64,000 bases of DNA from contig SCTI01000002.1 in assembly GCA_004297735.1 (NCBI GenBank), positions 256,160 to 320,159 of the forward strand, written 5' to 3'. The notes beneath the pieces were generated by a model. That model did no database searches, was not told where the DNA came from, and was given only the letters and a program-made list of their open reading frames with translations. The DNA comes from Patescibacteria group bacterium (GTDB taxonomy: Bacteria > Patescibacteriota > Saccharimonadia > UBA4664 > SCTI01). The translations under genes and the position numbers were made by a program. Positions within the stretch are counted from its first letter, which is position 1; every line of letters starts with the position of its first letter. Shown in pieces: positions 1 to 64,000 of the stretch.

Positions 1-296
1 ACGCGATCGGATACCGGGGTAAGCTCGCCCTCGGCGTCCCCAGTGGAGCTGTTTGCTCCAAGCTGGATGGTCGCGCGGTAACACTTGTCTAGCTTTAAAA
101 ATCGATCGGCCTGCTTGGTGGCGGCACCAATTAATACAATCATCAAACCGGTCGCCATCGGGTCGAGCGTACCAGCGTGGCCGGCTTTAGCTACTCCGCC
201 CTCACGACGAAGGTGGCGGATTACGTCAAACGAGGTGATACCTTGCGGCTTATCAACCAGTAAAATTCCTGCTTGATCCGAGTGATTAGCTACCAC
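1..296 (-). CDS. truB: tRNA pseudouridine(55) synthase TruB, N-terminal part (gene continues beyond window start)
   Basis: Minus-strand translation gives ...LLVDKPQGITSFDVIRHLRRE...GHAGTLDPMATGLMIVLIGAATK..., matching the TruB N-terminus and its GHxGTLDP motif. No in-frame ATG was found, so the start may be GTG at 296-294 (uncertain). The plus-strand ORF 85-276 is the wrong-strand reading of the same DNA. Confidence 0.8.
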   Translation of the reverse strand, partial: MVANHSDQAGILLVDKPQGITSFDVIRHLRREGGVAKAGHAGTLDPMATGLMIVLIGAATKQADRFLKLDKCYRATIQLGANSSTGDAEGELTPVSDR

Positions 297-1663
297 GGTA
301 AGCGGTTGGCAAATACTGGATTATTGGTTGGATTGGCTGAAACGTGGTGGGCAGCAGGTTGCGCGGCCGGATTATCCGGAGCGGCCTGATTGGTGACGGT
401 TGGAGCGGGCTCGCTACCGTTAATCAACGGCTCGGGCTGCGAACTGGCCTGAACCAGCTCCTGGATTGCCTGGCTTACCGCCGCTGGCTCCGAGGGTGCC
501 ACTTCAGGGTCGGTAACTACCGGTGCCTCAGGGTCAATTGCGGTATCGGCCGGGGGGTGAATAATTTCTAGCTCTGGGGCGGGTTCAAAGGCAGCAGCCG
601 GCTGAACCGGCTCAGGCAAAATCGGCTGGGCTGGTACCGTGGGGGCTACCGGCTCAGGAGTGGCTAAAATACGGGGCGGCTCAACCACCGGCTCTTCGGG
701 GTTAACTGGCTGGGTTTGGCTAGCCATTTGGGGAGCGTCATGGACTGGAGCTTCAACTGGCTGAGCAATCGGCTTTGGCGACTGAATAGGCTGCTCGACC
801 TTAGCTATAGGAGCCTGAACCGGCTGAGTCGGTTTTTGACTCCCCTGCTGAGCTCGAACCGAACCTTGCCCCTGCCTGGTGCGGCTATCGCTTTTATCGC
901 CCTTATCCTGTCGATACAGGCCACGGACCACAGTTTGTTGATCGGCGCCCATTGCCATCATCTGGGCGGCAACAGTTAGCGCTTTGCTGGTGGTATGGGT
1001 AGCGGTAAACCGATCGGTACTGGCCATGATGCCGGCTAGTATGGTGGTGGCAATTGGCTGATCAATCAATCCAGTCTGAAGTGACTCAGACAAAGCTACC
1101 AGAATCTCGCCCAGACCGGCAGCGGTGGCGTCAATTAAGTTGACTGCGCCATACTGCTCGTTGCTACGGTGGTAGTCGATATTAACAATTGGGATATGCT
1201 GTAGAACCGCTTGGTTTTGCGCAAACACTTTATCGATGCGAGCATACGAGGCCACTCCCAGCACAACGATTAAGTCATAGTGGAAGTCGCCATAATCAAA
1301 ACTTACATCTTGAGCCGAAAAGCCACCGGCAAACGGCGAAACGTAAATGTTGAGCTTACCATCCTCAACCATCCACTTAAGCGTATCGACCTCTCCCCGA
1401 TCCAGGCCAATTCGTAAGATAAAATCACGCAAGCCATCAAGGTTTTGCTCTAAATAAGGGCGGGGTAGAAAACGGGCGCCAGCTGGAACCTCATCGCTAA
1501 CAACGGTGGTAACCTTCTTGCCAAACTTGCGCAGCACAGCACCTAGCGCCACGGTTGATGCAACCTGGTCGATTGAGGGACGTTGGCCGGTTAAGATTAA
1601 AATGCTATCGGCCTGGCGGATCGCCTCAGAAGTCTGTTGTTTGGGGGTTAATTCTCTATCCAT
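290..1663 (-). CDS. DHH-family phosphoesterase (NrnA-like nanoRNase/pAp phosphatase) with long Pro/Gln/Ala-rich C-terminal tail
   Basis: The DHH/DHHA1 core is visible (LILTGQRPSIDQVASTVALGAVLRK..., NIDYHRSNEQYGAVNLID...). Start is taken at the internal ATG (MDRELTPKQQ, 1663) rather than the ORF-track start at 1750. The C-terminal ~230 aa is low-complexity and proline-rich (PEPVAPTVPAQPILPEPVQP...). Confidence 0.7.
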   Translation of the reverse strand: MDRELTPKQQTSEAIRQADSILILTGQRPSIDQVASTVALGAVLRKFGKKVTTVVSDEVPAGARFLPRPYLEQNLDGLRDFILRIGLDRGEVDTLKWMVEDGKLNIYVSPFAGGFSAQDVSFDYGDFHYDLIVVLGVASYARIDKVFAQNQAVLQHIPIVNIDYHRSNEQYGAVNLIDATAAGLGEILVALSESLQTGLIDQPIATTILAGIMASTDRFTATHTTSKALTVAAQMMAMGADQQTVVRGLYRQDKGDKSDSRTRQGQGSVRAQQGSQKPTQPVQAPIAKVEQPIQSPKPIAQPVEAPVHDAPQMASQTQPVNPEEPVVEPPRILATPEPVAPTVPAQPILPEPVQPAAAFEPAPELEIIHPPADTAIDPEAPVVTDPEVAPSEPAAVSQAIQELVQASSQPEPLINGSEPAPTVTNQAAPDNPAAQPAAHHVSANPTNNPVFANRLPW

Positions 1664-1793
1664 AGTGAAACTCACAAGATTACATATCTTATCAGATATA
1701 GGCCTTTTTGTCAACAGATATATTGTTCTTATGGTTGGGACACAAATCAACCTCTTTACAGGTCGATGTTTTTAGCGTATAGTTCTTCGAGTT

Positions 1794-2156
1794 ATGCCAA
1801 TTATTAAATCTGCAATGAAACGAGTACGACAGGCCGCCAAGCGGCGCAGTCGTAACCTGCAAATCAAGCGGGCGGTCCATCAGGACGTTCGTAGTCTTAA
1901 GGATGCAGTGGCAAGTGAAGACTCTAAACAGACCACCGAGGCTCTACGACAAGCAATTTCTGAGATTGACCGAGCGGTTAAAAAGGGTGTGCTCCACAAA
2001 AACACCGCGGCTCGGCGTAAATCGCAATTAACCAAGCTATCAAACACGGTTGCTAAGCCGGTAAAAGCCAAGGCAACTGCCAAGGCCAAGCCAAAGGCTA
2101 CTGCAGCCGCCAAGCCGGCCGCCAAAAAGCCCGCTACCAAGAAAGCCGCTAAATAG
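1794..2156 (+). CDS. rpsT: 30S ribosomal protein S20 with Lys/Ala-rich C-terminal extension
   Basis: The N-terminus MPIIKSAMKRVRQAAKRRSRNLQIKRAV is the S20 signature. The C-terminal tail AKPVKAKATAKAKPKATAAAKPAAKKPATKKAAK is histone-H1-like. Confidence 0.9.
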   Translation: MPIIKSAMKRVRQAAKRRSRNLQIKRAVHQDVRSLKDAVASEDSKQTTEALRQAISEIDRAVKKGVLHKNTAARRKSQLTKLSNTVAKPVKAKATAKAKPKATAAAKPAAKKPATKKAAK

Positions 2157-2183
2157 CGGCTTTCTTTCTGATAAACTAAAGGC

Positions 2184-2378
2184 ATGGCCCAAACCGAAGA
2201 CACCTCCGTAATTATTCATCAGCAGTGCGAAGAGCTGATCGCCCAAGTTAAACAGTTTCGAGACTACGCCACCACGCCCAACAGCACTTGGTTGGCCAAG
2301 AGTGAGCTAAACCGTATTCAAGCCTTAATTAGCGAGATCGAGCAGGTTTTGCAGCGGATTGACTCACCTGCTTCATAA
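2184..2378 (+). CDS. small hypothetical protein (64 aa, helical)
   Basis: The ATG is preceded by AAAGG. The gene is convergent with holA and overlaps its 3' end by about 50 nt. No recognisable domain was found. Confidence 0.3.
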   Translation: MAQTEDTSVIIHQQCEELIAQVKQFRDYATTPNSTWLAKSELNRIQALISEIEQVLQRIDSPAS

Positions 2379-3303
2379 GGGCGGCCACGTCGGTAATTAA
2401 GCGCTCAATTAAAGCATCTGGCAAACCATCGCCGGTTTTAATCCGATACTCGGTTTCGACGGTCAGCAAAAAGGCCTGTTTTAGCTGCTGATCGCTAAAT
2501 AAATGGCGCCGAGCCAACATTTTTTCGGCGACATATGGTGACATCCCCGCTTGCTTGGCTAGCTGAGGCGCGGTTACTCTTCCGGCCGACTTGGCAAGCA
2601 AGAGATTGCGCAGCTGCCAGGTAATCATACTTAAAATATATAATTGATTATGCCCATCGGCCCGCAGCGTATGGTAGCCTTCAAGCGCCTGACTTAAGCG
2701 GCCGGCCGTAACCGCCTCAATTAAGGCAAAGACGTTGTCGTCGGGACTAGACTCAACCATCGACTCAACCGACTCAACGGTTATTGCCGGGTTATACTGG
2801 CTGAGCTTGGTCAGCTCATTATCCAGTCGCCACTGGTCATCCCCTACGATCTCTAGCAATTTACCTAAAGCTGGTCGGCTTATAGTGGCGCCAAGCTGCT
2901 CAACCCGCTGACTCACCCATCGATGCAACTGGGCGGTGGCCAAGGGCTTAAACTCCACCGACTTAGTCGCCTGCGCCTGCATCACCTTGGTGTAGCTGGT
3001 TCGCTTGTCGAGTGATGGCTCGTAAAAAACCGCTACGGTGGTACTGGGTATATCATCCAGTAATTCCGGTACCTTTGGTGCTACCGACTTATTGCCACCC
3101 ACACCCTCAATAATAGCTAGGCGACTGGCTGCTAAAAATGGAACCGCCTGCAATGACGCTCGTAGCTGAGCCATCGTAACGGTACGGCCATCAATACGCT
3201 CAATGCCTAAGTTGCTACCGGTCTTAGACTCGTACTGCGCCACAAGCTTAGCCAGCTGCTGCCGCGCCTCGTAGCTATTAGACCCGTAAAAAAACAAGAT
3301 CAT
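2329..3303 (-). CDS. holA: DNA polymerase III subunit delta
   Basis: The N-terminus MILFFYGSNSYEARQQL matches the HolA start motif. Length (324 aa) and the helical C-terminal region fit, and the gene overlaps mutM by 4 nt. Confidence 0.8.
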   Translation of the reverse strand: MILFFYGSNSYEARQQLAKLVAQYESKTGSNLGIERIDGRTVTMAQLRASLQAVPFLAASRLAIIEGVGGNKSVAPKVPELLDDIPSTTVAVFYEPSLDKRTSYTKVMQAQATKSVEFKPLATAQLHRWVSQRVEQLGATISRPALGKLLEIVGDDQWRLDNELTKLSQYNPAITVESVESMVESSPDDNVFALIEAVTAGRLSQALEGYHTLRADGHNQLYILSMITWQLRNLLLAKSAGRVTAPQLAKQAGMSPYVAEKMLARRHLFSDQQLKQAFLLTVETEYRIKTGDGLPDALIERLITDVAALMKQVSQSAAKPARSR

Positions 3304-4190
3304 GGTCGCCAGCCCCGTGGTGGTTTTTGGCAGACCGTGCAGTAATGCGTCCCCCTGCCGGCCACTCGAGTTTTAATGATAACGGTGCCGCAGACTGGGC
3401 AGGTTAAGCCCTGGCGCCTAAAGACCCGAGCGTGATGCAAGTAATCGCCGGTGCCGCCAAGCGCATTAACGTAGTTGGTAAAACTGGTACCACCATGTTC
3501 AACCCCAAGAGCAATAATGGTCTTAATGGCCTCATAGAGGCGCTTAATCTGTACCGGCTTAAGGTCTGCGGCTAATGTAGCAGGATGAATTTTAGCTAAA
3601 TGGAGCGACTCATCAGCATAAATATTACCCACACCAGCCACCACCGACTGGTCTAAAATCACCGCTTTAATGGGTGACTTTGGTCGTCGTGCAAGGGTTT
3701 GCGAGAAACCTTTTAGCTCAAACTTTTCGGTTAATGGCTCCGGACCAAGGCGAGCGATGAGCGTATCGTTTAACACCTCCGAATTGGGTACCAATTTTAC
3801 CCAACCAAAGATGCGCTGGTCGTTGAAGTACAGGGTTGAGCCATCGTCTAGGCGGAAAATAATCTTGGTGCTTTTATCTGGGAGCTTATCGGCCATACTC
3901 CTGGTGGGATGTCCGCCGGCATGTCGGGCACCATCGGGGCCGACCAGTACAATTTGACCGGTCATTTTTAAGTGAAACAGCAGACTCCAGCCACTACTTA
4001 AACGCATAACTAGCACCTTGCCAAAGCGCTTAAACTCAACGATGTCTGAACCAATCGCGTGTTCATCAATTAATTCAGCGCTGGTCTGGAGCGACTTGGG
4101 GTGGAGTGATTCAACATCAACGATCCGCCGACCGATAACGGTCTGCTCAAGCCCACGACGAATTGTTTCAACTTCTGGCAACTCCGGCAT
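3300..4190 (-). CDS. mutM: formamidopyrimidine-DNA glycosylase (Fpg/MutM)
   Basis: The N-terminus MPELPEVETIRRGL carries the catalytic Pro2/Glu3 of Fpg. The C-terminus has the zinc finger CPVCGTVIIKTRVAGRGTHYCTVCQ. Confidence 0.9.
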   Translation of the reverse strand: MPELPEVETIRRGLEQTVIGRRIVDVESLHPKSLQTSAELIDEHAIGSDIVEFKRFGKVLVMRLSSGWSLLFHLKMTGQIVLVGPDGARHAGGHPTRSMADKLPDKSTKIIFRLDDGSTLYFNDQRIFGWVKLVPNSEVLNDTLIARLGPEPLTEKFELKGFSQTLARRPKSPIKAVILDQSVVAGVGNIYADESLHLAKIHPATLAADLKPVQIKRLYEAIKTIIALGVEHGGTSFTNYVNALGGTGDYLHHARVFRRQGLTCPVCGTVIIKTRVAGRGTHYCTVCQKPPRGWRP

Positions 4191-4223
4191 GGGGCTATTA
4201 TAGCTGATTATCAGGTTAGCGGG

Positions 4224-4937
4224 TTAAAACTCATCCTTGGTGTAATGGTGAGTTTCTTCGACAAAGACGCCCTTAGTACCCAGAATCATCTCCAGCTCGG
4301 TTTCAAAGCTGGTGTAGCGTTTCTCCAGCAGGCGGGCCTCATCGACGGTCATCCACTGGTTGATTCCCCCTTCGAATTTCTCGATCAGCTCGCCGCTGGA
4401 GTTGGTACAGTGCACCACAAAGAAGACCTTGTCCTCAACCGCCTCTTCCTCGCCCTCTAGATAGGCGTGCTCGTGGTAAACACCGGCAATTCGGTAGTCG
4501 GCGGCAAGGCCGGTCTCCTCGTCGAGCTCGCGGGCGGCGGTTTGGGTGATGGTCTCGCCCCAGCGCATCTTGCCCGACGGAAAGCCCCAGTAGCCGAAGT
4601 ACGGATTCTTGGTACGTTGCTGGAATAATAGCTGGGTCTTACCGTCGAGCTCACGCTCCACTGCGAGCAGTACCGCTACCTTAGGCTGGCGCTCGATGGT
4701 TTTGTTGTCGGTATCGAGCTTGTTGGCGTACTCCTTGCCCTTGTGGGTCAGGCGGTAGCGCCCCCGGTTCACCTTTTCGACTAGCTTGAGGTCAACCAGG
4801 CGGCCAATGTGAAAGTTGAAATGATCACTGGTTAAGCTGGTTGGTTTTTGCAGCTCGGCATAGGTCGCCTCAGGTACAAATAACAGCTCCCGCAAAATAC
4901 TGGTCTGGGCGTCATGGATTTTAACTTCGTGGCTCAT
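4224..4937 (-). CDS. NUDIX hydrolase with N-terminal winged-helix domain
   Basis: The NUDIX box is GKMRWGETITQTAARELDEETGL. The N-terminal ~90 aa have a wHTH-like pattern (ILRELLFVPEATYAELQK...HIGRLVDLKLVEKV). Confidence 0.75.
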   Translation of the reverse strand: MSHEVKIHDAQTSILRELLFVPEATYAELQKPTSLTSDHFNFHIGRLVDLKLVEKVNRGRYRLTHKGKEYANKLDTDNKTIERQPKVAVLLAVERELDGKTQLLFQQRTKNPYFGYWGFPSGKMRWGETITQTAARELDEETGLAADYRIAGVYHEHAYLEGEEEAVEDKVFFVVHCTNSSGELIEKFEGGINQWMTVDEARLLEKRYTSFETELEMILGTKGVFVEETHHYTKDEF

Positions 4938-5006
4938 TGGTAACTCCGCTTTGCATCTGACTGTAGCGAAGCTTACAGCCGGGCGCTAGTAAAGTCGAGT
5001 TTAGTA

Positions 5007-7724
5007 TTACAGTTCGCCCCAGTTGGTACCAACGGCGGTATCGACGGCAATCGGAACGCCAAGATCATAGACATTTTCCATGGTGTCTTTGAGGATTTTC
5101 TGAACCTTATCGGCTTGGGATTGATCGCATTCAACTATTAATTCGTCATGAATCTGGAGGAGGAGCTTGGCGCCCTCTGGCAGCTTTGGCGGCAGCGCAA
5201 TCATAGCCAGCTTCATAATGTCGGCGGCGGTACCCTGGATCGGAACGTTAACCGCTACCCTCTCGGCGGCGGTACGGATCATAAAGTTATTCGAGTTAAT
5301 ATCAGGGCATGGCCGGCGGCGACCCAGCAGAGTCTCGGTGTACTGATTTTTGCGCGCAAACTCTTTAGTCTCTTCGATGTACTTTTTGAGGTCACCACGG
5401 ATCTCAAAGTAACGCTCGATAAAGGCATTGGCCTCATCGCGAGTCATGCCGGTGGCGACCACCAGACCATGAGGACTCATACCATAGAGCACACCAAAGT
5501 TGATGGTCTTGGCGCTGTAGCGCTGTTCCTTCGTTACCTCTTCTAGTGGGATATTAGCCATCTGGGCGGCGGTTTGTTGATGAAGGTCTATTCCGTCTTT
5601 AAAAGTTTTAATCATCCCTTCATCTTTACTGAGGGCGGCGGCTACACGGAGTTCAATCTGGGAGTAGTCCGCTGAAACCAGGACACGGCCTTTGGGCGCG
5701 ACGAAGGCTTTGCGGATCTCGCGGCCGAGTTCGGTGCGAACGGGAATGTTCTGCAAATTGGGATCGTTTGAGCTGAGGCGGCCGGTTTGAGCAATGGTTT
5801 GGCTGTAACGGGTGTGCAAACGACTCTTGTCGTCGACCATGAGTGGGAGTGTATCAACATAGGTACTCTTCAGTTTGGTCAGCTCACGATATTCCGAAAT
5901 AAGTGGAATAATTTTGTGTTCGTTGCGCAGCTTTTCGAGCTCATTAGCGGCCGTGGAGTAGCCGGTCTTACCCTTTTTAACCGTGGCGGTGCTGAGTTCG
6001 AGCTTGGTGAATAAAATCTCCGAGAGCTGTGCTGGCGAGCTGATGTTAAACTCCTCCCCCGCCGCTTTCCAAATGGCTTTTTGGAGCTTATCAATCTCTT
6101 TTTCAATAGTTGAACTAAATTTTTGCAAAAAATCGGTGTTCAATTCAATGCCAGCTAGCTCCATGTCACCCAAAACCTCAATCAGCGGCCATTCGGTAGC
6201 TTCGGCCAGCTTGGTTGCACCGGCCTTTTTGAGCTGAGGCTCCATAATTTCATACAAGCGCCAGGTCATATCGGAATCCTCAGCCGCGTACGTAGTGGCC
6301 TCATCGATTGGGACGGTTGCAAAGGTGGTTTGGCTCTTACCGGTGCCAATCAGTTCGGTGATCGGTATCATCTCGATGCCGAACTCACGATAGGTCAGGT
6401 CATCCAGGGATTGTGAGCGACCAATTGGGTTTATAAGAAAGGCGGCAATCATGGTATCGAAGCTGATTGGACTGGGAGTAATGCCGTGGCGTTTAAGAAT
6501 TTTGTAATCGAACTTGGCGTTATGCGCGACTTTACCGATCTTTGGGTCCTCAAAGGGGGGCTTGAGGGCTTTGACCACTTCTTCGAGCGATAGTTGCTCG
6601 CCTTCATCGTGCCTAACCGGGATGTAATAGCCCTCTTTAGCCTTAAAACTAACTGATATGCCTACCAGTTCGGCAGTAATCTCATTAACACTGGTGGTCT
6701 CAGTGTCAAAGGCGAAAACCTTTTGCTTACTCAAATCATTCGCCAGCTGGTTAAGCTGCTCGACGGTAGTAACCTCGTGGTATTTCACCTCTTTCAGGTG
6801 ATCACGAGCCTTGGTTACCGGAGCTGCATCGTCAAACAGAGTTGGCGTGGCACTCATTTCGGGTGGGAGCTTTGAAAGCAAGCTCTTGAACTCAAGTCGG
6901 CGGAACAGGTCATGGATATGCTGACGAATATACTGCCCCACTTCGGCCGGCTTGAGGTCGAGCTCAACCGGCGCATCAAGCACAATGGTTGAGAGTTTTT
7001 GGCTAAGGTAGGCTAGGTCTTTATTCTCCTCAATCCGCTCCTTGAGCTTGCCTTTGAGTTCATGGGTGTTCTCATACACGCCATCGAGGCTGCCATATTT
7101 TGTAATTAGATCCTTGGCGGTCTTCTCCCCCACTCCTGGTACGCCCGGAATATTGTCGCTGGCATCACCCTTGAGCGCCTTCAGATCGATGAACTGCTGT
7201 GGGTCCACCCCGTACCGCTCCTTTAAGGCATCGAGGTCGTAAATCACCGTATCGGTGAAGCCTTTGCGCATGGTGTAGATCTTGGTGTTATCATCGATCA
7301 GTTGCAGCTCATCCAGGTCACCGGTGACGATAATGGTTTCAAGGCCGCGCTTTTCGGCCTGGCGACCGAGCGTGCCAATTATGTCGTCGGCCTCATACTT
7401 GTCGAGCTCAATCCAGGGCATGCCCATGGCCTCGGTAACCTCGCGGGCATACGGCATTTGCTGATACAGATCGTCGGGCTGCTTTTTACGATGAGCCTTG
7501 TACTCCGGGTAGATGTCCTTACGGAAGGTGTCGCCGGACTTGTCCCAGGTCATAATAGCGTATTTGGGTTTGAGATCGGCCAGTACCCGCAGCAAAATAG
7601 TGGTAAAGCCAAGAGTGGCGTTGGTCGGAATGCCCTCAGCGTTACTAAGTGGTGGAATAGCGTGATACCCACGGTGAAACACCGCGCTACCATCAACTAA
7701 AACTAGGCGATCTTTTTTGGCCAT
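5007..7724 (-). CDS. polA: DNA polymerase I
   Basis: The product is 905 aa. The 5'-3' exonuclease N-terminus reads LVLVDGSAVFHRGYHA, and polymerase motif A is DYSQIELRV. The C-terminus ends ...HDELIVE... Confidence 0.95.
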   Translation of the reverse strand: MAKKDRLVLVDGSAVFHRGYHAIPPLSNAEGIPTNATLGFTTILLRVLADLKPKYAIMTWDKSGDTFRKDIYPEYKAHRKKQPDDLYQQMPYAREVTEAMGMPWIELDKYEADDIIGTLGRQAEKRGLETIIVTGDLDELQLIDDNTKIYTMRKGFTDTVIYDLDALKERYGVDPQQFIDLKALKGDASDNIPGVPGVGEKTAKDLITKYGSLDGVYENTHELKGKLKERIEENKDLAYLSQKLSTIVLDAPVELDLKPAEVGQYIRQHIHDLFRRLEFKSLLSKLPPEMSATPTLFDDAAPVTKARDHLKEVKYHEVTTVEQLNQLANDLSKQKVFAFDTETTSVNEITAELVGISVSFKAKEGYYIPVRHDEGEQLSLEEVVKALKPPFEDPKIGKVAHNAKFDYKILKRHGITPSPISFDTMIAAFLINPIGRSQSLDDLTYREFGIEMIPITELIGTGKSQTTFATVPIDEATTYAAEDSDMTWRLYEIMEPQLKKAGATKLAEATEWPLIEVLGDMELAGIELNTDFLQKFSSTIEKEIDKLQKAIWKAAGEEFNISSPAQLSEILFTKLELSTATVKKGKTGYSTAANELEKLRNEHKIIPLISEYRELTKLKSTYVDTLPLMVDDKSRLHTRYSQTIAQTGRLSSNDPNLQNIPVRTELGREIRKAFVAPKGRVLVSADYSQIELRVAAALSKDEGMIKTFKDGIDLHQQTAAQMANIPLEEVTKEQRYSAKTINFGVLYGMSPHGLVVATGMTRDEANAFIERYFEIRGDLKKYIEETKEFARKNQYTETLLGRRRPCPDINSNNFMIRTAAERVAVNVPIQGTAADIMKLAMIALPPKLPEGAKLLLQIHDELIVECDQSQADKVQKILKDTMENVYDLGVPIAVDTAVGTNWGEL

Positions 7725-7745
7725 AAAGCCATTATACAGGTTAGA

Positions 7746-8075
7746 TCAGTGGTTTGGATCCGGAAGTTTATCTTCGGGGTTGTCGGTGTCGGGGTGTGGC
7801 TGATCGTGGTCAATTTCTGGTTGAGATTCGGCCACTGCGGCATCAACGGCTTCACGAGCATCTTTAATAGCCTCGCGACGAGCAATCTCTGCATTTACCT
7901 CATGTAGTTCCGCCTTAGGGTCTCGGCCCTGTAACTCGGAAACACTGCCGGGGGCATACGACTTGTCATCTTCACGCTCAGCGTTACCTGCTGCCGCCAA
8001 TGCTGCCTTTTGCTCCCAGCGAAGCTCACTTAACTTTTGTTCATCTGTAGGAAAGTTTTTTTCTGGTGTACTCAT
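7746..8075 (-). CDS. hypothetical acidic protein (109 aa)
   Basis: The ORF has a weak GGTGG SD before the ATG. It is highly acidic and predicted helical, with no recognisable domain. Confidence 0.4.
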   Translation of the reverse strand: MSTPEKNFPTDEQKLSELRWEQKAALAAAGNAEREDDKSYAPGSVSELQGRDPKAELHEVNAEIARREAIKDAREAVDAAVAESQPEIDHDQPHPDTDNPEDKLPDPNH

Positions 8076-8128
8076 GCCACCATCATACCAAAAAGGCCTG
8101 CGAAGAGCAGGGCCTAGTTGGTGGTTGA

Positions 8129-8172
8129 GGGTCCGACCTTTTGATGGGTCCGACCCGTAAAGAGGTCCGACC
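8129..8172. repeat. three tandem copies of palindromic motif GGTCCGACC (about 17-bp period) in rpoD downstream intergenic
   Basis: GGGTCCGACC begins at 8129, 8146 and 8162, and the last copy sits inside the hairpin AAGAGGTCCGACCTCTT. The same motif occurs at 21747, 29770/29787 and 30669/30686/30702. Confidence 0.6.
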
Positions 8173-8176
8173 TCTT

Positions 8177-9292
8177 TTAAGCCAGGTAGTCCTTCAACTT
8201 CTTGCTCTCGCGGTGCTTGCGCAACTTGGTCAGGGCCTTGGCCTCAATCTGACGAATACGCTCACGAGTAACGCCAAACTCTAGTCCAACCTCTTCCAGG
8301 GTATGGCCGCGACCATCCTCTAGACCAAAGCGCATGCGCAAAATCTTCTGCTCCCGCGGGGTCAGTAGGGCTAGAACGTCAGCCACCTGTTCTTTGAGCA
8401 ACTGGTTGGCGGCAATTTCGGGAGGAGTCATGTTGTCCTCGTCCTCAATAAACTCGCTCAAGCTAGAATCACCATCATCACCAACTGGCGACTCAAGCGA
8501 AACAATGTCCTGCTTAATCTTTAAGATATGGTTAACCTTTTCAACGTCCAGCTCCATCTCGGCAGCAATCTCTTCGGGCAGCGGCTCACGGCCCAGCTCC
8601 TGAGTCAGGCGACGATGGGTGCGAATCAGCTTGTTAATGGTTTCAACCATGTGAACCGGAATACGAATGGTTCGAGCCTGGTCGGCAATGGCGCGGGTTA
8701 TGGCCTGGCGAATCCACCAGGTTGCATAGGTACTGAACTTAAATCCCTTGGTGTAATCAAACTTTTCGACGGCGCGAAGCAAGCCACTCGAACCCTCTTG
8801 GATCAGGTCGAGCAGATCCAGACCGCGGCCAATATACTTCTTGGCAATTGAGACCACCAGACGGAGGTTGGCTTCAACCATGGCGTCCTTAGCGGCTTTA
8901 TCTCCCTTGGCAATTCGCTTGGCTAACTCGATCTCCTGATCGGCGGTCAGCAAAGGTACGCGACCAATTTCGCGCAAGTAAAGACGTACCGAGTCGTCGG
9001 CAATATCCTTGGCGTAATCTTCATCGGCGGCGCCTTCGGCATTCTCGCCTTCGTTGTTGTCCCAGATTAAACGATCTTTTTGATCGGTTAATTGAACGCC
9101 ATTTTCAAGCAAGGCAGCATAGAGCTCATCAAGCTCCTCAAGGTTATCTTCGGCATCCGGAAAGACCTGCGACACCTCTTGTTGGGTCACAAATCCTTGC
9201 TCTTTACCTTTTTGAATTAGTCGTTCGATTTCGGGGCTATATTTTGCATCTTTTTCTTCGGGCATGGGGGCGGGGGCGGCTTTTTTGGGCAA
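8177..9292 (-). CDS. rpoD: RNA polymerase primary sigma factor (sigma-70 family)
   Basis: Regions 2-4 are conserved ([56 protein letters not shown]), with an acidic N-terminal region. Confidence 0.95.
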
Positions 9293-9313
9293 GACAACTT
9301 CCTTTCAATATAA

Positions 9314-11074
9314 TTAACTGTCGTGCTCTCCGAGTAGCGCTTGGTACTGGGTGAGCAAAGTATGAACAAGCTGCTGGTCGCCCTTATCTTGGGCTTCACG
9401 CAACTTGCGGCTGAGCTTGGTTTTGGTGTCTTTATTGGAAGCAATTTGCAGTCTTCTTGCCAGCTCGAATACTTCGAGACTGCGATCTGCGGGAGCGAAT
9501 GAGCCATATTCCTCTTCACCCCGTAATGCCAGGATTTTAACATAATCTGCCTGATTTGGCAACCGAGCGGCTACGGTCTCTAAATCAGCGTTACCCACCC
9601 TCTGGAGGGTTTCGACAATCAGCTGGTGATCGGGATCACTAAAGTGGGCGGGGGTTAGATCTTCTAGGCTCAGTCGCAGCTCGGGGTAACAAAGGTTGAG
9701 CGCCAGCACCGACTCCTCCAGCAGCAGCTTGGCTGGCTTAGCAACCGGCACGGTTTGAGTGGCTGCTGGGCGGGGCGGTTCGGCCACTGGAGCAATCGGA
9801 GCTGTTTTGGCGGTTTGAGATAATTTACGCTGAATCACATCTGGTGAACTATCCAACTTATCGGCCAGGCGCTTTACATAATGATCCTGCTCCACCGGGT
9901 CGGCCAGCCGTCTAATGCTGGTTACCAAGTGGTCGCTATACTGTCGTTTGCCCTGAGCCGTTGATAAATCATACTCATCCGCCAACCGATCAAGCAGGTA
10001 ATCCATGGCCGGCTTAGACCTAGCTATCACCTGCTTCCATTCGGCTGGTCGCTGAGCTAAGTCATCGGGGTCGCTGCCGGATGGCAGTTCTACCACCGAT
10101 AAATTAATTGGTAACTTCTGACTCAGCTCAATCGCGCGCTCGGTTGCCTTTAGTCCAGCAGCATCGGCGTCAAAACACAGCTTAATGTTGCGAGTTAGTC
10201 GGCTTAGAGTCTTAAGCTGATCAGCGGTCATAGCGGTGCCACTCATCGCTACCACCTGGCGTACACCCGCTTGATGGCTCGAAACCACGTCCATGTTGCC
10301 CTCGACAATCACCACCTCATCCTGCTCGCGAATGGCCGGCTTAGCCAAGTGCAAGCCAAAAATCACCCTGCTCTTATCGTATAGCGGGGTTTGTGGAGAG
10401 TTTAAGTACTTCGGCTCCTGCTCTGGCGCTAGCACTCGGCCGGTAAAACCCACCGTACGGCCTTGGTCGTCACAAATCGGGAACATCAACCTCGCCCGAA
10501 ACAAGTCGTAAACGGTGGACTTGCCAGCTTTTTGACCAGCCAGGCCAGCCTGCTTAAGTTGCGCTTGGCTAATACCTTTCTTTTCTAAGAAGTTGGTTAA
10601 CGCGTTCCAATCATCGGGAGCATAACCAATCTCAAAATCTTTAATCGTCGGTTTGGTTAACTTGCGCTGCTTAACGGCATATTCCAGCGCGCCTCGGTTT
10701 TTTGCCAAACTGGCGTGATAATACTGAGTGGCCAGCTCCATTACTCGCAGTAAATCTTCTTGCTGCTTTTTTGCCTTGGCGTCCTCGCTTGAACGTGGCT
10801 TAAGGCTGACACCGGCCTGGCGGGCCAGCTTTTCGAGGGCCTGACGGAACTCAATGCCCTCATACTTCATTACAAACTTAAAAATGTCGCCACCCTCGCT
10901 GCAACCAAAACAGTGCCAAATGCCCTTTTCGGGACTAACCATAAAACTAGCACTTTTTTCATTATGAAACGGGCAGGGCGCCTTTAAGTTACGTCCGGCC
11001 GGTTTAAGCTGTATGTAGCTGCCAACCACCTCCGCTACATCAAGCCGCTCTTTAATCTGCTCGACGTCGGTCAT
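9314..11074 (-). CDS. dnaG: DNA primase
   Basis: The start is the internal ATG (MTDVEQIKERLD...). The CHC2 zinc finger CPFHNEKSASFMVSPEKGIWHCFGCSEGG and a TOPRIM region are present. The longer ORF-track start (11239) would overlap the upstream gene. Confidence 0.9.
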   Translation of the reverse strand: MTDVEQIKERLDVAEVVGSYIQLKPAGRNLKAPCPFHNEKSASFMVSPEKGIWHCFGCSEGGDIFKFVMKYEGIEFRQALEKLARQAGVSLKPRSSEDAKAKKQQEDLLRVMELATQYYHASLAKNRGALEYAVKQRKLTKPTIKDFEIGYAPDDWNALTNFLEKKGISQAQLKQAGLAGQKAGKSTVYDLFRARLMFPICDDQGRTVGFTGRVLAPEQEPKYLNSPQTPLYDKSRVIFGLHLAKPAIREQDEVVIVEGNMDVVSSHQAGVRQVVAMSGTAMTADQLKTLSRLTRNIKLCFDADAAGLKATERAIELSQKLPINLSVVELPSGSDPDDLAQRPAEWKQVIARSKPAMDYLLDRLADEYDLSTAQGKRQYSDHLVTSIRRLADPVEQDHYVKRLADKLDSSPDVIQRKLSQTAKTAPIAPVAEPPRPAATQTVPVAKPAKLLLEESVLALNLCYPELRLSLEDLTPAHFSDPDHQLIVETLQRVGNADLETVAARLPNQADYVKILALRGEEEYGSFAPADRSLEVFELARRLQIASNKDTKTKLSRKLREAQDKGDQQLVHTLLTQYQALLGEHDS

Positions 11075-11171
11075 AGTCCTATTATACACCGACAGAACCA
11101 AACAAAAAGCGAAACTATAAAGACGAATACGGGCCGCCCCCTGGTTGGGGCGGCCCTCACACACGTGCGGG

Positions 11172-11909
11172 CTAGAACGGGATGTCGTCCTTCTTTTCTT
11201 TCTTGGGCACGAAGGGGTTGAATTCAGTGAAGTCGACAACCACGAAAGGCCTCATCCGGCCGACCTCGTAGTATCTTCTTCCCCTTAGGTCCTCGATGTA
11301 CACCTCGGCTTGCGAGGTGCCGAAGTTCATCCTCATGTAGGGTCCAATCAGTCCGCGAAGACCACTCGCCATTACGGCGGCGTACTTACGATCGGAATCT
11401 TCCTTCTTGCCGAGGACGTAGGCCTGGGTGCGGTTGAACCAATTTCCAGACTTTAGGTCAAACCCCCAGCCGAGAGAGGTAACACCATCAAGCGGCGAGT
11501 TGTAGTGATCCGACCACGTCTCCTCGCTGACCACCCCGTAGGGGCCAAGATCTACAACCAGTTCACGAAAGACCTGCTCGGAAATCTGACCCATCTTGGT
11601 GCGAGTAAGGCCAGGGATATTGCTTGAGCTGCCCTTTTTTAGAAGGTTTTGGCGCTCGGCCTCCTCCAGGTCAAGTTCATGACCAAGAGGGCACTTCGCA
11701 ATCGGCTTGAGCATCTCCGCAACCGGCATAAGCGAGCCGCAGAATGAACAGCGACTAAAGCCTTCCGGGGCATCAGAAAGGGAGGCTGGATTGGTACGCC
11801 GACGACGAATTGTGTGGTATCTGCCCTGAGGCTCAGAAAGGGCGGCGGTCGCAAAAGTTGCTGCACCCTCCCCCTCATTGCGAAGTCGAGCACGACTAAT
11901 AACAACCAT
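11172..11909 (-). CDS. hypothetical protein with Cys4 zinc-ribbon
   Basis: A strong SD (GAGGAGGGG) precedes the ATG. The zinc ribbon reads CSFCGSLMPVAEMLKPIAKCPLGH. There is no family match I can name. Confidence 0.55.
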   Translation of the reverse strand: MVVISRARLRNEGEGAATFATAALSEPQGRYHTIRRRRTNPASLSDAPEGFSRCSFCGSLMPVAEMLKPIAKCPLGHELDLEEAERQNLLKKGSSSNIPGLTRTKMGQISEQVFRELVVDLGPYGVVSEETWSDHYNSPLDGVTSLGWGFDLKSGNWFNRTQAYVLGKKEDSDRKYAAVMASGLRGLIGPYMRMNFGTSQAEVYIEDLRGRRYYEVGRMRPFVVVDFTEFNPFVPKKEKKDDIPF

Positions 11910-12413
11910 TTGTCCCCTCCTCTCTAGGGCGGACGTGTGTTAAAGATCGTCAGGTAAGATTACTCCACCTCACCATAACAACTTTCATTATGCTCTGGCT
12001 TAATTGAAAGCTCAAGAGGAAACTGTTCGGAATAAGTTCGGTATAAGTCCTAGTGGGAGGTGGCGCAGCGTGATGCCGCGCCACCCGTTCACGATCGAGG
12101 GGCCTTGGGGCGATAGGAGCGAACCGGTGCGGGTGGACCGGTACGACCCGGCTTTGGGCGCGGGCGGATCAGAGCGATTCGTCTAAATCCGTTGCCAGCA
12201 GCACGAACCGCCTCCACACTTGGACCCCTGCCCTGCGAATCCTTCTTTGAAGCAGAAATTTTGAACTCCTTGCTCTACGCAAAACCTTCTGCGCAAGTTG
12301 GTGCAACCGTGCCCTCTATTTATATGATGGTGACGCTTTTAAAGCAACCAACGCATAAATGCTTTTAAGCAAATTTAAGCATTATTAATTGGAAGTAATG
12401 CCGAAGCTTAATT

Positions 12414-12782
12414 CTAGTGATATAAACCCGGGTTGGCGCCATGTGGCTGCATGTGGATACTCATGACCGGCTGGGTATGAGCCACCGGACCATGCTGGTG
12501 CAAAAAGGCCTCGGTCATCTTAATTTTGTCGCGAACGGCAATACTATGGCTGCCTTCAATATGTTCAACCGCTGCGCCAATGCCGGGATGACTCATGGTC
12601 TCCACCACCCTAAAGCGCTGACGATCCATAATACTGTTATGCCCCTGAACTTCAACTAAATCCCCCACCCGAATTTGCTGATGATGAATATCTTGCATCC
12701 GCAGCACGACTGGGGTGGAGTGCTTAAGCAGCAAATCATGTGGCTGCTTAGTGACGGCAATGGTTCGCGCCAATTGAGACAT
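12414..12782 (-). CDS. hypothetical small beta-rich protein (possible ASCH/PUA-like)
   Basis: The 122-aa ORF has a His-rich, beta-strand-like pattern. The family call is only a guess. Confidence 0.45.
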   Translation of the reverse strand: MSQLARTIAVTKQPHDLLLKHSTPVVLRMQDIHHQQIRVGDLVEVQGHNSIMDRQRFRVVETMSHPGIGAAVEHIEGSHSIAVRDKIKMTEAFLHQHGPVAHTQPVMSIHMQPHGANPGLYH

Positions 12783-12826
12783 GGTTAGTTCTCTTTATAT
12801 AGGTATTATAGCGCTAAAATAATTTC

Positions 12827-12916
12827 TGGCGGAGAGAGTGGGATTCGAACCCACGATACGGTTGCCCGCATACACGCTTTCCAAGCGTGCGCCTTCAGCC
12901 ACTCGGCCACCTCTCC
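12827..12916 (-). tRNA. tRNA-Ser (anticodon GGA)
   Basis: The minus-strand sequence is GGAGAGGTGGCCGAGTGG...GCGCACGCTTGGAAAGCGTG...GGGTTCGAATCCCACTCTCTCCGCCA. It has a long variable arm, anticodon loop TTGGAAA and an encoded CCA. Confidence 0.85.
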
Positions 12917-12974
12917 AGACCTGGAAATTATACCTGAGCCTGGTTGATTTTGGTAGTTGCTGTAATATTAACGT

Positions 12975-13688
12975 ATGGCCTTAATCGAATTAAAGAAAAT
13001 TCATAAGCACTACGTTACCGGCGACACCGAGACGGTGGCGCTTGCCGAAATTAATCTCAATATCAACGAGGGTGAGTTTATCTCGATAATTGGCCCCTCT
13101 GGATCCGGCAAATCAACACTAATGCATATACTGGGGCTGCTTGATTCCCCCACCAGCGGCGAATACAAGCTAAACGGTGATCAAATGGTCAATCGCAGCG
13201 ATAAAGAGTTGGCTCGGTTGCGACGCGACTCGATTGGCTTTGTGTTCCAATCATTCAACCTATTAAATAAGTTAACCGTGCTCCAAAACGTCATGCTACC
13301 AATGGCTTACGCTGGGCTCTCAACCCGAAAGCGTAAAGAAAAGGGCCACGAGCTGCTGCGCCGAGTGGGAATCGAAGATAAAGCAGCCAGTCGAATCAAT
13401 CAAATATCGGGCGGTCAGACTCAGAGAGTGGCGGTGGCTCGGGCGCTCGCAAACGATCCCAGCTTGATCCTAGCGGACGAGCCAACCGGCAACCTTGATA
13501 CCAAGTCTAGCGCCAAGGTGATTGAGCTACTAAAGGGGTTGAACGACGAAGGTCACACCATCGTGATTGTGACTCATAACCCCGAGATTGCCGAGATGAC
13601 CGACCGGGTAATTGAGATTAAAGATGGCGCTATTGTAGCCGATCGCAAAGCAGGATCGCTTAAGCGCCAACGAAAGGCGGTTGTATGA
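12975..13688 (+). CDS. ABC transporter ATP-binding protein (MacB/LolD/FtsE-like)
   Basis: Walker A is GPSGSGKST, the signature is LSGGQTQRVAVARAL and Walker B is ILADEPTGNLD. Confidence 0.9.
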   Translation: MALIELKKIHKHYVTGDTETVALAEINLNINEGEFISIIGPSGSGKSTLMHILGLLDSPTSGEYKLNGDQMVNRSDKELARLRRDSIGFVFQSFNLLNKLTVLQNVMLPMAYAGLSTRKRKEKGHELLRRVGIEDKAASRINQISGGQTQRVAVARALANDPSLILADEPTGNLDTKSSAKVIELLKGLNDEGHTIVIVTHNPEIAEMTDRVIEIKDGAIVADRKAGSLKRQRKAVV

Positions 13689-14899
13689 TCTGGGAAAATC
13701 TCAAAATGGCCGGCCGTTCAATTATGAACAACAAGCTGCGCAGCTTCTTAACCATGCTGGGTATTATCATTGGGGTTGGAGCGGTGTCGGCGGTGATTGC
13801 GATCGGCAATGGCGTTAAAGCCTCAATCACCAATCAGGTAGATGAGCTTGGTACCAATCTGATTCAAGTTAACCCCGGGCAGGGCTTTACCGAAGAGGGC
13901 GGTGGCGGGGCGGCCAGCTTTGCTTCGTCGCTGGGTGCCTCAACCCTGACCGAAAAAGACGTAGCCACCATCAGTGGTATCGACGGCGTAGCGGCGGTGG
14001 CTCCAGCCATGCTGGTATCTGGTGCCCCAAGCCTTAATGGCAAAGTTGCGGCCGGATCGATCGTGTTCGCCACTACCGGTGACTACGATGAGGCGGTTAA
14101 AACCGAGATGGAAAATGGCCACTTTTTAGATACTGGCGAGACCAAGCAAGCGGTAATTGGCAGCAAGGTTGCCGAAAGTCTATTTGGCAGCTTAGATGTT
14201 GCTGGCAAAGAGATAACCTTGCGCAACCAGCAGTTCCGAGTGGTTGGCGTAACCAAAAAGCCTGATAGCGAATCCTTGAACTTAGGACCAAGCCTCGATT
14301 CGGTGGTTTATATCCAGTTTGAGGACGGTAAGACCTTTAATAATGGCACCGCCAACATCAATGAGATTGAGGTTAAGGCGGCCGACCCCAACCGGGTTGG
14401 CGAGATTAAGCAGGCGATTAAAGATAAGGTTAAAGTTAACCACGACGGCGAAAGCGACTTCTCGGTCTCTGACGCCAAGGAGCAGCTCAAGGTGTTTGAC
14501 AGCATCCTGGCAATCATGACTAGCTTTGTGGCGGGTATTGCTGGTATTTCTCTACTGGTTGGCGGCATTGGCATTATGAACATTATGCTGGTATCAGTGA
14601 CCGAACGTACCCGTGAGATCGGCTTACGCAAAGCGATTGGCGCCACCAGCGGTATGGTACTAAGCCAATTTTTGATTGAGGCGGTGGTGCTTACCCTGCT
14701 AGGCGGAGTTCTGGGGCTCGGTTTTGCCTGGCTGCTTGGTTTAATTATGGAATTAGCGGCCAACATCAAGCCGGTCTTTACGGTTGAAGCGGTGGTGGTG
14801 GCCTTTAGTATCTCAACCATAGTTGGCATCATTTTTGGTATTGCGCCGGCAATTAAGGCGGCTCGAATGAAGCCGATCGACGCGTTGCGCTATGAATAG
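13685..14899 (+). CDS. ABC transporter permease (FtsX/MacB family)
   Basis: There is an N-terminal TM segment, a large periplasmic domain and the C-terminal FtsX 3-TM bundle (LRKAIGATSGMVLSQFLIEAVVLTLLG). It overlaps the ATPase gene by 4 nt. Confidence 0.85.
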   Translation: MIWENLKMAGRSIMNNKLRSFLTMLGIIIGVGAVSAVIAIGNGVKASITNQVDELGTNLIQVNPGQGFTEEGGGGAASFASSLGASTLTEKDVATISGIDGVAAVAPAMLVSGAPSLNGKVAAGSIVFATTGDYDEAVKTEMENGHFLDTGETKQAVIGSKVAESLFGSLDVAGKEITLRNQQFRVVGVTKKPDSESLNLGPSLDSVVYIQFEDGKTFNNGTANINEIEVKAADPNRVGEIKQAIKDKVKVNHDGESDFSVSDAKEQLKVFDSILAIMTSFVAGIAGISLLVGGIGIMNIMLVSVTERTREIGLRKAIGATSGMVLSQFLIEAVVLTLLGGVLGLGFAWLLGLIMELAANIKPVFTVEAVVVAFSISTIVGIIFGIAPAIKAARMKPIDALRYE

Positions 14900-15278
14900 G
14901 TTACCGATCTGGTTTGAGCGAGTTGAGGGCGGCCTGATTTTGTTTGGTGCCAGCGCGCTCTACTTTACACTCGGCAATAACTGGCTGACTTTCGTGCTAC
15001 TCTTCTTTATTTTTGACCTATCCTTTGCTGGCTACCTGGCCGGCCCGCGAGTGGGAGCGATTATCTACAACCTGGCTCACACCTTAACCTTTCCAATTAT
15101 TTTGATCGCGCTAGGTATTACAGCTCAGACACTACTACCAGCTGCCAGCTTCGGCCTGATTTGGCTGGCTCATATTGGTTTTGACCGAGCTTTAGGCTAC
15201 GGGTTGAAATATCCCGATGGCTTTACTCACACCACCCTTGGTTGGATCGGTAAAGATAAGAGCAAGAACCGGGTTTAA
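14892..15278 (+). CDS. small integral membrane protein (DUF4260-like)
   Basis: Four predicted TM segments (FIFDLSFAGYLAGPRVGAIIYNLAHT...). It overlaps the permease stop. Confidence 0.55.
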   Translation: MNRLPIWFERVEGGLILFGASALYFTLGNNWLTFVLLFFIFDLSFAGYLAGPRVGAIIYNLAHTLTFPIILIALGITAQTLLPAASFGLIWLAHIGFDRALGYGLKYPDGFTHTTLGWIGKDKSKNRV

Positions 15279-16297
15279 CCCAGCTCTTTTTTAAGCTTCT
15301 CGATTAACTCAACCGGCACCGGATCTACCTGGTTAAGCATTGCCAGATAGGTTGCGACGAAGTCGCCTAAGAGCATGCTCCACAACATCTGCTGTAGCTT
15401 GGTTTGACCCTGTGCCGTCACAATAATTGGCGCCGGCATGGTTCCGCTAAGCAAGCGGTTACTGACCTCAAAGCGTTTAGCAACTCGATCGTTATCGAGG
15501 CTGGAGTGAAGCTGAACCACTCGCATTAAGCTGTCTTTCGGGTTGCCCCACCCGATGAACTCATTGTGATTAAACTCCGGCAGTTGATTCCAGAAAGCAA
15601 TATTCTTGGCGTTCTCGTTAAAATCAATCTTCCACTTCATAGCGGGCATAGCAAGAGTCGGGCCACCATACATCACGACTGGATGACCAACCAGTTGCTT
15701 GGCAATCTGCTTGGCAACATTGTCATCCTCTGGAATATTTGGCGCAAAGTGCGAAATCTCATCAAGCAGCCACTTGGCGGCGGCTTCAAGCTCTGCCACC
15801 ACACCTTCAACCAACTTAAGCTGTTCGAGCAGTACAGCAATTGCTTTGGCCTCATACAAAACTGCAAATCGGGGCTGCATGCCGGCTGGGACCTCAATAA
15901 GAGTGCCGGCGTCACTGCTTTCGGCCAGCTTGCCCCCGGCAGTCATTCGCACCATGGTCGCTCCGGTTTGTGTCACCTGCCTTAAGCAACTCAGCGTCTC
16001 TTCGGTGTTACCGGAATAGCTCGATACAATCACCAAGCTATTTTCGCCAACATAGGCGGGCAGATCATAACCGCGCACAATCTCAAACGGAACGGCTAGT
16101 CGGTCGCTCAACCAACTGCGAATAAACTCGGCGGCCAGGGCTGAGCCACCCATGCCAGTTAAAACAACATTATGAATCTGGTTGGCTGCCGGCGCCTCAA
16201 ATTTATACTGATAGCGCAGTTGTTCCGGTTGTCCCGCCACCATGGCAAAGCCATCGGATCGATCAAAACGAGCAATATATTTTGGGTCGTCGAGCAT
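15275..16297 (-). CDS. bifunctional phosphoglucose/phosphomannose isomerase (SIS domain)
   Basis: The SIS pattern VVLTGMGGSALAAEFIRSWL... is present, and a length of about 340 aa is typical of PGI/PMI. Confidence 0.75.
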   Translation of the reverse strand: MLDDPKYIARFDRSDGFAMVAGQPEQLRYQYKFEAPAANQIHNVVLTGMGGSALAAEFIRSWLSDRLAVPFEIVRGYDLPAYVGENSLVIVSSYSGNTEETLSCLRQVTQTGATMVRMTAGGKLAESSDAGTLIEVPAGMQPRFAVLYEAKAIAVLLEQLKLVEGVVAELEAAAKWLLDEISHFAPNIPEDDNVAKQIAKQLVGHPVVMYGGPTLAMPAMKWKIDFNENAKNIAFWNQLPEFNHNEFIGWGNPKDSLMRVVQLHSSLDNDRVAKRFEVSNRLLSGTMPAPIIVTAQGQTKLQQMLWSMLLGDFVATYLAMLNQVDPVPVELIEKLKKELG

Positions 16298-16363
16298 ACA
16301 ATCTCCTTTCCCCTATTGTACAAGATGAGGCTCCGGAAAGAAGTATAAAAGCGCTTAGCCAAC

Positions 16364-16384
16364 AAAAAACCGGCCTGAGGCCGG
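16364..16384 (-). terminator. rho-independent terminator (minus-strand orientation)
   Basis: The plus strand reads AAAAAACCGGCCTGAGGCCGG. On the minus strand this is CCGGCC-TCA-GGCCGG followed by TTTTTT, terminating minus-strand transcription coming from the GC-rich island. Confidence 0.6.
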
Positions 16385-16837
16385 GGTTCAGCGGTTAAGC
16401 TGGAAACAAGATAGAACGTAGGGCGCTACGCACGGGACGGCCAAGGCCGACCGCCCCGTTGCGTAACTGCCGCGAGTATGTAGTTTTTGGCCGAAGCCAT
16501 CTAACCGGGCATTAGCCCTCCTTCATCGAGGAACAGTGGGCGTTCCAGCACTACGAGGTAGTGCTTTTTGCGCCCTGGTAGAAGCTTGGTCTGATGCGGG
16601 GGCGCGAGACCGGTCGGCTCGTCCACTAGGAGTTGCCTCCTTTTTGGCGAGTTAACACAGCGCCTCGCGCCTCTCACCGCGTCAGTTGTCCGCGCGTACT
16701 CGAGGGAGGCAGTCAGACTGCGACTGTCGAGCGGCGGAACGTCCCGGTTGGGGCGCAAGATACTTCGTGTTCGAGTACTGCCCGGGAACGGCTCTCAGCC
16801 TAGGGCTGATCGAGCCGTTCCCGGCGCCGAGAGGTTC

Positions 16838-17068
16838 CTACGTGAGCGGGACGACCTCGGGCGCGCCACGCGAGCCGGTCGAGGTGCGGCCGGCGGTGCC
16901 GCCGCCGTCGCCGGCGACGTAGCCGGCATCGAGGGCGATGTTCGTCGCCGCGCGCTCGTGCTCGAGGGCGGGGCCGACGGAGAGGTCCTGCGAGGTGTTG
17001 CAAAGCCACTTCTCCGAGCCGACGTCGGTGACGGTCGGCGGGGCGTGCGTCGTGACGCGGATACGCAT
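16838..17068 (-). CDS. small ORF inside the high-GC island (76 aa), unknown function
   Basis: An AAAGGA SD lies 4 nt before the ATG, and the ATG overlaps the TGA of the upstream ORF 17068-17292. Third-position GC is about 95%, as expected of a genuine reading frame from a high-GC organism, and quite unlike the host. No family match was found. Confidence 0.35.
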   Translation of the reverse strand: MRIRVTTHAPPTVTDVGSEKWLCNTSQDLSVGPALEHERAATNIALDAGYVAGDGGGTAGRTSTGSRGAPEVVPLT

Positions 17069-17463
17069 CAGTCCTTTCGGGCACTGCGATGGAGTGAATG
17101 GACTATAACGGCTCTTTGATGGAAGGGGTTTGGCATTCTAATGCCGGAGCTGGTGTGCTCCACTTCCACTTTTGAGCGTTTTTTGCAGAGAGACCCGCTC
17201 GGGGCAGAGGTGTTGAGAGAGAACCTCTCGCAACCTACAGCCACCGTATCGGGTGACATTGCGGGTGTCTCGGGCAGTAAATCACCGTTCATGCGAACCG
17301 TAACTTGCTGCCCGAGACATTGTCTACGTTCTATCTTGTCAAAGAAATAGTTCCGAGCTGGTGTTGGTTAAGCTCACAACTATATGGTTATGGATTCTAA
17401 CAAAAACTGTTAATTTTGTCAATAATATTTATGGTTTAAATGTGAAACGATTGAACTTATACC

Positions 17464-17491
17464 AAAAGGAGGCCCTGCTAGGCCTCCTTTT
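17464..17491. terminator. bidirectional rho-independent terminator downstream of groEL
   Basis: The sequence AAAAGGAGGCC-CTGCTA-GGCCTCCTTTT forms a perfect 7-bp GC stem flanked by A and T tracts. Confidence 0.75.
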
Positions 17492-17520
17492 GACTTGAAC
17501 AAAATCTTTTTGGTTTGAGT

Positions 17521-19173
17521 CTAGTACATCCCGCCCATATCAGGTGCTGCCGGTGCGGCCGGCTTGTCTTCTGGAATCTCAACAATGAGGGTTCCCATGG
17601 TCATAGCGGTACCAGCAATCGAGACCGCATTCTGAACCGCCTCACGTGTCACCTTGGCTGGATCAACCACGCCTTCGGCCTTTAGGTCGATTAACTTAGC
17701 TGGATTGTTAACGTCAAAGCCAAGACCAGGCTTGGTATCATCAAGTACCTTGGCCAACTTTTCTTCGGCATTGAGCCCGGCGTTGCTCATCAACTGCTTA
17801 AACGGCTGCTGTAGGGCATTCTTGAGGATCAACCTACCGGCATCGGCCGAACTACCAACTCGGGTGGCTTCAATGTCGATGTCGCGGCTTAGATCAACCA
17901 GGGTCACTCCTCCACCCGGGACAATACCTTCGGCGACGGCCGCCTTGGTGGCAGCAACGGCATCATCAACCCGGTACTTCTTTTCCTCGATCTCGGTCTC
18001 GGTAGCACCACCAACCTTAATGACGGCAACCTTACCGGCCAGAGCCGCCAGGCGCTCTTCCAGCTTTTCTTTATCGAACTCGCTGGTAACATTCTCGAGC
18101 TGGGCCTTGATCTGGTTGATTCGCTCGGTTACCTCACCGGACTTGCCACCGCCTTCGATGATGGTTGAGTCATCCTTGGTGGCAATGATCTTGCGGGCGG
18201 TACCAAGCATATCAATATCGGCATTCTCAAAAGTAATACCCTGCTCGTCACTGATAACGGTAGCACCGGTCAGGATAGCGATATCCTCCATGATCTCTTT
18301 GCGACGATCACCAAAGCTTGGAGCCTTAATGGCAACGGCGTTAAAGACTCCCTTAATGCGGTTAAGGATAAGCGTCGCCAGTGCCTCGCCATCAACGTCT
18401 TCAGCAATGATGACCAACTCTTTCTTGCCGGTCTGAGCCACCTTTTCGAGTAACGGTAAAATGTCCTGGATTGAGCTAATCTTCTTATCGGTCAGCAGAA
18501 TGTATGGCTTGTCGTAAGCCGCCTCCATGCGAGTGGTATCGGTAACCATATAGGGACTGACGTAACCACTGTCGACAGTAAAGCCATCTACGATTTCTTT
18601 TTCCATGCCCAATGCCTGAGACTGCTCAACTGTTACCCTTCCGCTCCCTCCAATCGTAGAAATTACATCCGCAATTAACTCGCCAATTTGAGAATCACCA
18701 GCAGAAATAGTAGCCACCTGGGCTATCTTGGACTTATCGCTAGCAATTTTTTCACTGAGATTGGTAATTCTTCCGGTAATGGTGGTGGCAGCTTCGTCCA
18801 GGCCCTTCTTAAGGTCCATCGGATTATGACCAGCCTCAATCATTCGATTGGCCTCGCTTAAAATGTGGTAGGTCAGCACGGTAGCAGTAGTAGTACCGTC
18901 ACCAACATCATCGCCAGTCTTGCTGGCAGCTTGCTTGACTAGCTCGGCGCCAACGCCACGACCAAGTGTGTCATCGTCCTTTGCCTGCTCAATGTCAACT
19001 GCCTTTGCCACCGTCACCCCATCATGGGTAACCGATGGGCCACCGTAGCTTTTGCCAATAACCACGTTACGACCTTTTGGACCCATAGTGACGCGAACTG
19101 CATTGTAGAGCTCCTCAGCACCTTCTAGTACGCGCTTACGGGCTTCGCCTTCAGCAATAATTCGTTTTGCCAT
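17521..19173 (-). CDS. groL: chaperonin GroEL
   Basis: The N-terminus is MAKRIIAEGEARKRVLEGAEELYNAVRVTMGPKGRNVV, the C-terminus ends ...GGMY, and the product is 550 aa. Confidence 0.97.
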   Translation of the reverse strand: MAKRIIAEGEARKRVLEGAEELYNAVRVTMGPKGRNVVIGKSYGGPSVTHDGVTVAKAVDIEQAKDDDTLGRGVGAELVKQAASKTGDDVGDGTTTATVLTYHILSEANRMIEAGHNPMDLKKGLDEAATTITGRITNLSEKIASDKSKIAQVATISAGDSQIGELIADVISTIGGSGRVTVEQSQALGMEKEIVDGFTVDSGYVSPYMVTDTTRMEAAYDKPYILLTDKKISSIQDILPLLEKVAQTGKKELVIIAEDVDGEALATLILNRIKGVFNAVAIKAPSFGDRRKEIMEDIAILTGATVISDEQGITFENADIDMLGTARKIIATKDDSTIIEGGGKSGEVTERINQIKAQLENVTSEFDKEKLEERLAALAGKVAVIKVGGATETEIEEKKYRVDDAVAATKAAVAEGIVPGGGVTLVDLSRDIDIEATRVGSSADAGRLILKNALQQPFKQLMSNAGLNAEEKLAKVLDDTKPGLGFDVNNPAKLIDLKAEGVVDPAKVTREAVQNAVSIAGTAMTMGTLIVEIPEDKPAAPAAPDMGGMY

Positions 19174-19197
19174 TATACTCTCTACTCCTAAAAATAT

Positions 19198-19470
19198 TTA
19201 GTTTGCAACAATTGCCAGAACATCTTCTTCTTTTAGAAGAATGAGTTCTGATTCATCAAAATTTACACTTCTTTTTGAGCTTGAATGATGATCATCATAA
19301 ATAATGCTGTCATCTACCTTAACATTCTTAACTTCCGGCCCTACTGCTATAACCTTTGCCACAACTGGTTCTTGCTGTGATGATGGTGGGATAAAAATAC
19401 CTGATGCAGTTTTCTCGGGAGCTTTAAGCTGCTCAGCAACTATTCTGTTAGAAAGTGGCTTAATTTTCAT
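19198..19470 (-). CDS. groS: co-chaperonin GroES
   Basis: The N-terminus is MKIKPLSNRIVAEQ...TASGIFIP. The product is 90 aa and lies immediately upstream of groL. Confidence 0.95.
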   Translation of the reverse strand: MKIKPLSNRIVAEQLKAPEKTASGIFIPPSSQQEPVVAKVIAVGPEVKNVKVDDSIIYDDHHSSSKRSVNFDESELILLKEEDVLAIVAN

Positions 19471-19492
19471 GAAACTCCTTTAGTTATTTAGA

Positions 19493-19519
19493 TTAGCAAT
19501 CATGCAACTTGAGTGCTAA
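19493..19519. promoter_or_regulatory. CIRCE inverted repeat (HrcA operator) upstream of groES
   Basis: TTAGCAATC-N9-GAGTGCTAA matches the consensus TTAGCACTC-N9-GAGTGCTAA with one mismatch. Confidence 0.7.
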
Positions 19520-19607
19520 TTTATGATAGCGATAAGCAATAAAAGCTTCAAGCATATCCTTTAACATACTTCTTGGCGGACTCAGTCAAGCGAGTATAAT
19601 ATCCTGC

Positions 19608-20420
19608 ATGAGCAAAGCAATTCTAATGTGCCCACCCACCTATTTTGAGGTGGCCTATGAGATTAATGCTTGGATGCACGTAGGAACTGTAATCGATGTT
19701 GAGCTGGCCAAGCGACAGTGGCAGGCACTCTACGATACTTATCAGGATCTCGGTTATAAGGTTGAGCTAATTGAACCGGTTCGCGGCCTGCCCGACATGG
19801 TGTTTGCTGCCAACGGCGCCCTGGTAATCGAGGGCAAGGTGTTTTCAACTCACTTTGGCGAGCACGCGGCTGAGCGACAGGGCGAAACACCGGCTTATGA
19901 GGCATGGTTTCGGGAGAATGGGTTTACCAATATTTATCAGCCCAAGCACCCCAGCGAAGGCGAGGGCGATATTTTATACGGAGCCGGTTGCGACACCATC
20001 TTTGCCGGATATGGTCAGAGACGATCAAGCAAAACCTCTCATCCCGAACTGGCCGAGTTCTTTGGCAAGGAGGTGGTAAGCATGCACCTGGTGGATCCGT
20101 TCTTTTACCACCTAGATACGGCCATGTCGCCAATAGATAATGACACCGTTATGTACTACCCCGGAGCCTTTACCGAAGAGGGCCGAGCCGAACTTGAGAA
20201 GCGATTCAAGAACAAGATCTACGCCACCAGAGAGGATGCCATGGGCTTTGGGCTGAACACGGTTAGTGATGGCGAGAATGTGGTCCTGAGTGAGGCCGCA
20301 ACCGATTTGATACAGCAACTTAAAGACCGAGGCTACAATCCGATCGGTCGTGATATGACAGAGTTTCGTAAGTCGGGCGGAGCGGTTAAGTGCTGCTCGT
20401 TAGAGCTGCGGTATAAATAA
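19608..20420 (+). CDS. amidinotransferase-superfamily hydrolase (DDAH / citrulline-utilisation hydrolase-like)
   Basis: The 270-aa product has a C-terminal GGAVKCCSLE-type cysteine, as in DDAH and arginine deiminase folds. It is too short to be ArcA. It is transcribed divergently from groES. Confidence 0.65.
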   Translation: MSKAILMCPPTYFEVAYEINAWMHVGTVIDVELAKRQWQALYDTYQDLGYKVELIEPVRGLPDMVFAANGALVIEGKVFSTHFGEHAAERQGETPAYEAWFRENGFTNIYQPKHPSEGEGDILYGAGCDTIFAGYGQRRSSKTSHPELAEFFGKEVVSMHLVDPFFYHLDTAMSPIDNDTVMYYPGAFTEEGRAELEKRFKNKIYATREDAMGFGLNTVSDGENVVLSEAATDLIQQLKDRGYNPIGRDMTEFRKSGGAVKCCSLELRYK

Positions 20421-20423
20421 GGG

Positions 20424-21746
20424 TTAGCTCTCTAGAGCCGCCTGAATCGCGGTCTTGGCCTCGCCCACCTCATCCCATAAATGCTCGCCGTCGGCGCGCT
20501 CAATCGTCTTTTCGTGACCCTTGCCTAGTAGCATTACAGTGTCGCCCTTCTTAGCCTGAGCAATGGTGTAATTGATCGCCTCAACCCGATTGTGAATACA
20601 GAACAAGTCCTTATCGCGCACCTTGCCGGAGCTCTCCGCCCCTTCGGCAATCTGCTGCATAATAGCCAGACCATCGGCGTCACGGTCGTCCTCTTCGGTG
20701 ACAACTACTAGATCGGCATACTTTCCGGCGATAGCACCCTGCTTGGCGCGCTTGGTTTCATCGCGGCGGCCAGCAGAACCAAACATGACGATGAGTCGTC
20801 CAGGTGCTACAGTGGCTTTCTTCATATCACTCAGTAGTTTCTCGAACGAGTCGGGGGTGTGAGCGAAGTCGACCACTACCGAAAAGTCCTGACCCTCATC
20901 TATGTAGGTCATTCGCCCCTCAACCGCTTTGAGCGAGGCTATGCCATCTTCAATCTGTTTACTGGTAAGGCCCAGAGCGAAGCCTACACAGATAGCGGCC
21001 AGTGAGTTAGAGACGTTAAATCCACCAGGGATATTTACTTTTATCTTGAGCGTATCGTCGCCACGCTTTACCTGGTAGGTGCTACCGGTGCCGCTGGTTT
21101 TAACCTTGGTGGCGTGAATATCGCCGTAACTCACCCCGTAGCGCATAGGCTTAGGCACCTCACCACTAAACTGGGGTGCTGATGGGTCGTCGGCGTTCAC
21201 CACGCCAACCTGGCGCCCTTTTTTATTGGCGGCGGTCAGACGGAATAGCTTGCGCTTGGCATCCAAGTAGCGATCAAAGGTGCCGTGGTAATCAAGGTGT
21301 TCATGGCCAACATTGGTCATAACGGCCACATCAAAGGGAATTCCCCAGACTCGGTTTTGGGCCAGAGCGTGGCTGGTGACCTCAAGCACCAAATGGTCAA
21401 TGCCATCGGCTCGGAGCTCTTTGATGCGGCGCATCATCGGGAACGCCTGCATGGTGGTCATATGTACCTTGTTGGGAATTTGGCGCTTGGGTGAGCCATA
21501 GCCGATAGTGGTCATATAGCCAACGTTGTAGCCAGAATCCTTAAGTAGGTTCCAGATCATGGTGGTGGTAGTAGTCTTGCCGTCGGTGCCGGTAACGCCA
21601 ATCACCTTGAGGCCTCGAGCCGGGAAGCCATAGCGGACCTGGGCTAAGAAGGTTTCTACCAGATGACCATAGGGCTCAACCTGCTTAAACAGTTTATGAG
21701 GAATAAGGGCTTTGACCAGCTTTCTCATGTGACTATTATGTCTCAA
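20424..21746 (-). CDS. Mur ligase family protein (MurE-like UDP-MurNAc-tripeptide synthetase)
   Basis: The P-loop is VIGVTGTDGKTTTTTMIW, and the Mur ligase C-terminal domain reads DFAHTPDSFEKLL...VMFGSAGRRDETKR. At 440 aa it is short for MurE. Confidence 0.65.
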   Translation of the reverse strand: MRHNSHMRKLVKALIPHKLFKQVEPYGHLVETFLAQVRYGFPARGLKVIGVTGTDGKTTTTTMIWNLLKDSGYNVGYMTTIGYGSPKRQIPNKVHMTTMQAFPMMRRIKELRADGIDHLVLEVTSHALAQNRVWGIPFDVAVMTNVGHEHLDYHGTFDRYLDAKRKLFRLTAANKKGRQVGVVNADDPSAPQFSGEVPKPMRYGVSYGDIHATKVKTSGTGSTYQVKRGDDTLKIKVNIPGGFNVSNSLAAICVGFALGLTSKQIEDGIASLKAVEGRMTYIDEGQDFSVVVDFAHTPDSFEKLLSDMKKATVAPGRLIVMFGSAGRRDETKRAKQGAIAGKYADLVVVTEEDDRDADGLAIMQQIAEGAESSGKVRDKDLFCIHNRVEAINYTIAQAKKGDTVMLLGKGHEKTIERADGEHLWDEVGEAKTAIQAALES

Positions 21747-21788
21747 GAGGTCCGACCTGGCAAAGGGTTTGGGGGCGAGGTTAAGCCC

Positions 21789-22817
21789 CTAATACCACAG
21801 TCGGTGCCGGAAACGATACTCGTATGCCACAACCACGCGCTCGCCAAGCCGGCGGAACCAGGAGTACTTGGACTGGTTCAGTACAATGTCGTAAGTGCCA
21901 ATGTATTCGGTGATCTCTTTGTTAAAGCCGGTTTTAAAACGAGCCAAGCCGGCTAGTGGATGCTTTGGGTCCTCAATCTTGTCGGCCGGGGGCGTGCCGT
22001 GCAGGTCGTATTCAGTGACACCGTGCTGTTTGAGCCACTGCATGACCCCCCACTGCAACGCGTAGGGCGCCTGGACCTCAGAGTGCAACCGCAGCGAGCC
22101 TCCGTCCTTATACAGCGCCTTACGGCCAATATGAGTCACAAAGGCGCCGGCCAAAACCTGACCTTCATATTTTGCAAAAAACAGCTGCCCGGCCCCTCTC
22201 GCAGCGTGAGCCCGGTAAAAATCAACAAAGTACTGCTTATCGCGCAGGTAGACCCCGGCGCGCTCGGTCATGGCCCGGGTCAGCTCATACATAATGTCGA
22301 TGTTTTCCGCGGTGCACTCAACCGCCTCCACCGTGACACCCCTTTTAGCTGCCAACCGAATGTTGTAGCGAGTCTTCTGCTTAAAGCTGGCTAAAATATC
22401 ATCCTCGCCCGGGCGCAAATCAATAATGGCGGTATTGGTGTTGTACTGAATATCACGAGGCGCCTTAACCATGCCAAGGCGCTTGAGTTCCGCTGGCTTA
22501 ATAGCGCCAGTCGCAATCTCTGGATCAACTCGCACCGCAAAAGGACCATTGGCCGGCAGTGCCTTAATAAACTTTTTAAGCTCGGTTGCAGTGCTGACAC
22601 CCGGTCCTTTTGGTACGTACCAAAACCGACCCAGCAGCGGAACCTGACGCTCCAGTACCAGCACCGCTAGCTTATCAGCCATAAAATAGCGCGGCGTCCA
22701 ACCATGCTTACCCTTGGTCTCACCAAAAGCCTTAGACTGCAGTACATTTCCGCCGTCAGGGTTAGCGACAATCAACTCGTCCCAACCAGCCAATTGCTCC
22801 TCGGTTGCCGGCTGCAT
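21789..22817 (-). CDS. FemAB-family peptidoglycan interpeptide-bridge aminoacyltransferase
   Basis: The architecture is FemX/FemAB-like (tandem GNAT fold, MQPATEEQLAGWDELIVANPDGGNVLQSKAF...), adjacent to a Mur ligase. Confidence 0.7.
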   Translation of the reverse strand: MQPATEEQLAGWDELIVANPDGGNVLQSKAFGETKGKHGWTPRYFMADKLAVLVLERQVPLLGRFWYVPKGPGVSTATELKKFIKALPANGPFAVRVDPEIATGAIKPAELKRLGMVKAPRDIQYNTNTAIIDLRPGEDDILASFKQKTRYNIRLAAKRGVTVEAVECTAENIDIMYELTRAMTERAGVYLRDKQYFVDFYRAHAARGAGQLFFAKYEGQVLAGAFVTHIGRKALYKDGGSLRLHSEVQAPYALQWGVMQWLKQHGVTEYDLHGTPPADKIEDPKHPLAGLARFKTGFNKEITEYIGTYDIVLNQSKYSWFRRLGERVVVAYEYRFRHRLWY

Positions 22818-23786
22818 TTACTGACGCCCCCGCAAACGGCGATACACCGTATACAACCGATACTTTTGGGGTTTGAGCGGAATGTCCCAGGTACCGGCGT
22901 ACTCAACCTGAGCCCCACCATAACCCTGCTTGAACCGAGTTATCCCAGCCCAACTATGCTTAGGATCATCGGTTGGTGCTATCCCCCACAGATCAAACTT
23001 AGTCATTCCAGCATCCTTGGCGTCCATCATCGCCTGCCACACCAGCGATACCGATGCCTTAGCCTGACGATTTTTTTCCTGCCAAGCGCCGGCATACAGA
23101 TAAGAGCGAGTCTTACCGCAATCCAAAAAAATAGCGCCGGCTACTGGCTGCCCATCAACACTAGCGACATAAAGCTTAGCTACATCGGCAGGCTGAAGCG
23201 TCGACCACAGGGTTTGAAAGTAGTAGTCATCCTGAAACACGGTGTGCGAGCGACGAGCGGTATCCTTAAGCATCTCAATAAACTTGTTAAGGTTATGGCG
23301 GTCGCTCACCTGGGCGATACTTACACCTCGACGTTCGGTGCCATTAATTAGGTTGCGGTGCCCCGAAGCTAAATCGCCACGCAGCTCATCCAGGCTCTTA
23401 GTTAAATCGACCACTTGAGTATGCGATGGCTGGTTGTCGGCAATATGCCGAGCGCCCTTAGCCTTTAACTCTTTAGCAAAACGATGATCTTGCGGATCTA
23501 GTCGAATAAAATCAACCCCCAACTGGCGACCGGCATCAATTAACGACTTAACTGCGGGCGCAGGATCAGCGCCCTTAGCCAACACCGGTCCGTAACTGCA
23601 AACCAAGTAACGCAATCCGTGACTGGTCCAAACGCTCCCCAGCCACTGGTAGTCATCTTCTTGCTGCCATACCGGCTGGTGACCCAAGGCATCCTGAAAC
23701 TCAGCCCAATGCCTCGACTGCACAATACTGCCCCCATTACGTTCCAGCTGCTCATCCCACGAAAGGGGCGGTATTCCAGTCTTCAT
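22818..23786 (-). CDS. FemAB-family peptidoglycan interpeptide-bridge aminoacyltransferase (paralog)
   Basis: Second FemAB-like ORF (MKTGIPPLSWDEQLERNGGSIVQSRHWAEF...), abutting the first with no gap. Confidence 0.7.
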   Translation of the reverse strand: MKTGIPPLSWDEQLERNGGSIVQSRHWAEFQDALGHQPVWQQEDDYQWLGSVWTSHGLRYLVCSYGPVLAKGADPAPAVKSLIDAGRQLGVDFIRLDPQDHRFAKELKAKGARHIADNQPSHTQVVDLTKSLDELRGDLASGHRNLINGTERRGVSIAQVSDRHNLNKFIEMLKDTARRSHTVFQDDYYFQTLWSTLQPADVAKLYVASVDGQPVAGAIFLDCGKTRSYLYAGAWQEKNRQAKASVSLVWQAMMDAKDAGMTKFDLWGIAPTDDPKHSWAGITRFKQGYGGAQVEYAGTWDIPLKPQKYRLYTVYRRLRGRQ

Positions 23787-23834
23787 ATCGCCTATTGTAC
23801 CGTACTCAGCTCCAATCGGTGTATACTGAGCGGC

Positions 23835-24866
23835 ATGAAGATCTTAGGAATTGAGAGTAGCGCTGACGAAACCGCCGCCGCCGTAGTCCAAGACGGCACC
23901 GAGGTGCTAAGCAGCGTGGTGGCCAGCCAGATAGACATCCACAAAGAGTTTGGCGGCATGGTACCAGAGGTAGCTGCCCGCTCACACCTAGAGGTTATTT
24001 TACCGGTGATCCAAAAGGCGCTTAATGAAGCCCAGGTTGAGCTAAATGATATTGACGGCATTGCGGTAACCTACGGGCCCGGTCTGGTTGGCTCGCTGCT
24101 GATTGGCAGTCTAACCGCCCGTACGCTGGCCGAGCTTACCGGCAAGCCCCTCTATGGCATCAATCACGTTGAGGCACATGTGTATGCTAACTTTCTAACC
24201 GAGCCACTCCCCTCTTTTCCGCTGCTAGCATTGATCGTATCTGGCGGTCACACTCAGCTGGCACTGTTCAGTGATCACGGTAGCTACAAGTTGCTTGGCC
24301 AAACCAGGGATGACGCTGCTGGCGAGGCCTTTGACAAGGTAGCCCGAATCATTGGACTCCCCTACCCTGGAGGCTCTTCGGTTGCCGAGGCGGCAAAGAC
24401 TGGGGATGAGCATGCTTTTGCCTTTCCTAAGCCACAATTAGGTAAAGAGAGTCTTGATTTTAGCTTTAGCGGGCTTAAAACCGCGGTACTACGTACCGCC
24501 CAAGCCGAGGTTGGTGGTGATTTCCGTACTAAATCGTATGAAATTCCGGCTCTACTAAGCCAAAAACAGCGTAATGACATTGCCGCCAGCTTTCAAAAGA
24601 CGGTGGTTGGTATCCTGGTTGGGCGCGTTTTACAAGCATATGAGAAGTACCAGCCGGCTTCGGTAGTTATATCCGGAGGGGTGGCCGCCAACCTATCGCT
24701 CCAAGAGGCGCTCCAGAAACGACTCCCTTCCCCCATACATTACGCGCCAATCAAGTACTACACCGACAACGCCGCCATGATTGCGAGTTTGGGGTATTTT
24801 TACTCGCTTGACCGCAAGCCAATAAGGCCACTAGATTTAACCGTCGACCCTATTCTTTCAATGTAG
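23835..24866 (+). CDS. tsaD: tRNA N6-adenosine threonylcarbamoyltransferase
   Basis: The start is the internal ATG (MKILGIESSADETAAAVVQDG...). The HxxH metal site (INHVEAHVYANF) and the Kae1/TsaD C-terminus are present. The ORF-track start (23619) would overlap the femAB paralog. Confidence 0.9.
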   Translation: MKILGIESSADETAAAVVQDGTEVLSSVVASQIDIHKEFGGMVPEVAARSHLEVILPVIQKALNEAQVELNDIDGIAVTYGPGLVGSLLIGSLTARTLAELTGKPLYGINHVEAHVYANFLTEPLPSFPLLALIVSGGHTQLALFSDHGSYKLLGQTRDDAAGEAFDKVARIIGLPYPGGSSVAEAAKTGDEHAFAFPKPQLGKESLDFSFSGLKTAVLRTAQAEVGGDFRTKSYEIPALLSQKQRNDIAASFQKTVVGILVGRVLQAYEKYQPASVVISGGVAANLSLQEALQKRLPSPIHYAPIKYYTDNAAMIASLGYFYSLDRKPIRPLDLTVDPILSM

Positions 24867-24879
24867 CCAGTGCTAATAT

Positions 24880-25296
24880 TTGCTTATGCTAAAAAAGCTT
24901 TCACTATACTTAATTGCCGGCTTAACAGCACTCTATGTTAGCGGAACTTCTTGGCTTTTATTTCGTACAATATTTGAAGAAATGCTTAAACCATCCGTTC
25001 GTTTTGGTGGGCTTGCAATTATGATTTATCTTGTAATGTGGGTGGCTAGTCTTGGTGTTCTCATTACAGTAGCCGCAATAAGCAAGCTTAATTGGTGGGT
25101 CGTAACTTTAATGGCAGCCATAGCTACCTTGGCCGGGTTGGCATTATCCACATTTATCGCTACAAAAAATGCCACTCTAGCAACCGTAGTAGTTTTTCCA
25201 GTAATCTTGCTAGATAACCTGAGCGGGCAAGTTTTCATTATCATTATGGGACTTATTGCTGTTGCCGCTTCGGTCGCGTTTCGCTCACCCAGGTAA
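24880..25296 (+). CDS. hypothetical 4-TM membrane protein
   Basis: The 138-aa product is very hydrophobic, with no recognised domain. Confidence 0.5.
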   Translation: MLMLKKLSLYLIAGLTALYVSGTSWLLFRTIFEEMLKPSVRFGGLAIMIYLVMWVASLGVLITVAAISKLNWWVVTLMAAIATLAGLALSTFIATKNATLATVVVFPVILLDNLSGQVFIIIMGLIAVAASVAFRSPR

Positions 25297-25327
25297 TCTA
25301 CTCCTAATATGCTAAAATAACCTCAAG

Positions 25328-27868
25328 ATGAGGATGGAAAAAGCCTACGAGCCCGGTAAACACGAGGCCCGCATTTATAAGATGTGGGAAGATTCTGGCG
25401 CCTTTAAGCCAGCTGGGGATTCCAACAAAGAGCCGTTCTCGATCATCATGCCACCACCCAACGCCAACGGCAGCTTACATACTGGTCACGCCATGTTTAC
25501 GGTTGAGGACATCATGGTTCGCTACCATCGGATGCAGGGCAACCCCACTCTATGGCTTCCGGGGACCGATCACGCCGGCATCGAGACCCAGGTGGTGTTT
25601 GAGCGCGAGCTAGAAAAAGAGGGCAAGGACCGCTTTGATCTGGGACCAGAAGAGTTTTACAAGCAAGTTATGGCTTACACCAAGGATAACCAGGGCACTA
25701 TCATTGGTCAGCTCAAGAGCCTGGGCTTTAGCGCCGACTGGAGTCGCCTCAAGTTCACCCTGGACGACGACATTGTTGATACGGTTTACGACACCTTTAA
25801 ACGCTTACACGATGATGGGCTGGTATACCGTGCCAACCGAATTGTAAACTGGTGCCCTCGCTGCAACGCCGCCTTTGCTGATATTGAGATCAATCATCGC
25901 GAGCAGGCTGATCCCCTCTACTACCTGAAGTACGGGCCTTTTGTGCTGGCTACGGTTCGACCAGAAACCAAGTTTGGTGATACCGCTGTCGCGGTTCACC
26001 CAGATGATGAGCGCTACCAGAAGTACATTGGTCAGGAGATAGAGGTTGAGGGACTGCTTGGTGCCTTTAAGCTTAAGGTAATTGCTGATGAGCATGTGAA
26101 TCCTGAGTTTGGTACCGGAGTGGTTAAGGTTACCCCTGCTCATGATCCTAACGATTGGGAGATTGGCCAACGTCATAACCTAGAGGTCAAGCAAGCTATT
26201 GGCACCGATGGTCGCCTAACCGAGCTAGCTGGGAAGTACGCCGGAATGAAGGCTTCTGAGGCTCGTGAGGAGATTGCTCGAGATCTAGAAGTGATGGGCC
26301 TAATGGATCACATCGATATGAACTACACCCATAGTGTCGCCTATCATGGCCGCTGTGGAACCCAGATAGAGCCGCTGGTAACCGAGCAGTGGTGGCTTAA
26401 GGTAAAACCTTTGGTTGAACCAGCTATTAAGGCGGTTGAATCAGGTGAAATCCAGATAGTCCCCTCTCGCTTTAAAAAGGTTTATATCGATTGGCTTAAC
26501 AACCTTAAGGACTGGAATATTAGCCGCCAGATCTGGTGGGGCATCCAGATTCCGGTGTATTACAACGCCGACGAAAGCAATGGCAAGGATAAGTACCGAG
26601 TGTTTTCACGTGAAAACGATGCTATTGAATACTACGGCAAAGACGGTTACGAAGCAGATGTCGACACCTTTGATACCTGGTTTTCTAGTAGCCAATGGCC
26701 ATTTGCCACGCTGATGGCAACCGGTGACTTTGACCGGTTCTACCCTACTTCGGTTATGGAGACCGGTCGGGACATCCTCTTTCAGTGGGTTACTCGTATG
26801 GTTATGCTCGGGATATATCGCACCGGCAAGGTGCCATTTAAAACCATATATCTACACGGCTTGGTAAATGACGCTAAAGGGAAAAAGATGAGCAAGTCCA
26901 AGGGCAATGTAATCAACCCCTTGGAACTAACCGGGAAGTACGGTACCGACGCCCTGCGCTTAGCCCTTTCTATTGGTATTACTCCTGGGAATGACGGTTC
27001 TTTAGGTGAAAAAAAGGTTGAAGGTTATCGCAACTTTGCTAACAAGCTCTGGAATGTGGCTCGGTTTATCTTGGATAAAGCCGGGGACGACTACTCCTCT
27101 ACCCCACCTAAAGCTGAGACGTTGGCAGACACCTGGATTATGGATACGTTTTCACGTGAAAACGCGGCTATCACCAAGGCAATTGAAGGTTATAGGTTTA
27201 GCGAAGCTGGCGAAGGGGTCTACTCCCTACTCTGGAACGACCTGGCCGACTGGTATCTAGAGGCCTCCAAAGATCAAGCTAATACTCCCCTATTGGTTTG
27301 GTGCTTAGAGAACATTCTGAAGCTAGCCCACCCCTTTGCTCCGTTTGTGACCGAAGCAATTTGGCAAGAAATGCCTTGGCAAAAGCAAAATCTAATTGTT
27401 AGTCGATGGCCAGAATTAAAAGAAACCAGTAAAGAAGCGGCGCAATTTACCGGTATTATGGCTTTGGTAAGCCAGATTCGTAGCTTAAAGACTGAGTTAA
27501 AGATGGCCAAGCCAACCGTTCTTTACCTGAAATCTGATGCACTAACCGAGAACTCTAACCTAATTAAACGCTTAGCCGGAGTAGGGGAGTTAAAGGTAGC
27601 CGAAAGGGGAAGTGGGCTGCGTATACCGGTAACCGAGTTTGATGCTTGGCTCCAGGTGGATAATGAAACTTTGAACTCATACCGGGCCTCCTTGGAAAGC
27701 CGCCGCAAGGAAGCAGGGGAGTACCTTAAGCGGCTTGAGGGCCAGCTCAAGAATGAAAGTTATCTTAAAAATGCTCCAGCTAACCTGGTAGAAGAAACCA
27801 AGGATCGCGCCAAAGAGACCAAGCTGCTACTATCAAAGTTAGATGAACAGTTGGCTGCAATCGAGTAA
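25328..27868 (+). CDS. valS: valine--tRNA ligase
   Basis: The HIGH region is PPPNANGSLHTGHAM, the KMSKS motif is present, and there is a C-terminal coiled coil. The product is 846 aa. Confidence 0.93.
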   Translation: MRMEKAYEPGKHEARIYKMWEDSGAFKPAGDSNKEPFSIIMPPPNANGSLHTGHAMFTVEDIMVRYHRMQGNPTLWLPGTDHAGIETQVVFERELEKEGKDRFDLGPEEFYKQVMAYTKDNQGTIIGQLKSLGFSADWSRLKFTLDDDIVDTVYDTFKRLHDDGLVYRANRIVNWCPRCNAAFADIEINHREQADPLYYLKYGPFVLATVRPETKFGDTAVAVHPDDERYQKYIGQEIEVEGLLGAFKLKVIADEHVNPEFGTGVVKVTPAHDPNDWEIGQRHNLEVKQAIGTDGRLTELAGKYAGMKASEAREEIARDLEVMGLMDHIDMNYTHSVAYHGRCGTQIEPLVTEQWWLKVKPLVEPAIKAVESGEIQIVPSRFKKVYIDWLNNLKDWNISRQIWWGIQIPVYYNADESNGKDKYRVFSRENDAIEYYGKDGYEADVDTFDTWFSSSQWPFATLMATGDFDRFYPTSVMETGRDILFQWVTRMVMLGIYRTGKVPFKTIYLHGLVNDAKGKKMSKSKGNVINPLELTGKYGTDALRLALSIGITPGNDGSLGEKKVEGYRNFANKLWNVARFILDKAGDDYSSTPPKAETLADTWIMDTFSRENAAITKAIEGYRFSEAGEGVYSLLWNDLADWYLEASKDQANTPLLVWCLENILKLAHPFAPFVTEAIWQEMPWQKQNLIVSRWPELKETSKEAAQFTGIMALVSQIRSLKTELKMAKPTVLYLKSDALTENSNLIKRLAGVGELKVAERGSGLRIPVTEFDAWLQVDNETLNSYRASLESRRKEAGEYLKRLEGQLKNESYLKNAPANLVEETKDRAKETKLLLSKLDEQLAAIE

Positions 27869-28562
27869 TAAGAGTTTTTGGGCAGTAGCGATAAGCACTC
27901 TGGTGGTGGCTGCCTGCACCATGGTAGCTGGGGCAAGTCTTGGCCAGCACTATATTCATAATCGCGCTCACGATTTAGCCGTACTAAGCCAGCAACAACA
28001 GATTGAGCCAGAAGTAGGTTACCAGGCGGCACTACTGCTCAATCCCAATGAGTCAACCGCTTTAAGCGGCCTTGGGGAGTACTACATTAGCCGTTGGCAG
28101 CCCGCCAAGGCGCTTGAGAGGCTGCCAGAAGCTTCGAACACCGCTGAGCTGCGACTTACTCGAGCCAAAGCGCTTATGGAGCTAGGAAGGGCCGAGAATG
28201 CGGCAGAGGCAACTCAAATTAGCGCCGAGGAGCAACAAGCGATTAAGAGTGGGGGAGTGGCTGCGGCTGAAGTGTTGCTGCAAAAGGGAATGCCTCAATC
28301 GGCTTTACGGGTATTGCAGTCAGATAGCACCGACTCAGCCCGACGCTATATGGTAGAGGCTTCAATTTGGATCAATAAGCCTGGGGCTACCAAGGAGGAG
28401 CAGGAGCGCGCTATCTCGGTACTTAATGACGGCATTAAACGCCACCCGGTTAACCTGGCGCTGCAGAAACAGCTCTACCAGACTTATCTTGATTTGGGCC
28501 AGGAAGACGAGGCTAACCGTCAGCTGGAGCTGGTGCAAAAATTAGAAGCGGGCAAGTTTTAA
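27843..28562 (+). CDS. membrane-anchored TPR-like repeat protein
   Basis: An N-terminal TM/signal segment (FWAVAISTLVVAACTMVAG) is followed by helical repeats. It overlaps the valS 3' end by 26 nt. Confidence 0.5.
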   Translation: MNSWLQSSNKSFWAVAISTLVVAACTMVAGASLGQHYIHNRAHDLAVLSQQQQIEPEVGYQAALLLNPNESTALSGLGEYYISRWQPAKALERLPEASNTAELRLTRAKALMELGRAENAAEATQISAEEQQAIKSGGVAAAEVLLQKGMPQSALRVLQSDSTDSARRYMVEASIWINKPGATKEEQERAISVLNDGIKRHPVNLALQKQLYQTYLDLGQEDEANRQLELVQKLEAGKF

Positions 28563-28569
28563 TAATTCC

Positions 28570-28662
28570 TGGCGGAGAGGGAGGGATTCGAACCCTCGCG
28601 GGAGATTGCTCCCCCCTACCGGTTTAGCAAACCAGCCCCTTCAGCCACTTGGGTACCTCTCC
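28570..28662 (-). tRNA. tRNA-Ser (anticodon GCU)
   Basis: The minus-strand sequence is GGAGAGGTACCCAAGTGGCTGAAGGGGCTGGTTTGCTAAACCGG...GGGTTCGAATCCCTCCCTCTCCGCCA, with a long variable arm. Confidence 0.85.
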
Positions 28663-28702
28663 GTGTTGGTGGCTACAACCGATGATTATACGCAAAAAAG
28701 TC

Positions 28703-29617
28703 CTATCTGGGAACAGTGTTGTCTTGGTATTCGGGCGTTTGGTAACGGTCAGGATAGTAAAGATCCATAATCTGATAAGCAAATTTTGGGTTGGCGCCCC
28801 TTTTGATAAAGTTTTTCTTAATGTCATCTTCAATTTCTTTTGGAGTTGGAGGCTCCTCGCCTTCTCGATAAGGACGATAATTATCCATGGCATCAAACTT
28901 ATCACCAGCTTCAAGAAACTGCTGCAAAATTCTAATCTTTTTGCGATCCTCTTTACTGTGGATACCTAAATCAACCATTACCGATTCAGCGTCACTTGAG
29001 GACAAGGTGGGGTATTCTTGAAGCTGGTGATGTAGAGCTACCAGAGCTAAGATTCGGGGATCATCTACTGGGTGCTCCCGCTGTAAACGCCTTACACTTA
29101 GCAGGGGATGGGAGTGGAGCTTAACTTTTTTACGCTCATCAGATTTAAACCGTCGCTTTACCTGGTGAGCCAAAACCATTTCGTCAGTTAGATTGCCTTT
29201 TTTGTCATTTTGTTGAAGTTTTGGCAGATCGAGCTTGCCGATATCGTGCAGGAAGCCTGCTTGAGCAAGAATCTTAATGTCCTCAGCTGTTATTCCCTCT
29301 AGGTGACGGTTGATCCAGGCTAATGCTACAGCATTCTGGGTTACTCCCATGGTATGCTCATGGGTTTCTGGGTCTAGCTTTTTTAGGTCTGCTAAGTGAA
29401 AACGAGTTTCTGGACGATGAAGGGCGTGCTCATATAGAGTGTACGGCTCCCGCGGAAGAACCATGTGTCTTTCGTCCCCCTCGCCTTCAACTCTTGGAGA
29501 ACTTCCGCCAAGCTGCTGCTCAAGCTGGCGGAGGGAATCAGATTTATCACGCTCTTCTAATGGAGAATGGAACTTGGATTCTTCTGATTCTTCGGGGTGA
29601 ATAAGTAATTCTGGCAT
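28703..29617 (-). CDS. HD-domain metal-dependent phosphohydrolase
   Basis: The HD motif is LAQAGFLHDIGKLD. The start is set at the internal ATG (MPELLIHPEE) because the ORF-track start (29746) runs into tRNA-Ser(CGA). Confidence 0.75.
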   Translation of the reverse strand: MPELLIHPEESEESKFHSPLEERDKSDSLRQLEQQLGGSSPRVEGEGDERHMVLPREPYTLYEHALHRPETRFHLADLKKLDPETHEHTMGVTQNAVALAWINRHLEGITAEDIKILAQAGFLHDIGKLDLPKLQQNDKKGNLTDEMVLAHQVKRRFKSDERKKVKLHSHPLLSVRRLQREHPVDDPRILALVALHHQLQEYPTLSSSDAESVMVDLGIHSKEDRKKIRILQQFLEAGDKFDAMDNYRPYREGEEPPTPKEIEDDIKKNFIKRGANPKFAYQIMDLYYPDRYQTPEYQDNTVPR

Positions 29618-29662
29618 AGCGGTTGTGCTTTCTATGCTCAGTATACCGCATCTAATAAGTCC

Positions 29663-29752
29663 TGGCGGAGAGGGTGGGATTCGAACCCACGATACCCTTT
29701 CGGGCATACCGCTTTTCGAGAGCGGCGCCTTCAACCACTCGGCCACCTCTCC
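29663..29752 (-). tRNA. tRNA-Ser (anticodon CGA)
   Basis: The minus-strand sequence is GGAGAGGTGGCCGAGTGGTTGAAGGCGCCGCTCTCGAAAAGCGG...GGGTTCGAATCCCACCCTCTCCGCCA. Confidence 0.85.
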
Positions 29753-29769
29753 AGGTGGGGCTGGGGCAA

Positions 29770-29795
29770 GGTCCGACCCGGCAAAAGGTCCGACC
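29770..29795. repeat. two copies of GGTCCGACC palindromic motif, 17 bp apart, between tRNA genes
   Basis: The sequence is AAGGTCCGACCCGGCAAAAGGTCCGACCTCTTT. Confidence 0.6.
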
Positions 29796-29808
29796 TCTTT
29801 ATAATTCC

Positions 29809-29885
29809 TGGCGCGCTCGGCAGGATTCGAACCTGCGACCTCCAGTACCGCAAACTGACGCTCTATCCAGCTGAGCTACGAGCGC
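29809..29885 (-). tRNA. tRNA-Arg (anticodon read as GCG; should be confirmed)
   Basis: The minus-strand sequence is GCGCTCGTAGCTCAGCTGGATAGAGCGTCAGTTTGCGGTACTGGAGGTCGCAGGTTCGAATCCTGCCGAGCGCGCCA. The D-arm is Arg-type. The anticodon loop reads TTGCGGT. Confidence 0.8.
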
Positions 29886-29940
29886 ACGTACCAAGGAATT
29901 AACTGCTAAAGATTAGCACAAATCAGGTGTGGTGAAAAGC

Positions 29941-30603
29941 CTAAAACCGGAGGTAGCGAGTTAGGCTTTCAATCCAATCGGGATCGCGATCGACTCGCGG
30001 CAAATGCTGGCTCAGAATTTGATCGATTGTTTGAATGTCATCATTTTCGCAAATAAGGGTCAGGCGGGGAACAAAGCGCTTGATTGGCTCGAGGTCAACG
30101 CTGTACCAGCCGGTGTCCTGCATCACGCTATAGGAGTGAAAGGAGGAGTAGGCGGTGATGTTGCCATGGATATTGACCCCGCTTGCATCTAGCTGGTAGC
30201 TGAGGGTTCGTGGCTGCTTACGGGAGTAGATCATAACTGCGAGCGCCATAACCACCACCACAGCAATACTCAGCCACTGCTGAAAAAAGCCCAGTACTGC
30301 AGCAATTATGGCTGTGGCAAGCCATAAACCCAAATACCAAAAGGCCGGCTTTTGGTGGTAAATATACTCGGAGGCCTCCCAGGTATAGCTTTGGGGGAGG
30401 TTAGGGTCAACGACCGGAGCGGCTGGAGGAGGAGGGGTGGCTGCTGGTTTATCGCCCTCGGGTTGAGGCTGTGCTTCCGGTTGGGGAGCTGGAGCCGATG
30501 GGGGAGTTGGCGGCTGCGGAACGGGTGGTACAGCTGGAGTCGGTGGGGTCGGGAGGGGTGGCACCGGAGTAGGGTTATTTGGTTGTCCGGTTTGTGGATC
30601 CAC
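29941..30603 (-). CDS. hypothetical membrane protein with Pro-rich N-terminus
   Basis: The N-terminal 70 aa are a PxP/PPxP low-complexity tract. Two TM helices follow, then a C-terminal globular domain. Confidence 0.5.
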   Translation of the reverse strand: MDPQTGQPNNPTPVPPLPTPPTPAVPPVPQPPTPPSAPAPQPEAQPQPEGDKPAATPPPPAAPVVDPNLPQSYTWEASEYIYHQKPAFWYLGLWLATAIIAAVLGFFQQWLSIAVVVVMALAVMIYSRKQPRTLSYQLDASGVNIHGNITAYSSFHSYSVMQDTGWYSVDLEPIKRFVPRLTLICENDDIQTIDQILSQHLPRVDRDPDWIESLTRYLRF

Positions 30604-30668
30604 GCTCGCCTCATTTAGGTTATCTTTATTATAACTGTTGGCGGTGAGCTGGCAATGAGCTAAAATGA

Positions 30669-30710
30669 GGTCCGACCCGGCAAAAGGTCAGACCTTCAGC
30701 TAGGTCAGAC
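30669..30710. repeat. three tandem copies of GGTC(C/A)GACC palindromic motif, 16-17 bp period, upstream of tRNA-Ser(UGA)
   Basis: The sequence is GAGGTCCGACCCGGCAAAAGGTCAGACCTTCAGCTAGGTCAGACCTCT. Confidence 0.6.
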
Positions 30711-30718
30711 CTCTACGC

Positions 30719-30808
30719 GGAGGGGTGGCCGAGTGGTTGAAGGCACTGGTCTTGAAAACCAGCAGGCCCGAAAGGGTCTCGTGGGTTCGAATCCCACCTC
30801 CTCCGCCA
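30719..30808 (+). tRNA. tRNA-Ser (anticodon UGA)
   Basis: The sequence is GGAGGGGTGGCCGAGTGGTTGAAGGCACTGGTCTTGAAAACCAG...GTGGGTTCGAATCCCACCTCCTCCGCCA. Confidence 0.85.
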
Positions 30809-30892
30809 TTGCAATTATTAGAATATAAGCTCAATAACAAAAGAAGCCTTGCGGAAGGAGCATACTGCTCCGTGCAGGATTCGTATCTCTTG

Positions 30893-30921
30893 TTGACGCT
30901 ATGACGTCATAGCGCTATAAT
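30893..30921 (+). promoter_or_regulatory. sigma-70-like promoter with embedded 18-bp perfect palindrome (putative antitoxin operator)
   Basis: TTGACG (30893-30898), a 17-nt spacer and TATAAT (30916-30921) lie 6 nt before the antitoxin ATG. The palindrome CGCTATGACGTCATAGCG (30897-30914) fills the spacer. Confidence 0.6.
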
Positions 30922-30927
30922 GGCTAT

Positions 30928-31167
30928 ATGAGTAATCTAACCAATAAAACCACTATTTATCTTGATGCTTCTGTGAAGAAATTTATGCAGCATAAAGCTG
31001 TAGCTGAGGGGCGCTCGGTGTCTGAAATTGTTAATGAACAGTTTGCCGACATGATGGAGGACTTACACGACATTAAGGTTGTCCATGAGCGGCGCAATGA
31101 GCCGACATACCCATTTGAAAAGGTTATGCAGGAGCTCGGTATAACCTATGACCAGTTACGAGATTGA
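30928..31167 (+). CDS. type II antitoxin (RHH/DinJ-like) of RelE/ParE pair
   Basis: The 79-aa product has an N-terminal beta-strand plus helices (TIYLDASVKKFMQHKAVAEGRSVSEIV) and an acidic C-terminus. It overlaps the toxin gene by 20 nt. Confidence 0.75.
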   Translation: MSNLTNKTTIYLDASVKKFMQHKAVAEGRSVSEIVNEQFADMMEDLHDIKVVHERRNEPTYPFEKVMQELGITYDQLRD

Positions 31168-31411
31168 GTTCACCAAAAGCGCTCAAAAGGAGTTATCTAA
31201 GCTACCTTCAAAAACCCGTCTCCGAATAGCAAAGGCCATTTATCAACTGCGAGAGAATCCTCGAACCGGCAACACTCGCTCCATGGTGGGCATACCAAGT
31301 TGGCGACTCCGAGTTGGTGATTACCGTGTGGTATATGACATTACCGATCAAAAACTTACTATTTTGGTGGTGAGGGTACGTCATCGTCGCGATATTTATA
31401 AGCAGCTTTAG
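31148..31411 (+). CDS. type II toxin, RelE/ParE family
   Basis: The 87-aa product reads ...LSKLPSKTRLRIAKAIYQLRENPRTGNTRSMVGIPSWRLRVGDYRVVYDITDQKLTILVVRVRHRRDIY, the classic RelE/ParE fold signature. Confidence 0.85.
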   Translation: MTSYEIEFTKSAQKELSKLPSKTRLRIAKAIYQLRENPRTGNTRSMVGIPSWRLRVGDYRVVYDITDQKLTILVVRVRHRRDIYKQL

Positions 31412-32021
31412 TCGAGTAATTATCTGCCAGTACGGCCGCCCAGACCTGGGTGGCCCCAGCTTGGCGTAGCAACTCGGCCCCAGTCGCCAGTGTCGCACCA
31501 GTTGAGATAACATCGTCTACCAGAAGGACCCGTTGACCAGCGAGGTTAGCCGTCGTGCCATAGTTAGCCCGGGCCTGCTCCATTCGCTTAACCCGCGAAT
31601 GCCCCAACTGCCTTTCTTGTGACCTGCGAAACAACAGCTGGCGATAGGGGAGCCGAAGCTCATGTGCAACGTGAAGCCCAAGCAGCTTACCGTGATCAAA
31701 ACCCCGCTGCCGCACACGTTTGGTAGCGGTTGGTGTTGTGGTAACTACATCAAAGTCGCGATGGGGGAGAGCGGCAATAATTAGCCCCGCAATAACTTTT
31801 GCGGCCTCTCTTTGGCGCTCAAATTTGAGCCGATGAACAAGCTGCTTACCCAAACCGTCATAGCTAAAAACGGCCGACAAGCCGGTGAGCGGAAATTGTG
31901 TTCGCCTAGCAACGTTCGCTCGCTGCGCAGTCGCAATGCAGTTTTGACAGACCACAATACCCGGCTTTTTACAGCCAACACAGGCAGGCGGAGCTAAGAG
32001 CCGGGCTAAGGGTTGGAGCAT
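31359..32021 (-). CDS. comFC: ComF family protein (ComFC phosphoribosyltransferase-like competence protein)
   Basis: An N-terminal Cys4 site (CVGCKKPGIVVCQNC) is followed by the PRTase motif VLLVDDVISTGATL. The 3' end overlaps the relE 3' end convergently. Confidence 0.85.
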   Translation of the reverse strand: MLQPLARLLAPPACVGCKKPGIVVCQNCIATAQRANVARRTQFPLTGLSAVFSYDGLGKQLVHRLKFERQREAAKVIAGLIIAALPHRDFDVVTTTPTATKRVRQRGFDHGKLLGLHVAHELRLPYRQLLFRRSQERQLGHSRVKRMEQARANYGTTANLAGQRVLLVDDVISTGATLATGAELLRQAGATQVWAAVLADNYSTKAAYKYRDDDVPSPPK

Positions 32022-32171
32022 ATTACAAGTTTAGATAACTTAAATTAAATATTGATGAACGCGCCAGCGGTTGCGTAAAAATAAGGAATATGGCTATAAT
32101 GAGCCAAAGGCAGTGGGGAACGCAGAGGGTGAGAGCCGTATCCAGCTGTTCGCTAATCTAAGGAGAGGACC

Positions 32172-32609
32172 GTGGCAAAAAAGAATCCGACCAACGATGA
32201 AAGCGTTTTGCAGGACGAGTTCCTACAGGACGAAGAGGTTAACACCAACTGGCTCAACGATGATGAGGGTGCTGGCATTGAAGGTCAGCTAGCCGTTGAC
32301 GTTTACCAGACCAAAGAGAGTGTGGTTATTAAGGCCCCGATTGCCGGCGTTGATTTCCGCAACCTCGATGTTGCCATCGCCGAAGACGTTGTAACCATTC
32401 GGGGTGAACGAGTCGAAGAAGAATCAATCAGCCGTGAAGACTACTACGTGGCTGAATGTTACTGGGGAGCCTTTAGTCGCTCAATCATTATGCCGGTAAG
32501 CGTTAATGCCGATAAGGCGGAAGCCAGCTTAAAGAACGGCGTACTGGTTATTACCATCCCTAAGGTGGTGCAGGATAAGGTTAAGAAGATCAAGGTTGTT
32601 GCTAGCTAA
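32172..32609 (+). CDS. Hsp20/alpha-crystallin small heat-shock protein
   Basis: The alpha-crystallin domain (LAVDVYQTKESVVIKAPIAGVDFRNLDVAIAEDVVTIRGER...EASLKNGVLVITIPK) is present. Confidence 0.9.
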   Translation: MAKKNPTNDESVLQDEFLQDEEVNTNWLNDDEGAGIEGQLAVDVYQTKESVVIKAPIAGVDFRNLDVAIAEDVVTIRGERVEEESISREDYYVAECYWGAFSRSIIMPVSVNADKAEASLKNGVLVITIPKVVQDKVKKIKVVAS

Positions 32610-32628
32610 GATTTATTAATCGACCATT

Positions 32629-32656
32629 AAAAAAGAGCCTTAACGGCTCTTTTTTA
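32629..32656. terminator. bidirectional rho-independent terminator between hsp20 and pilin array
   Basis: The sequence AAAAAGAGCC-TTAAC-GGCTCTTTTTT forms a hairpin with an A tract before and a T tract after. Confidence 0.7.
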
Positions 32657-32672
32657 ATTACTGAGCTTAAAC

Positions 32673-33104
32673 TTAGCTAGTTGGGCTAGCGGTTAATGAA
32701 CCGGTGACAAAACCGACCACGGCGTAGGCCAAAATAGCGACTACGATACCAACGATTGAGTAAATGATGGTGTTTTTAGCAGCGGTTACTTGGTCGGAGT
32801 TACCGGATGAAATCACGTACCGGAATCCACCGTAAATCAACATGATAACCGAAACAGCACCCACCAAGAAGATGAGGATGTTTGAGATTTGCGAGAAGAC
32901 GCCGTTGGCGCCAAACAAGCTGTCGGCACTACTGGTACCCTTGGAGCAGTCTACGCCCTGATTGATCGTGGAGTTGGCCGGATCAATGGTGGCGGGGCAG
33001 TCCGGGCCGGCGGCACCCATGGCGGTGGCTGGCAAAAAGGTGCTAGCAACCACACTGGCGCGCAGGGCGGTGTGTGCAATTGGATTTGATGTTAGTGATT
33101 TCAC
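32673..33104 (-). CDS. VirB2/TrbC-like pilin paralog 1 (signal peptide + variable Cys-loop + C-terminal hydrophobic hairpin)
   Basis: Signal peptide ...LPATAMG|AAGPD. The variable region has Cys pair DCPATIDPANSTINQGVDC. The conserved core is NILIFLVGAVSVIMLIYGGFRYVISSGNSDQVTAAKNTIIYSIVGIVVAILAYAVVGFV, two hydrophobic helices joined by a short polar loop. Confidence 0.6.
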   Translation of the reverse strand: MKSLTSNPIAHTALRASVVASTFLPATAMGAAGPDCPATIDPANSTINQGVDCSKGTSSADSLFGANGVFSQISNILIFLVGAVSVIMLIYGGFRYVISSGNSDQVTAAKNTIIYSIVGIVVAILAYAVVGFVTGSLTASPTS

Positions 33105-33182
33105 AAGTCTATTCCTGCTTAATGCTTATACTTAGTTTCTGAGGCGAGTATATACCATCTGGCCTTCAGGTTGCAAATCTGT

Positions 33183-33590
33183 CTAGCCCAGAGCGCCTAC
33201 AACAAAGTTGACGACCGCGTAGGCCAAGATTGCAACCACAATCCCGATGATGGCATAGAGGATGGTACTTTTAGCGTCCTCAACGTTCTTGGAGTTACCG
33301 GCGGATGTAACATACCGGAACCCACCGTAAATCAGGGCGATGACAGCCACGGCCCCAACCAAGAAGAGAACGGTGTTGGTAATGTCGCGGAATGATGTAG
33401 TAAGGTCGGCTGGAGTGGTACCCTTAAAGTCAGTGCCAGCACCCTCGCCAGGACGGGACGATTGCGCCCCTTGCTTAATTGGCGATACAGGCTCGTCAGC
33501 AAAAACAGCCGGTGTGTATGCTGTTAATATCGCAGCCGCCATTAAAAGTTGATGTTTTGCCTTACGAAACACAATTATCCTCCTAACCAA
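33183..33590 (-). CDS. VirB2/TrbC-like pilin paralog 2
   Basis: Signal peptide ...PAVFA|DEP. The core is VLFLVGAVAVIALIYGGFRYVTSAGNSKNVEDAKSTILYAIIGIVVAILAYAVVNFVVG. This paralog has no Cys pair. Confidence 0.6.
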   Translation of the reverse strand: MVRRIIVFRKAKHQLLMAAAILTAYTPAVFADEPVSPIKQGAQSSRPGEGAGTDFKGTTPADLTTSFRDITNTVLFLVGAVAVIALIYGGFRYVTSAGNSKNVEDAKSTILYAIIGIVVAILAYAVVNFVVGALG

Positions 33591-33981
33591 TTCTACTTAT
33601 GATGAAGTTTACTATAGCGTAAGCCAGAATTGCCACCACCAGACCGGTTATAGCATAAATGATGGTATGCTTGGCGGCCTCAATTTGGGCAGAATTACCG
33701 GTTGAGGCAACGTAGCGGAATCCACCGTAAATCAAGGCGATAACTGCGATAGCTCCAACCAAATAAAGCAGGACGTTGGAAGCTGTACGAAAGGTTTTCT
33801 TGAGTGAGTCATCGGAGGTACCTGGGCTACCACTGCAAGAATTACCTCCACCAATGTTCGCCCCATTACAAATCTCGCTTTCGGTAGTGGCATGAGCTGC
33901 AGGAGCAACAGTCACAGCGACTGGCGCAGAAAAAATAAGCGCCAAGAACACAATATGCAGAGAAGCAATAAATCGTCTCAT
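33583..33981 (-). CDS. VirB2/TrbC-like pilin paralog 3
   Basis: Signal peptide ...AAHA|TTES. Cys pair ICNGANIGGGNSC. The core is VLLYLVGAIAVIALIYGGFRYVASTGNSAQIEAAKHTIIYAITGLVVAILAYAIVNFI. It overlaps paralog 2 by 8 nt. Confidence 0.6.
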   Translation of the reverse strand: MRRFIASLHIVFLALIFSAPVAVTVAPAAHATTESEICNGANIGGGNSCSGSPGTSDDSLKKTFRTASNVLLYLVGAIAVIALIYGGFRYVASTGNSAQIEAAKHTIIYAITGLVVAILAYAIVNFIISRIG

Positions 33982-34352
33982 TAGAATAAACTCCCAATCA
34001 CAAAGCCAACGATCTGTCGTGCCAACAGCGCTACAATTAGGCCGGTAACGGCGTAAACAATGGTGTTTTTAGCCTGCTTAATCCGATCTTGGTCGCCGGT
34101 AGAAGTGACATAACGTACCGCGCCTATTAGCAGAGCAATGACAGCAAGCGCGCCAACTAGGAAGAAAACCGAGTTGAGAATGTTTCCCAGGGCACCCTCA
34201 AATCCGCTCTTGTCACAAGGGGCACCAGCTGCACTGGCGCCTTTGCAGGCTGGACTCGGAGTATCTTCTGCCAAAGCGGCGAGGGGGGAGGATAAGACGG
34301 CTACTTGAACCGCAACCGTTACAGCAAGTAATTTTTTATTTAATGGCTTCAT
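33981..34352 (-). CDS. VirB2/TrbC-like pilin paralog 4
   Basis: Signal peptide ...ALA|EDT. Cys pair CKGASAAGAPC. The core is VFFLVGALAVIALLIGAVRYVTSTGDQDRIKQAKNTIVYAVTGLIVALLARQIVGFV. It overlaps the neighbouring genes by 1-4 nt. Confidence 0.6.
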   Translation of the reverse strand: MKPLNKKLLAVTVAVQVAVLSSPLAALAEDTPSPACKGASAAGAPCDKSGFEGALGNILNSVFFLVGALAVIALLIGAVRYVTSTGDQDRIKQAKNTIVYAVTGLIVALLARQIVGFVIGSLF

Positions 34353-34792
34353 TGCCCTAATGTTCCAATTACAAATCCAATAATAACACGTGCTAAAGCT
34401 ACCACCACCAGGCCAGCTACAGCGTAGGTAATGGTTTTTTTAGCCGATTCAACTCGGCCTCTATCGCCAGTTGAGGTTATGTAGCCGATTCCACCTATAA
34501 CCAGAAAGACAACCGATACCAGTCCGCCAATATAGATAAAGGCGTTGGTGAGGGTAGTAAGGTAGGCCGGCGTGCCGTCCTCTTGATTTTGAAGGTCACC
34601 AGCTTTGGTGCAGCCGGCCACGTCGCCACCAGCCTTCTTAATGTCCTCGCAAGCCGGCTTGGTAAGCAGGTCGGAGGGAGTGGCGGCTTGCGCTGTGTCC
34701 ATATGTAAAACTTGAGGCATTGCCACTACCGCCACGACGGCTAGCACAAGAGTGATAATTCCGGTAAGTATAAGCCGTTTCATGGCTTGCAT
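34349..34792 (-). CDS. VirB2/TrbC-like pilin paralog 5
   Basis: The start is the internal ATG (MQAMKRLILTG...), since the longer ORF-track start at 34855 would overlap paralog 6. Cys pair CEDIKKAGGDVAGC. The core is FIYIGGLVSVVFLVIGGIGYITSTGDRGRVESAKKTITYAVAGLVVVALARVIIGFV. Confidence 0.55.
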   Translation of the reverse strand: MQAMKRLILTGIITLVLAVVAVVAMPQVLHMDTAQAATPSDLLTKPACEDIKKAGGDVAGCTKAGDLQNQEDGTPAYLTTLTNAFIYIGGLVSVVFLVIGGIGYITSTGDRGRVESAKKTITYAVAGLVVVALARVIIGFVIGTLGQ

Positions 34793-34820
34793 TGTATCTG
34801 ATGTCAGATGGGGTGTAAAG

Positions 34821-35258
34821 TTAGCCCGACGGACTACTGGCAATAACAAAGCCAACTATTGCTCCGGCGGTAATTGACACAACCAGACCAATAATGGCGT
34901 AGGTTATGGTATTTTTGGCACTTTGAATCTTTCCGCTATCCCCATTGGAGCTGGAGTATTTAATTCCACCAATAACAAGGTAAATTACCGATAGGGCACC
35001 GGCAACAGTCGACAACACACCCACAGCGGTTTTAGCAATATTACTTAAGCTAATAACAGGTATTCCGAGTGGGTCATGAGACCTCTCGCCAGCTGGCTTT
35101 TGCGAAGGGGAGTCGAGACAGTTTTTATAGTCTGCATCCTTACAGCCAGTGATGCTTTCGGCAGCCATGGTTGGCTGAAAAGAAAAACCGAGAGCTACGA
35201 TAAGAGTAGTCGCTAAAGTTAGGCCTGTTGCAAAACGCTTGAGCTTCATACTGATCAT
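34821..35258 (-). CDS. VirB2/TrbC-like pilin paralog 6
   Basis: Signal peptide ...TMA|AES. Cys pair CKDADYKNC. The core is LSTVAGALSVIYLVIGGIKYSSSNGDSGKIQSAKNTITYAIIGLVVSITAGAIVGFV. Confidence 0.6.
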   Translation of the reverse strand: MISMKLKRFATGLTLATTLIVALGFSFQPTMAAESITGCKDADYKNCLDSPSQKPAGERSHDPLGIPVISLSNIAKTAVGVLSTVAGALSVIYLVIGGIKYSSSNGDSGKIQSAKNTITYAIIGLVVSITAGAIVGFVIASSPSG

Positions 35259-35283
35259 CCTATCTCATTTAGACATTGCTATG

Positions 35284-35607
35284 CTAGTCGAACTGCCGAA
35301 CAAGGTATTCAACAATAAGGTATGAGCCGCTAGCCAAAATAAGACCTAGCACCGCGTAGGTGATGGTATTTTTAGCTTCGGAAACCTTTCTAGGGTCACC
35401 CTGCGAGGTGATGTATTGAATACCTGCCCAGGTCACAATAATAACGGCTACCACGCCGCACAGAGTAGTTATTAGTTGGATGGCGTTGGCCAACAAAATT
35501 CCAAAAACATCAATATTATCAAACTTAGGTGGATTGGACAGACCATTATATAGACTAGGCAGGACATCGCGGCGATCCTGATCGGCCAATTTAACGATTA
35601 AACTCAT
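35284..35607 (-). CDS. VirB2/TrbC-like pilin paralog 7 (no obvious signal peptide)
   Basis: The core is LCGVVAVIIVTWAGIQYITSQGDPRKVSEAKNTITYAVLGLILASGSYLIVEYL. The N-terminal 40 aa are hydrophilic, with no signal peptide. The start overlaps the stop of paralog 8 by 4 nt. Confidence 0.5.
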   Translation of the reverse strand: MSLIVKLADQDRRDVLPSLYNGLSNPPKFDNIDVFGILLANAIQLITTLCGVVAVIIVTWAGIQYITSQGDPRKVSEAKNTITYAVLGLILASGSYLIVEYLVRQFD

Positions 35608-36053
35608 CTAAACACCTTTGCCCCTTCTGGTAGCAGAAACTGCAGAATTGAGAACATAAGTAAGTATAGAACCAAACCAGTAACCGCTCCCTTTAATCTA
35701 TCTTTAGCCCCTTGAACCTGACTTGAGTCTCCGGCGGAGATAACATACTGGAATCCAGCTATCGCCACTATTAGTATGAGAATGAGGCCAAAAATAGCAC
35801 TAAACCAGCGAATGGCAGCAGATAAAAAGGCGAAGATAGGGTTTTGCGAACTGTCGCCAATGCACTCGTCGCCCAGGGTGTGGTTAGGGGTCCCGCTCTT
35901 ATCCCTGCCATTCCATATTGTACTAACCGGCACCCCACCTTTATCTTTACAGGCTTTTTGCAAATCGGTATCAGCATAGGCTGGCGCGCTAAAGCTGCCA
36001 AGCATTGTGACTAGCATGGCGGGAACCATAAGAATGAGAGCAAGTCGTTTCAT
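35604..36053 (-). CDS. VirB2/TrbC-like pilin paralog 8 (first gene of minus-strand array)
   Basis: Signal peptide ...APAYA|DTD. Cys pair CKDKGGV...DEC. A divergent core is FSAIFGLILILIVAIAGFQYVISAGDSSQVQGAKDRLKGAVTGLVLYLLMFSILQFLL. Confidence 0.55.
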   Translation of the reverse strand: MKRLALILMVPAMLVTMLGSFSAPAYADTDLQKACKDKGGVPVSTIWNGRDKSGTPNHTLGDECIGDSSQNPIFAFLSAAIRWFSAIFGLILILIVAIAGFQYVISAGDSSQVQGAKDRLKGAVTGLVLYLLMFSILQFLLPEGAKVFR

Positions 36054-36142
36054 CTGCGCCCATTCTATAAACCTAAAGCATATCCTGTCAAAGCTAACGC
36101 TTATTGAAGATGGTGCAATTCAGGTAGAAATCTATTAAACTT

Positions 36143-38602
36143 ATGCTTATGAAGGTGGGTATTTACAAAAGATTTTCAATCGCCCTTATTTTAATTGCAG
36201 CGACTGCTAGCCTTGGCTTGCCATTTTTTAGTGAACCTGCTCATGCCGCCAGTGAAAGCTACCTATTCTTTTTTAAGGATGGTGACAAGAGTGATGTTCA
36301 AAAAGGGCTAGACGGCAAAACGGACCTAGATCGAAACAACCTCACAAAAACAACCGTTTACATAAAGGATGGCATTTTTGGGGATAATAAGGTGCCTTTA
36401 TATTATGATTCCTCCGGATCATCGGTAGCAGGAAAGCCGCGTTATACAACCACTTATTACTGCTTTAACAATAAGCCGGTGACTTCACTGCCCCCAAATC
36501 AAGCAATCCCTTCTTACCAGACCATTGAATTAACTGCAACGATCACGGGGAGTCCAGATGTTACAAAGAGTGGTATAAGCTCTCATATTTTACCAGCAAA
36601 ACTAAGCTATGATGCCACTTATATAGGAACGGGTCCCGGTTCAGTCCCTCGCTCCTGTCTACCTTCAGCCGTCAGTCCGAGTAGTAGTCAAGGTAGTGTG
36701 GGCTTAGAAAACTATAATCAGCTTACGTCCGGCGGCAAAAGAGCGTGGGGTAGCCTACAGACGAGTACTGAGGCTAGTGCCGCCTCCAACCCAAGCACAA
36801 GTGCTGGCACTGGAGAGGATGACGACGAGCCAACCTGTCAATCCGAAGGCGGCGCATTAGCCTGGGTTTTCTGCCCAATGATTGAAATAATTCATGACAC
36901 TGTTGGCAAGATGATGAAGGATTTCATTCTTAACCAACTAGAATATGACCCCCTGAGCGTCGTACCGGGCGACGGAAATACAGCGGCAAATAATTTATAC
37001 AACGTGTGGGGCAACATCCGTGCTCTTGCCAATATACTGTTTGTGCTAATCTTCTTGTTCATTGTATTTGCTAACACGGTCGGTATGAATATCAATGCCT
37101 ACACCGTTAAAAAAATGCTGCCCCGTCTGGTCGCTGCGGTTGTACTGGTTCAGGTTTCATTTATTATCTGCTCCTTAGTTATTGATGCTGGAAATATAGC
37201 CGGACAAGGACTAGGTAGCCTTATAACCACCGCTCTTCCAGGCGCAGTAACCGAAGGGGCGGGTAGTGGAATTGGGGTAGGCTGGTCGGTTTTGAGTGGA
37301 GCTATTTTAGCCATTTTAGCGGTGGTCATCATTACAAAAATTGGTATTGCTGCGGTTCTTTTACTCGCATTAGGAGCGTTTTTCTCGGTTTTGTCGGTGG
37401 TTATAACGCTAATACTGCGCGACCTCATTATTAGCGTACTAGTAATTACCTCGCCACTTGCCTTTGCCGCCTGGGTCCTGCCAGGAACTGAGAAAATATT
37501 TAAAACTTGGTGGCGATTGTTTGTTCGCATAATTGTAATGTACCCAATGATTGTGCTGCTGTTTTCAGTGAGTAGCGTTCTGTCGGCAGCCAGCGCCGGT
37601 ACCACCGGAACGGCCGGTTTTGTTCAATCGGTTATCGCTGGAATATTCCCAATTATTGCCTTCTTTATGGTGCCATGGACCTTTAAGTGGGCCGGTGGCG
37701 CCATGGCAATGACGGCGGGTTATGTGGATGGCTGGACTAGCCGAGCAGGCGCGGCAACCGACAGAGGTCTTAGGAATAGCAAGCCCTACCAAGCTAACCA
37801 GCAGCGCCTCCAGGCACGGCGCGATTTAAGAAGCAGCCAGAAGCTCGGAAATCAATTAGGTAGCAGTAATGCTGCCAGGAGGGCCTGGGGAACTTTTATG
37901 GCTACGGGGGCGCCATTTGGGGGAAGGCTTAACCCAAATGGTGGATGGGGCAAAACAAGTCCTGCGGTTCAGCAAAAAGCCGATGACGCATTAAAGCAAG
38001 CCCGGGAAACCGCCCAAAATAATCTCCAGAACACCGGCACACAAGACCTTAAAGATAAGTTTGCAGCAACCGATGCTAGCGGCAAACTCAAGAACAAGAC
38101 AATGGGTGTGGCAGCAATTGGTGAGCTTGCAAAGCGGGGTCAGCTTACCAGTCAACATTTGGCGGCAATTCAAAAGACGTACGGAGCTGGCAGCCGTGAG
38201 GCAGGAATAGCCATGAAGTATGCACAGGGTCAGATGAGTGATAAGGCTAAAGATAATCACCCAATTTTGGCTTATGCGGACGCCGGCGCCAAGATTGATG
38301 CTGCCGGTAACTTTACCGAAATCAGCAAGAGCACTCATGACAGAATCACACAGAACACCTCTCCAAAATCGCTTGGTAGTCTGACTCAGCAGGGCCTGGC
38401 GGACATGCTGAACGCCACTGTTAAAGATGAAAAAGGCAACGACATGACATATACAGATAGTCGAGGAAATACTCGGAAGAGAAATGGCTTAGATGCTGTA
38501 GCCACGCACACCCTAAATGCCGCGGTTAATGATCCGAAGATTACTCGCAACATGCATCCAGACGTCCTTCGTGACCTTAGGGCTGAAGCGAGGAATCGCT
38601 AA
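36143..38602 (+). CDS. VirB6/TrbL-like polytopic membrane protein with large N- and C-terminal hydrophilic domains (paralog A)
   Basis: The 819-aa product has a signal peptide and a Ser/Thr-rich ~250-aa extracytoplasmic domain. The central block has at least 6 TM helices (ANILFVLIFLFIVFANTVGMN...LVAAVVLVQVSFIICSLVIDAGN...). The charged C-terminal tail is about 300 aa. It is transcribed divergently from the pilin array. Confidence 0.65.
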   Translation: MLMKVGIYKRFSIALILIAATASLGLPFFSEPAHAASESYLFFFKDGDKSDVQKGLDGKTDLDRNNLTKTTVYIKDGIFGDNKVPLYYDSSGSSVAGKPRYTTTYYCFNNKPVTSLPPNQAIPSYQTIELTATITGSPDVTKSGISSHILPAKLSYDATYIGTGPGSVPRSCLPSAVSPSSSQGSVGLENYNQLTSGGKRAWGSLQTSTEASAASNPSTSAGTGEDDDEPTCQSEGGALAWVFCPMIEIIHDTVGKMMKDFILNQLEYDPLSVVPGDGNTAANNLYNVWGNIRALANILFVLIFLFIVFANTVGMNINAYTVKKMLPRLVAAVVLVQVSFIICSLVIDAGNIAGQGLGSLITTALPGAVTEGAGSGIGVGWSVLSGAILAILAVVIITKIGIAAVLLLALGAFFSVLSVVITLILRDLIISVLVITSPLAFAAWVLPGTEKIFKTWWRLFVRIIVMYPMIVLLFSVSSVLSAASAGTTGTAGFVQSVIAGIFPIIAFFMVPWTFKWAGGAMAMTAGYVDGWTSRAGAATDRGLRNSKPYQANQQRLQARRDLRSSQKLGNQLGSSNAARRAWGTFMATGAPFGGRLNPNGGWGKTSPAVQQKADDALKQARETAQNNLQNTGTQDLKDKFAATDASGKLKNKTMGVAAIGELAKRGQLTSQHLAAIQKTYGAGSREAGIAMKYAQGQMSDKAKDNHPILAYADAGAKIDAAGNFTEISKSTHDRITQNTSPKSLGSLTQQGLADMLNATVKDEKGNDMTYTDSRGNTRKRNGLDAVATHTLNAAVNDPKITRNMHPDVLRDLRAEARNR

Positions 38603-38697
38603 AAGCCGACTTACCTTAACCCGCTTATCCTTGTATCTGTACACCAGATGGGATACGATGTTCTATTCGTCTTTGTATAAAGGTAGAGCAAATTATC

Positions 38698-41010
38698 ATG
38701 CAGACAATCAGGCGAGCAGTACTGGCGGCGCTGCTGGCATACACCATGCTGATCGGTATTATTGGACCGCTCAGCCAGATGTCGTTGACCGCTGGTGCCA
38801 AGCCCGCGGCTTTTAGCATTGGTAAGCCCGCCTACGCCGCCACCGCGCAAGAAGCATGTAGCTCTTATACGGGCAAAGATAAGTCTGCCTGCGAGTCCGG
38901 GTACAGGGGTGGCGATGACGGTAAGACCCGTTCTGAAACTTGTGACAGGTATGCCAATAGCAATCAAAGTGCCTTAGCCTGCTCGGCTGGATTTGATGCG
39001 GCGTTGATGTTGCACAATGGTAATCCAACCACCACTAGTTCAAATGGCGAGTCTGGCTCAACCGATCGCGAAGAGGGCTGCGCTAAGGCTCAGGGGCCAG
39101 CGGCTTGGTTTACCTGTCCAATGTTTGATCGCATCACCAACTTTATGGTTGAGGGCGGCCAAGAGATTATTAGGCAGTTCTTGGTAATTGAGCCGCTTAA
39201 GTTTGAGGGTCCAATGTATGACACCTGGAATACGGTTCGTACGCTTACAAATGTGCTGTTTGTATTGATCTTTTTGGTGGTTATATTTGGCAACACAGTC
39301 GGTATGAGCGCCTACCATATTCGCAGCATGATACCAAAGTTGGTTGTGGCGGTTTTACTGGTGCAAGCATCATTCTTAATCACCGCGGTAGGGGTTGATA
39401 TTGGCAACATTCTTGGAGCTGGGGTGGTTCAGTTGATATCGGGCGTAATGAACCATGGAGCGACCGTTAGCGGGCCCAGTGGTGACGCCTTAGCGGGTAA
39501 CCTCTTTTTAGCGGCCGGGTTGGTTGTTTTGGTAACAATCGGGTGGGAGATTGCCGGACCTTTGTTGCTATTGGTGTTTTTGAGCGCCATCGCCATGATT
39601 GTAACTTTAGCTTTTCGCTACTTTTTAATTGGCGTACTGATTGTTGTTTCTCCGCTAGCCTTCGCGGCGATGGTGTTGCCAGGAACAGAACAGTACTTTG
39701 ACCGCTGGCGCAGCACTTTTATTAGACTTATTTTAATGTACCCAATCATCATGGCGTTACTGGCTCTGGCCGCAAATGTAGGGGCATTAATGCCGGTGTC
39801 GGCTGACAGTGGTGCGTTTGGCGGCGATGCCGCCCAAGCCCTGGCGCCAATTGTAATTAAGGTCTTGGTTTTAATTGCCTGTTTTTCGGCCGTACCAATG
39901 ACCTTTAAGTGGGCCGGCGGTTTTATGGAGCTGGCTGCCAGTCGGATAGATGATATTCGCAAGGGCGGTCACCGCGCGGTTAGAGGTAGCGATGCGTGGA
40001 AGGCGGGGCGTCACCGTCAGGCTAGTCGGGCGGCCAACCGGGCCGATCGAGCGGCGGCGTTTGCCAACGAAGGAGCCGGTAAAAACATTTTTGGCCGCGA
40101 CAACTCGGCCAGCAGGTTCTTACAGGGGGCCTTGGTTGGAGTGGCTGGTGCGTCGGCAGGTGGCGGCCTGGATGGCGCTCTAACACGGGAACGACGCAAG
40201 CAAGCGGCCATTGGTAAAATTATGGATGACTTTAAGAGTCTGAACGTGTCGCGCGGAGACAAGCAAAAGCTGGTGGCGGCCCGGTCTAAGCGAGAGGTGC
40301 CGGCCAGCCTGCAGCCTTACTACTCAACACTTGGGCAAGCGGCGGCGTTTCGTTCGCTCAACAAGGATAAGGCCCGGGGTGAGGCGGCGAGCAGTGAGGC
40401 GGCTCTGGCGGCAATGGCGGTTACCGCCGAAGGAAAGCGGCGAGCCGAAGAGATTCGCAAGCTGGCCTACCAAGGTGAAGGCGGAGCAATGTATGGCGCC
40501 GACCCGGCTCTGGCTAATGGTGGTCTGGGCGGTAAACAAGCGCTTAAGCCCGGTTCTGGTAGCAAGATTAAATCGAGCGATGTAGCTGGCATTATGTCGA
40601 ATGTTGATTCGGTCCGCCGCAACTTTGGCCACAGCCTGAGTGGTGGGGTAGAAAAAGCCACCCGTCAAATGGGAGCGGTTAATGCAGCAGGCAAGGTAAC
40701 CGGCCCCGATTTTGTTGAGCAGCACTTGCAGGCCCACGGCCTGGTTGGCGGTCTGGCCACCGACTTAAGTGTTCAGGCCTTTAAGGACTCCTTAAAAGGT
40801 CGGCATTTCTCGGAGACATCGGGTGATGCTAGACGTGAGATGAAGGACGTATTAACCAATGCCGAAGCTGGCCGGCGAATTATGGTGCTGCAAAACTTTG
40901 AGGCGAGCTTGCGGGCAGCTGGTCGCACCACCGAAGCCAACGAGGTACAACGGCGCCATACCAATCTGCAAAACCTACGTAACGAAGCCAATACTTTAAT
41001 TACCGACTAA
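38698..41010 (+). CDS. VirB6/TrbL-like polytopic membrane protein (paralog B)
   Basis: The 770-aa product has the same architecture, and its TM block aligns with paralog A (TNVLFVLIFLVVIFGNTVGMS...LVVAVLLVQASFLITAVGVDIGN...WAGG). Confidence 0.65.
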   Translation: MQTIRRAVLAALLAYTMLIGIIGPLSQMSLTAGAKPAAFSIGKPAYAATAQEACSSYTGKDKSACESGYRGGDDGKTRSETCDRYANSNQSALACSAGFDAALMLHNGNPTTTSSNGESGSTDREEGCAKAQGPAAWFTCPMFDRITNFMVEGGQEIIRQFLVIEPLKFEGPMYDTWNTVRTLTNVLFVLIFLVVIFGNTVGMSAYHIRSMIPKLVVAVLLVQASFLITAVGVDIGNILGAGVVQLISGVMNHGATVSGPSGDALAGNLFLAAGLVVLVTIGWEIAGPLLLLVFLSAIAMIVTLAFRYFLIGVLIVVSPLAFAAMVLPGTEQYFDRWRSTFIRLILMYPIIMALLALAANVGALMPVSADSGAFGGDAAQALAPIVIKVLVLIACFSAVPMTFKWAGGFMELAASRIDDIRKGGHRAVRGSDAWKAGRHRQASRAANRADRAAAFANEGAGKNIFGRDNSASRFLQGALVGVAGASAGGGLDGALTRERRKQAAIGKIMDDFKSLNVSRGDKQKLVAARSKREVPASLQPYYSTLGQAAAFRSLNKDKARGEAASSEAALAAMAVTAEGKRRAEEIRKLAYQGEGGAMYGADPALANGGLGGKQALKPGSGSKIKSSDVAGIMSNVDSVRRNFGHSLSGGVEKATRQMGAVNAAGKVTGPDFVEQHLQAHGLVGGLATDLSVQAFKDSLKGRHFSETSGDARREMKDVLTNAEAGRRIMVLQNFEASLRAAGRTTEANEVQRRHTNLQNLRNEANTLITD

Positions 41011-41065
41011 CTCCTTACCGGTCGACAACCATAACCATTTTTTATAAGATAGGGTCAGGAGAGGT

Positions 41066-42010
41066 ATGGGCACATATAAGGTTCCACAGAACGTTGAGGC
41101 CGAGGATAAAATCCTAGGGCCGTTGTCGCTCAAGCAGTTCATTTATGCACTGATTGGCTTGGCGTGGGGCTTTTTAACCTTCGCGCTGTTTCGCCAGGTG
41201 ATTGTGCTGTGGGTTTTAATTGGTATTCCACCGGCACTTTTCTTATTGGCGCTTGGACTCTACCAGAAAGAGGATCAGCCGCTTGAGACCTTTGTAATTG
41301 CCATTTTCCAGTTCCTGGTTAGACCAAAGACCAGACTATGGCACAAGGAGCCAATTGCCGAGGTGTTTCGCCTAGAGCCACCCCCACCCAAGGCCGAGAT
41401 CGCTCACCGAGATCCACGCGAAGTTAGGGGACAGCTGCAGCGTTTAGCCGAGCTGGTTGATACACGAGGTTGGTCGGCCAAGCAGCCAGAGCTACAAGAG
41501 GCGGGGGACGAAGCTCCGGTAATCGACTTAATGGACCGGATTGGTGCCGGTGCGCTGGTGCCACAACAAACCCCTTCACTGGGTGGAGCAGCGGTACTAA
41601 CTCCAGCGCCAGCCGGCATGGTGGCGGCACCCGCTACTACCGACGCCCCCGCCGCACCTAATCCTGGCGACCCAGGTATTACCGAAGAAGATGACATCTT
41701 GGCCGAAGGTGGCCAGGTCAGCCAAAACCTTAACACGCTGATTCAAAACAGCGTTAAAAGTATGCGCGCCGAAGCGGTTGAACGCATGAAAAAACCGACC
41801 GCTCCGGTTGCAGCGAAAAAGGTTTCGCCCACCACTCCAAGCACAAGCGGATTAACAGCGCCTCTATCTGGTGATATACTTAAGCTAGCAACTGAAGGTG
41901 GAGATCTGACGGTGGCTCAAATTGCCGCTCAGGCTCACAGGAAACAAGATTTAGTAGAGGGTCAAACGGTACAAGTTCGGAATGGCAACACCACAACCAC
42001 AACCAGCTAA
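41066..42010 (+). CDS. VirB3-like membrane protein with long Pro/Ala-rich C-terminal region
   Basis: The N-terminal two-TM hairpin is LSLKQFIYALIGLAWGFLTF...VLWVLIGIPPALFLLALGLY. Its pattern and its position immediately upstream of VirB4 are VirB3-like. It overlaps the next ORF by 29 nt. Confidence 0.5.
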   Translation: MGTYKVPQNVEAEDKILGPLSLKQFIYALIGLAWGFLTFALFRQVIVLWVLIGIPPALFLLALGLYQKEDQPLETFVIAIFQFLVRPKTRLWHKEPIAEVFRLEPPPPKAEIAHRDPREVRGQLQRLAELVDTRGWSAKQPELQEAGDEAPVIDLMDRIGAGALVPQQTPSLGGAAVLTPAPAGMVAAPATTDAPAAPNPGDPGITEEDDILAEGGQVSQNLNTLIQNSVKSMRAEAVERMKKPTAPVAAKKVSPTTPSTSGLTAPLSGDILKLATEGGDLTVAQIAAQAHRKQDLVEGQTVQVRNGNTTTTTS

Positions 42011-42734
42011 AAAGGGCCCAAAAAAGAACGGGACCCAGGACACCATTTTAATTTCGGAGATCCGAGATGGAATTGTGGTGATGCGTGATGGCAGCTTACG
42101 GGCCGTAGTTATGGCCAGCGCAATTAACTTCGACTTAATGAGCCCTCAAGAACGCGACTCGGTTGAGTACGCCTACCAGAGCTTTTTAAACTCGCTTCAC
42201 TTTCCAGTTCAGATCCTAATTAAGTCACAGAAGCTCGATTTAGATAACTACATCGCCAAACTGGCTCAGCTGCGCCAAGACCAAGACAACGATTTGCTCG
42301 GTCTACTAATGGACGACTACATTGCCAACATTCAATCGCTGGTTGACGAGGTGAACATCATGGATAAGCAGTTCTATGTGGTGGTTCCGTTCTTCCCGCC
42401 AGCAATGACCAAGGTTAAGAAGGGTAATTTGGCTACCGGCTTAATGGGTGCCTTAAAACAGCAAGACGTAACCACCGTAAACGAAACCGATTTTGCGGCG
42501 TTTAAGGAAGAGTTAACCCAGCGGGTTCAAATGGTATCATCGGGACTCAGTCAGATGGGGGTACGCAACATTCCACTTAACACCCAGGAGCTAATTGAGC
42601 TTTATTACAGCAGCTACAACCCAGATGTGGCCCAAAACCAGCGCTTAACCGAAGCAGCGCAGCTGCAAACCGCCGCGGTCACCAAGGGTGAGGGGCAGGC
42701 TCCAACTCAACTAGCTCAAGGAGGACCTTTCTAG
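41982..42734 (+). CDS. VirB4/TrbE/CagE-family ATPase, N-terminal domain ORF (split gene or frameshift)
   Basis: The 250-aa product reads ...DTILISEIRDGIVVMRDGSLRAVVMASAINFDLMSPQERDSVEYAYQSFLNSL..., the conserved VirB4 N-terminal (CagE_TrbE_VirB) pattern. Its stop TAG overlaps the GTG of the next ORF by 1 nt, in a different frame. Confidence 0.7.
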   Translation: MATPQPQPAKKGPKKNGTQDTILISEIRDGIVVMRDGSLRAVVMASAINFDLMSPQERDSVEYAYQSFLNSLHFPVQILIKSQKLDLDNYIAKLAQLRQDQDNDLLGLLMDDYIANIQSLVDEVNIMDKQFYVVVPFFPPAMTKVKKGNLATGLMGALKQQDVTTVNETDFAAFKEELTQRVQMVSSGLSQMGVRNIPLNTQELIELYYSSYNPDVAQNQRLTEAAQLQTAAVTKGEGQAPTQLAQGGPF

Positions 42735-44644
42735 TGGGGCTTTTTGGTAAAAAACCAGATCAAGATCCGGTAGCGCTGGCCGAAGCCCAGCGGTTACGCG
42801 AACAACAAGAAGCCGAGGCGATCTACCGCCAGGGCATTGTGAGTCTACGCGACCTAATCGCGCCTCCATCACTCGAAATTGCTGGCGACCACCTGCGAGT
42901 AGGCACCCGGTTTGCTCGTACCTTATACGTGTACGGTTACCCGCGACAGATTTACACCGGCTGGTTGAGCCCAATCATCAACCTCGATGAGGTGCTCGAC
43001 ATCAGTATGTTTATCTACCCGGTTGAGAGCCAGGTGGTTCTAAACAACCTACGCCGAAAGGTGGGTCAGCTCGAAGCCAGCTACGCCATCAACCAAGAAA
43101 AGGGGAGGGTTCGTGACCCAGCCCTAGAGGCAGCCATTCTCGATGCCGAAGAACTACGTGACAAGCTGCAGGTGGGCGAGGAGCGATTCTTCCGCTTTGG
43201 ACTTTACGTTACCATCTACGGCGATAGCATGGATGAGATTAAAAATGTTCAACGAAAACTTGAGGGAATCTTTGGTCAGTCGCTGGTATACAGTAAGCCG
43301 GCCAGCATGCAAATGGAGCCAGGCTTTAACTCAACCCTGCCGATGGCTAACGACCAGCTTCAGGTTAGCCGCAACATGAACACCGGGGCGCTATCGACCA
43401 GCTTCCCATTTACCTCGGCCGAACTCAGCCACAACGAAGGCGTGCTTTACGGCGTCAACCGTCACAACAACGGCTTGGTTTTGTTTGACCGCTTTACGCT
43501 CGAAAACGCCAATATGGTGGTATTCGCTAAGTCCGGTGGCGGTAAGTCGTTTGCGGTTAAACTAGAGGCCTTGCGCAGCTTAATGATCGGTACCGAGGTA
43601 TTGGTAATCGACCCCGAAAACGAGTATCAAACCCTGTGCGAAGCGGTTGGTGGTAGCTATTTGCGACTGAGCCTAGCCTCACAGAACCGCCTTAACCCGT
43701 TTGATCTACCGCACGTACTCGATAGCGAGGATGCCGATAACGCCCTGCGGGCCAACATCATCACCCTGCACGGCCTGCTACGGCTAATGATGGGTGGTGA
43801 CGCCGCGCCGCTCAGCCCGGCCGAAGACGCCGACTTAGATGTGGCCATTATTAATACCTACGCAAAGGCCGGTATTACTAACGATCCGCTAACTCATAGC
43901 GCCACGCCACCAACCATGAATGACCTTCATAAAACTTTAAGTGAGATGAGTGGAAACGGTCCGTCATTGGCCCAGCGCTTACGCAAGTACACCACCGGCA
44001 CCTTTGCTGGAATCTTTAGTGAGCAGTCCAACGTTGATTTGTATAACAAGTTCGTGGTGTTTAATATTCGCGACCTCGAAGACGAGCTGCGCCCGGTCGG
44101 TATGTACATTGTGCTCAACTACATCTGGAACAAGGTTAAATCCGACAAGCGCCGGCGTATCTTGGTGGTTGATGAGGCCTGGCAGTTAATGAAGTATGAA
44201 GATTCGGCCAACTTTATGTTTAGTATTGCCAAGCGAGCCCGTAAATACCAGCTGGGCCTAACCACGATTTCGCAGGACGTTGATGACTTTTTGAGCTCAC
44301 GTATGGGTCGAGCGGTGGTCAGTAACTCTTCGCTACAACTTCTACTTAAGCAAGCGCCGTCTTCGGTCGACATTGTGGGTGAGACCTTTAAGCTGACTAG
44401 CGAGGAAAAGAGCCGGTTGACCAGTTTTCCGGTGGGCGAGGGGCTGTTCTTTGCCGGGTTGAACCATGTGGTTATGCGAATTTTGGCCTCCCAAACCGAG
44501 AGCCAGTTGATTACCACCAGCCCGCAACAGGTGGCAGCCCAGCAGGCGGCCCAGCAGTATCAACAGGAGGCCCAACAAGCGGCTCCTCCACCGGCAAGCC
44601 AACCACTGGAGACAGGAGAGCAGGAGCTAAACAGTGCCGGTTGA
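42734..44644 (+). CDS. VirB4-family ATPase, C-terminal NTPase domain ORF
   Basis: Walker A is FAKSGGGKSF and Walker B is RILVVDEAWQLM. The VirB4-type C-terminal motifs are present. The start is GTG. Confidence 0.85.
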   Translation: MGLFGKKPDQDPVALAEAQRLREQQEAEAIYRQGIVSLRDLIAPPSLEIAGDHLRVGTRFARTLYVYGYPRQIYTGWLSPIINLDEVLDISMFIYPVESQVVLNNLRRKVGQLEASYAINQEKGRVRDPALEAAILDAEELRDKLQVGEERFFRFGLYVTIYGDSMDEIKNVQRKLEGIFGQSLVYSKPASMQMEPGFNSTLPMANDQLQVSRNMNTGALSTSFPFTSAELSHNEGVLYGVNRHNNGLVLFDRFTLENANMVVFAKSGGGKSFAVKLEALRSLMIGTEVLVIDPENEYQTLCEAVGGSYLRLSLASQNRLNPFDLPHVLDSEDADNALRANIITLHGLLRLMMGGDAAPLSPAEDADLDVAIINTYAKAGITNDPLTHSATPPTMNDLHKTLSEMSGNGPSLAQRLRKYTTGTFAGIFSEQSNVDLYNKFVVFNIRDLEDELRPVGMYIVLNYIWNKVKSDKRRRILVVDEAWQLMKYEDSANFMFSIAKRARKYQLGLTTISQDVDDFLSSRMGRAVVSNSSLQLLLKQAPSSVDIVGETFKLTSEEKSRLTSFPVGEGLFFAGLNHVVMRILASQTESQLITTSPQQVAAQQAAQQYQQEAQQAAPPPASQPLETGEQELNSAG

Positions 44645-47552
44645 GGAACGTGATCGTCAAATTGCCGGTGGGGCATCTGACGATGCTGCGGCAGCGAAAC
44701 GAGCAGCTAAAGCCGAGGAGGCTCGTGAACTTGGTTTATATATTCCAGAAGATTTTGTCGATAATCCACAGAATCCAGGTAGCAACACTGGTATTGCAAA
44801 GCCCGATAGCACTGAAGAAAATCTAAAGGGTAGTGATGACTCCCAAATGCGGCGGGTTGGCCGAATGCGCGGTCTGGCTGACCGGGCGGTCACGCAGTTT
44901 AGGGGACTGAGCGGTAATCGGCGGGTGGTTGCCGCCGTACTGGGTGGCGGCGGAATTGTTGGCATTATGATAGCGCTGTTTTTAACCTTTGCTCAGTTTA
45001 AGCTCATTCACATGATGGAGAATATGGCTGATCATTTATTTTCGCGCAACCAGCACATGTTTGAGGTTCGCCGTGACGTTTATATGCGCGAGTTTTACAA
45101 TAACTACCTTGGTGCGCCGGATAGCAACATCGACGATAGCACCGCCACTCTCAGCCAACAGATTATGCGTCGAATGAAGGATGGGTTAGAGCCTCGGCTA
45201 AACGAAAAGTACAAGGTTGAGGTTAAAGCTGATCCAGCTAGCCCGCGCTACAAACGCGTAAAGTTTACCGACAAGCGGACCGGCCAAGTGACCGAGTTTA
45301 GTACCGCGTTTACTAATAGTGAGGACCGGCGCCGTGCCCGGGAGTTCAATAAGCAGGTTAGCCGTGAAATAACCCGAGACGATGGCTGGCTCAAGCGAGT
45401 CTGGTTTAAGGGGCGGATGACTAGAATAACCGGCACTAAATGGAACTGGCTTGATCCAATCAAGCAGCCATACAATAAAGCCAAGTTGGCCGCCTCCAAT
45501 CAAGTAGCAAAGTTTCTTTTAAGCGACCAGAGTAAGGCGTCTGGACTGCGTAAGCAGTTGATTTCAAAACTCTTTGGCGACACCGATATTGAGGATAGCG
45601 TGAATTCAGAAATTAGCACGGCCGCGAGCGCCGATGACGCCCAAAAACTTTTATCTGAAAAAATAACCTCGGCGGCCTCAAAGGGGGTTAGCACTGTCGG
45701 TTTGGCGGTATTGGCGGTTCAGGTTGGTTGTTCAATCGACGACCTATTATCTAAAGACACCTTCAATAAGGCTGTGCGACAAAAGATGGAGATTGAGTAT
45801 ATGACTCAATACGCCTCAATGATTAGTAAATCTAGTCAGCTAAAACTCGGTAAAACCGACGGCAATACGGTTAATGCCCACATGGCTATGATGACCTTTA
45901 CCGATAAAAACGGTAGGCCCCATGATGTGGCGGAAAGTAATAATTACCGCCGGGCTACCGGAGAAAAGGTCGACTACCACCCAACCGATAACTGCAATGA
46001 TTATTCTGAACTATGTGAAGCAAAGCTACCCGGTAAAGCCACCAGCGACCACGCCATTGCTGGTAACTTTTTGGCGGGAGCAGGAGCGGCTAGCTCAGCC
46101 TACAACTCCACCGCTTACCAGGTTGCAGCTAAGGTTATACCGTTACCTGGAATTCCAGGCAGTTTTGGTACCGATGCGGTTTGTTACGCCTGGGATCACG
46201 GAATAAAGCAGATATCAAATGGTGTTGCTGACGTTGTTGATCGCTTACTTAGCGCAGTACCAGTTGTACGTACTGTGTGGGGGGAGATTAAGGGAGCTAG
46301 CGCAGATGTTGTCGGCGCAATTAATGATAAGTTTATGGGCTGGATAGCGGTGTCGGTGGTTGATGCGGATACCACGGGTCCATTCTTAGCTAGCGCCACT
46401 GGCGCAGGCGGTAGCCTAGCGGCGGCTTCAGCGGCTGGATCACCGGTAGGAACCGATGCGACCGGAGATGACAGCCAGGCTTGTCACAATAAATCAGCCG
46501 AGGAAAAAGCCCAAGATGATAGCTTTTGCGGCAAACCATTAAGTCGAGATCAAATCGCCCAGACAGATCGTGTGATTGCGCAGGAAGAGTATGAAGACGC
46601 TAAAAACGCTCCTTTCATGACCAAGATTGCCTCGCTCGACACACCTTACTCTCTAGCTAGCAAAGTGGTGGACGCAATCCCTGCCTCACCCCAAACTCTT
46701 ACCGATCGCACCAGCCAGTTTATTATTGCTGCCACCAATCCACACTCGCTAATGAAAGCCCTGCGTAACCTACCTAACGCGCTGTCGCCACAAGCCATAG
46801 CCTCCCAGGGCCAGGGTTCGCTGGTAGTAAACAGTGATGGCACCGATCAGTACAACACCCGCATTTACGGTCATACCGAAGAAGATCTACAAAAACCCCT
46901 CGATTCACCCGGCTTAGAGAATCTTGATAGGAATACGGGGTGTAGTATTATCGCTGGACTAAAAGGTAAAAAGGACAAGCATGGTGATCCAATAGAACTG
47001 CCTGAGAAATGCGAGATAGATGGTCAAAGTGGAAACTACAGTGTTAATAGCCCAGATACGCCAGACAACCCTGGAGATGTTACGGGTGATGCTAAAACTA
47101 TTGCCCAACACATACTTGACGAAGCTGATAAAGATAATCCAAAAATAATTTTTAACCCTACTATGTATAACTCCCAAGATGAGGCGGATGGATCTACCCC
47201 CCGTAAAAATGTTGAGCAAATTGCCCACGGCCAAAAAGCAAAAACCACTACCACCTGTGGGGGTAGCCGCGGGGGAGCAGTACCGCCAGTATCCGAAGTT
47301 GTACTTAACACAAGCCTACTTAAGTTTATACTTGAGCTTAGTGGTAGAACCACCATCCATATAAACGCACTGGCCGGGCAATGCCACCATGATACATCGT
47401 CAAATCATTACAAGGGCAAGGCTATTGACTTTGGTTGTCCATTAAATGCAAGTGAGGCTGATGCAGTGGGGCGAAAATACGGAATATCGGACGGTACGGG
47501 TGAGTACTGCTCAAATACATCACACTACCACTACTCGGTCGGGGGTCACTAG
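44634..47552 (+). CDS. large bitopic membrane protein with C-terminal LAS/M15-type zinc peptidase motif (putative peptidoglycan hydrolase)
   Basis: The 972-aa product has a single TM (VVAAVLGGGGIVGIMIALFLTF) near residue 100. The C-terminus reads ...HINALAGQCHHDTSSNHYKGKAIDFGC...HYHYSVGGH, carrying the SxHxxGxAxD motif of the M15 family. Confidence 0.6.
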   Translation: MPVEERDRQIAGGASDDAAAAKRAAKAEEARELGLYIPEDFVDNPQNPGSNTGIAKPDSTEENLKGSDDSQMRRVGRMRGLADRAVTQFRGLSGNRRVVAAVLGGGGIVGIMIALFLTFAQFKLIHMMENMADHLFSRNQHMFEVRRDVYMREFYNNYLGAPDSNIDDSTATLSQQIMRRMKDGLEPRLNEKYKVEVKADPASPRYKRVKFTDKRTGQVTEFSTAFTNSEDRRRAREFNKQVSREITRDDGWLKRVWFKGRMTRITGTKWNWLDPIKQPYNKAKLAASNQVAKFLLSDQSKASGLRKQLISKLFGDTDIEDSVNSEISTAASADDAQKLLSEKITSAASKGVSTVGLAVLAVQVGCSIDDLLSKDTFNKAVRQKMEIEYMTQYASMISKSSQLKLGKTDGNTVNAHMAMMTFTDKNGRPHDVAESNNYRRATGEKVDYHPTDNCNDYSELCEAKLPGKATSDHAIAGNFLAGAGAASSAYNSTAYQVAAKVIPLPGIPGSFGTDAVCYAWDHGIKQISNGVADVVDRLLSAVPVVRTVWGEIKGASADVVGAINDKFMGWIAVSVVDADTTGPFLASATGAGGSLAAASAAGSPVGTDATGDDSQACHNKSAEEKAQDDSFCGKPLSRDQIAQTDRVIAQEEYEDAKNAPFMTKIASLDTPYSLASKVVDAIPASPQTLTDRTSQFIIAATNPHSLMKALRNLPNALSPQAIASQGQGSLVVNSDGTDQYNTRIYGHTEEDLQKPLDSPGLENLDRNTGCSIIAGLKGKKDKHGDPIELPEKCEIDGQSGNYSVNSPDTPDNPGDVTGDAKTIAQHILDEADKDNPKIIFNPTMYNSQDEADGSTPRKNVEQIAHGQKAKTTTTCGGSRGGAVPPVSEVVLNTSLLKFILELSGRTTIHINALAGQCHHDTSSNHYKGKAIDFGCPLNASEADAVGRKYGISDGTGEYCSNTSHYHYSVGGH

Positions 47553-47554
47553 GC

Positions 47555-49306
47555 GTGAGAAAGCTTTGCTATATATTTATATGCATTATTACCCTACTTA
47601 CAGTACCTATGCAGGCTTTTGCCGCTGAAAGTATTTCCGATGAAGACTCCGTGTTTTACGGCGCAGAGTGGTATGACCCAAATGGTACATGTTCCGGTAG
47701 TGGTAGTGCTGTTTTTGGACCAGGAACGCTGCCAAGCTCTGTACCTGAACCCTATAATCGGATATTTACCGCAGCCGCCAGGAAATTTAATATTTCTGCA
47801 GCATTTCTTGCTGCAGTGTTTTACGGTGGAGAACACGGGAATAGCTTCCCCGAACCCCCTCCACCATATGGCCACGGTGCACCATGGGCTACTTCTTGGG
47901 CTGCTGCTCAAGGACCTTTTCAATTCCTAGAATCAACATGGCGTAGCTATAAGGTTGACGGAAATGGGGATGGTCGAGAGGATATTCAAGATCTAACAGA
48001 TGGTGCTTTTGGTGGAGCTAAGTACCTTGCGGCACTAGGAGCCAAAAACACCACTAGTGAAGCTAAGCTTCGCAAAGCCGCCGCCGATTACAATGGCATA
48101 CATGATCCAAGCGCATCATATCCAAGTAATGTATGGGCTGCTTACCAGAAGTTTTCTACAGGCTCTCCATCACCCAGCGCCACCTCTTCGCCCTCTGGAG
48201 CCACGCCAGATCCAACCGGTGGTGGTGAGGGGTCGGTGTATATTTTAGGAGATTCATTAATGGTGGGTTCCTACTATGAAGGTAATAAGTATCTAAAAGG
48301 CTTTTTAGATACTAAAAACATCAACGCTTATGTTGATGCGTCGGTTGGCCGGGGAATAAAAAGCGGGGGGTCGGATCCATCAAATAATAGGCCTGCTGCA
48401 GAGAAATCAGGAATCGATGCAGTTGAAATCGACAAAGATGTTATTAAAGATGCCGGAACTATTGTGATTGAGCTTGGGACAAATAAAAGCAGTTCTACTA
48501 ATGCCTTTAAGCAGGATATGAAGGATTTGATTAATAAAGTCAAAAGTATAAATGGGGATGCAAAAATATATTGGGTTAATATTGTATCGGAAAATGACTC
48601 CGATTATACGACATACAATACAATCATTGAACAAGTCACATCTGACGAAAATATTTATTTTATTGATGAAAAATCCAAAAATATTAATTTAGACGGATCA
48701 AAATTACACCCAACCGATGATGGTTATAAAAAATACTCACAAACAATCGCCGATGCAGTTGGTGCAGCTGGTAGTCAAAATGCGGCTGAGTGTACTAGTA
48801 CGGGTGGTGTTGGGGCATCTGGGTATAAAAACCCTCTTAGGGACATTAGGGGTCTCACCCGAATGCGTATTGATATGGGTGTAGATTATGGTGGTAGTGG
48901 TCCTTTTTATGCAATCGGTAATGGTAAAGTAGTGTCAGCTACAACAAGTAGCGGCTGGCCGGGAGGGAATTGGGTTAGCTACCAGCTAACAGATGGGCCG
49001 GCAAAAGATAAGTATGTATATGTGGCGGAAAATTGCAGTATAAAAGTTAGCGTCGGTGATGAGGTTACCTCAGACACGGTTTTATGTGAATTACATGACT
49101 CATACCCCTACTCAGAAACTGGTTGGGCAGTGCCGCCAGACCAAGGGACTACTGCTGCTGCTCATAATGTATATGTTGAGGGTGATGTGACTGCATATGG
49201 TGTTAACTTCTCCGATCTAATGAAGAGTATTGGGGCACCACCAGGTGTAGGTAATCGTAATGCTGCGGTTGGTAGCTTACCTGATGGGTGGCCATCTTGG
49301 AGGTAA
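47555..49306 (+). CDS. secreted multidomain cell-wall hydrolase: lytic transglycosylase (SLT) + SGNH/GDSL + M23-like domain
   Basis: A signal peptide is followed by the SLT motifs ...GGEHGNSF..., AQGPFQFLESTW and AADYNGI. Next is the GDSL block YILGDSLMVGS. The C-terminus reads RIDMGVDYGGSGPFYAIGNGKVV, M23-like but lacking the HxxxD histidine, so it may be degenerate. Confidence 0.75.
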   Translation: MRKLCYIFICIITLLTVPMQAFAAESISDEDSVFYGAEWYDPNGTCSGSGSAVFGPGTLPSSVPEPYNRIFTAAARKFNISAAFLAAVFYGGEHGNSFPEPPPPYGHGAPWATSWAAAQGPFQFLESTWRSYKVDGNGDGREDIQDLTDGAFGGAKYLAALGAKNTTSEAKLRKAAADYNGIHDPSASYPSNVWAAYQKFSTGSPSPSATSSPSGATPDPTGGGEGSVYILGDSLMVGSYYEGNKYLKGFLDTKNINAYVDASVGRGIKSGGSDPSNNRPAAEKSGIDAVEIDKDVIKDAGTIVIELGTNKSSSTNAFKQDMKDLINKVKSINGDAKIYWVNIVSENDSDYTTYNTIIEQVTSDENIYFIDEKSKNINLDGSKLHPTDDGYKKYSQTIADAVGAAGSQNAAECTSTGGVGASGYKNPLRDIRGLTRMRIDMGVDYGGSGPFYAIGNGKVVSATTSSGWPGGNWVSYQLTDGPAKDKYVYVAENCSIKVSVGDEVTSDTVLCELHDSYPYSETGWAVPPDQGTTAAAHNVYVEGDVTAYGVNFSDLMKSIGAPPGVGNRNAAVGSLPDGWPSWR

Positions 49307-50699
49307 TAAGCGAGACGTGATGATAAGAAGAGTAATAACATACATAATTGCTACTACTATTGTTTTAGTGGTTGGGGTGTTTATTTATAACTTTTTCACA
49401 ACCGGATCAATAAAAATAACTACAAATGATCCAGAAAACATTATTACACTCACACCGGTTTCAGATGATGATGATATTAAAGCCAAAGATGCCGAAATAA
49501 AACAGGGTAAAGGTAGTTTAAGTGTCACGGTTCATACGGGTAAATATATTGCATCGGTCGACGGCGGGTCTATTGCAATAACAAAAATAATCAACCTATC
49601 ATCGCATAAGACGATTAGGGAATATTTAAATCCTCAAAAAACAAGCGCCATAGAGCCAGTTGCTAATGAGCCTGGTGTAAATGTATCTGCTGACGACTCT
49701 TCACTTGTATACGTCAATTCCCTTAATAACACACTAAATCGCATATCATCATCAAATAACATTATAAAGTTAAGCGATGTTAAGTTTAAGGTTATTAAGT
49801 GGGCTAACCCAAACTTTGGTTTTGGCCAGGGTGTAGACAACAGTTTTTATATTATTAAAAATGGATCTGTATTAAAATTATCAACTCCGGCTGATGTGGG
49901 TGATAGTAATATAGTAAACTTTGATGTGTCGCCAGATGAAAAAATATATTTTTCGTGGAACGGTAAAATTTATAAATATTCAGGTAAAGAATTTATTGAG
50001 ATATATAAATCAAAAACATCACACCCCAACCTTATAGCGTCGGTAAATGGTGTGATTGCTTTAGATAGTAGTGGTGACGCCCGTGCTGGAAACACTGAGC
50101 CAATAATGGCTTTTATTAAAAATAAAGGTGTTAAAAAGCAAAAAATTGAAGCCTATACCGGATCTTGGTCACCCAGCGGTAAGTACCTTGCCACCAGTAG
50201 TGATTCTGGTAGTAATATTTATGATGATAACCTTAGGGAGGTTGCGGTCATACCTAGCCAAAATATCAACTCTCCTACATGGTTAAACGATTACACGTTA
50301 TTATATGGTATTCAAGATGGTCTATGGTCGTATAATATCCAAAATCAGCAGGCTCACAAGATTGCCAATATACCTCTAGCTGAGCCAATATCGGAAATAC
50401 AGATTAGTCATAATAAAGAGTATGCCTATGTGGTGGTTGGCGAAGAAGGAACCGCTTCCATTAAAAGAATTGGTATTAATAACCAAACAACCCCTAAGGT
50501 TGTTTTAGCACTACAAAACCTTTTACCATTAACCTTAAGTCAATCTACTATACAACTAATAAATTTTTCTGGTAAGCCGGCGGTTGTTGTTAAGCCTATA
50601 CCCGGAATACCCCAAACAAACTATCAGCAAGAAGCTCAAAATGAACTTAAATTAGACGGCATAGATCTTAATCAAATAGAGTTAAGGTTTGGTGGTTAG
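49260..50699 (+). CDS. membrane-anchored beta-propeller-like protein (PD40/TolB-like repeats), AT-rich gene
   Basis: There is an N-terminal TM anchor (ITYIIATTIVLVVGVFIYNFF). The start may instead be ATG 49320 (MIRRV). PD40-like strands are present (SWSPSGKYLATSSDSG). The GC content, about 33%, is far below the window average. Confidence 0.5.
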   Translation: MLRLVAYLMGGHLGGNKRDVMIRRVITYIIATTIVLVVGVFIYNFFTTGSIKITTNDPENIITLTPVSDDDDIKAKDAEIKQGKGSLSVTVHTGKYIASVDGGSIAITKIINLSSHKTIREYLNPQKTSAIEPVANEPGVNVSADDSSLVYVNSLNNTLNRISSSNNIIKLSDVKFKVIKWANPNFGFGQGVDNSFYIIKNGSVLKLSTPADVGDSNIVNFDVSPDEKIYFSWNGKIYKYSGKEFIEIYKSKTSHPNLIASVNGVIALDSSGDARAGNTEPIMAFIKNKGVKKQKIEAYTGSWSPSGKYLATSSDSGSNIYDDNLREVAVIPSQNINSPTWLNDYTLLYGIQDGLWSYNIQNQQAHKIANIPLAEPISEIQISHNKEYAYVVVGEEGTASIKRIGINNQTTPKVVLALQNLLPLTLSQSTIQLINFSGKPAVVVKPIPGIPQTNYQQEAQNELKLDGIDLNQIELRFGG

Positions 50700-50950
50700 T
50701 AGTTAATATTTATAACTAAGTGTTTCACCTTATTAAATTTACCCTTAATCTCAACCTGCATAAACCTTAACTCACTAGCGATACTAGCGCTTTTTGTGGT
50801 AACTCGTAATACGCCATCGTTGATACTAACGGCTCGACATTTACCAGGAAATACCTTGTCCAGATAGCATTGAACCTCACTTAAAGTATCACCGCGCTCT
50901 AAGCCCAGCTGACTGGCTTTGCGCTGTAGGTAATCATTTATACCATCCAT
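50696..50950 (-). CDS. DUF721-domain protein (DciA-like), downstream of recF
   Basis: The product is about 85 aa when started at the internal ATG (MDGINDYLQRKASQLGL...), with an ...LRVTTKSASIASELRF... pattern. Its position after recF is the canonical DUF721 location. Confidence 0.55.
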   Translation of the reverse strand: MDGINDYLQRKASQLGLERGDTLSEVQCYLDKVFPGKCRAVSINDGVLRVTTKSASIASELRFMQVEIKGKFNKVKHLVININY

Positions 50951-50951
50951 A

Positions 50952-52010
50952 CTAAACTCGCGCCTTAGGATTGGTGTAAATGGTGTGAGCATCAAGCTGG
51001 CTAGCCATATCGCCATCGGTGGTGGTGATAATTACCTGGTGACCGTCAAACGCCTGAGTGAGTAGGGTACGGCGCTGGTCATCAAGCTCACTAAACACAT
51101 CGTCTAGTAATAAAATAGGGGATATACCGGTGGCTTGTTTAATATAAGTTAACTCCGCTAATTTAAGAGTTAATACAACCGTACGAATCTCGCCACGAGA
51201 GGCTACCGTGGTTATGTCGCTATCCTTGAAGTTAACTTCCATATCATCTCGGTGCGGGCCGATAGTGGTAAAGCCGGCACCGAGATCGCGCGCCTGATTT
51301 GCTTCTAGTAGTCTAATAAAGTGACTAGGATAATCTAATGGATCTGCGGCGCCAAGATAATTAAGTTCAACCGGCTCAGCTTTGCCGGCGATTTTAGCGT
51401 AGCTTGATTCGGCTAATTTATTAATGTGATCCACCACCTGACGCCGCGCCGCATCAATATCGGCAGCTAGTTCTGCTAATTTAACATTCCAGGCAAAAAG
51501 CTCTGCGGTATCACCGGTCCAATCTGATAATAAACGATTACGCTGCTGCAAAACCCGGCGGTAACGATGAGTTAAGGTTAAATAGTTGGGGTTGGTTTGA
51601 GTTAAGATAAAATCAAGATAACGGCGGCGGCGATCTGGGGCACCAAGAATAAGTTGAGTATCGTTCGGTTCAAATAGTACCACCTTAAGCCGACTAAGGT
51701 GTTTTATTAACGACTGTTTATTGCCCTGGTGGTAGGCGCGCTTTTCGGTGTTTTGGTCATTTTTTTGATACCCTAAACCAATCTCACCATCAGTTGTGTC
51801 GGCGGTTAAACGGTAAAAAGATTCACCGTGGCGAATTAACTCGGTGTCTTTGGCACGGAATGATTTCGTGGTAGCGAGCACGAATACGGCTTCGAGTAGA
51901 TTGGTTTTACCGGTAGCGTTTGGTCCAACCACCACGGTTAACTTTGGATTAAGATCGGTTGTAAATTCCGAATACGAACGGAAGTTGGTTAGGGTTAAGC
52001 GTGAGATCAC
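50952..52010 (-). CDS. recF: DNA replication and repair protein RecF
   Basis: The N-terminus is MISRLTLTNFRSYSEF...VVGPNATGKTNLLEAV (Walker A). The C-terminal signature region is LLLDDVFSELD. Confidence 0.93.
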   Translation of the reverse strand: MISRLTLTNFRSYSEFTTDLNPKLTVVVGPNATGKTNLLEAVFVLATTKSFRAKDTELIRHGESFYRLTADTTDGEIGLGYQKNDQNTEKRAYHQGNKQSLIKHLSRLKVVLFEPNDTQLILGAPDRRRRYLDFILTQTNPNYLTLTHRYRRVLQQRNRLLSDWTGDTAELFAWNVKLAELAADIDAARRQVVDHINKLAESSYAKIAGKAEPVELNYLGAADPLDYPSHFIRLLEANQARDLGAGFTTIGPHRDDMEVNFKDSDITTVASRGEIRTVVLTLKLAELTYIKQATGISPILLLDDVFSELDDQRRTLLTQAFDGHQVIITTTDGDMASQLDAHTIYTNPKARV

Positions 52011-52016
52011 AATGCC

Positions 52017-53138
52017 TCACGTTCGAACCGGCATAATGATGTGTAGATAGTTCGGCGCATCATTACCATCAGGTTTAATAACCGTAGCATTTAACTTTCC
52101 ACTCATACTAATCGAGACCTTCTTGGTTTTAATAGCAGTTAGGGCGTCAGTTAAGTATGAGGCGTTTAATGATATCTCATTATCATCGCCGGCCACCTCA
52201 CAGGGGGAGCTAGAGGTGTTATCACCAACCTGAGCTGCCGAGGACAATATCCTCAACTCACCCTCAGCTTGGACCTCAATCCGGATATTGCCACCGTTCT
52301 CACGAGCAAACAGGTGGGCCATCTTTGTTATTCGAGTAAAATCTACGGTAGCGAGTGTGGCGCGAGTCTCTTCGTTGCTAGGGATGATCTGTTGATAATC
52401 TGGGAACTTACCCTCAATCAGCCGAGATACCAACTCGGTGTCATCAACCTGGAACATCACTTGATTATCGGCGATATACATCGCTACATCGCCCTCACTT
52501 TCACCCAAAATACGTACCAGTTCCTGCATGGTTCGAGTTGGAATGATGGCCTGTAGTTCGGTATCGGCTTGTTTTGGTAGTGGTAGTTTATACTCGGCCA
52601 GGCGGAAACTGTCGGTGGAAACCAACACCAGCTGCCCCTCGTCGATATACATATAAACTCCCGCCAAAACCGGGCGGCTTTCGTCGGGGGCGGCAGCAAC
52701 CACCACCTGAGCAATCGCCTCGCGCAACAGTTCGGAGGGGAGTGTAAGGATAGGTTTGGTTGAAACTTCCGGTGTGGCTGGAAACTCCTCGGCAGCAATA
52801 CCGTTCATATGGGAGTTATAGTTGGGTGTGGTAATGGTAAGGTTGGCATCGGTGGTTTCAAGATCAAGGTTCTTACCACTTGGAAGGTTAGCAACAAACT
52901 CACCTAGAAGCTTAGCCGGAACGGTAATTGATCCTTCTTGCTCTACTTTGCAACCAATCCAGTGTGTAATACCTATTTCTAAATTGGTTGCCGAAATCTT
53001 AAGTCGATTACTATCGGTACTTATTAGGACGTTAGCTAGGACCGGTAGACTGGTACGACTTCCAACAATACGTCCAGTGACTTGTAGGGCTCGAGCTAGA
53101 TTTTCTTGAGTGATTCTAACTTTCATAATTCTTTCCAC
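52017..53138 (-). CDS. dnaN: DNA polymerase III beta subunit (sliding clamp)
   Basis: The N-terminus is MKVRITQENLARALQVTGRIVGSRTSLPVLANVLIS. The product is about 370 aa with a three-domain clamp architecture. Confidence 0.93.
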   Translation of the reverse strand: MERIMKVRITQENLARALQVTGRIVGSRTSLPVLANVLISTDSNRLKISATNLEIGITHWIGCKVEQEGSITVPAKLLGEFVANLPSGKNLDLETTDANLTITTPNYNSHMNGIAAEEFPATPEVSTKPILTLPSELLREAIAQVVVAAAPDESRPVLAGVYMYIDEGQLVLVSTDSFRLAEYKLPLPKQADTELQAIIPTRTMQELVRILGESEGDVAMYIADNQVMFQVDDTELVSRLIEGKFPDYQQIIPSNEETRATLATVDFTRITKMAHLFARENGGNIRIEVQAEGELRILSSAAQVGDNTSSSPCEVAGDDNEISLNASYLTDALTAIKTKKVSISMSGKLNATVIKPDGNDAPNYLHIIMPVRT

Positions 53139-53419
53139 ATCCTCAGGTTCTTATTAGTATACTTTAATTTTTTAAATAGATTGAAGTGGTAGTAGGGCCT
53201 GGGGAAACCGGGGAAGTTGAATAATTTTAGTGTTCTTAAGCCAAAATACTTATGTTCATCTTGGTGAAAACCCGGGAAAACCATGCTTAAAACGGTTGTG
53301 ATTAAATTTGGTTTTTGGGTAAAAAAGTTACTACTTAAATTTAATCTGCGGATAATATTTTTATTATTCAAAGCCTGTACCATAGTTTGCCCCCTATCTT
53401 TCCCCATGATATCCCCAGC

Positions 53420-54811
53420 CTAAGCCGACAATCTCTCTCTTAAAAGATTAACTTCCGAGCGAATTGCATGATCACTTTCGATAGCTTTTTCGATTTTAGT
53501 AACCGAATGTACCGCTGTACTATGGTCGCGTCCTCCAACTTGCTTAGCGATCTTAGGGTAACTTAGCCCAAGCTCGGTACGCATTAAGAACATCGCAATT
53601 TGGCGCGGCACCACAATCTCGCGATCACGGCGGGTGCCTAAGATATCGCTACTCATTAAGTCGTAATAAGCGGCGGTTTGATCGATGATGAACTTAGGGG
53701 TGATCGAGCGGGCCCGCTTAGGTGACACACTACCAAGTAGGCCGGCCACAAACTCAATTGTGGGGGCTTGGTTCTTTAATTCACACTGTGCCAAGATACT
53801 GGTTAAGGTGCCTTCGAGTTCGCGAATGTTTTGGTGGCAGTTTTTAGCTAGGTATTCAACCACATCCATGGTTAGCTCGGCGCCAAGCACCGCCGCCTTG
53901 CGCTCAATGATTGCCTCGCGGGTTTCAAGGTCTGGCTTTTGAACATCAGCAACCATGCCTGACTCAAAACGAGATCGAAGCCTTGCTTCGAGGTTGGGGA
54001 TAGTGGAGGGGGGCTGATCGCTAGATAAGATAACCTGCTTGTTGGCTTGGTAGAGAGCGTTAAAGGTGTGGAAGAACTCCTCTTGGGTTCGCTCTTTTTT
54101 ACCCAAAAACTGGATATCATCAACAATTAATACATCTAAGCTTCGGTAGCGATCGGTAAAGCTCTTGATGGTTTTATTTTGAATTCCATCAAGAAACTCA
54201 CGAGTAAAGTCCTCACTGGTGACATACGCCACCCGTTTATTGGAGTCTTCAGCCAAAATTCGGTTACCAATAGCCTGCATTAGGTGGGTTTTACCGAGTC
54301 CAACCCCTCCATATAGGAATAAGGGATTGTATTTGGTACCTGGGTGTTTGGCCACAGCTAAGCTAGCGGCGTAGGCCAGCTCGTTACTTGGTCCAATCAC
54401 AAAGTTTTCGAAAGTATATTTTTGATTAAGCCGGCTGGATCCAAGATTACGACTAGAGGTAGAGGTTACAGTGGGTGAGGCGGTTGCCGGTGCAAGTAAC
54501 TGGTCCTTGTGGCTGCTTGTTGGCGCGGCGGTCTTGGCTTTGGTTGATTTTTTTGAGTTGGTGGGTGGGTTGGTAATTTTATATTCGATCGACTCAACCG
54601 GAGAATTAACTCGTTTTAAAATGTCTTTAATCTTTTCGCCATAGGTTTTTTCTAGTCGGTTCTTGGTGAAGATGTTTGGCACGGCAACTACTAATCGCCC
54701 ATTAGCATCATCAAGTAGCGCGGTTTGTTTAAACCACGTCTTAAATGCTGCGCGACTAACACTCAGCTCAAGCTCGCCCAAGACGGCTTGCCATACCTTG
54801 CGGGAATCCAT
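53420..54811 (-). CDS. dnaA: chromosomal replication initiator protein DnaA
   Basis: The AAA+ Walker A is LFLYGGVGLGKTHLMQAIGN. The C-terminal DNA-binding domain reads ...VPRQIAMFLMRTELGLSYPKIAKQVGGRDHSTAVHS. Confidence 0.95.
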   Translation of the reverse strand: MDSRKVWQAVLGELELSVSRAAFKTWFKQTALLDDANGRLVVAVPNIFTKNRLEKTYGEKIKDILKRVNSPVESIEYKITNPPTNSKKSTKAKTAAPTSSHKDQLLAPATASPTVTSTSSRNLGSSRLNQKYTFENFVIGPSNELAYAASLAVAKHPGTKYNPLFLYGGVGLGKTHLMQAIGNRILAEDSNKRVAYVTSEDFTREFLDGIQNKTIKSFTDRYRSLDVLIVDDIQFLGKKERTQEEFFHTFNALYQANKQVILSSDQPPSTIPNLEARLRSRFESGMVADVQKPDLETREAIIERKAAVLGAELTMDVVEYLAKNCHQNIRELEGTLTSILAQCELKNQAPTIEFVAGLLGSVSPKRARSITPKFIIDQTAAYYDLMSSDILGTRRDREIVVPRQIAMFLMRTELGLSYPKIAKQVGGRDHSTAVHSVTKIEKAIESDHAIRSEVNLLRERLSA

Positions 54812-54865
54812 AAACCTCCACCAGTTTTAGGTTTGCGATAGATCAATCATAACCGGTTTTTAGGG

Positions 54866-54904
54866 TTGTCCACAACCTCTAAAATTCACCGTTTTTTATC
54901 CACA
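54866..54904. promoter_or_regulatory. DnaA boxes in dnaA upstream region (putative oriC/dnaA promoter region)
   Basis: TTGTCCACA (54866-54874) and TTATCCACA (54896-54904) lie in the AT-rich intergenic region. A further near-consensus box, TGCGGATAA, is at about 53349 in the dnaA-dnaN intergenic region. Confidence 0.55.
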
Positions 54905-55032
54905 ACCACCATAATACCAGGTTATATTTTGGGGAAAACCCCTTGAAACTAGTGGAAAACCAATTTTTTTGTTCAGAAATATTTAATCTAACAGATTGAC
55001 TTTTAAGGTAATTTTGCGTATCATGCTGCAGT

Positions 55033-55170
55033 ATGTCAAAGCGAACACATCAACCCAAAAAATCACGACGCCAGCGAGTCCACGGCTTTTTAAAGCGAAT
55101 GAGTACTCGAGCTGGTCAGTCGGTGTTACGTCGACGTCGACTTAAGGGTCGCAAGCGAGTTGCGATTTAG
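55033..55170 (+). CDS. rpmH: 50S ribosomal protein L34
   Basis: The translation is [45 protein letters not shown] (45 aa). It is below the ORF-track size cutoff and is divergent from dnaA. Confidence 0.9.
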
Positions 55171-55175
55171 TCGAT

Positions 55176-55523
55176 ATGCTCGCGCGTCAATACCGGCTTA
55201 AGAGCTCCCGCGATATATCGCGGGTTTTTCGCACCGGCCGATTTGGTCGATCGGACAGCTTACTGGTTAAGGCGGCGCCGAACCACTTGGCGTACAGTCG
55301 TGCCGTGGTGGTTGTTAGTAAAAAAGTCGATAAGCGGGCGGTGGTCCGAAACCGGAATCGCCGCCGACTGGTAGCCGAGCTAAATAAGCGCTGGCAGACA
55401 GTTCGCCCCGGATACGATATAGTTATAACAGTACGCGCCGATCTAGCCGAGACGGACTTAGCCGAGCTGCAGCAGCAGCTTAGTCGCTCCCTAGCAAAGG
55501 CGCAGGTAATAGCAGAGGATTAG
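55176..55523 (+). CDS. rnpA: ribonuclease P protein component
   Basis: The N-terminus is MLARQYRLKSSRDISRVFRTGRF..., the product is basic, and it lies immediately after rpmH. Confidence 0.85.
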   Translation: MLARQYRLKSSRDISRVFRTGRFGRSDSLLVKAAPNHLAYSRAVVVVSKKVDKRAVVRNRNRRRLVAELNKRWQTVRPGYDIVITVRADLAETDLAELQQQLSRSLAKAQVIAED

Positions 55524-55529
55524 AAATTT

Positions 55530-56408
55530 ATGTTTACAACCCTGTTTGTAGAGCCGCTTTTTAACATACTTTTTATTATTTATGGGCTGTTACCAGGACA
55601 TGATTTTGGTGTAGCGGTAATTTGTTTGACGATTTTGGTGCGCTTGGCGTTATGGCCGCTAGTCACCCGACAGCTTCATTCGCAGCGAATGATGCAACAG
55701 ATGGCCCCCGAGATTGCGCGGATTCGCAAAGAGACCGAGGGTGATCGCGAAAAGCAGACCCAAATGCTAATGGAGCTATATAAGGAGCGGGGGACCAGTC
55801 CTTTTGCGCCACTGCTGCCAATCTTAATTCAGCTGCCAATCTTTTTTGCGCTATACATTGTGTTCCGCGATAGCGTTCATCCCGAAAAGCTAACCCAACT
55901 ACTTTACCCGTGGGTAGAGCAGATTCCGGCGGTTGCCAACGTAATTGCTAACAACAGCCAGTTTAGCCCAACCCTGTTTGGCCTGGTTAACCTAACTCAG
56001 CCAAGCCTGGTGCTAGCGGTGTTGGCCGGTGCGGCCCAGTGGTACCAAACCAAGATGCTGCAGCCAAAAGTTAAAAGCGAAGACCCACAGGCTCGCATGA
56101 TGCAGACCATGACCAAGGTCTTTCCAATCCTAACGGTAGTGATTGGCTTGACTCTACCGTCGGCTCTAGCGTTGTACTGGGCGGTAACTAGCGCGGTCGC
56201 GATTTTGCAGCAGCACTTAGTGCTAAACCGGGATGCGCGGGAGATGGAGGAGATTAAGTCCCCAGCCATAACCGCACCTAAGAGCGTCACCACGGTGTCT
56301 GGCAAGGGCGAGGATGCGGTTAAGATCACACAGACCACAGTTGATGCGCCTGCCGGTTCAAAGAAGCCTAAAAAGGCCAAGGGGCGCAAAAAGCGAGGCA
56401 GCGCGTGA
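55530..56408 (+). CDS. yidC: membrane protein insertase YidC/Oxa1 (short form)
   Basis: A 5-TM core is present (LTILVRLALWPLVTRQLHSQRMMQQMAPEIARIRKE...) with a basic C-terminal tail. The rpmH-rnpA-yidC-jag synteny supports the call. Confidence 0.85.
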   Translation: MFTTLFVEPLFNILFIIYGLLPGHDFGVAVICLTILVRLALWPLVTRQLHSQRMMQQMAPEIARIRKETEGDREKQTQMLMELYKERGTSPFAPLLPILIQLPIFFALYIVFRDSVHPEKLTQLLYPWVEQIPAVANVIANNSQFSPTLFGLVNLTQPSLVLAVLAGAAQWYQTKMLQPKVKSEDPQARMMQTMTKVFPILTVVIGLTLPSALALYWAVTSAVAILQQHLVLNRDAREMEEIKSPAITAPKSVTTVSGKGEDAVKITQTTVDAPAGSKKPKKAKGRKKRGSA

Positions 56409-56863
56409 GCGCCCTGGCCGCCCCCGAGTTTGCCCGCCAACGGCTAGAGGATTTATTGACCTTTTTTGGGGTTAACACCGAGGTTAAGGTGAGCACCAAC
56501 GACAACACTATTGAGTTGTCGCTTGATTCAGATTTAAGCGGCACCCTAATTGGTCACCGCGGCGAAACCCTGCTCGCGCTGCAGCACATGGTCAACATGT
56601 TGGTGCGCACCGAGTATCCCGAGCGATGGTACGTGCATGTTGATATCGGTGGATATCGCCAAGCCCGTATGGAGCGGTTAGAGGCCAAGGCGGTTAAAAT
56701 TGCTGAGCGGGTGGTTGAAAGCGGTAAAGAGGTGGTGCTGCCGCCAATGACCGCTGCCGAGCGCCGTCACGTCCATTCAGCCCTGGCCGATCGTGAGGGA
56801 GTGGTGACCGAATCGCGCGGCGATGGCAACCGGCGCAGATTGGTGATTCGAGTAAGCGAGTAG
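56405..56863 (+). CDS. jag: Jag/KhpB-like RNA-binding protein (KH + R3H domains)
   Basis: The KH segment is IGHRGETLLALQHMVNM, and the R3H segment reads ...LPPMTAAERRHVHSALAD... It overlaps the yidC stop. Confidence 0.85.
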   Translation: MSALAAPEFARQRLEDLLTFFGVNTEVKVSTNDNTIELSLDSDLSGTLIGHRGETLLALQHMVNMLVRTEYPERWYVHVDIGGYRQARMERLEAKAVKIAERVVESGKEVVLPPMTAAERRHVHSALADREGVVTESRGDGNRRRLVIRVSE

Positions 56864-56868
56864 AACCT

Positions 56869-57972
56869 CTACTCGGATTTGAGAGCTTGCTGGTAGACCT
56901 TGAGAGTTTGTTCAGCGGTTCGCTTCCAGTTAAACTGTCCGGCCCGCTTTGGTCCGGCGGTTTTTAGTTTGGCTAGCAGCTTCTTATCGGCCAGAGTGGT
57001 TTTAATAACTTTAGCCATCTCGTTAATATCTTCTGGGTCAAAGTAAACCGCGGCGTCGCCGTAAACCTCTGGCAGACAGGTAGCGGTTGAGGAGGCCACC
57101 GGTAAACCATAGCTCATGGCTTCAAGACCGGGCAATCCAAAACCCTCCGAAAGCGAGGGGAACACGTAAAGCTCGGCGTTTTGGTATAACCAAGCTAGCT
57201 CCTCGTCGCTAACAAAGCCAGCGAAGTAAACCGAAGAAATATCTCTTTGCTGAACGTACTCGGCCAGTTCTCCGTAAAAAAAGTCGGGCTTGCCGGCAAG
57301 GACGAGCTGGTAGTCTTTAAGTTTAGCAACCGCAAAGGCGTCAATTAGAGCCCCAAGGTTTTTATAAGGAAAAGCATTGCCAACATAAAGGATGAATTTC
57401 TTACCCTTGAGCTTGGGTATAGGGGTGATTTTAGTGGAGGGCGGTTCGCCTGCCAGGTAGGTGGTGGTGACCTTTTGGGGATCGGCTTTGTAACTTGATA
57501 CCACCTGTTGGCGGACAAAGTTGGTTATGGTGATGAGCTGGTCAGAACTACGGATAACCCGGCGCACTAAAACTTTAAAAACCAACGGCTTAATGGTGTG
57601 TTTGTAAAAGTTTTTTAATGGCCCCTCTTGGCGCTTATTCACAAAGTTAACGAGCGTTAGATCAAGTATGCTGGTTGTTTTTTTACCAAAATAAAGCAAG
57701 GGTTGTTGTGGCCCAGTAAAGTGAACCAGGTCGGGCTGCAGGCGGTATAACAGCCAGGCAAACTGGATCTGCTCGCGGAAGGTGTATGGTGGGTAGTCGG
57801 CAACCGCCTTGGTAAAGTTTGGGTTGGTGGGCTGCCAGCGATCAAAATCATCGGCGCGTAACAACACAACATACTCATTATCGGTGTCAATCTGCTGTAA
57901 ATATTCCAGTAGCCGATCAATATATCGGCCGGTGCTGGTGTTGATGATACGAGCGTCGATGGCGATCTTCAT
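56869..57972 (-). CDS. glycosyltransferase family 4 (GT-B fold)
   Basis: The C-terminal motif is FPSLSEGFGLPGLEAMSYGLPVASS (EX7E-type). Confidence 0.8.
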   Translation of the reverse strand: MKIAIDARIINTSTGRYIDRLLEYLQQIDTDNEYVVLLRADDFDRWQPTNPNFTKAVADYPPYTFREQIQFAWLLYRLQPDLVHFTGPQQPLLYFGKKTTSILDLTLVNFVNKRQEGPLKNFYKHTIKPLVFKVLVRRVIRSSDQLITITNFVRQQVVSSYKADPQKVTTTYLAGEPPSTKITPIPKLKGKKFILYVGNAFPYKNLGALIDAFAVAKLKDYQLVLAGKPDFFYGELAEYVQQRDISSVYFAGFVSDEELAWLYQNAELYVFPSLSEGFGLPGLEAMSYGLPVASSTATCLPEVYGDAAVYFDPEDINEMAKVIKTTLADKKLLAKLKTAGPKRAGQFNWKRTAEQTLKVYQQALKSE

Positions 57973-57976
57973 AGTA

Positions 57977-59320
57977 CTAGCTTACCTTTTTGGCGCCAAC
58001 AGTAACTCCCGCCAGCAGCCCAATATAAACCCATATATGGGTTATATATAGAGTTGAAAACAGTTGATACTGGAAGGCAATACCAGCCAGCCCGACAAGC
58101 AGTCCTAGGGCAACCAGGCGAAGGCTCCGATCTGATCCAGACAGAATAAAGCTAGCCGCCAACTTAGCCAGACTAAGGCTAAACAGGAGAATTAAGATTA
58201 AACCAATAAAACCTTGTTCGGCGGCAATTTCGAGGGTTTCGTTGTTAACAATTGTTTCTGACGAAGGGAACTTAACCGGCTCCTGTTGATTGGCGTAGTA
58301 GCCGTAGTTGCCGGCACCAATACCGATGAGCGGATTTTCTACTACCGCCATTGCGGCGAGCTTGCGGGCTAGGGCTCTGCCCTCAGCCGATTCACCCTTG
58401 TTTACATTGGTGGCCTGATCAGTAAACTCCTCAATGTTATGTTGTACCGACGGTTTCTTATTAACCCCGTAAACATCACCGTATAGAAAGCTACCCAGCC
58501 CAATACAGGCTAGGGTGATAATGGTAGCGCCAAGGCCGGTAGCCACCACCTTGAGTGCTGGCATGGTGCGCTTTCGGTATAGTCCAATGGCTATCAAAAC
58601 TATCACAATAATAATTGCTGCAACCTGAGCCCCACGCGACAACGACAGGAGTATGACGGTTAAAACTAAAAGGGAGAATGGCCAGCTACGTAGCTTGGTA
58701 AACAGTTGGGAAACAACTAGGAGCGCAAGCGGGACAAGCAGGTAGTTGGCAAAGAACAGCGGCTCCAGGGCGGTTGACTGGATGCGTGGAAAGGGGAAGA
58801 TGCCGCCTTTCATGTAGTTTTGACTTAGCCCAGTGAGCCACCCAGGCAGGTCGGCCAGATCGCCAAAATACTGGTAAATCCCAAATAAGCAGCTCATGAC
58901 CACGCCAATTAAACCATAACTAAGGTAGCGCTTAAGGTGATTTGGATCAAAAACCGTCGCTATAGTAAAACTAAGGACCGACACAAACCCAATAAAGGCG
59001 GCAATAGTCAGACTTTCTTTGGGGTGTTGGCTGACTGCCGCAGAAATAACTACAACTACATTAAATAGCACCAAAAAAACCCAAGGCAACTGCATCAATT
59101 TAGCTCGGCTGCTCCACAGTAGTTTGGTGCTTAATAGGATCAGAGCTAAACCAAGTAGCTGGCTAATTCTAATGGTGGTGCCATTTGCCCCAACAGATAC
59201 CGACGGTATGCGCTCAAGGGGTAGCGTTAGCAGTATGCCATACAGTAAGTACTGGCGAATGTTGGCAAGTTGAAGCGTTTTCATTCTCTCTATCTTAAAC
59301 AATGATTGCCCCTGGCTCAA
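57977..59320 (-). CDS. O-antigen ligase/polymerase-like polytopic membrane protein (Wzy_C family)
   Basis: About 10-12 TM helices with a large loop after TM 8-9, the typical Wzy/WaaL layout, within a glycosyltransferase cluster. Confidence 0.65.
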   Translation of the reverse strand: MSQGQSLFKIERMKTLQLANIRQYLLYGILLTLPLERIPSVSVGANGTTIRISQLLGLALILLSTKLLWSSRAKLMQLPWVFLVLFNVVVVISAAVSQHPKESLTIAAFIGFVSVLSFTIATVFDPNHLKRYLSYGLIGVVMSCLFGIYQYFGDLADLPGWLTGLSQNYMKGGIFPFPRIQSTALEPLFFANYLLVPLALLVVSQLFTKLRSWPFSLLVLTVILLSLSRGAQVAAIIIVIVLIAIGLYRKRTMPALKVVATGLGATIITLACIGLGSFLYGDVYGVNKKPSVQHNIEEFTDQATNVNKGESAEGRALARKLAAMAVVENPLIGIGAGNYGYYANQQEPVKFPSSETIVNNETLEIAAEQGFIGLILILLFSLSLAKLAASFILSGSDRSLRLVALGLLVGLAGIAFQYQLFSTLYITHIWVYIGLLAGVTVGAKKVS

Positions 59321-59326
59321 ATTTAA

Positions 59327-60301
59327 TCACAGCTTTTTAGCTAACGGTGAGACGAGGCGGGTTCTAAGTGGCCAATGGTCGGTTAGCAGATCCTCTACCT
59401 GTCTGCTGGTCAGCTTGCGTTTTGACTGGATCTGGCGGCGCTTGGCTAGGGTCTTGGGTAGTTTTAGCAAGCACTCACCATAGGCACTCAGAGCTACCGT
59501 AATTGCCCCGGCCTTAATGGCGGCCAAGAACAAAAGAGTCTGAACAAACATAAAGCGGGGAAGCAGCTTCCAAAATAATGGCGAAGGCATATTTTTTAGG
59601 TACAAGTAATTGGTGTTTTTTAACGACTGCCTGCGGGCAAAGTGACCCAATTTGCCGGATGTAGCACCAATATGATGATAGACGCGAGCCTTGGGGGCAA
59701 GCACAATCTTGAAGCCCGCTAAACGCGCTCGAAAGCCAAAATCAACGTCCTCCGAGTAGGCAAAAAAGTCTTCGTCGAGCAGGCCAATGGCGTCGTATAC
59801 CTCTCGTTTACAGATATTGGCGCCACCGCTGGCAGCAAATATTTCGGGATAGCCGGTATATTCAACATCATCTTTTTGGTCGCGCTGGCGAGGGTAAGAT
59901 AGACCCCATTTCGAAACAAAATCTCCAGTGGAGTCAACTAGGGTGTGATCATCGTAGTGCAGAATTTTAGCTGCTGCCATGTCAGCGTGCTTCATGGCGT
60001 CAATTAGTTCCTCAAGCCAGGTGGGCTCCGCGATAGCATCGTTGTTAAGTAGCGAGATATATTCGCCTCGCGCAATCTTAATACCAGAATTAACTCCCCC
60101 GGCAAACCCAATGTTTTTAGGTAGGCGAACTAGCACAACATTGGGGAATTTATTTTCGATGAGAGCAACCGAGCCATCGGTCGAGCCGTTATCAACCACA
60201 ATGGTTTCAAAGTCGGTAAAGGTCTGTTTTTTAAGTGCGTTTAAGCACTCGGTTAGATGCTCCTCACCGTTCCAGTTGGGAATTACGACGGAGGCTTTCA
60301 T
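59327..60301 (-). CDS. glycosyltransferase family 2
   Basis: The N-terminus is MKASVVIPNWNGEEHLTECLNALKKQTFTDFETIVVDNGSTDGS, and the DxD region reads ...ISLLNNDAIAEP... Confidence 0.85.
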   Translation of the reverse strand: MKASVVIPNWNGEEHLTECLNALKKQTFTDFETIVVDNGSTDGSVALIENKFPNVVLVRLPKNIGFAGGVNSGIKIARGEYISLLNNDAIAEPTWLEELIDAMKHADMAAAKILHYDDHTLVDSTGDFVSKWGLSYPRQRDQKDDVEYTGYPEIFAASGGANICKREVYDAIGLLDEDFFAYSEDVDFGFRARLAGFKIVLAPKARVYHHIGATSGKLGHFARRQSLKNTNYLYLKNMPSPLFWKLLPRFMFVQTLLFLAAIKAGAITVALSAYGECLLKLPKTLAKRRQIQSKRKLTSRQVEDLLTDHWPLRTRLVSPLAKKL

Positions 60302-61629
60302 GAACGCTTAAAGGTAATTTTGTAGGCCTTACTAGCAACATTGGTCATAACCGGCCAGACGCCTTTGGCGTCCTTAATGTCTTTGAGGGTGTGACGATAA
60401 ATAGCGAGAATATGCTTAAATTCAGCGTAGGTAATTTTTTTACGGGCATGGGGGTGCTCAATCATGCTACGAATGGGCGAGACCACCTTTTGCCAGCGAT
60501 ACTCCTCACGAATCTGCTTAATATTATTCTTAATTTCTTTGGCGAACTTTTTATCGTCGGCAAGCTTAATGATTGCTTCCGCCAGGGCGTCAATATTTTC
60601 ATACGGAACGGTTATGCCAAGGTTGCGGGCGGCGATAAGCTCGGCCATACTGTCGCCTTCGGTGGCAATAATTGGTAGTTCGGTCCAGAAGTAGTCGAGT
60701 ACTCGGGTGCGGAAGGAGAAGCGGGTTTCGACGTGGTTAAAGTGAGTTGAAACGCCAATGTCGGCTTCTAGAAAGTGGTTTTGGCGCTCGCCATAAGGCA
60801 CCCAGCCATAGTTAAAGAAAACTTGCTTATCGTACAGATCAAGCTCCTTGGCCAGATTGACCGCCTCGGTAGCCATCTCCATTTCGGGGACGTCGCTGTT
60901 AGGGTGCTTAAGGCCCATAAAGACCAGCTTAATATCGTCACGCTTTTGGCTGACCTGATGAACCGCCTTAATAAGAGTGAGCGGATCAAACCAGTTCCAT
61001 ATACCTCCTCCCCACAAGAGTACGGTGTCATCCTTGGCAATACCCAGCTTTTTGCGAAAGCCTTCGCCGGTTTTCTTTGGCTCGTCGTCCTGCAAGCCAA
61101 ACGGAACCACGTCAATCAGTCGATTGAGTGACACGTCTTGGGCGTAGGCGTCGGGGGTGAGGCGCCCGAGGCCCATGAGTGAACCCAGCCACAGGTCACG
61201 CTGCTTTTGGCTGGCACAGATGACCGAGTCGGCAAATTGTAGTGACAGCTGAAGCTCAGCTAAAAAGCGACTGTTTTTATTGGCTTGAGTCTGCATGGGC
61301 TGGTGCTTATAGATTTCAAGACCCTCTAGCAAGATTGGATCGTAGTAGTCCAGAATCACTCGAGTATTATTGCGCCGAGCCAAATAAGCCATGGTAGGGG
61401 AGATAGATTGAGAAATAATAACGTCGTAGCCATCTAAAAACTTACCAATCGCCTTATTGTTGTATGACACAATTTTAAAGCCCTCGCCGGTGACGTCGGG
61501 GTGGTTGGGGGCGGCTAGCGTGACCTGGTGGTTTGCGCTTAAAGCCTTGGCAAACTCCCAGTAGCGAATACCGGGACCGGCCATGGTTTTGCCAATAACA
61601 TCTTGAGAAAAAATCAGTACTTTTGACAT
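60298..61629 (-). CDS. glycosyltransferase (GT-B, family 1/4-like)
   Basis: A Rossmann-like C-terminal half is present (...VLLWGGGIWNWFDP...LVFMGLKHP...). It overlaps the GT2 gene by 4 nt. Confidence 0.6.
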   Translation of the reverse strand: MSKVLIFSQDVIGKTMAGPGIRYWEFAKALSANHQVTLAAPNHPDVTGEGFKIVSYNNKAIGKFLDGYDVIISQSISPTMAYLARRNNTRVILDYYDPILLEGLEIYKHQPMQTQANKNSRFLAELQLSLQFADSVICASQKQRDLWLGSLMGLGRLTPDAYAQDVSLNRLIDVVPFGLQDDEPKKTGEGFRKKLGIAKDDTVLLWGGGIWNWFDPLTLIKAVHQVSQKRDDIKLVFMGLKHPNSDVPEMEMATEAVNLAKELDLYDKQVFFNYGWVPYGERQNHFLEADIGVSTHFNHVETRFSFRTRVLDYFWTELPIIATEGDSMAELIAARNLGITVPYENIDALAEAIIKLADDKKFAKEIKNNIKQIREEYRWQKVVSPIRSMIEHPHARKKITYAEFKHILAIYRHTLKDIKDAKGVWPVMTNVASKAYKITFKRS

Positions 61630-61669
61630 AACAGGTGTTTACGTACTCATAGATTGTATAATAGGGGAC

Positions 61670-63157
61670 ATGAGTTCTGCAAAACCTCCCGAGTTAACCC
61701 TACGCCAAAAAGCGGTCAAAGGGGTATTTTGGATTGGCTTTGTGACAATTGGCGCCAAAATCCTAAGCGTGATAACCACCCTAATATTGGCGCGGCTACT
61801 TGTACCGGAAGATTTTGGCTTGGTAGCAGTTGCCGGTATTGTTATGAACGCATTAACTATTTTTACCGACTTAGGCCTGGGTACAGCCATTGTCCACAGT
61901 AAGCATGATCGAGACAAGGTTGGTTCAACCGCCCTTGTGATGATGCCGGCAATTGCTACTTTTCTATACATTATTACCTTTATTTTTGCTCCGTCTATAG
62001 CAACAGCTTTAGGAAGTAGCGAAGCCACAAACATTATTAGAATCCTGGCCATTAACCTGCTATTTACCAGCCTGAGTATTGTTCCAAGTGCGCTGATGGA
62101 GAAAGACATGGCCTTTAAGCGCAAGGTTGTACCCGAACTGGTACCAATTTTGGTGTACGTGGTTGTCGCAATTAGTTTAGCGGCCTTTACTCAGCTTGGT
62201 GCCTACAGTATTGTATTTGGTCAGCTGTCCCAGGGTGCCGCTGCCTTTATTTTGTACTGGGCGGTATCAAGCTGGCGGCCAGTTTGGCGATTTAGCACCG
62301 AGGTCGCTAAAGAGTTGATCGGTTACGGTAAGCACGTATTAGGGGGTAGCCTGCTCTTGTTTGCCACCACCAATCTAGACAACGTGTTTGTGAGCCGTAT
62401 TCTTGGAGTGGGATCGCTTGGTTTTTACACTTTGGCGTACTCAATCGCCAATATGCCGGCCACGCACGTGGCGGATGTTTTGGGTAGAGTTCTGTTTCCG
62501 GCTCTTGTGCAGATGAATGACGATTTTGAGAGAATGCGTAAAAACTACATCCGTAGCCTTAAGGTCTTGGTGTTTTTTACCTTTCCATTGCTCGCCGGTT
62601 TGGCGGCTATAGCACCGATTTTTGTGCCGGTGGTACTGGGTGAAAAGTGGATGCCCATGACCGCCGCCTTGTCGATTCTGGCGGTGTTTGGGGCAATTAG
62701 GGTGCTTTCGGGCGCTACCGGCAGCTTGCTGCTGGCCATGGGTAAACCACGCGTCATTTTTTACACCGGAATTACAGGACTAATTTTGCAGGTATTTTGG
62801 TTAAGCTACTTTTTGTTTTATCACCACTTTGGCGTTGCCGGCGCTGCGCTGGCGGTAAGTATCGGCTCAATGATGAATGCCTTGATCGTGTTTGGTTTTG
62901 TGCAAGCATTTATGCAGTTTTCGTATTCACGTATTGGTCTAAATATTGGCAGATGGGTGATTCCCTCACTAATTATGCTGATAGTAGTTTATGGCCTCGC
63001 TATTACGCTTCAACCATCGGTAACGGTGCTTATTTCGCTGGTTGGCTTGGGTGTGGCATTATATCTAGGCAGCTTCGTTATAATTAATGGAAAGAAGCCG
63101 TTAGTACAGATAGTGAACATTGCCCGCCACAAGGGTCGTGGCCAACTAGATTTTTAA
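61670..63157 (+). CDS. polysaccharide biosynthesis protein / Wzx-like flippase (MOP superfamily)
   Basis: The 495-aa product has about 12-14 TM helices, with an N-terminal pattern KGVFWIGFVTIGAKILSVITTLILARLL typical of PST-family flippases. Confidence 0.8.
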   Translation: MSSAKPPELTLRQKAVKGVFWIGFVTIGAKILSVITTLILARLLVPEDFGLVAVAGIVMNALTIFTDLGLGTAIVHSKHDRDKVGSTALVMMPAIATFLYIITFIFAPSIATALGSSEATNIIRILAINLLFTSLSIVPSALMEKDMAFKRKVVPELVPILVYVVVAISLAAFTQLGAYSIVFGQLSQGAAAFILYWAVSSWRPVWRFSTEVAKELIGYGKHVLGGSLLLFATTNLDNVFVSRILGVGSLGFYTLAYSIANMPATHVADVLGRVLFPALVQMNDDFERMRKNYIRSLKVLVFFTFPLLAGLAAIAPIFVPVVLGEKWMPMTAALSILAVFGAIRVLSGATGSLLLAMGKPRVIFYTGITGLILQVFWLSYFLFYHHFGVAGAALAVSIGSMMNALIVFGFVQAFMQFSYSRIGLNIGRWVIPSLIMLIVVYGLAITLQPSVTVLISLVGLGVALYLGSFVIINGKKPLVQIVNIARHKGRGQLDF

Positions 63158-63170
63158 GGAGGAATAAGCC

Positions 63171-63830
63171 TTGTCGCAAAGAGATACAAATAAGTTTTAT
63201 GCCGACCAAGTGGTACGCGTAGCCCCGGGCCAAATGGAATTTATTAAAAAGTATGCAGGAAAGCAGATTTTAGACGTGGCGGCGGCAACTGGCGACTATG
63301 TTGAGGCTCTAAACCAGGAGGGGTATGAGTGTACCGGCAGTGACCTTAATAAAGAGTATGTTGCTATTGCTAAAAAGCGAAATCTACCAGTAATAGTGGC
63401 TGATGCGAGTAATCTTAAGCTTAAAGACAACAGCGTGGACACCGTTATTTTGTTTGAGCTGCTTGAGCACATTAAGGACTCCCAAGACCGTATTGCGATC
63501 ATGAAAGAAGCAAAGCGAGTGGCTCGTAAAAACGTTTTAATAACCACTCCAAACTCTCATCACGTTGAGATGTTGCGCCGGTGCGGTCTCACCTACGAAC
63601 ATATGTTGGAAGTTGACCACAAAGTGTTCTTTACGGATGATCAGATTAAGTCAGATGTGGAAGCCGCTTTTGAGCGCTCCGATATAATCCCTTCGGAACA
63701 AATTGATAATCGTTTATTTGAAGAGTTATTTAATCTTAATCAGAGAAAGTGGCTGCGCCGAACATTTAAGTTCTACCCGTACACTCCCAAGCTTTTTTTC
63801 CGCTACTACGTGGTTGGCGACGCTAGCTAG
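63171..63830 (+). CDS. class I SAM-dependent methyltransferase
   Basis: Motif I is ILDVAAATGDYVEALNQEGYECTGSDLN, and the post-I acidic residue fits a Rossmann-fold methyltransferase. Confidence 0.8.
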   Translation: MSQRDTNKFYADQVVRVAPGQMEFIKKYAGKQILDVAAATGDYVEALNQEGYECTGSDLNKEYVAIAKKRNLPVIVADASNLKLKDNSVDTVILFELLEHIKDSQDRIAIMKEAKRVARKNVLITTPNSHHVEMLRRCGLTYEHMLEVDHKVFFTDDQIKSDVEAAFERSDIIPSEQIDNRLFEELFNLNQRKWLRRTFKFYPYTPKLFFRYYVVGDAS

Positions 63831-63836
63831 ATCAGA

Positions 63837-64000
63837 TTAATTTATATTTGAACCGGTTGGTACAAGATTTAAGGTGAAGTCAGGTATTCGCCGCAAGCCG
63901 TACTGGGCGTAGCTTGATTGGTAGGTTACCGGATTTGCAATCCAGCGCTTGGTGCCATTTTCAAAAGTGTAGATCTTAGGGTCGGATCCGTTCGCTACAT
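63837..64000 (-). CDS. hypothetical protein, C-terminal fragment (gene continues beyond window end)
   Basis: The minus-strand frame reads ...GSDPKIYTFENGTKRWIANPVTYQSSYAQYGLRRIPDFTLNLVPTGSNIN-stop. The family is unknown. Confidence 0.35.
   Translation of the reverse strand, partial: VANGSDPKIYTFENGTKRWIANPVTYQSSYAQYGLRRIPDFTLNLVPTGSNIN

Follow-up and report, generated by a model that had tools for sequence, protein, structure and literature searches.

Three adjacent genes on the forward strand of the window (the whole stretch of DNA that was analysed, 64,000 nt) encode a membrane protein and two proteins related to the ATPase VirB4. The first gene (41066..42010, +) specifies a PrgI-like (VirB3-type) membrane protein of 314 aa, in which a PrgI domain (Pfam PF12666, E 1e-13) occupies residues 5-91 and is followed by a long Pro/Ala-rich tail. 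Given that domain, the label 'VirB3-like' that the first-pass annotation of this DNA had used is fair, and the 29-nt overlap that it reported with the next gene is indeed present. The second gene (ORF1; 41982..42734, +; ATG start, TAG stop) encodes a TrsD-like protein of 250 aa, a free-standing form of the VirB4 N-terminal ('TraC-like') domain. The third (ORF2; 42734..44644, +; GTG start) encodes a short VirB4-type ATPase of 636 aa, without the first ~180 canonical VirB4 positions. The coordinates of these two ORFs and their one-base overlap had been noted previously and are borne out here, as is their occupation of different frames, ORF2 being in the +2 (= -1) frame with respect to ORF1. The surrounding cluster in the window also comprises VirB2-like pilin paralogues, a VirB6-like protein and a cell-wall hydrolase.

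The junction between ORF1 and ORF2 is the string TAGTG (42732..42736, +), in which the stop codon of ORF1 (TAG, 42732-42734) and the start codon of ORF2 (GTG, 42734-42736) have the single base 42734 in common; the sequence reads TTC TAG TG. Inside the 3' end of ORF1, 8 nt 5' of the GTG, is a Shine-Dalgarno-like sequence, AAGGAGGA (42718..42725, +). One-base overlaps between a stop and a start codon rank among the most frequent types of junction between genes of bacterial operons, and the overlap itself is therefore not statistically odd. Other adjacent genes of the same operon overlap by 29, 11 and 47 nt.

The membership of ORF2 in the VirB4 family is borne out by a profile match above the curated cut-off and by its Walker motifs. 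The protein reaches 369.8 bits with NCBIfam conju_CD1110, whose cut-off is 325, over positions 178-731 of 752, and is also matched by VirB4_CagE (positions 239-729 of 792) and by P-loop_TraG (E 4e-28, 98.7 bits; cut-off 25.8). Amongst proteins of known structure it matches the VirB4 C-terminal domain (PDB 4AG5, E 1e-47), TrwK being matched at 330-732. The NTPase motifs proposed earlier were found as AKSGGGKS (Walker A; 43526..43549, +; residues 265-272) and ILVVDE (Walker B; 44159..44176, +; residues 476-481). The canonical one-chain architecture of VirB4 is not found, the stop codon at 42732-42734 standing between the N-terminal and ATPase domains; residue 34 of ORF2 aligns with residue 221 of PrgJ, a full-length VirB4.

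ORF1 is a TrsD homologue. Its match to the NCBIfam family TrsD/TraD (NF041427) has an E value of 2.6e-9 and a score of 37 bits against a curated cut-off of 200, which makes it a distant relative of TrsD/TraD that lies outside the narrow NF041427 subfamily. Two profiles of full-length VirB4 are matched weakly, VirB4_plasma at positions 100-233 (E 6e-7) and conju_CD1110 at positions 2-104 (E 1e-3); with the TrsD/TraD match, these N-terminal positions uphold the initial description of ORF1 as the VirB4 N-terminal domain. There are 5096 database homologues, the best 120 of which are all 217-342 aa long and all carry the precomputed family PF26593 TraC-like. A protein that shares 217 aa with ORF1 at 100% identity also has this family as a precomputed entry, although a local Pfam scan of ORF1 returned no family. 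When the homologues were represented by clusters at 50% identity, 149 of the best 150 representatives were short and one was fused.

An AlphaFold2 model of ORF1 (pLDDT 82, residues 228-250 being a disordered tail) was compared with the PDB using Foldseek, and the 14 best matches were all to TrwK/VirB4 of R388 (probability 1.00, E 2e-4 to 1e-2), with a modest query TM of 0.33-0.48. The matched TrwK residues are absent from the Foldseek output, so the N-terminal placement of ORF1 rests on the profile coordinates. VirB4 was found by fold comparison only, since PDB sequence searches with ORF1 alone, or with a profile of 64 ORF1 homologues, gave matches at the level of chance. Nor did hhalign align the ORF1 profile significantly with PrgJ, taken as a single sequence (E 0.11), and homology to the N-terminus of PrgJ thus rests on the CD1110 profile match.

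When ORF1 and ORF2 are placed together on profiles of full-length VirB4 they are collinear and do not overlap: ORF1 covers positions 2-104 and ORF2 positions 178-731 of CD1110, and the corresponding ranges in VirB4_plasma are 100-233 and 281-893. A natural fusion of 898 aa (P0222), found on 5 contigs from at least three samples, has a TrsD part (11-241), a Pro-rich linker and an ATPase part (322-885), and a fused TrsD-ATPase form is also encoded on a Bacillus mycoides plasmid. The break between the TrsD-like and ATPase parts falls in a disordered linker, which accounts for the natural occurrence of split as well as fused versions. These results bear on the proposal that ORF1 is an independent T4SS accessory protein, for example an assembly factor or a regulator, and that 'split VirB4' is a misleading term. 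Such a role would suit a protein whose homology to VirB4 N-termini is remote and which evolves approximately twice as fast as ORF2; moreover, TrsD homologues of Gracilibacteria do not adjoin virB4 (Quiñonero-Coronel et al. 2025, PMC12102498), and at one locus (L060) no ATPase gene was found within reach of the TrsD homologue. We nevertheless regard it as improbable in view of the collinear and complementary mapping of the two proteins, the occurrence, in at least two lineages, of N-to-C fusions that keep this order, the absence from ORF2 of ~180 N-terminal positions that are present in PrgJ and canonical VirB4, and a fold match that is to VirB4 exclusively.

The arrangement was surveyed in 59 evaluable loci, namely the window and 58 loci, from as many species genomes, that were analysed by tblastn. 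The first-pass annotation had proposed asking whether orthologues are fused or split; the TrsD-like and ATPase genes are separate in all 59 loci, which come from Saccharimonadia, CPR2, Yanofskybacteria and other lineages, and the junctions are of varied type. One-base overlaps occur in 37 (TAATG in 32, TAGTG in three and TGATG in two), and the remaining junctions are other short overlaps or gaps and, at nine loci, spacers of 85-414 nt that contain stops. The frame of the ATPase gene relative to the TrsD-like gene is offset by +2 in 46 loci, by +1 in 10 and by 0 in three. A Shine-Dalgarno-like motif of the GGAG type is present 4-18 nt 5' of the ATPase start in 54/59 loci, and in most the start codon at the junction corresponds to the N-terminus (Met) of the ATPase. 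The DNA 5' of the ORF1 stop is not conserved across relatives. A PrgI-like gene lies directly 5' of the TrsD-like gene at 56 of the 59 loci, with an overlap of 1-53 nt in most of the closest relatives, and the PrgI/TrsD-like/ATPase triple is also found in C. difficile BI1 and in Miltoncostaea. The proteins of the window have their closest relatives in Saccharimonadia. Purifying selection is strong on both ORFs, with pN of 0.09-0.20 against pS of 0.65-0.91 (for ORF1, 0.15-0.20 against 0.70-0.91); pN and pS are given rather than dN/dS, since most comparisons show saturation at synonymous sites.

It has to be considered whether a programmed -1 ribosomal frameshift, or some other form of recoding, joins the two ORFs into a single VirB4 of ~885 aa, in which case their separateness would be an illusion of annotation. 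ORF2 follows ORF1 in the -1 frame, both frames are open over the 40 nt from 42692 to 42731, and fused proteins of similar size exist elsewhere; but no slippery heptamer of the form X XXY YYZ was found in that 40-nt stretch, and the sequence before the ORF1 stop varies amongst relatives. The presence of all three frame offsets in orthologues, of stop-containing spacers of up to 414 nt at nine loci, and of a Shine-Dalgarno-like motif with a Met start at the ATPase N-terminus in 54 of 59 also speaks against recoding. Neither a conserved slippery site nor a conserved frame relation was found, and the frameshift, one of the options raised at the outset, was rejected as very unlikely. Least credible of all is that an intact virB4 was split in the source genome only, by a recent pseudogenising mutation or by an indel that arose in sequencing or assembly: the window apparently derives from a metagenome assembly, as do all the genomes of the closest relatives, and homopolymers (T5 at 42741, A6 at 42749) lie just 3' of the junction, but these runs fall within the conserved ORF2 N-terminus MGLFGKK, 58 further species-level genomes, the work of many projects and assemblers, have the split too, the junction is identical in one further Logan assembly, a relative 90% identical to the window has TAATG at the same place without an indel, the ORF1 homologues among 5096 database proteins have a length of about 250 aa (217-342 aa in the best 120), and both ORFs combine little amino-acid change with saturated synonymous sites, pN being far below pS. 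Thus, of the three explanations first offered for the junction, only a split gene with translational coupling is supported, the coupling itself being predicted from sequence.

Among the closest known systems to the window pair is that of the staphylococcal conjugative plasmids pGO1/pSK41, in which TrsD and TrsE (TraD/TraE) belong to the MPF-FATA class. The gene order trsC-trsD-trsE of pGO1 is like that of the window, and the VirB3-like TrsC overlaps TrsD. The TrsD protein of pGO1 aligns with ORF1 end to end, both by BLASTP (residues 11-213 against 26-216, E 2e-5) and by hhalign (175 columns, E 3e-5, probability 73%). Residue 40 of ORF2 aligns with residue 36 of TrsE; that the alignment begins within the first ~40 residues of ORF2 indicates that the break point is homologous in pGO1 and the window. 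It should be noted that the proteins are only 22-25% identical, that the trsD/trsE junction is a 14-nt gap whereas that of the window is a one-base overlap, and that a relaxase and a coupling protein accompany the system on pGO1, a conjugative plasmid, whereas the T4SS of the window is chromosomal and has a pilin cluster. The earlier statement that VirB4 in characterised systems is a single polypeptide does not hold in general, since the experimentally studied pGO1 encodes TrsD and TrsE separately, with the same split point; the unusualness of the arrangement had therefore been overrated.

In the full-length VirB4 proteins (TrwK of R388, PrgJ of pCF10, VirB4 of A. tumefaciens and TraC of F) the ATPase domain is as in ORF2; the fold of ORF1 is that of the N-terminal part of TrwK, and the PrgJ gene of pCF10 adjoins a gene of the VirB3 type, as in the window. 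Each of these proteins is one chain, whereas in the window a gene of its own encodes the first ~180-220 residues. Actinomycetota have pairs of an SCO6880-family protein and an ATPase, and the SCO6880 family model gives weak collinear matches to ORF1 (244-300) and ORF2 (331-475 of 477), at 15.6 and 17.1 bits, which are below its curated cut-off of 60; judged by profile mapping only, any split in systems of the SCO6880 type would fall elsewhere than in the window pair.

Within the Patescibacteria, separate genes for TrsD and a short VirB4 are the ordinary and already published layout of the T4SS. TrsD has been described as the most abundant component of these systems and as a remote homologue of the VirB4 N-terminus; 1664 of 2272 TrsD homologues adjoin virB4, the trsD gene of S. 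epibionticum ML1 is essential, and some systems also have VirB3 fused to VirB4 (PMC12102498). Epibiotic growth requires the T4SS (Wang et al. 2023, PMC10633639). The Patescibacteria T4SS of these two reports, which in S. epibionticum is SEML1_0006-0019, has the same parts as the window cluster, with TrsD adjoining virB4 as the rule and with no substantive difference; the portions considered here do not describe the overlap of stop and start codons, the diversity of junctions or the rare fused forms. The first mention of the likeness between TrsD and the VirB4 N-terminus was also sought in Guglielmini et al. 2014 (PMC4027160), in the main text of which the name TrsD does not appear.

The locus very probably encodes the core of a T4SS in which the VirB4 function is provided by a TrsD-like protein and a short ATPase, as two polypeptides from one operon. 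This T4SS is chromosomal, is of the monoderm type (MPF-FATA-like) and belongs to a Saccharimonadia (Patescibacteria) bacterium, in a lineage where two genes as a rule supply the VirB4 function, the TrsD-like protein representing the most N-terminal domain and the short ATPase the remainder of VirB4, P-loop motor included. Two polypeptides made from a tightly packed, translationally coupled operon are the most likely products, as far as can be read from the DNA. The ATPase gene has its own Shine-Dalgarno sequence within the last part of the TrsD-like gene, and this, together with the shared base, means that ribosomes could either terminate and re-initiate at the junction or initiate there afresh, which would keep production of the two proteins at approximately matching levels. 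In the R388 structure VirB3 is held by the N-terminal domain of VirB4. Analogy with R388 and the order of the genes suggest that docking of the ATPase hexamer onto the PrgI membrane protein, which is encoded directly upstream, is probably the task of the TrsD-like protein.

A more speculative suggestion, which we think rather unlikely, is that the fission of VirB4 is a shared derived character linking the Patescibacteria T4SS with the pGO1-type branch of monoderm conjugation systems and with similar pairs in Clostridia, Actinomycetota and even haloarchaeal plasmids. The fission might also be functional, going beyond a neutral break in a disordered linker that is repeatedly fused and split: a dissociable TrsD with its own stoichiometry could be a regulated adaptor, controlling whether the ATPase hexamer docks onto PrgI, which is extended in Saccharimonadia.

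For annotation, it follows that a junction of this kind should not be flagged as a frameshifted or broken virB4; the N-terminal domain of VirB4 is normally separate, as TrsD, in Patescibacteria, in pGO1-type systems and in several other monoderm systems. The additions made here to the published picture are modest, namely that the break lies in a disordered linker and that natural split and fused versions both occur. These could guide the design of structural constructs for an essential T4SS.

ORF1, a TrsD-like gene (41982-42734, plus strand), opens with ATG, encodes 250 aa and closes with a TAG stop at 42732-42734; ORF2, the gene for a short VirB4 ATPase (42734-44644, plus strand), opens with GTG and encodes 636 aa. 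Base 42734 is common to the stop of the one and the start of the other, in the string TTC-TAG-TG, and the frame of ORF2 is +2 (= -1) relative to ORF1. The upstream ORF (41066-42010, plus strand, 314 aa) carries a PrgI domain (E 1e-13) and overlaps ORF1 by 29 nt at its 3' end. The first-pass annotation had given the coordinates and sizes of ORF1 and ORF2, the one-base TAGTG overlap and the 29-nt overlap with a VirB3-like ORF, and the sequence bears it out. Few junctions in bacterial operons are commoner than a one-base stop/start overlap, and that between ORF1 and ORF2 is therefore unremarkable in itself. The operon as a whole is densely packed, the next gene 3' of ORF2 beginning 11 nt inside the ORF2 end and a 47-nt overlap following further downstream.

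By profile and structural comparison, ORF2 is a VirB4-type ATPase. It scores 369.8 bits against NCBIfam conju_CD1110 (cut-off 325 bits), over profile positions 178-731 of 752, and matches the VirB4_CagE profile at positions 239-729 of 792, Pfam P-loop_TraG (E 4e-28), PDB 4AG5, the VirB4 C-terminal domain (E 1e-47), and TrwK residues 330-732; Walker A (AKSGGGKS) and Walker B (ILVVDE) are both found. Because the profile matches begin that far in, ORF2 lacks approximately the first 180 positions of a canonical VirB4. ORF1 matches the missing positions (VirB4_plasma 100-233, E 6e-7; CD1110 2-104, E 1e-3), and NCBIfam TrsD/TraD at E 2.6e-9, under the cut-off of that family. An AlphaFold2 model of ORF1 built on 64 homologues (mean pLDDT 82) has a folded core (residues approximately 18-220) followed by a disordered tail (228-250). 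When it was searched against the PDB with Foldseek, the best 14 matches were all TrwK/VirB4 chains of the R388 type IV secretion system (T4SS), among them 7O41 and 8RTB (probability 1.00, E 2e-4 to 1e-2), and unrelated folds appeared only at E > 0.05. A Pfam-A hmmscan of ORF1 (41982-42734) returned no family, whereas PF26593 (‘TraC-like’) is among the precomputed annotations of all close homologues and of a protein sharing 100% identity with ORF1 across 217 aa, which looks like a discrepancy of library version or threshold. ORF1 and ORF2 are shown to be two conserved genes that are collinear with full-length VirB4.

Comparison of homologous sequences shows that the split is real and old. A database search with ORF1 gave 5096 homologues at E <= 1e-3; the 120 best are 61-100% identical, all 217-342 aa long and, where named, mostly from Saccharimonadia. 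Of the best 150 representatives of clusters at 50% identity, 149 are short, the exception being a protein of 898 aa. Sixty species-level loci were collected from GTDB genomes (Saccharimonadia, CPR2, Yanofskybacteria, Gracilibacteria and others), of which 58, together with the window, gave 59 evaluable junctions. In all 59, a TrsD-like ORF stops and a separate ATPase ORF starts, and the type of junction varies: a one-base overlap as TAATG (32 loci), TAGTG (three) or TGATG (two), an overlap of 4 or 8 nt (two), a gap of 0-15 nt (11) or a spacer of 85-414 nt (nine). Of the 59 loci, 54 have a GGAG-type Shine-Dalgarno motif ahead of the ATPase start, and in most loci the N-terminus of the ATPase (MGLFGKK... 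in the window) aligns from residue 1 onward. ORF2 has its own Shine-Dalgarno motif (AAGGAGGA, 8 nt 5' of its start) and a start codon at the ORF1 stop. Against seven relatives, pN and pS are 0.15-0.20 and 0.70-0.91 for ORF1, and 0.09-0.10 and 0.65-0.89 for ORF2; on these values, selection has maintained both ORFs over evolutionary distances that saturate silent sites. Thus, the option of a genuinely split gene, one of three raised in the first-pass annotation, is upheld. A Gracilibacteria MAG has a TrsD homologue (34% identity) with no VirB4-like ATPase detected in the 4 kb downstream, consistent with a published exception in that group.

The second option was a programmed or accidental frameshift. 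Upstream of 42692 the ORF2 frame is closed, and any recoding is thereby confined to 40 nt; this stretch contains no X XXY YYZ heptamer and, before the stop, is not conserved at the DNA level. A conserved frameshift is incompatible with orthologues that vary in frame offset (+2 in 46 loci, +1 in 10, 0 in three) and have long stop-containing spacers of up to 414 nt, and this reading is refuted. The third, a sequencing or assembly indel, fails because the T5 (42741) and A6 (42749) runs both fall within the conserved ORF2 N-terminus, all 59 junctions are split, a Logan assembly has a junction identical to that of the window, no indel is present in a 90%-identical relative, in which TAATG stands at that position, and pN is far below pS.

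It had also been supposed that VirB4 is a single polypeptide in characterized systems. This does not hold for the staphylococcal conjugative plasmid pGO1, in which trsC (VirB3-like) overlaps trsD (227 aa) by 14 nt and a 14-nt gap separates trsD from trsE, encoding a 672-aa DUF87/VirB4 protein. ORF1 11-213 pairs end to end with TrsD 26-216 (E 2e-5; hhalign E 3e-5) and ORF2 aligns from residue 40 with TrsE from residue 36 (E 1e-42); the break point is therefore homologous. The PrgI/TrsD-like/ATPase triple is likewise annotated in Clostridioides difficile BI1 and the actinomycete Miltoncostaea oceani. On a plasmid of the haloarchaeon Haloplanus sp. GDY1 (L071 3974-7935), a 552-aa protein has the TrsD-like sequence as its N-terminal part, and its gene shares 4 nt with that of a 768-aa DUF87 ATPase. 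PrgJ of pCF10, in contrast, is a single chain, its residue 221 pairing with ORF2 residue 34. Natural fusions also occur. P0222 (898 aa; L065 4001-6697, also L066 and L067), present on five contigs that derive from at least three samples or independent sequencing runs, joins a TrsD part (11-241, 35% identical to ORF1) to an ATPase part (322-885, 53% identical to ORF2) through a Pro-rich linker of approximately 70 residues, and is preceded by a PrgI gene (139 aa) with a 4-nt overlap; a Bacillus mycoides plasmid (L072 2926-5421) encodes an 831-aa DUF87 protein with a TrsD-like N-terminus, adjoining a pilin gene. The fused forms place the break in a disordered linker and imply that split and fused states have been interconverted.

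The window fits the published Patescibacteria T4SS: pilins, a large polytopic membrane protein, PrgI, TrsD, VirB4 and a hydrolase. In the survey by Quiñonero-Coronel et al., PrgI is the monoderm counterpart of VirB3, TrsD, a remote homologue of the VirB4 N-terminus, is the most abundant T4SS component (2272 homologues, 1664 of them VirB4-associated, Gracilibacteria being an exception) and the essential genes listed include the virB4-adjoining TrsD homologue of S. epibionticum ML1 (PMC12102498); Wang et al. (Cell 2023) showed the T4SS cluster SEML1_0006-0019, including pilin genes, to be essential for epibiotic growth (PMC10633639). The PrgI-like protein of the window comprises a PrgI domain of approximately 90 aa and a Pro/Ala-rich tail of approximately 220 aa; extended lengths (258-374 aa) are conserved in Saccharimonadia among L001-L059, whereas PrgI measures 105-161 aa in L056, L057 and L059, which belong to three other lineages, and 102-139 aa in the fused-form lineage, Firmicutes and Actinomycetota. 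Seven tandem T4SS_pilin (PF18895) paralogues of 123-168 aa (32673-36053, minus strand), three of which also match TrbC/VirB2, lie divergently upstream of the operon, resembling the unusual T4SS pilin cluster of S. epibionticum. A 583-aa ORF (47555-49306) combines SLT lytic transglycosylase and GDSL esterase domains with a weak M23 peptidase match and is therefore probably a VirB1-type wall hydrolase. The 972-aa ORF at 44634-47552 has no Pfam match; on visual inspection, the C-terminal sequence (…HYKGKAIDFG…SHYHYSVGGH) resembles a putative LAS/M15-type zinc peptidase motif. GC content is 0.40-0.42 at 48001-52000, against approximately 0.50 elsewhere, over the hydrolase gene end, a 479-aa ORF (49260-50699) with no convincing Pfam match and the next minus-strand gene. 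Five tRNA genes, four for Ser (GGA, GCT, CGA, TGA) and one for Arg (GCG), lie at 12827-12916 and 28570-30808, four of the five within 2.3 kb.

ORF1 and ORF2 would thus be expected to yield two separate polypeptides, their synthesis linked by termination-reinitiation or independent initiation at UAGUG, and the TrsD-like protein may act in trans as the N-terminal domain of VirB4. The R388 counterpart of this domain binds VirB3 and, by analogy, the TrsD-like protein could tether the ATPase hexamer to PrgI. The literature already describes the two-gene arrangement as the norm, both in this lineage and in systems of the pGO1 type, and the present analysis makes small additions only: a catalogue of junction types, a disordered linker as the site of the break, and the fusions that occur in nature.
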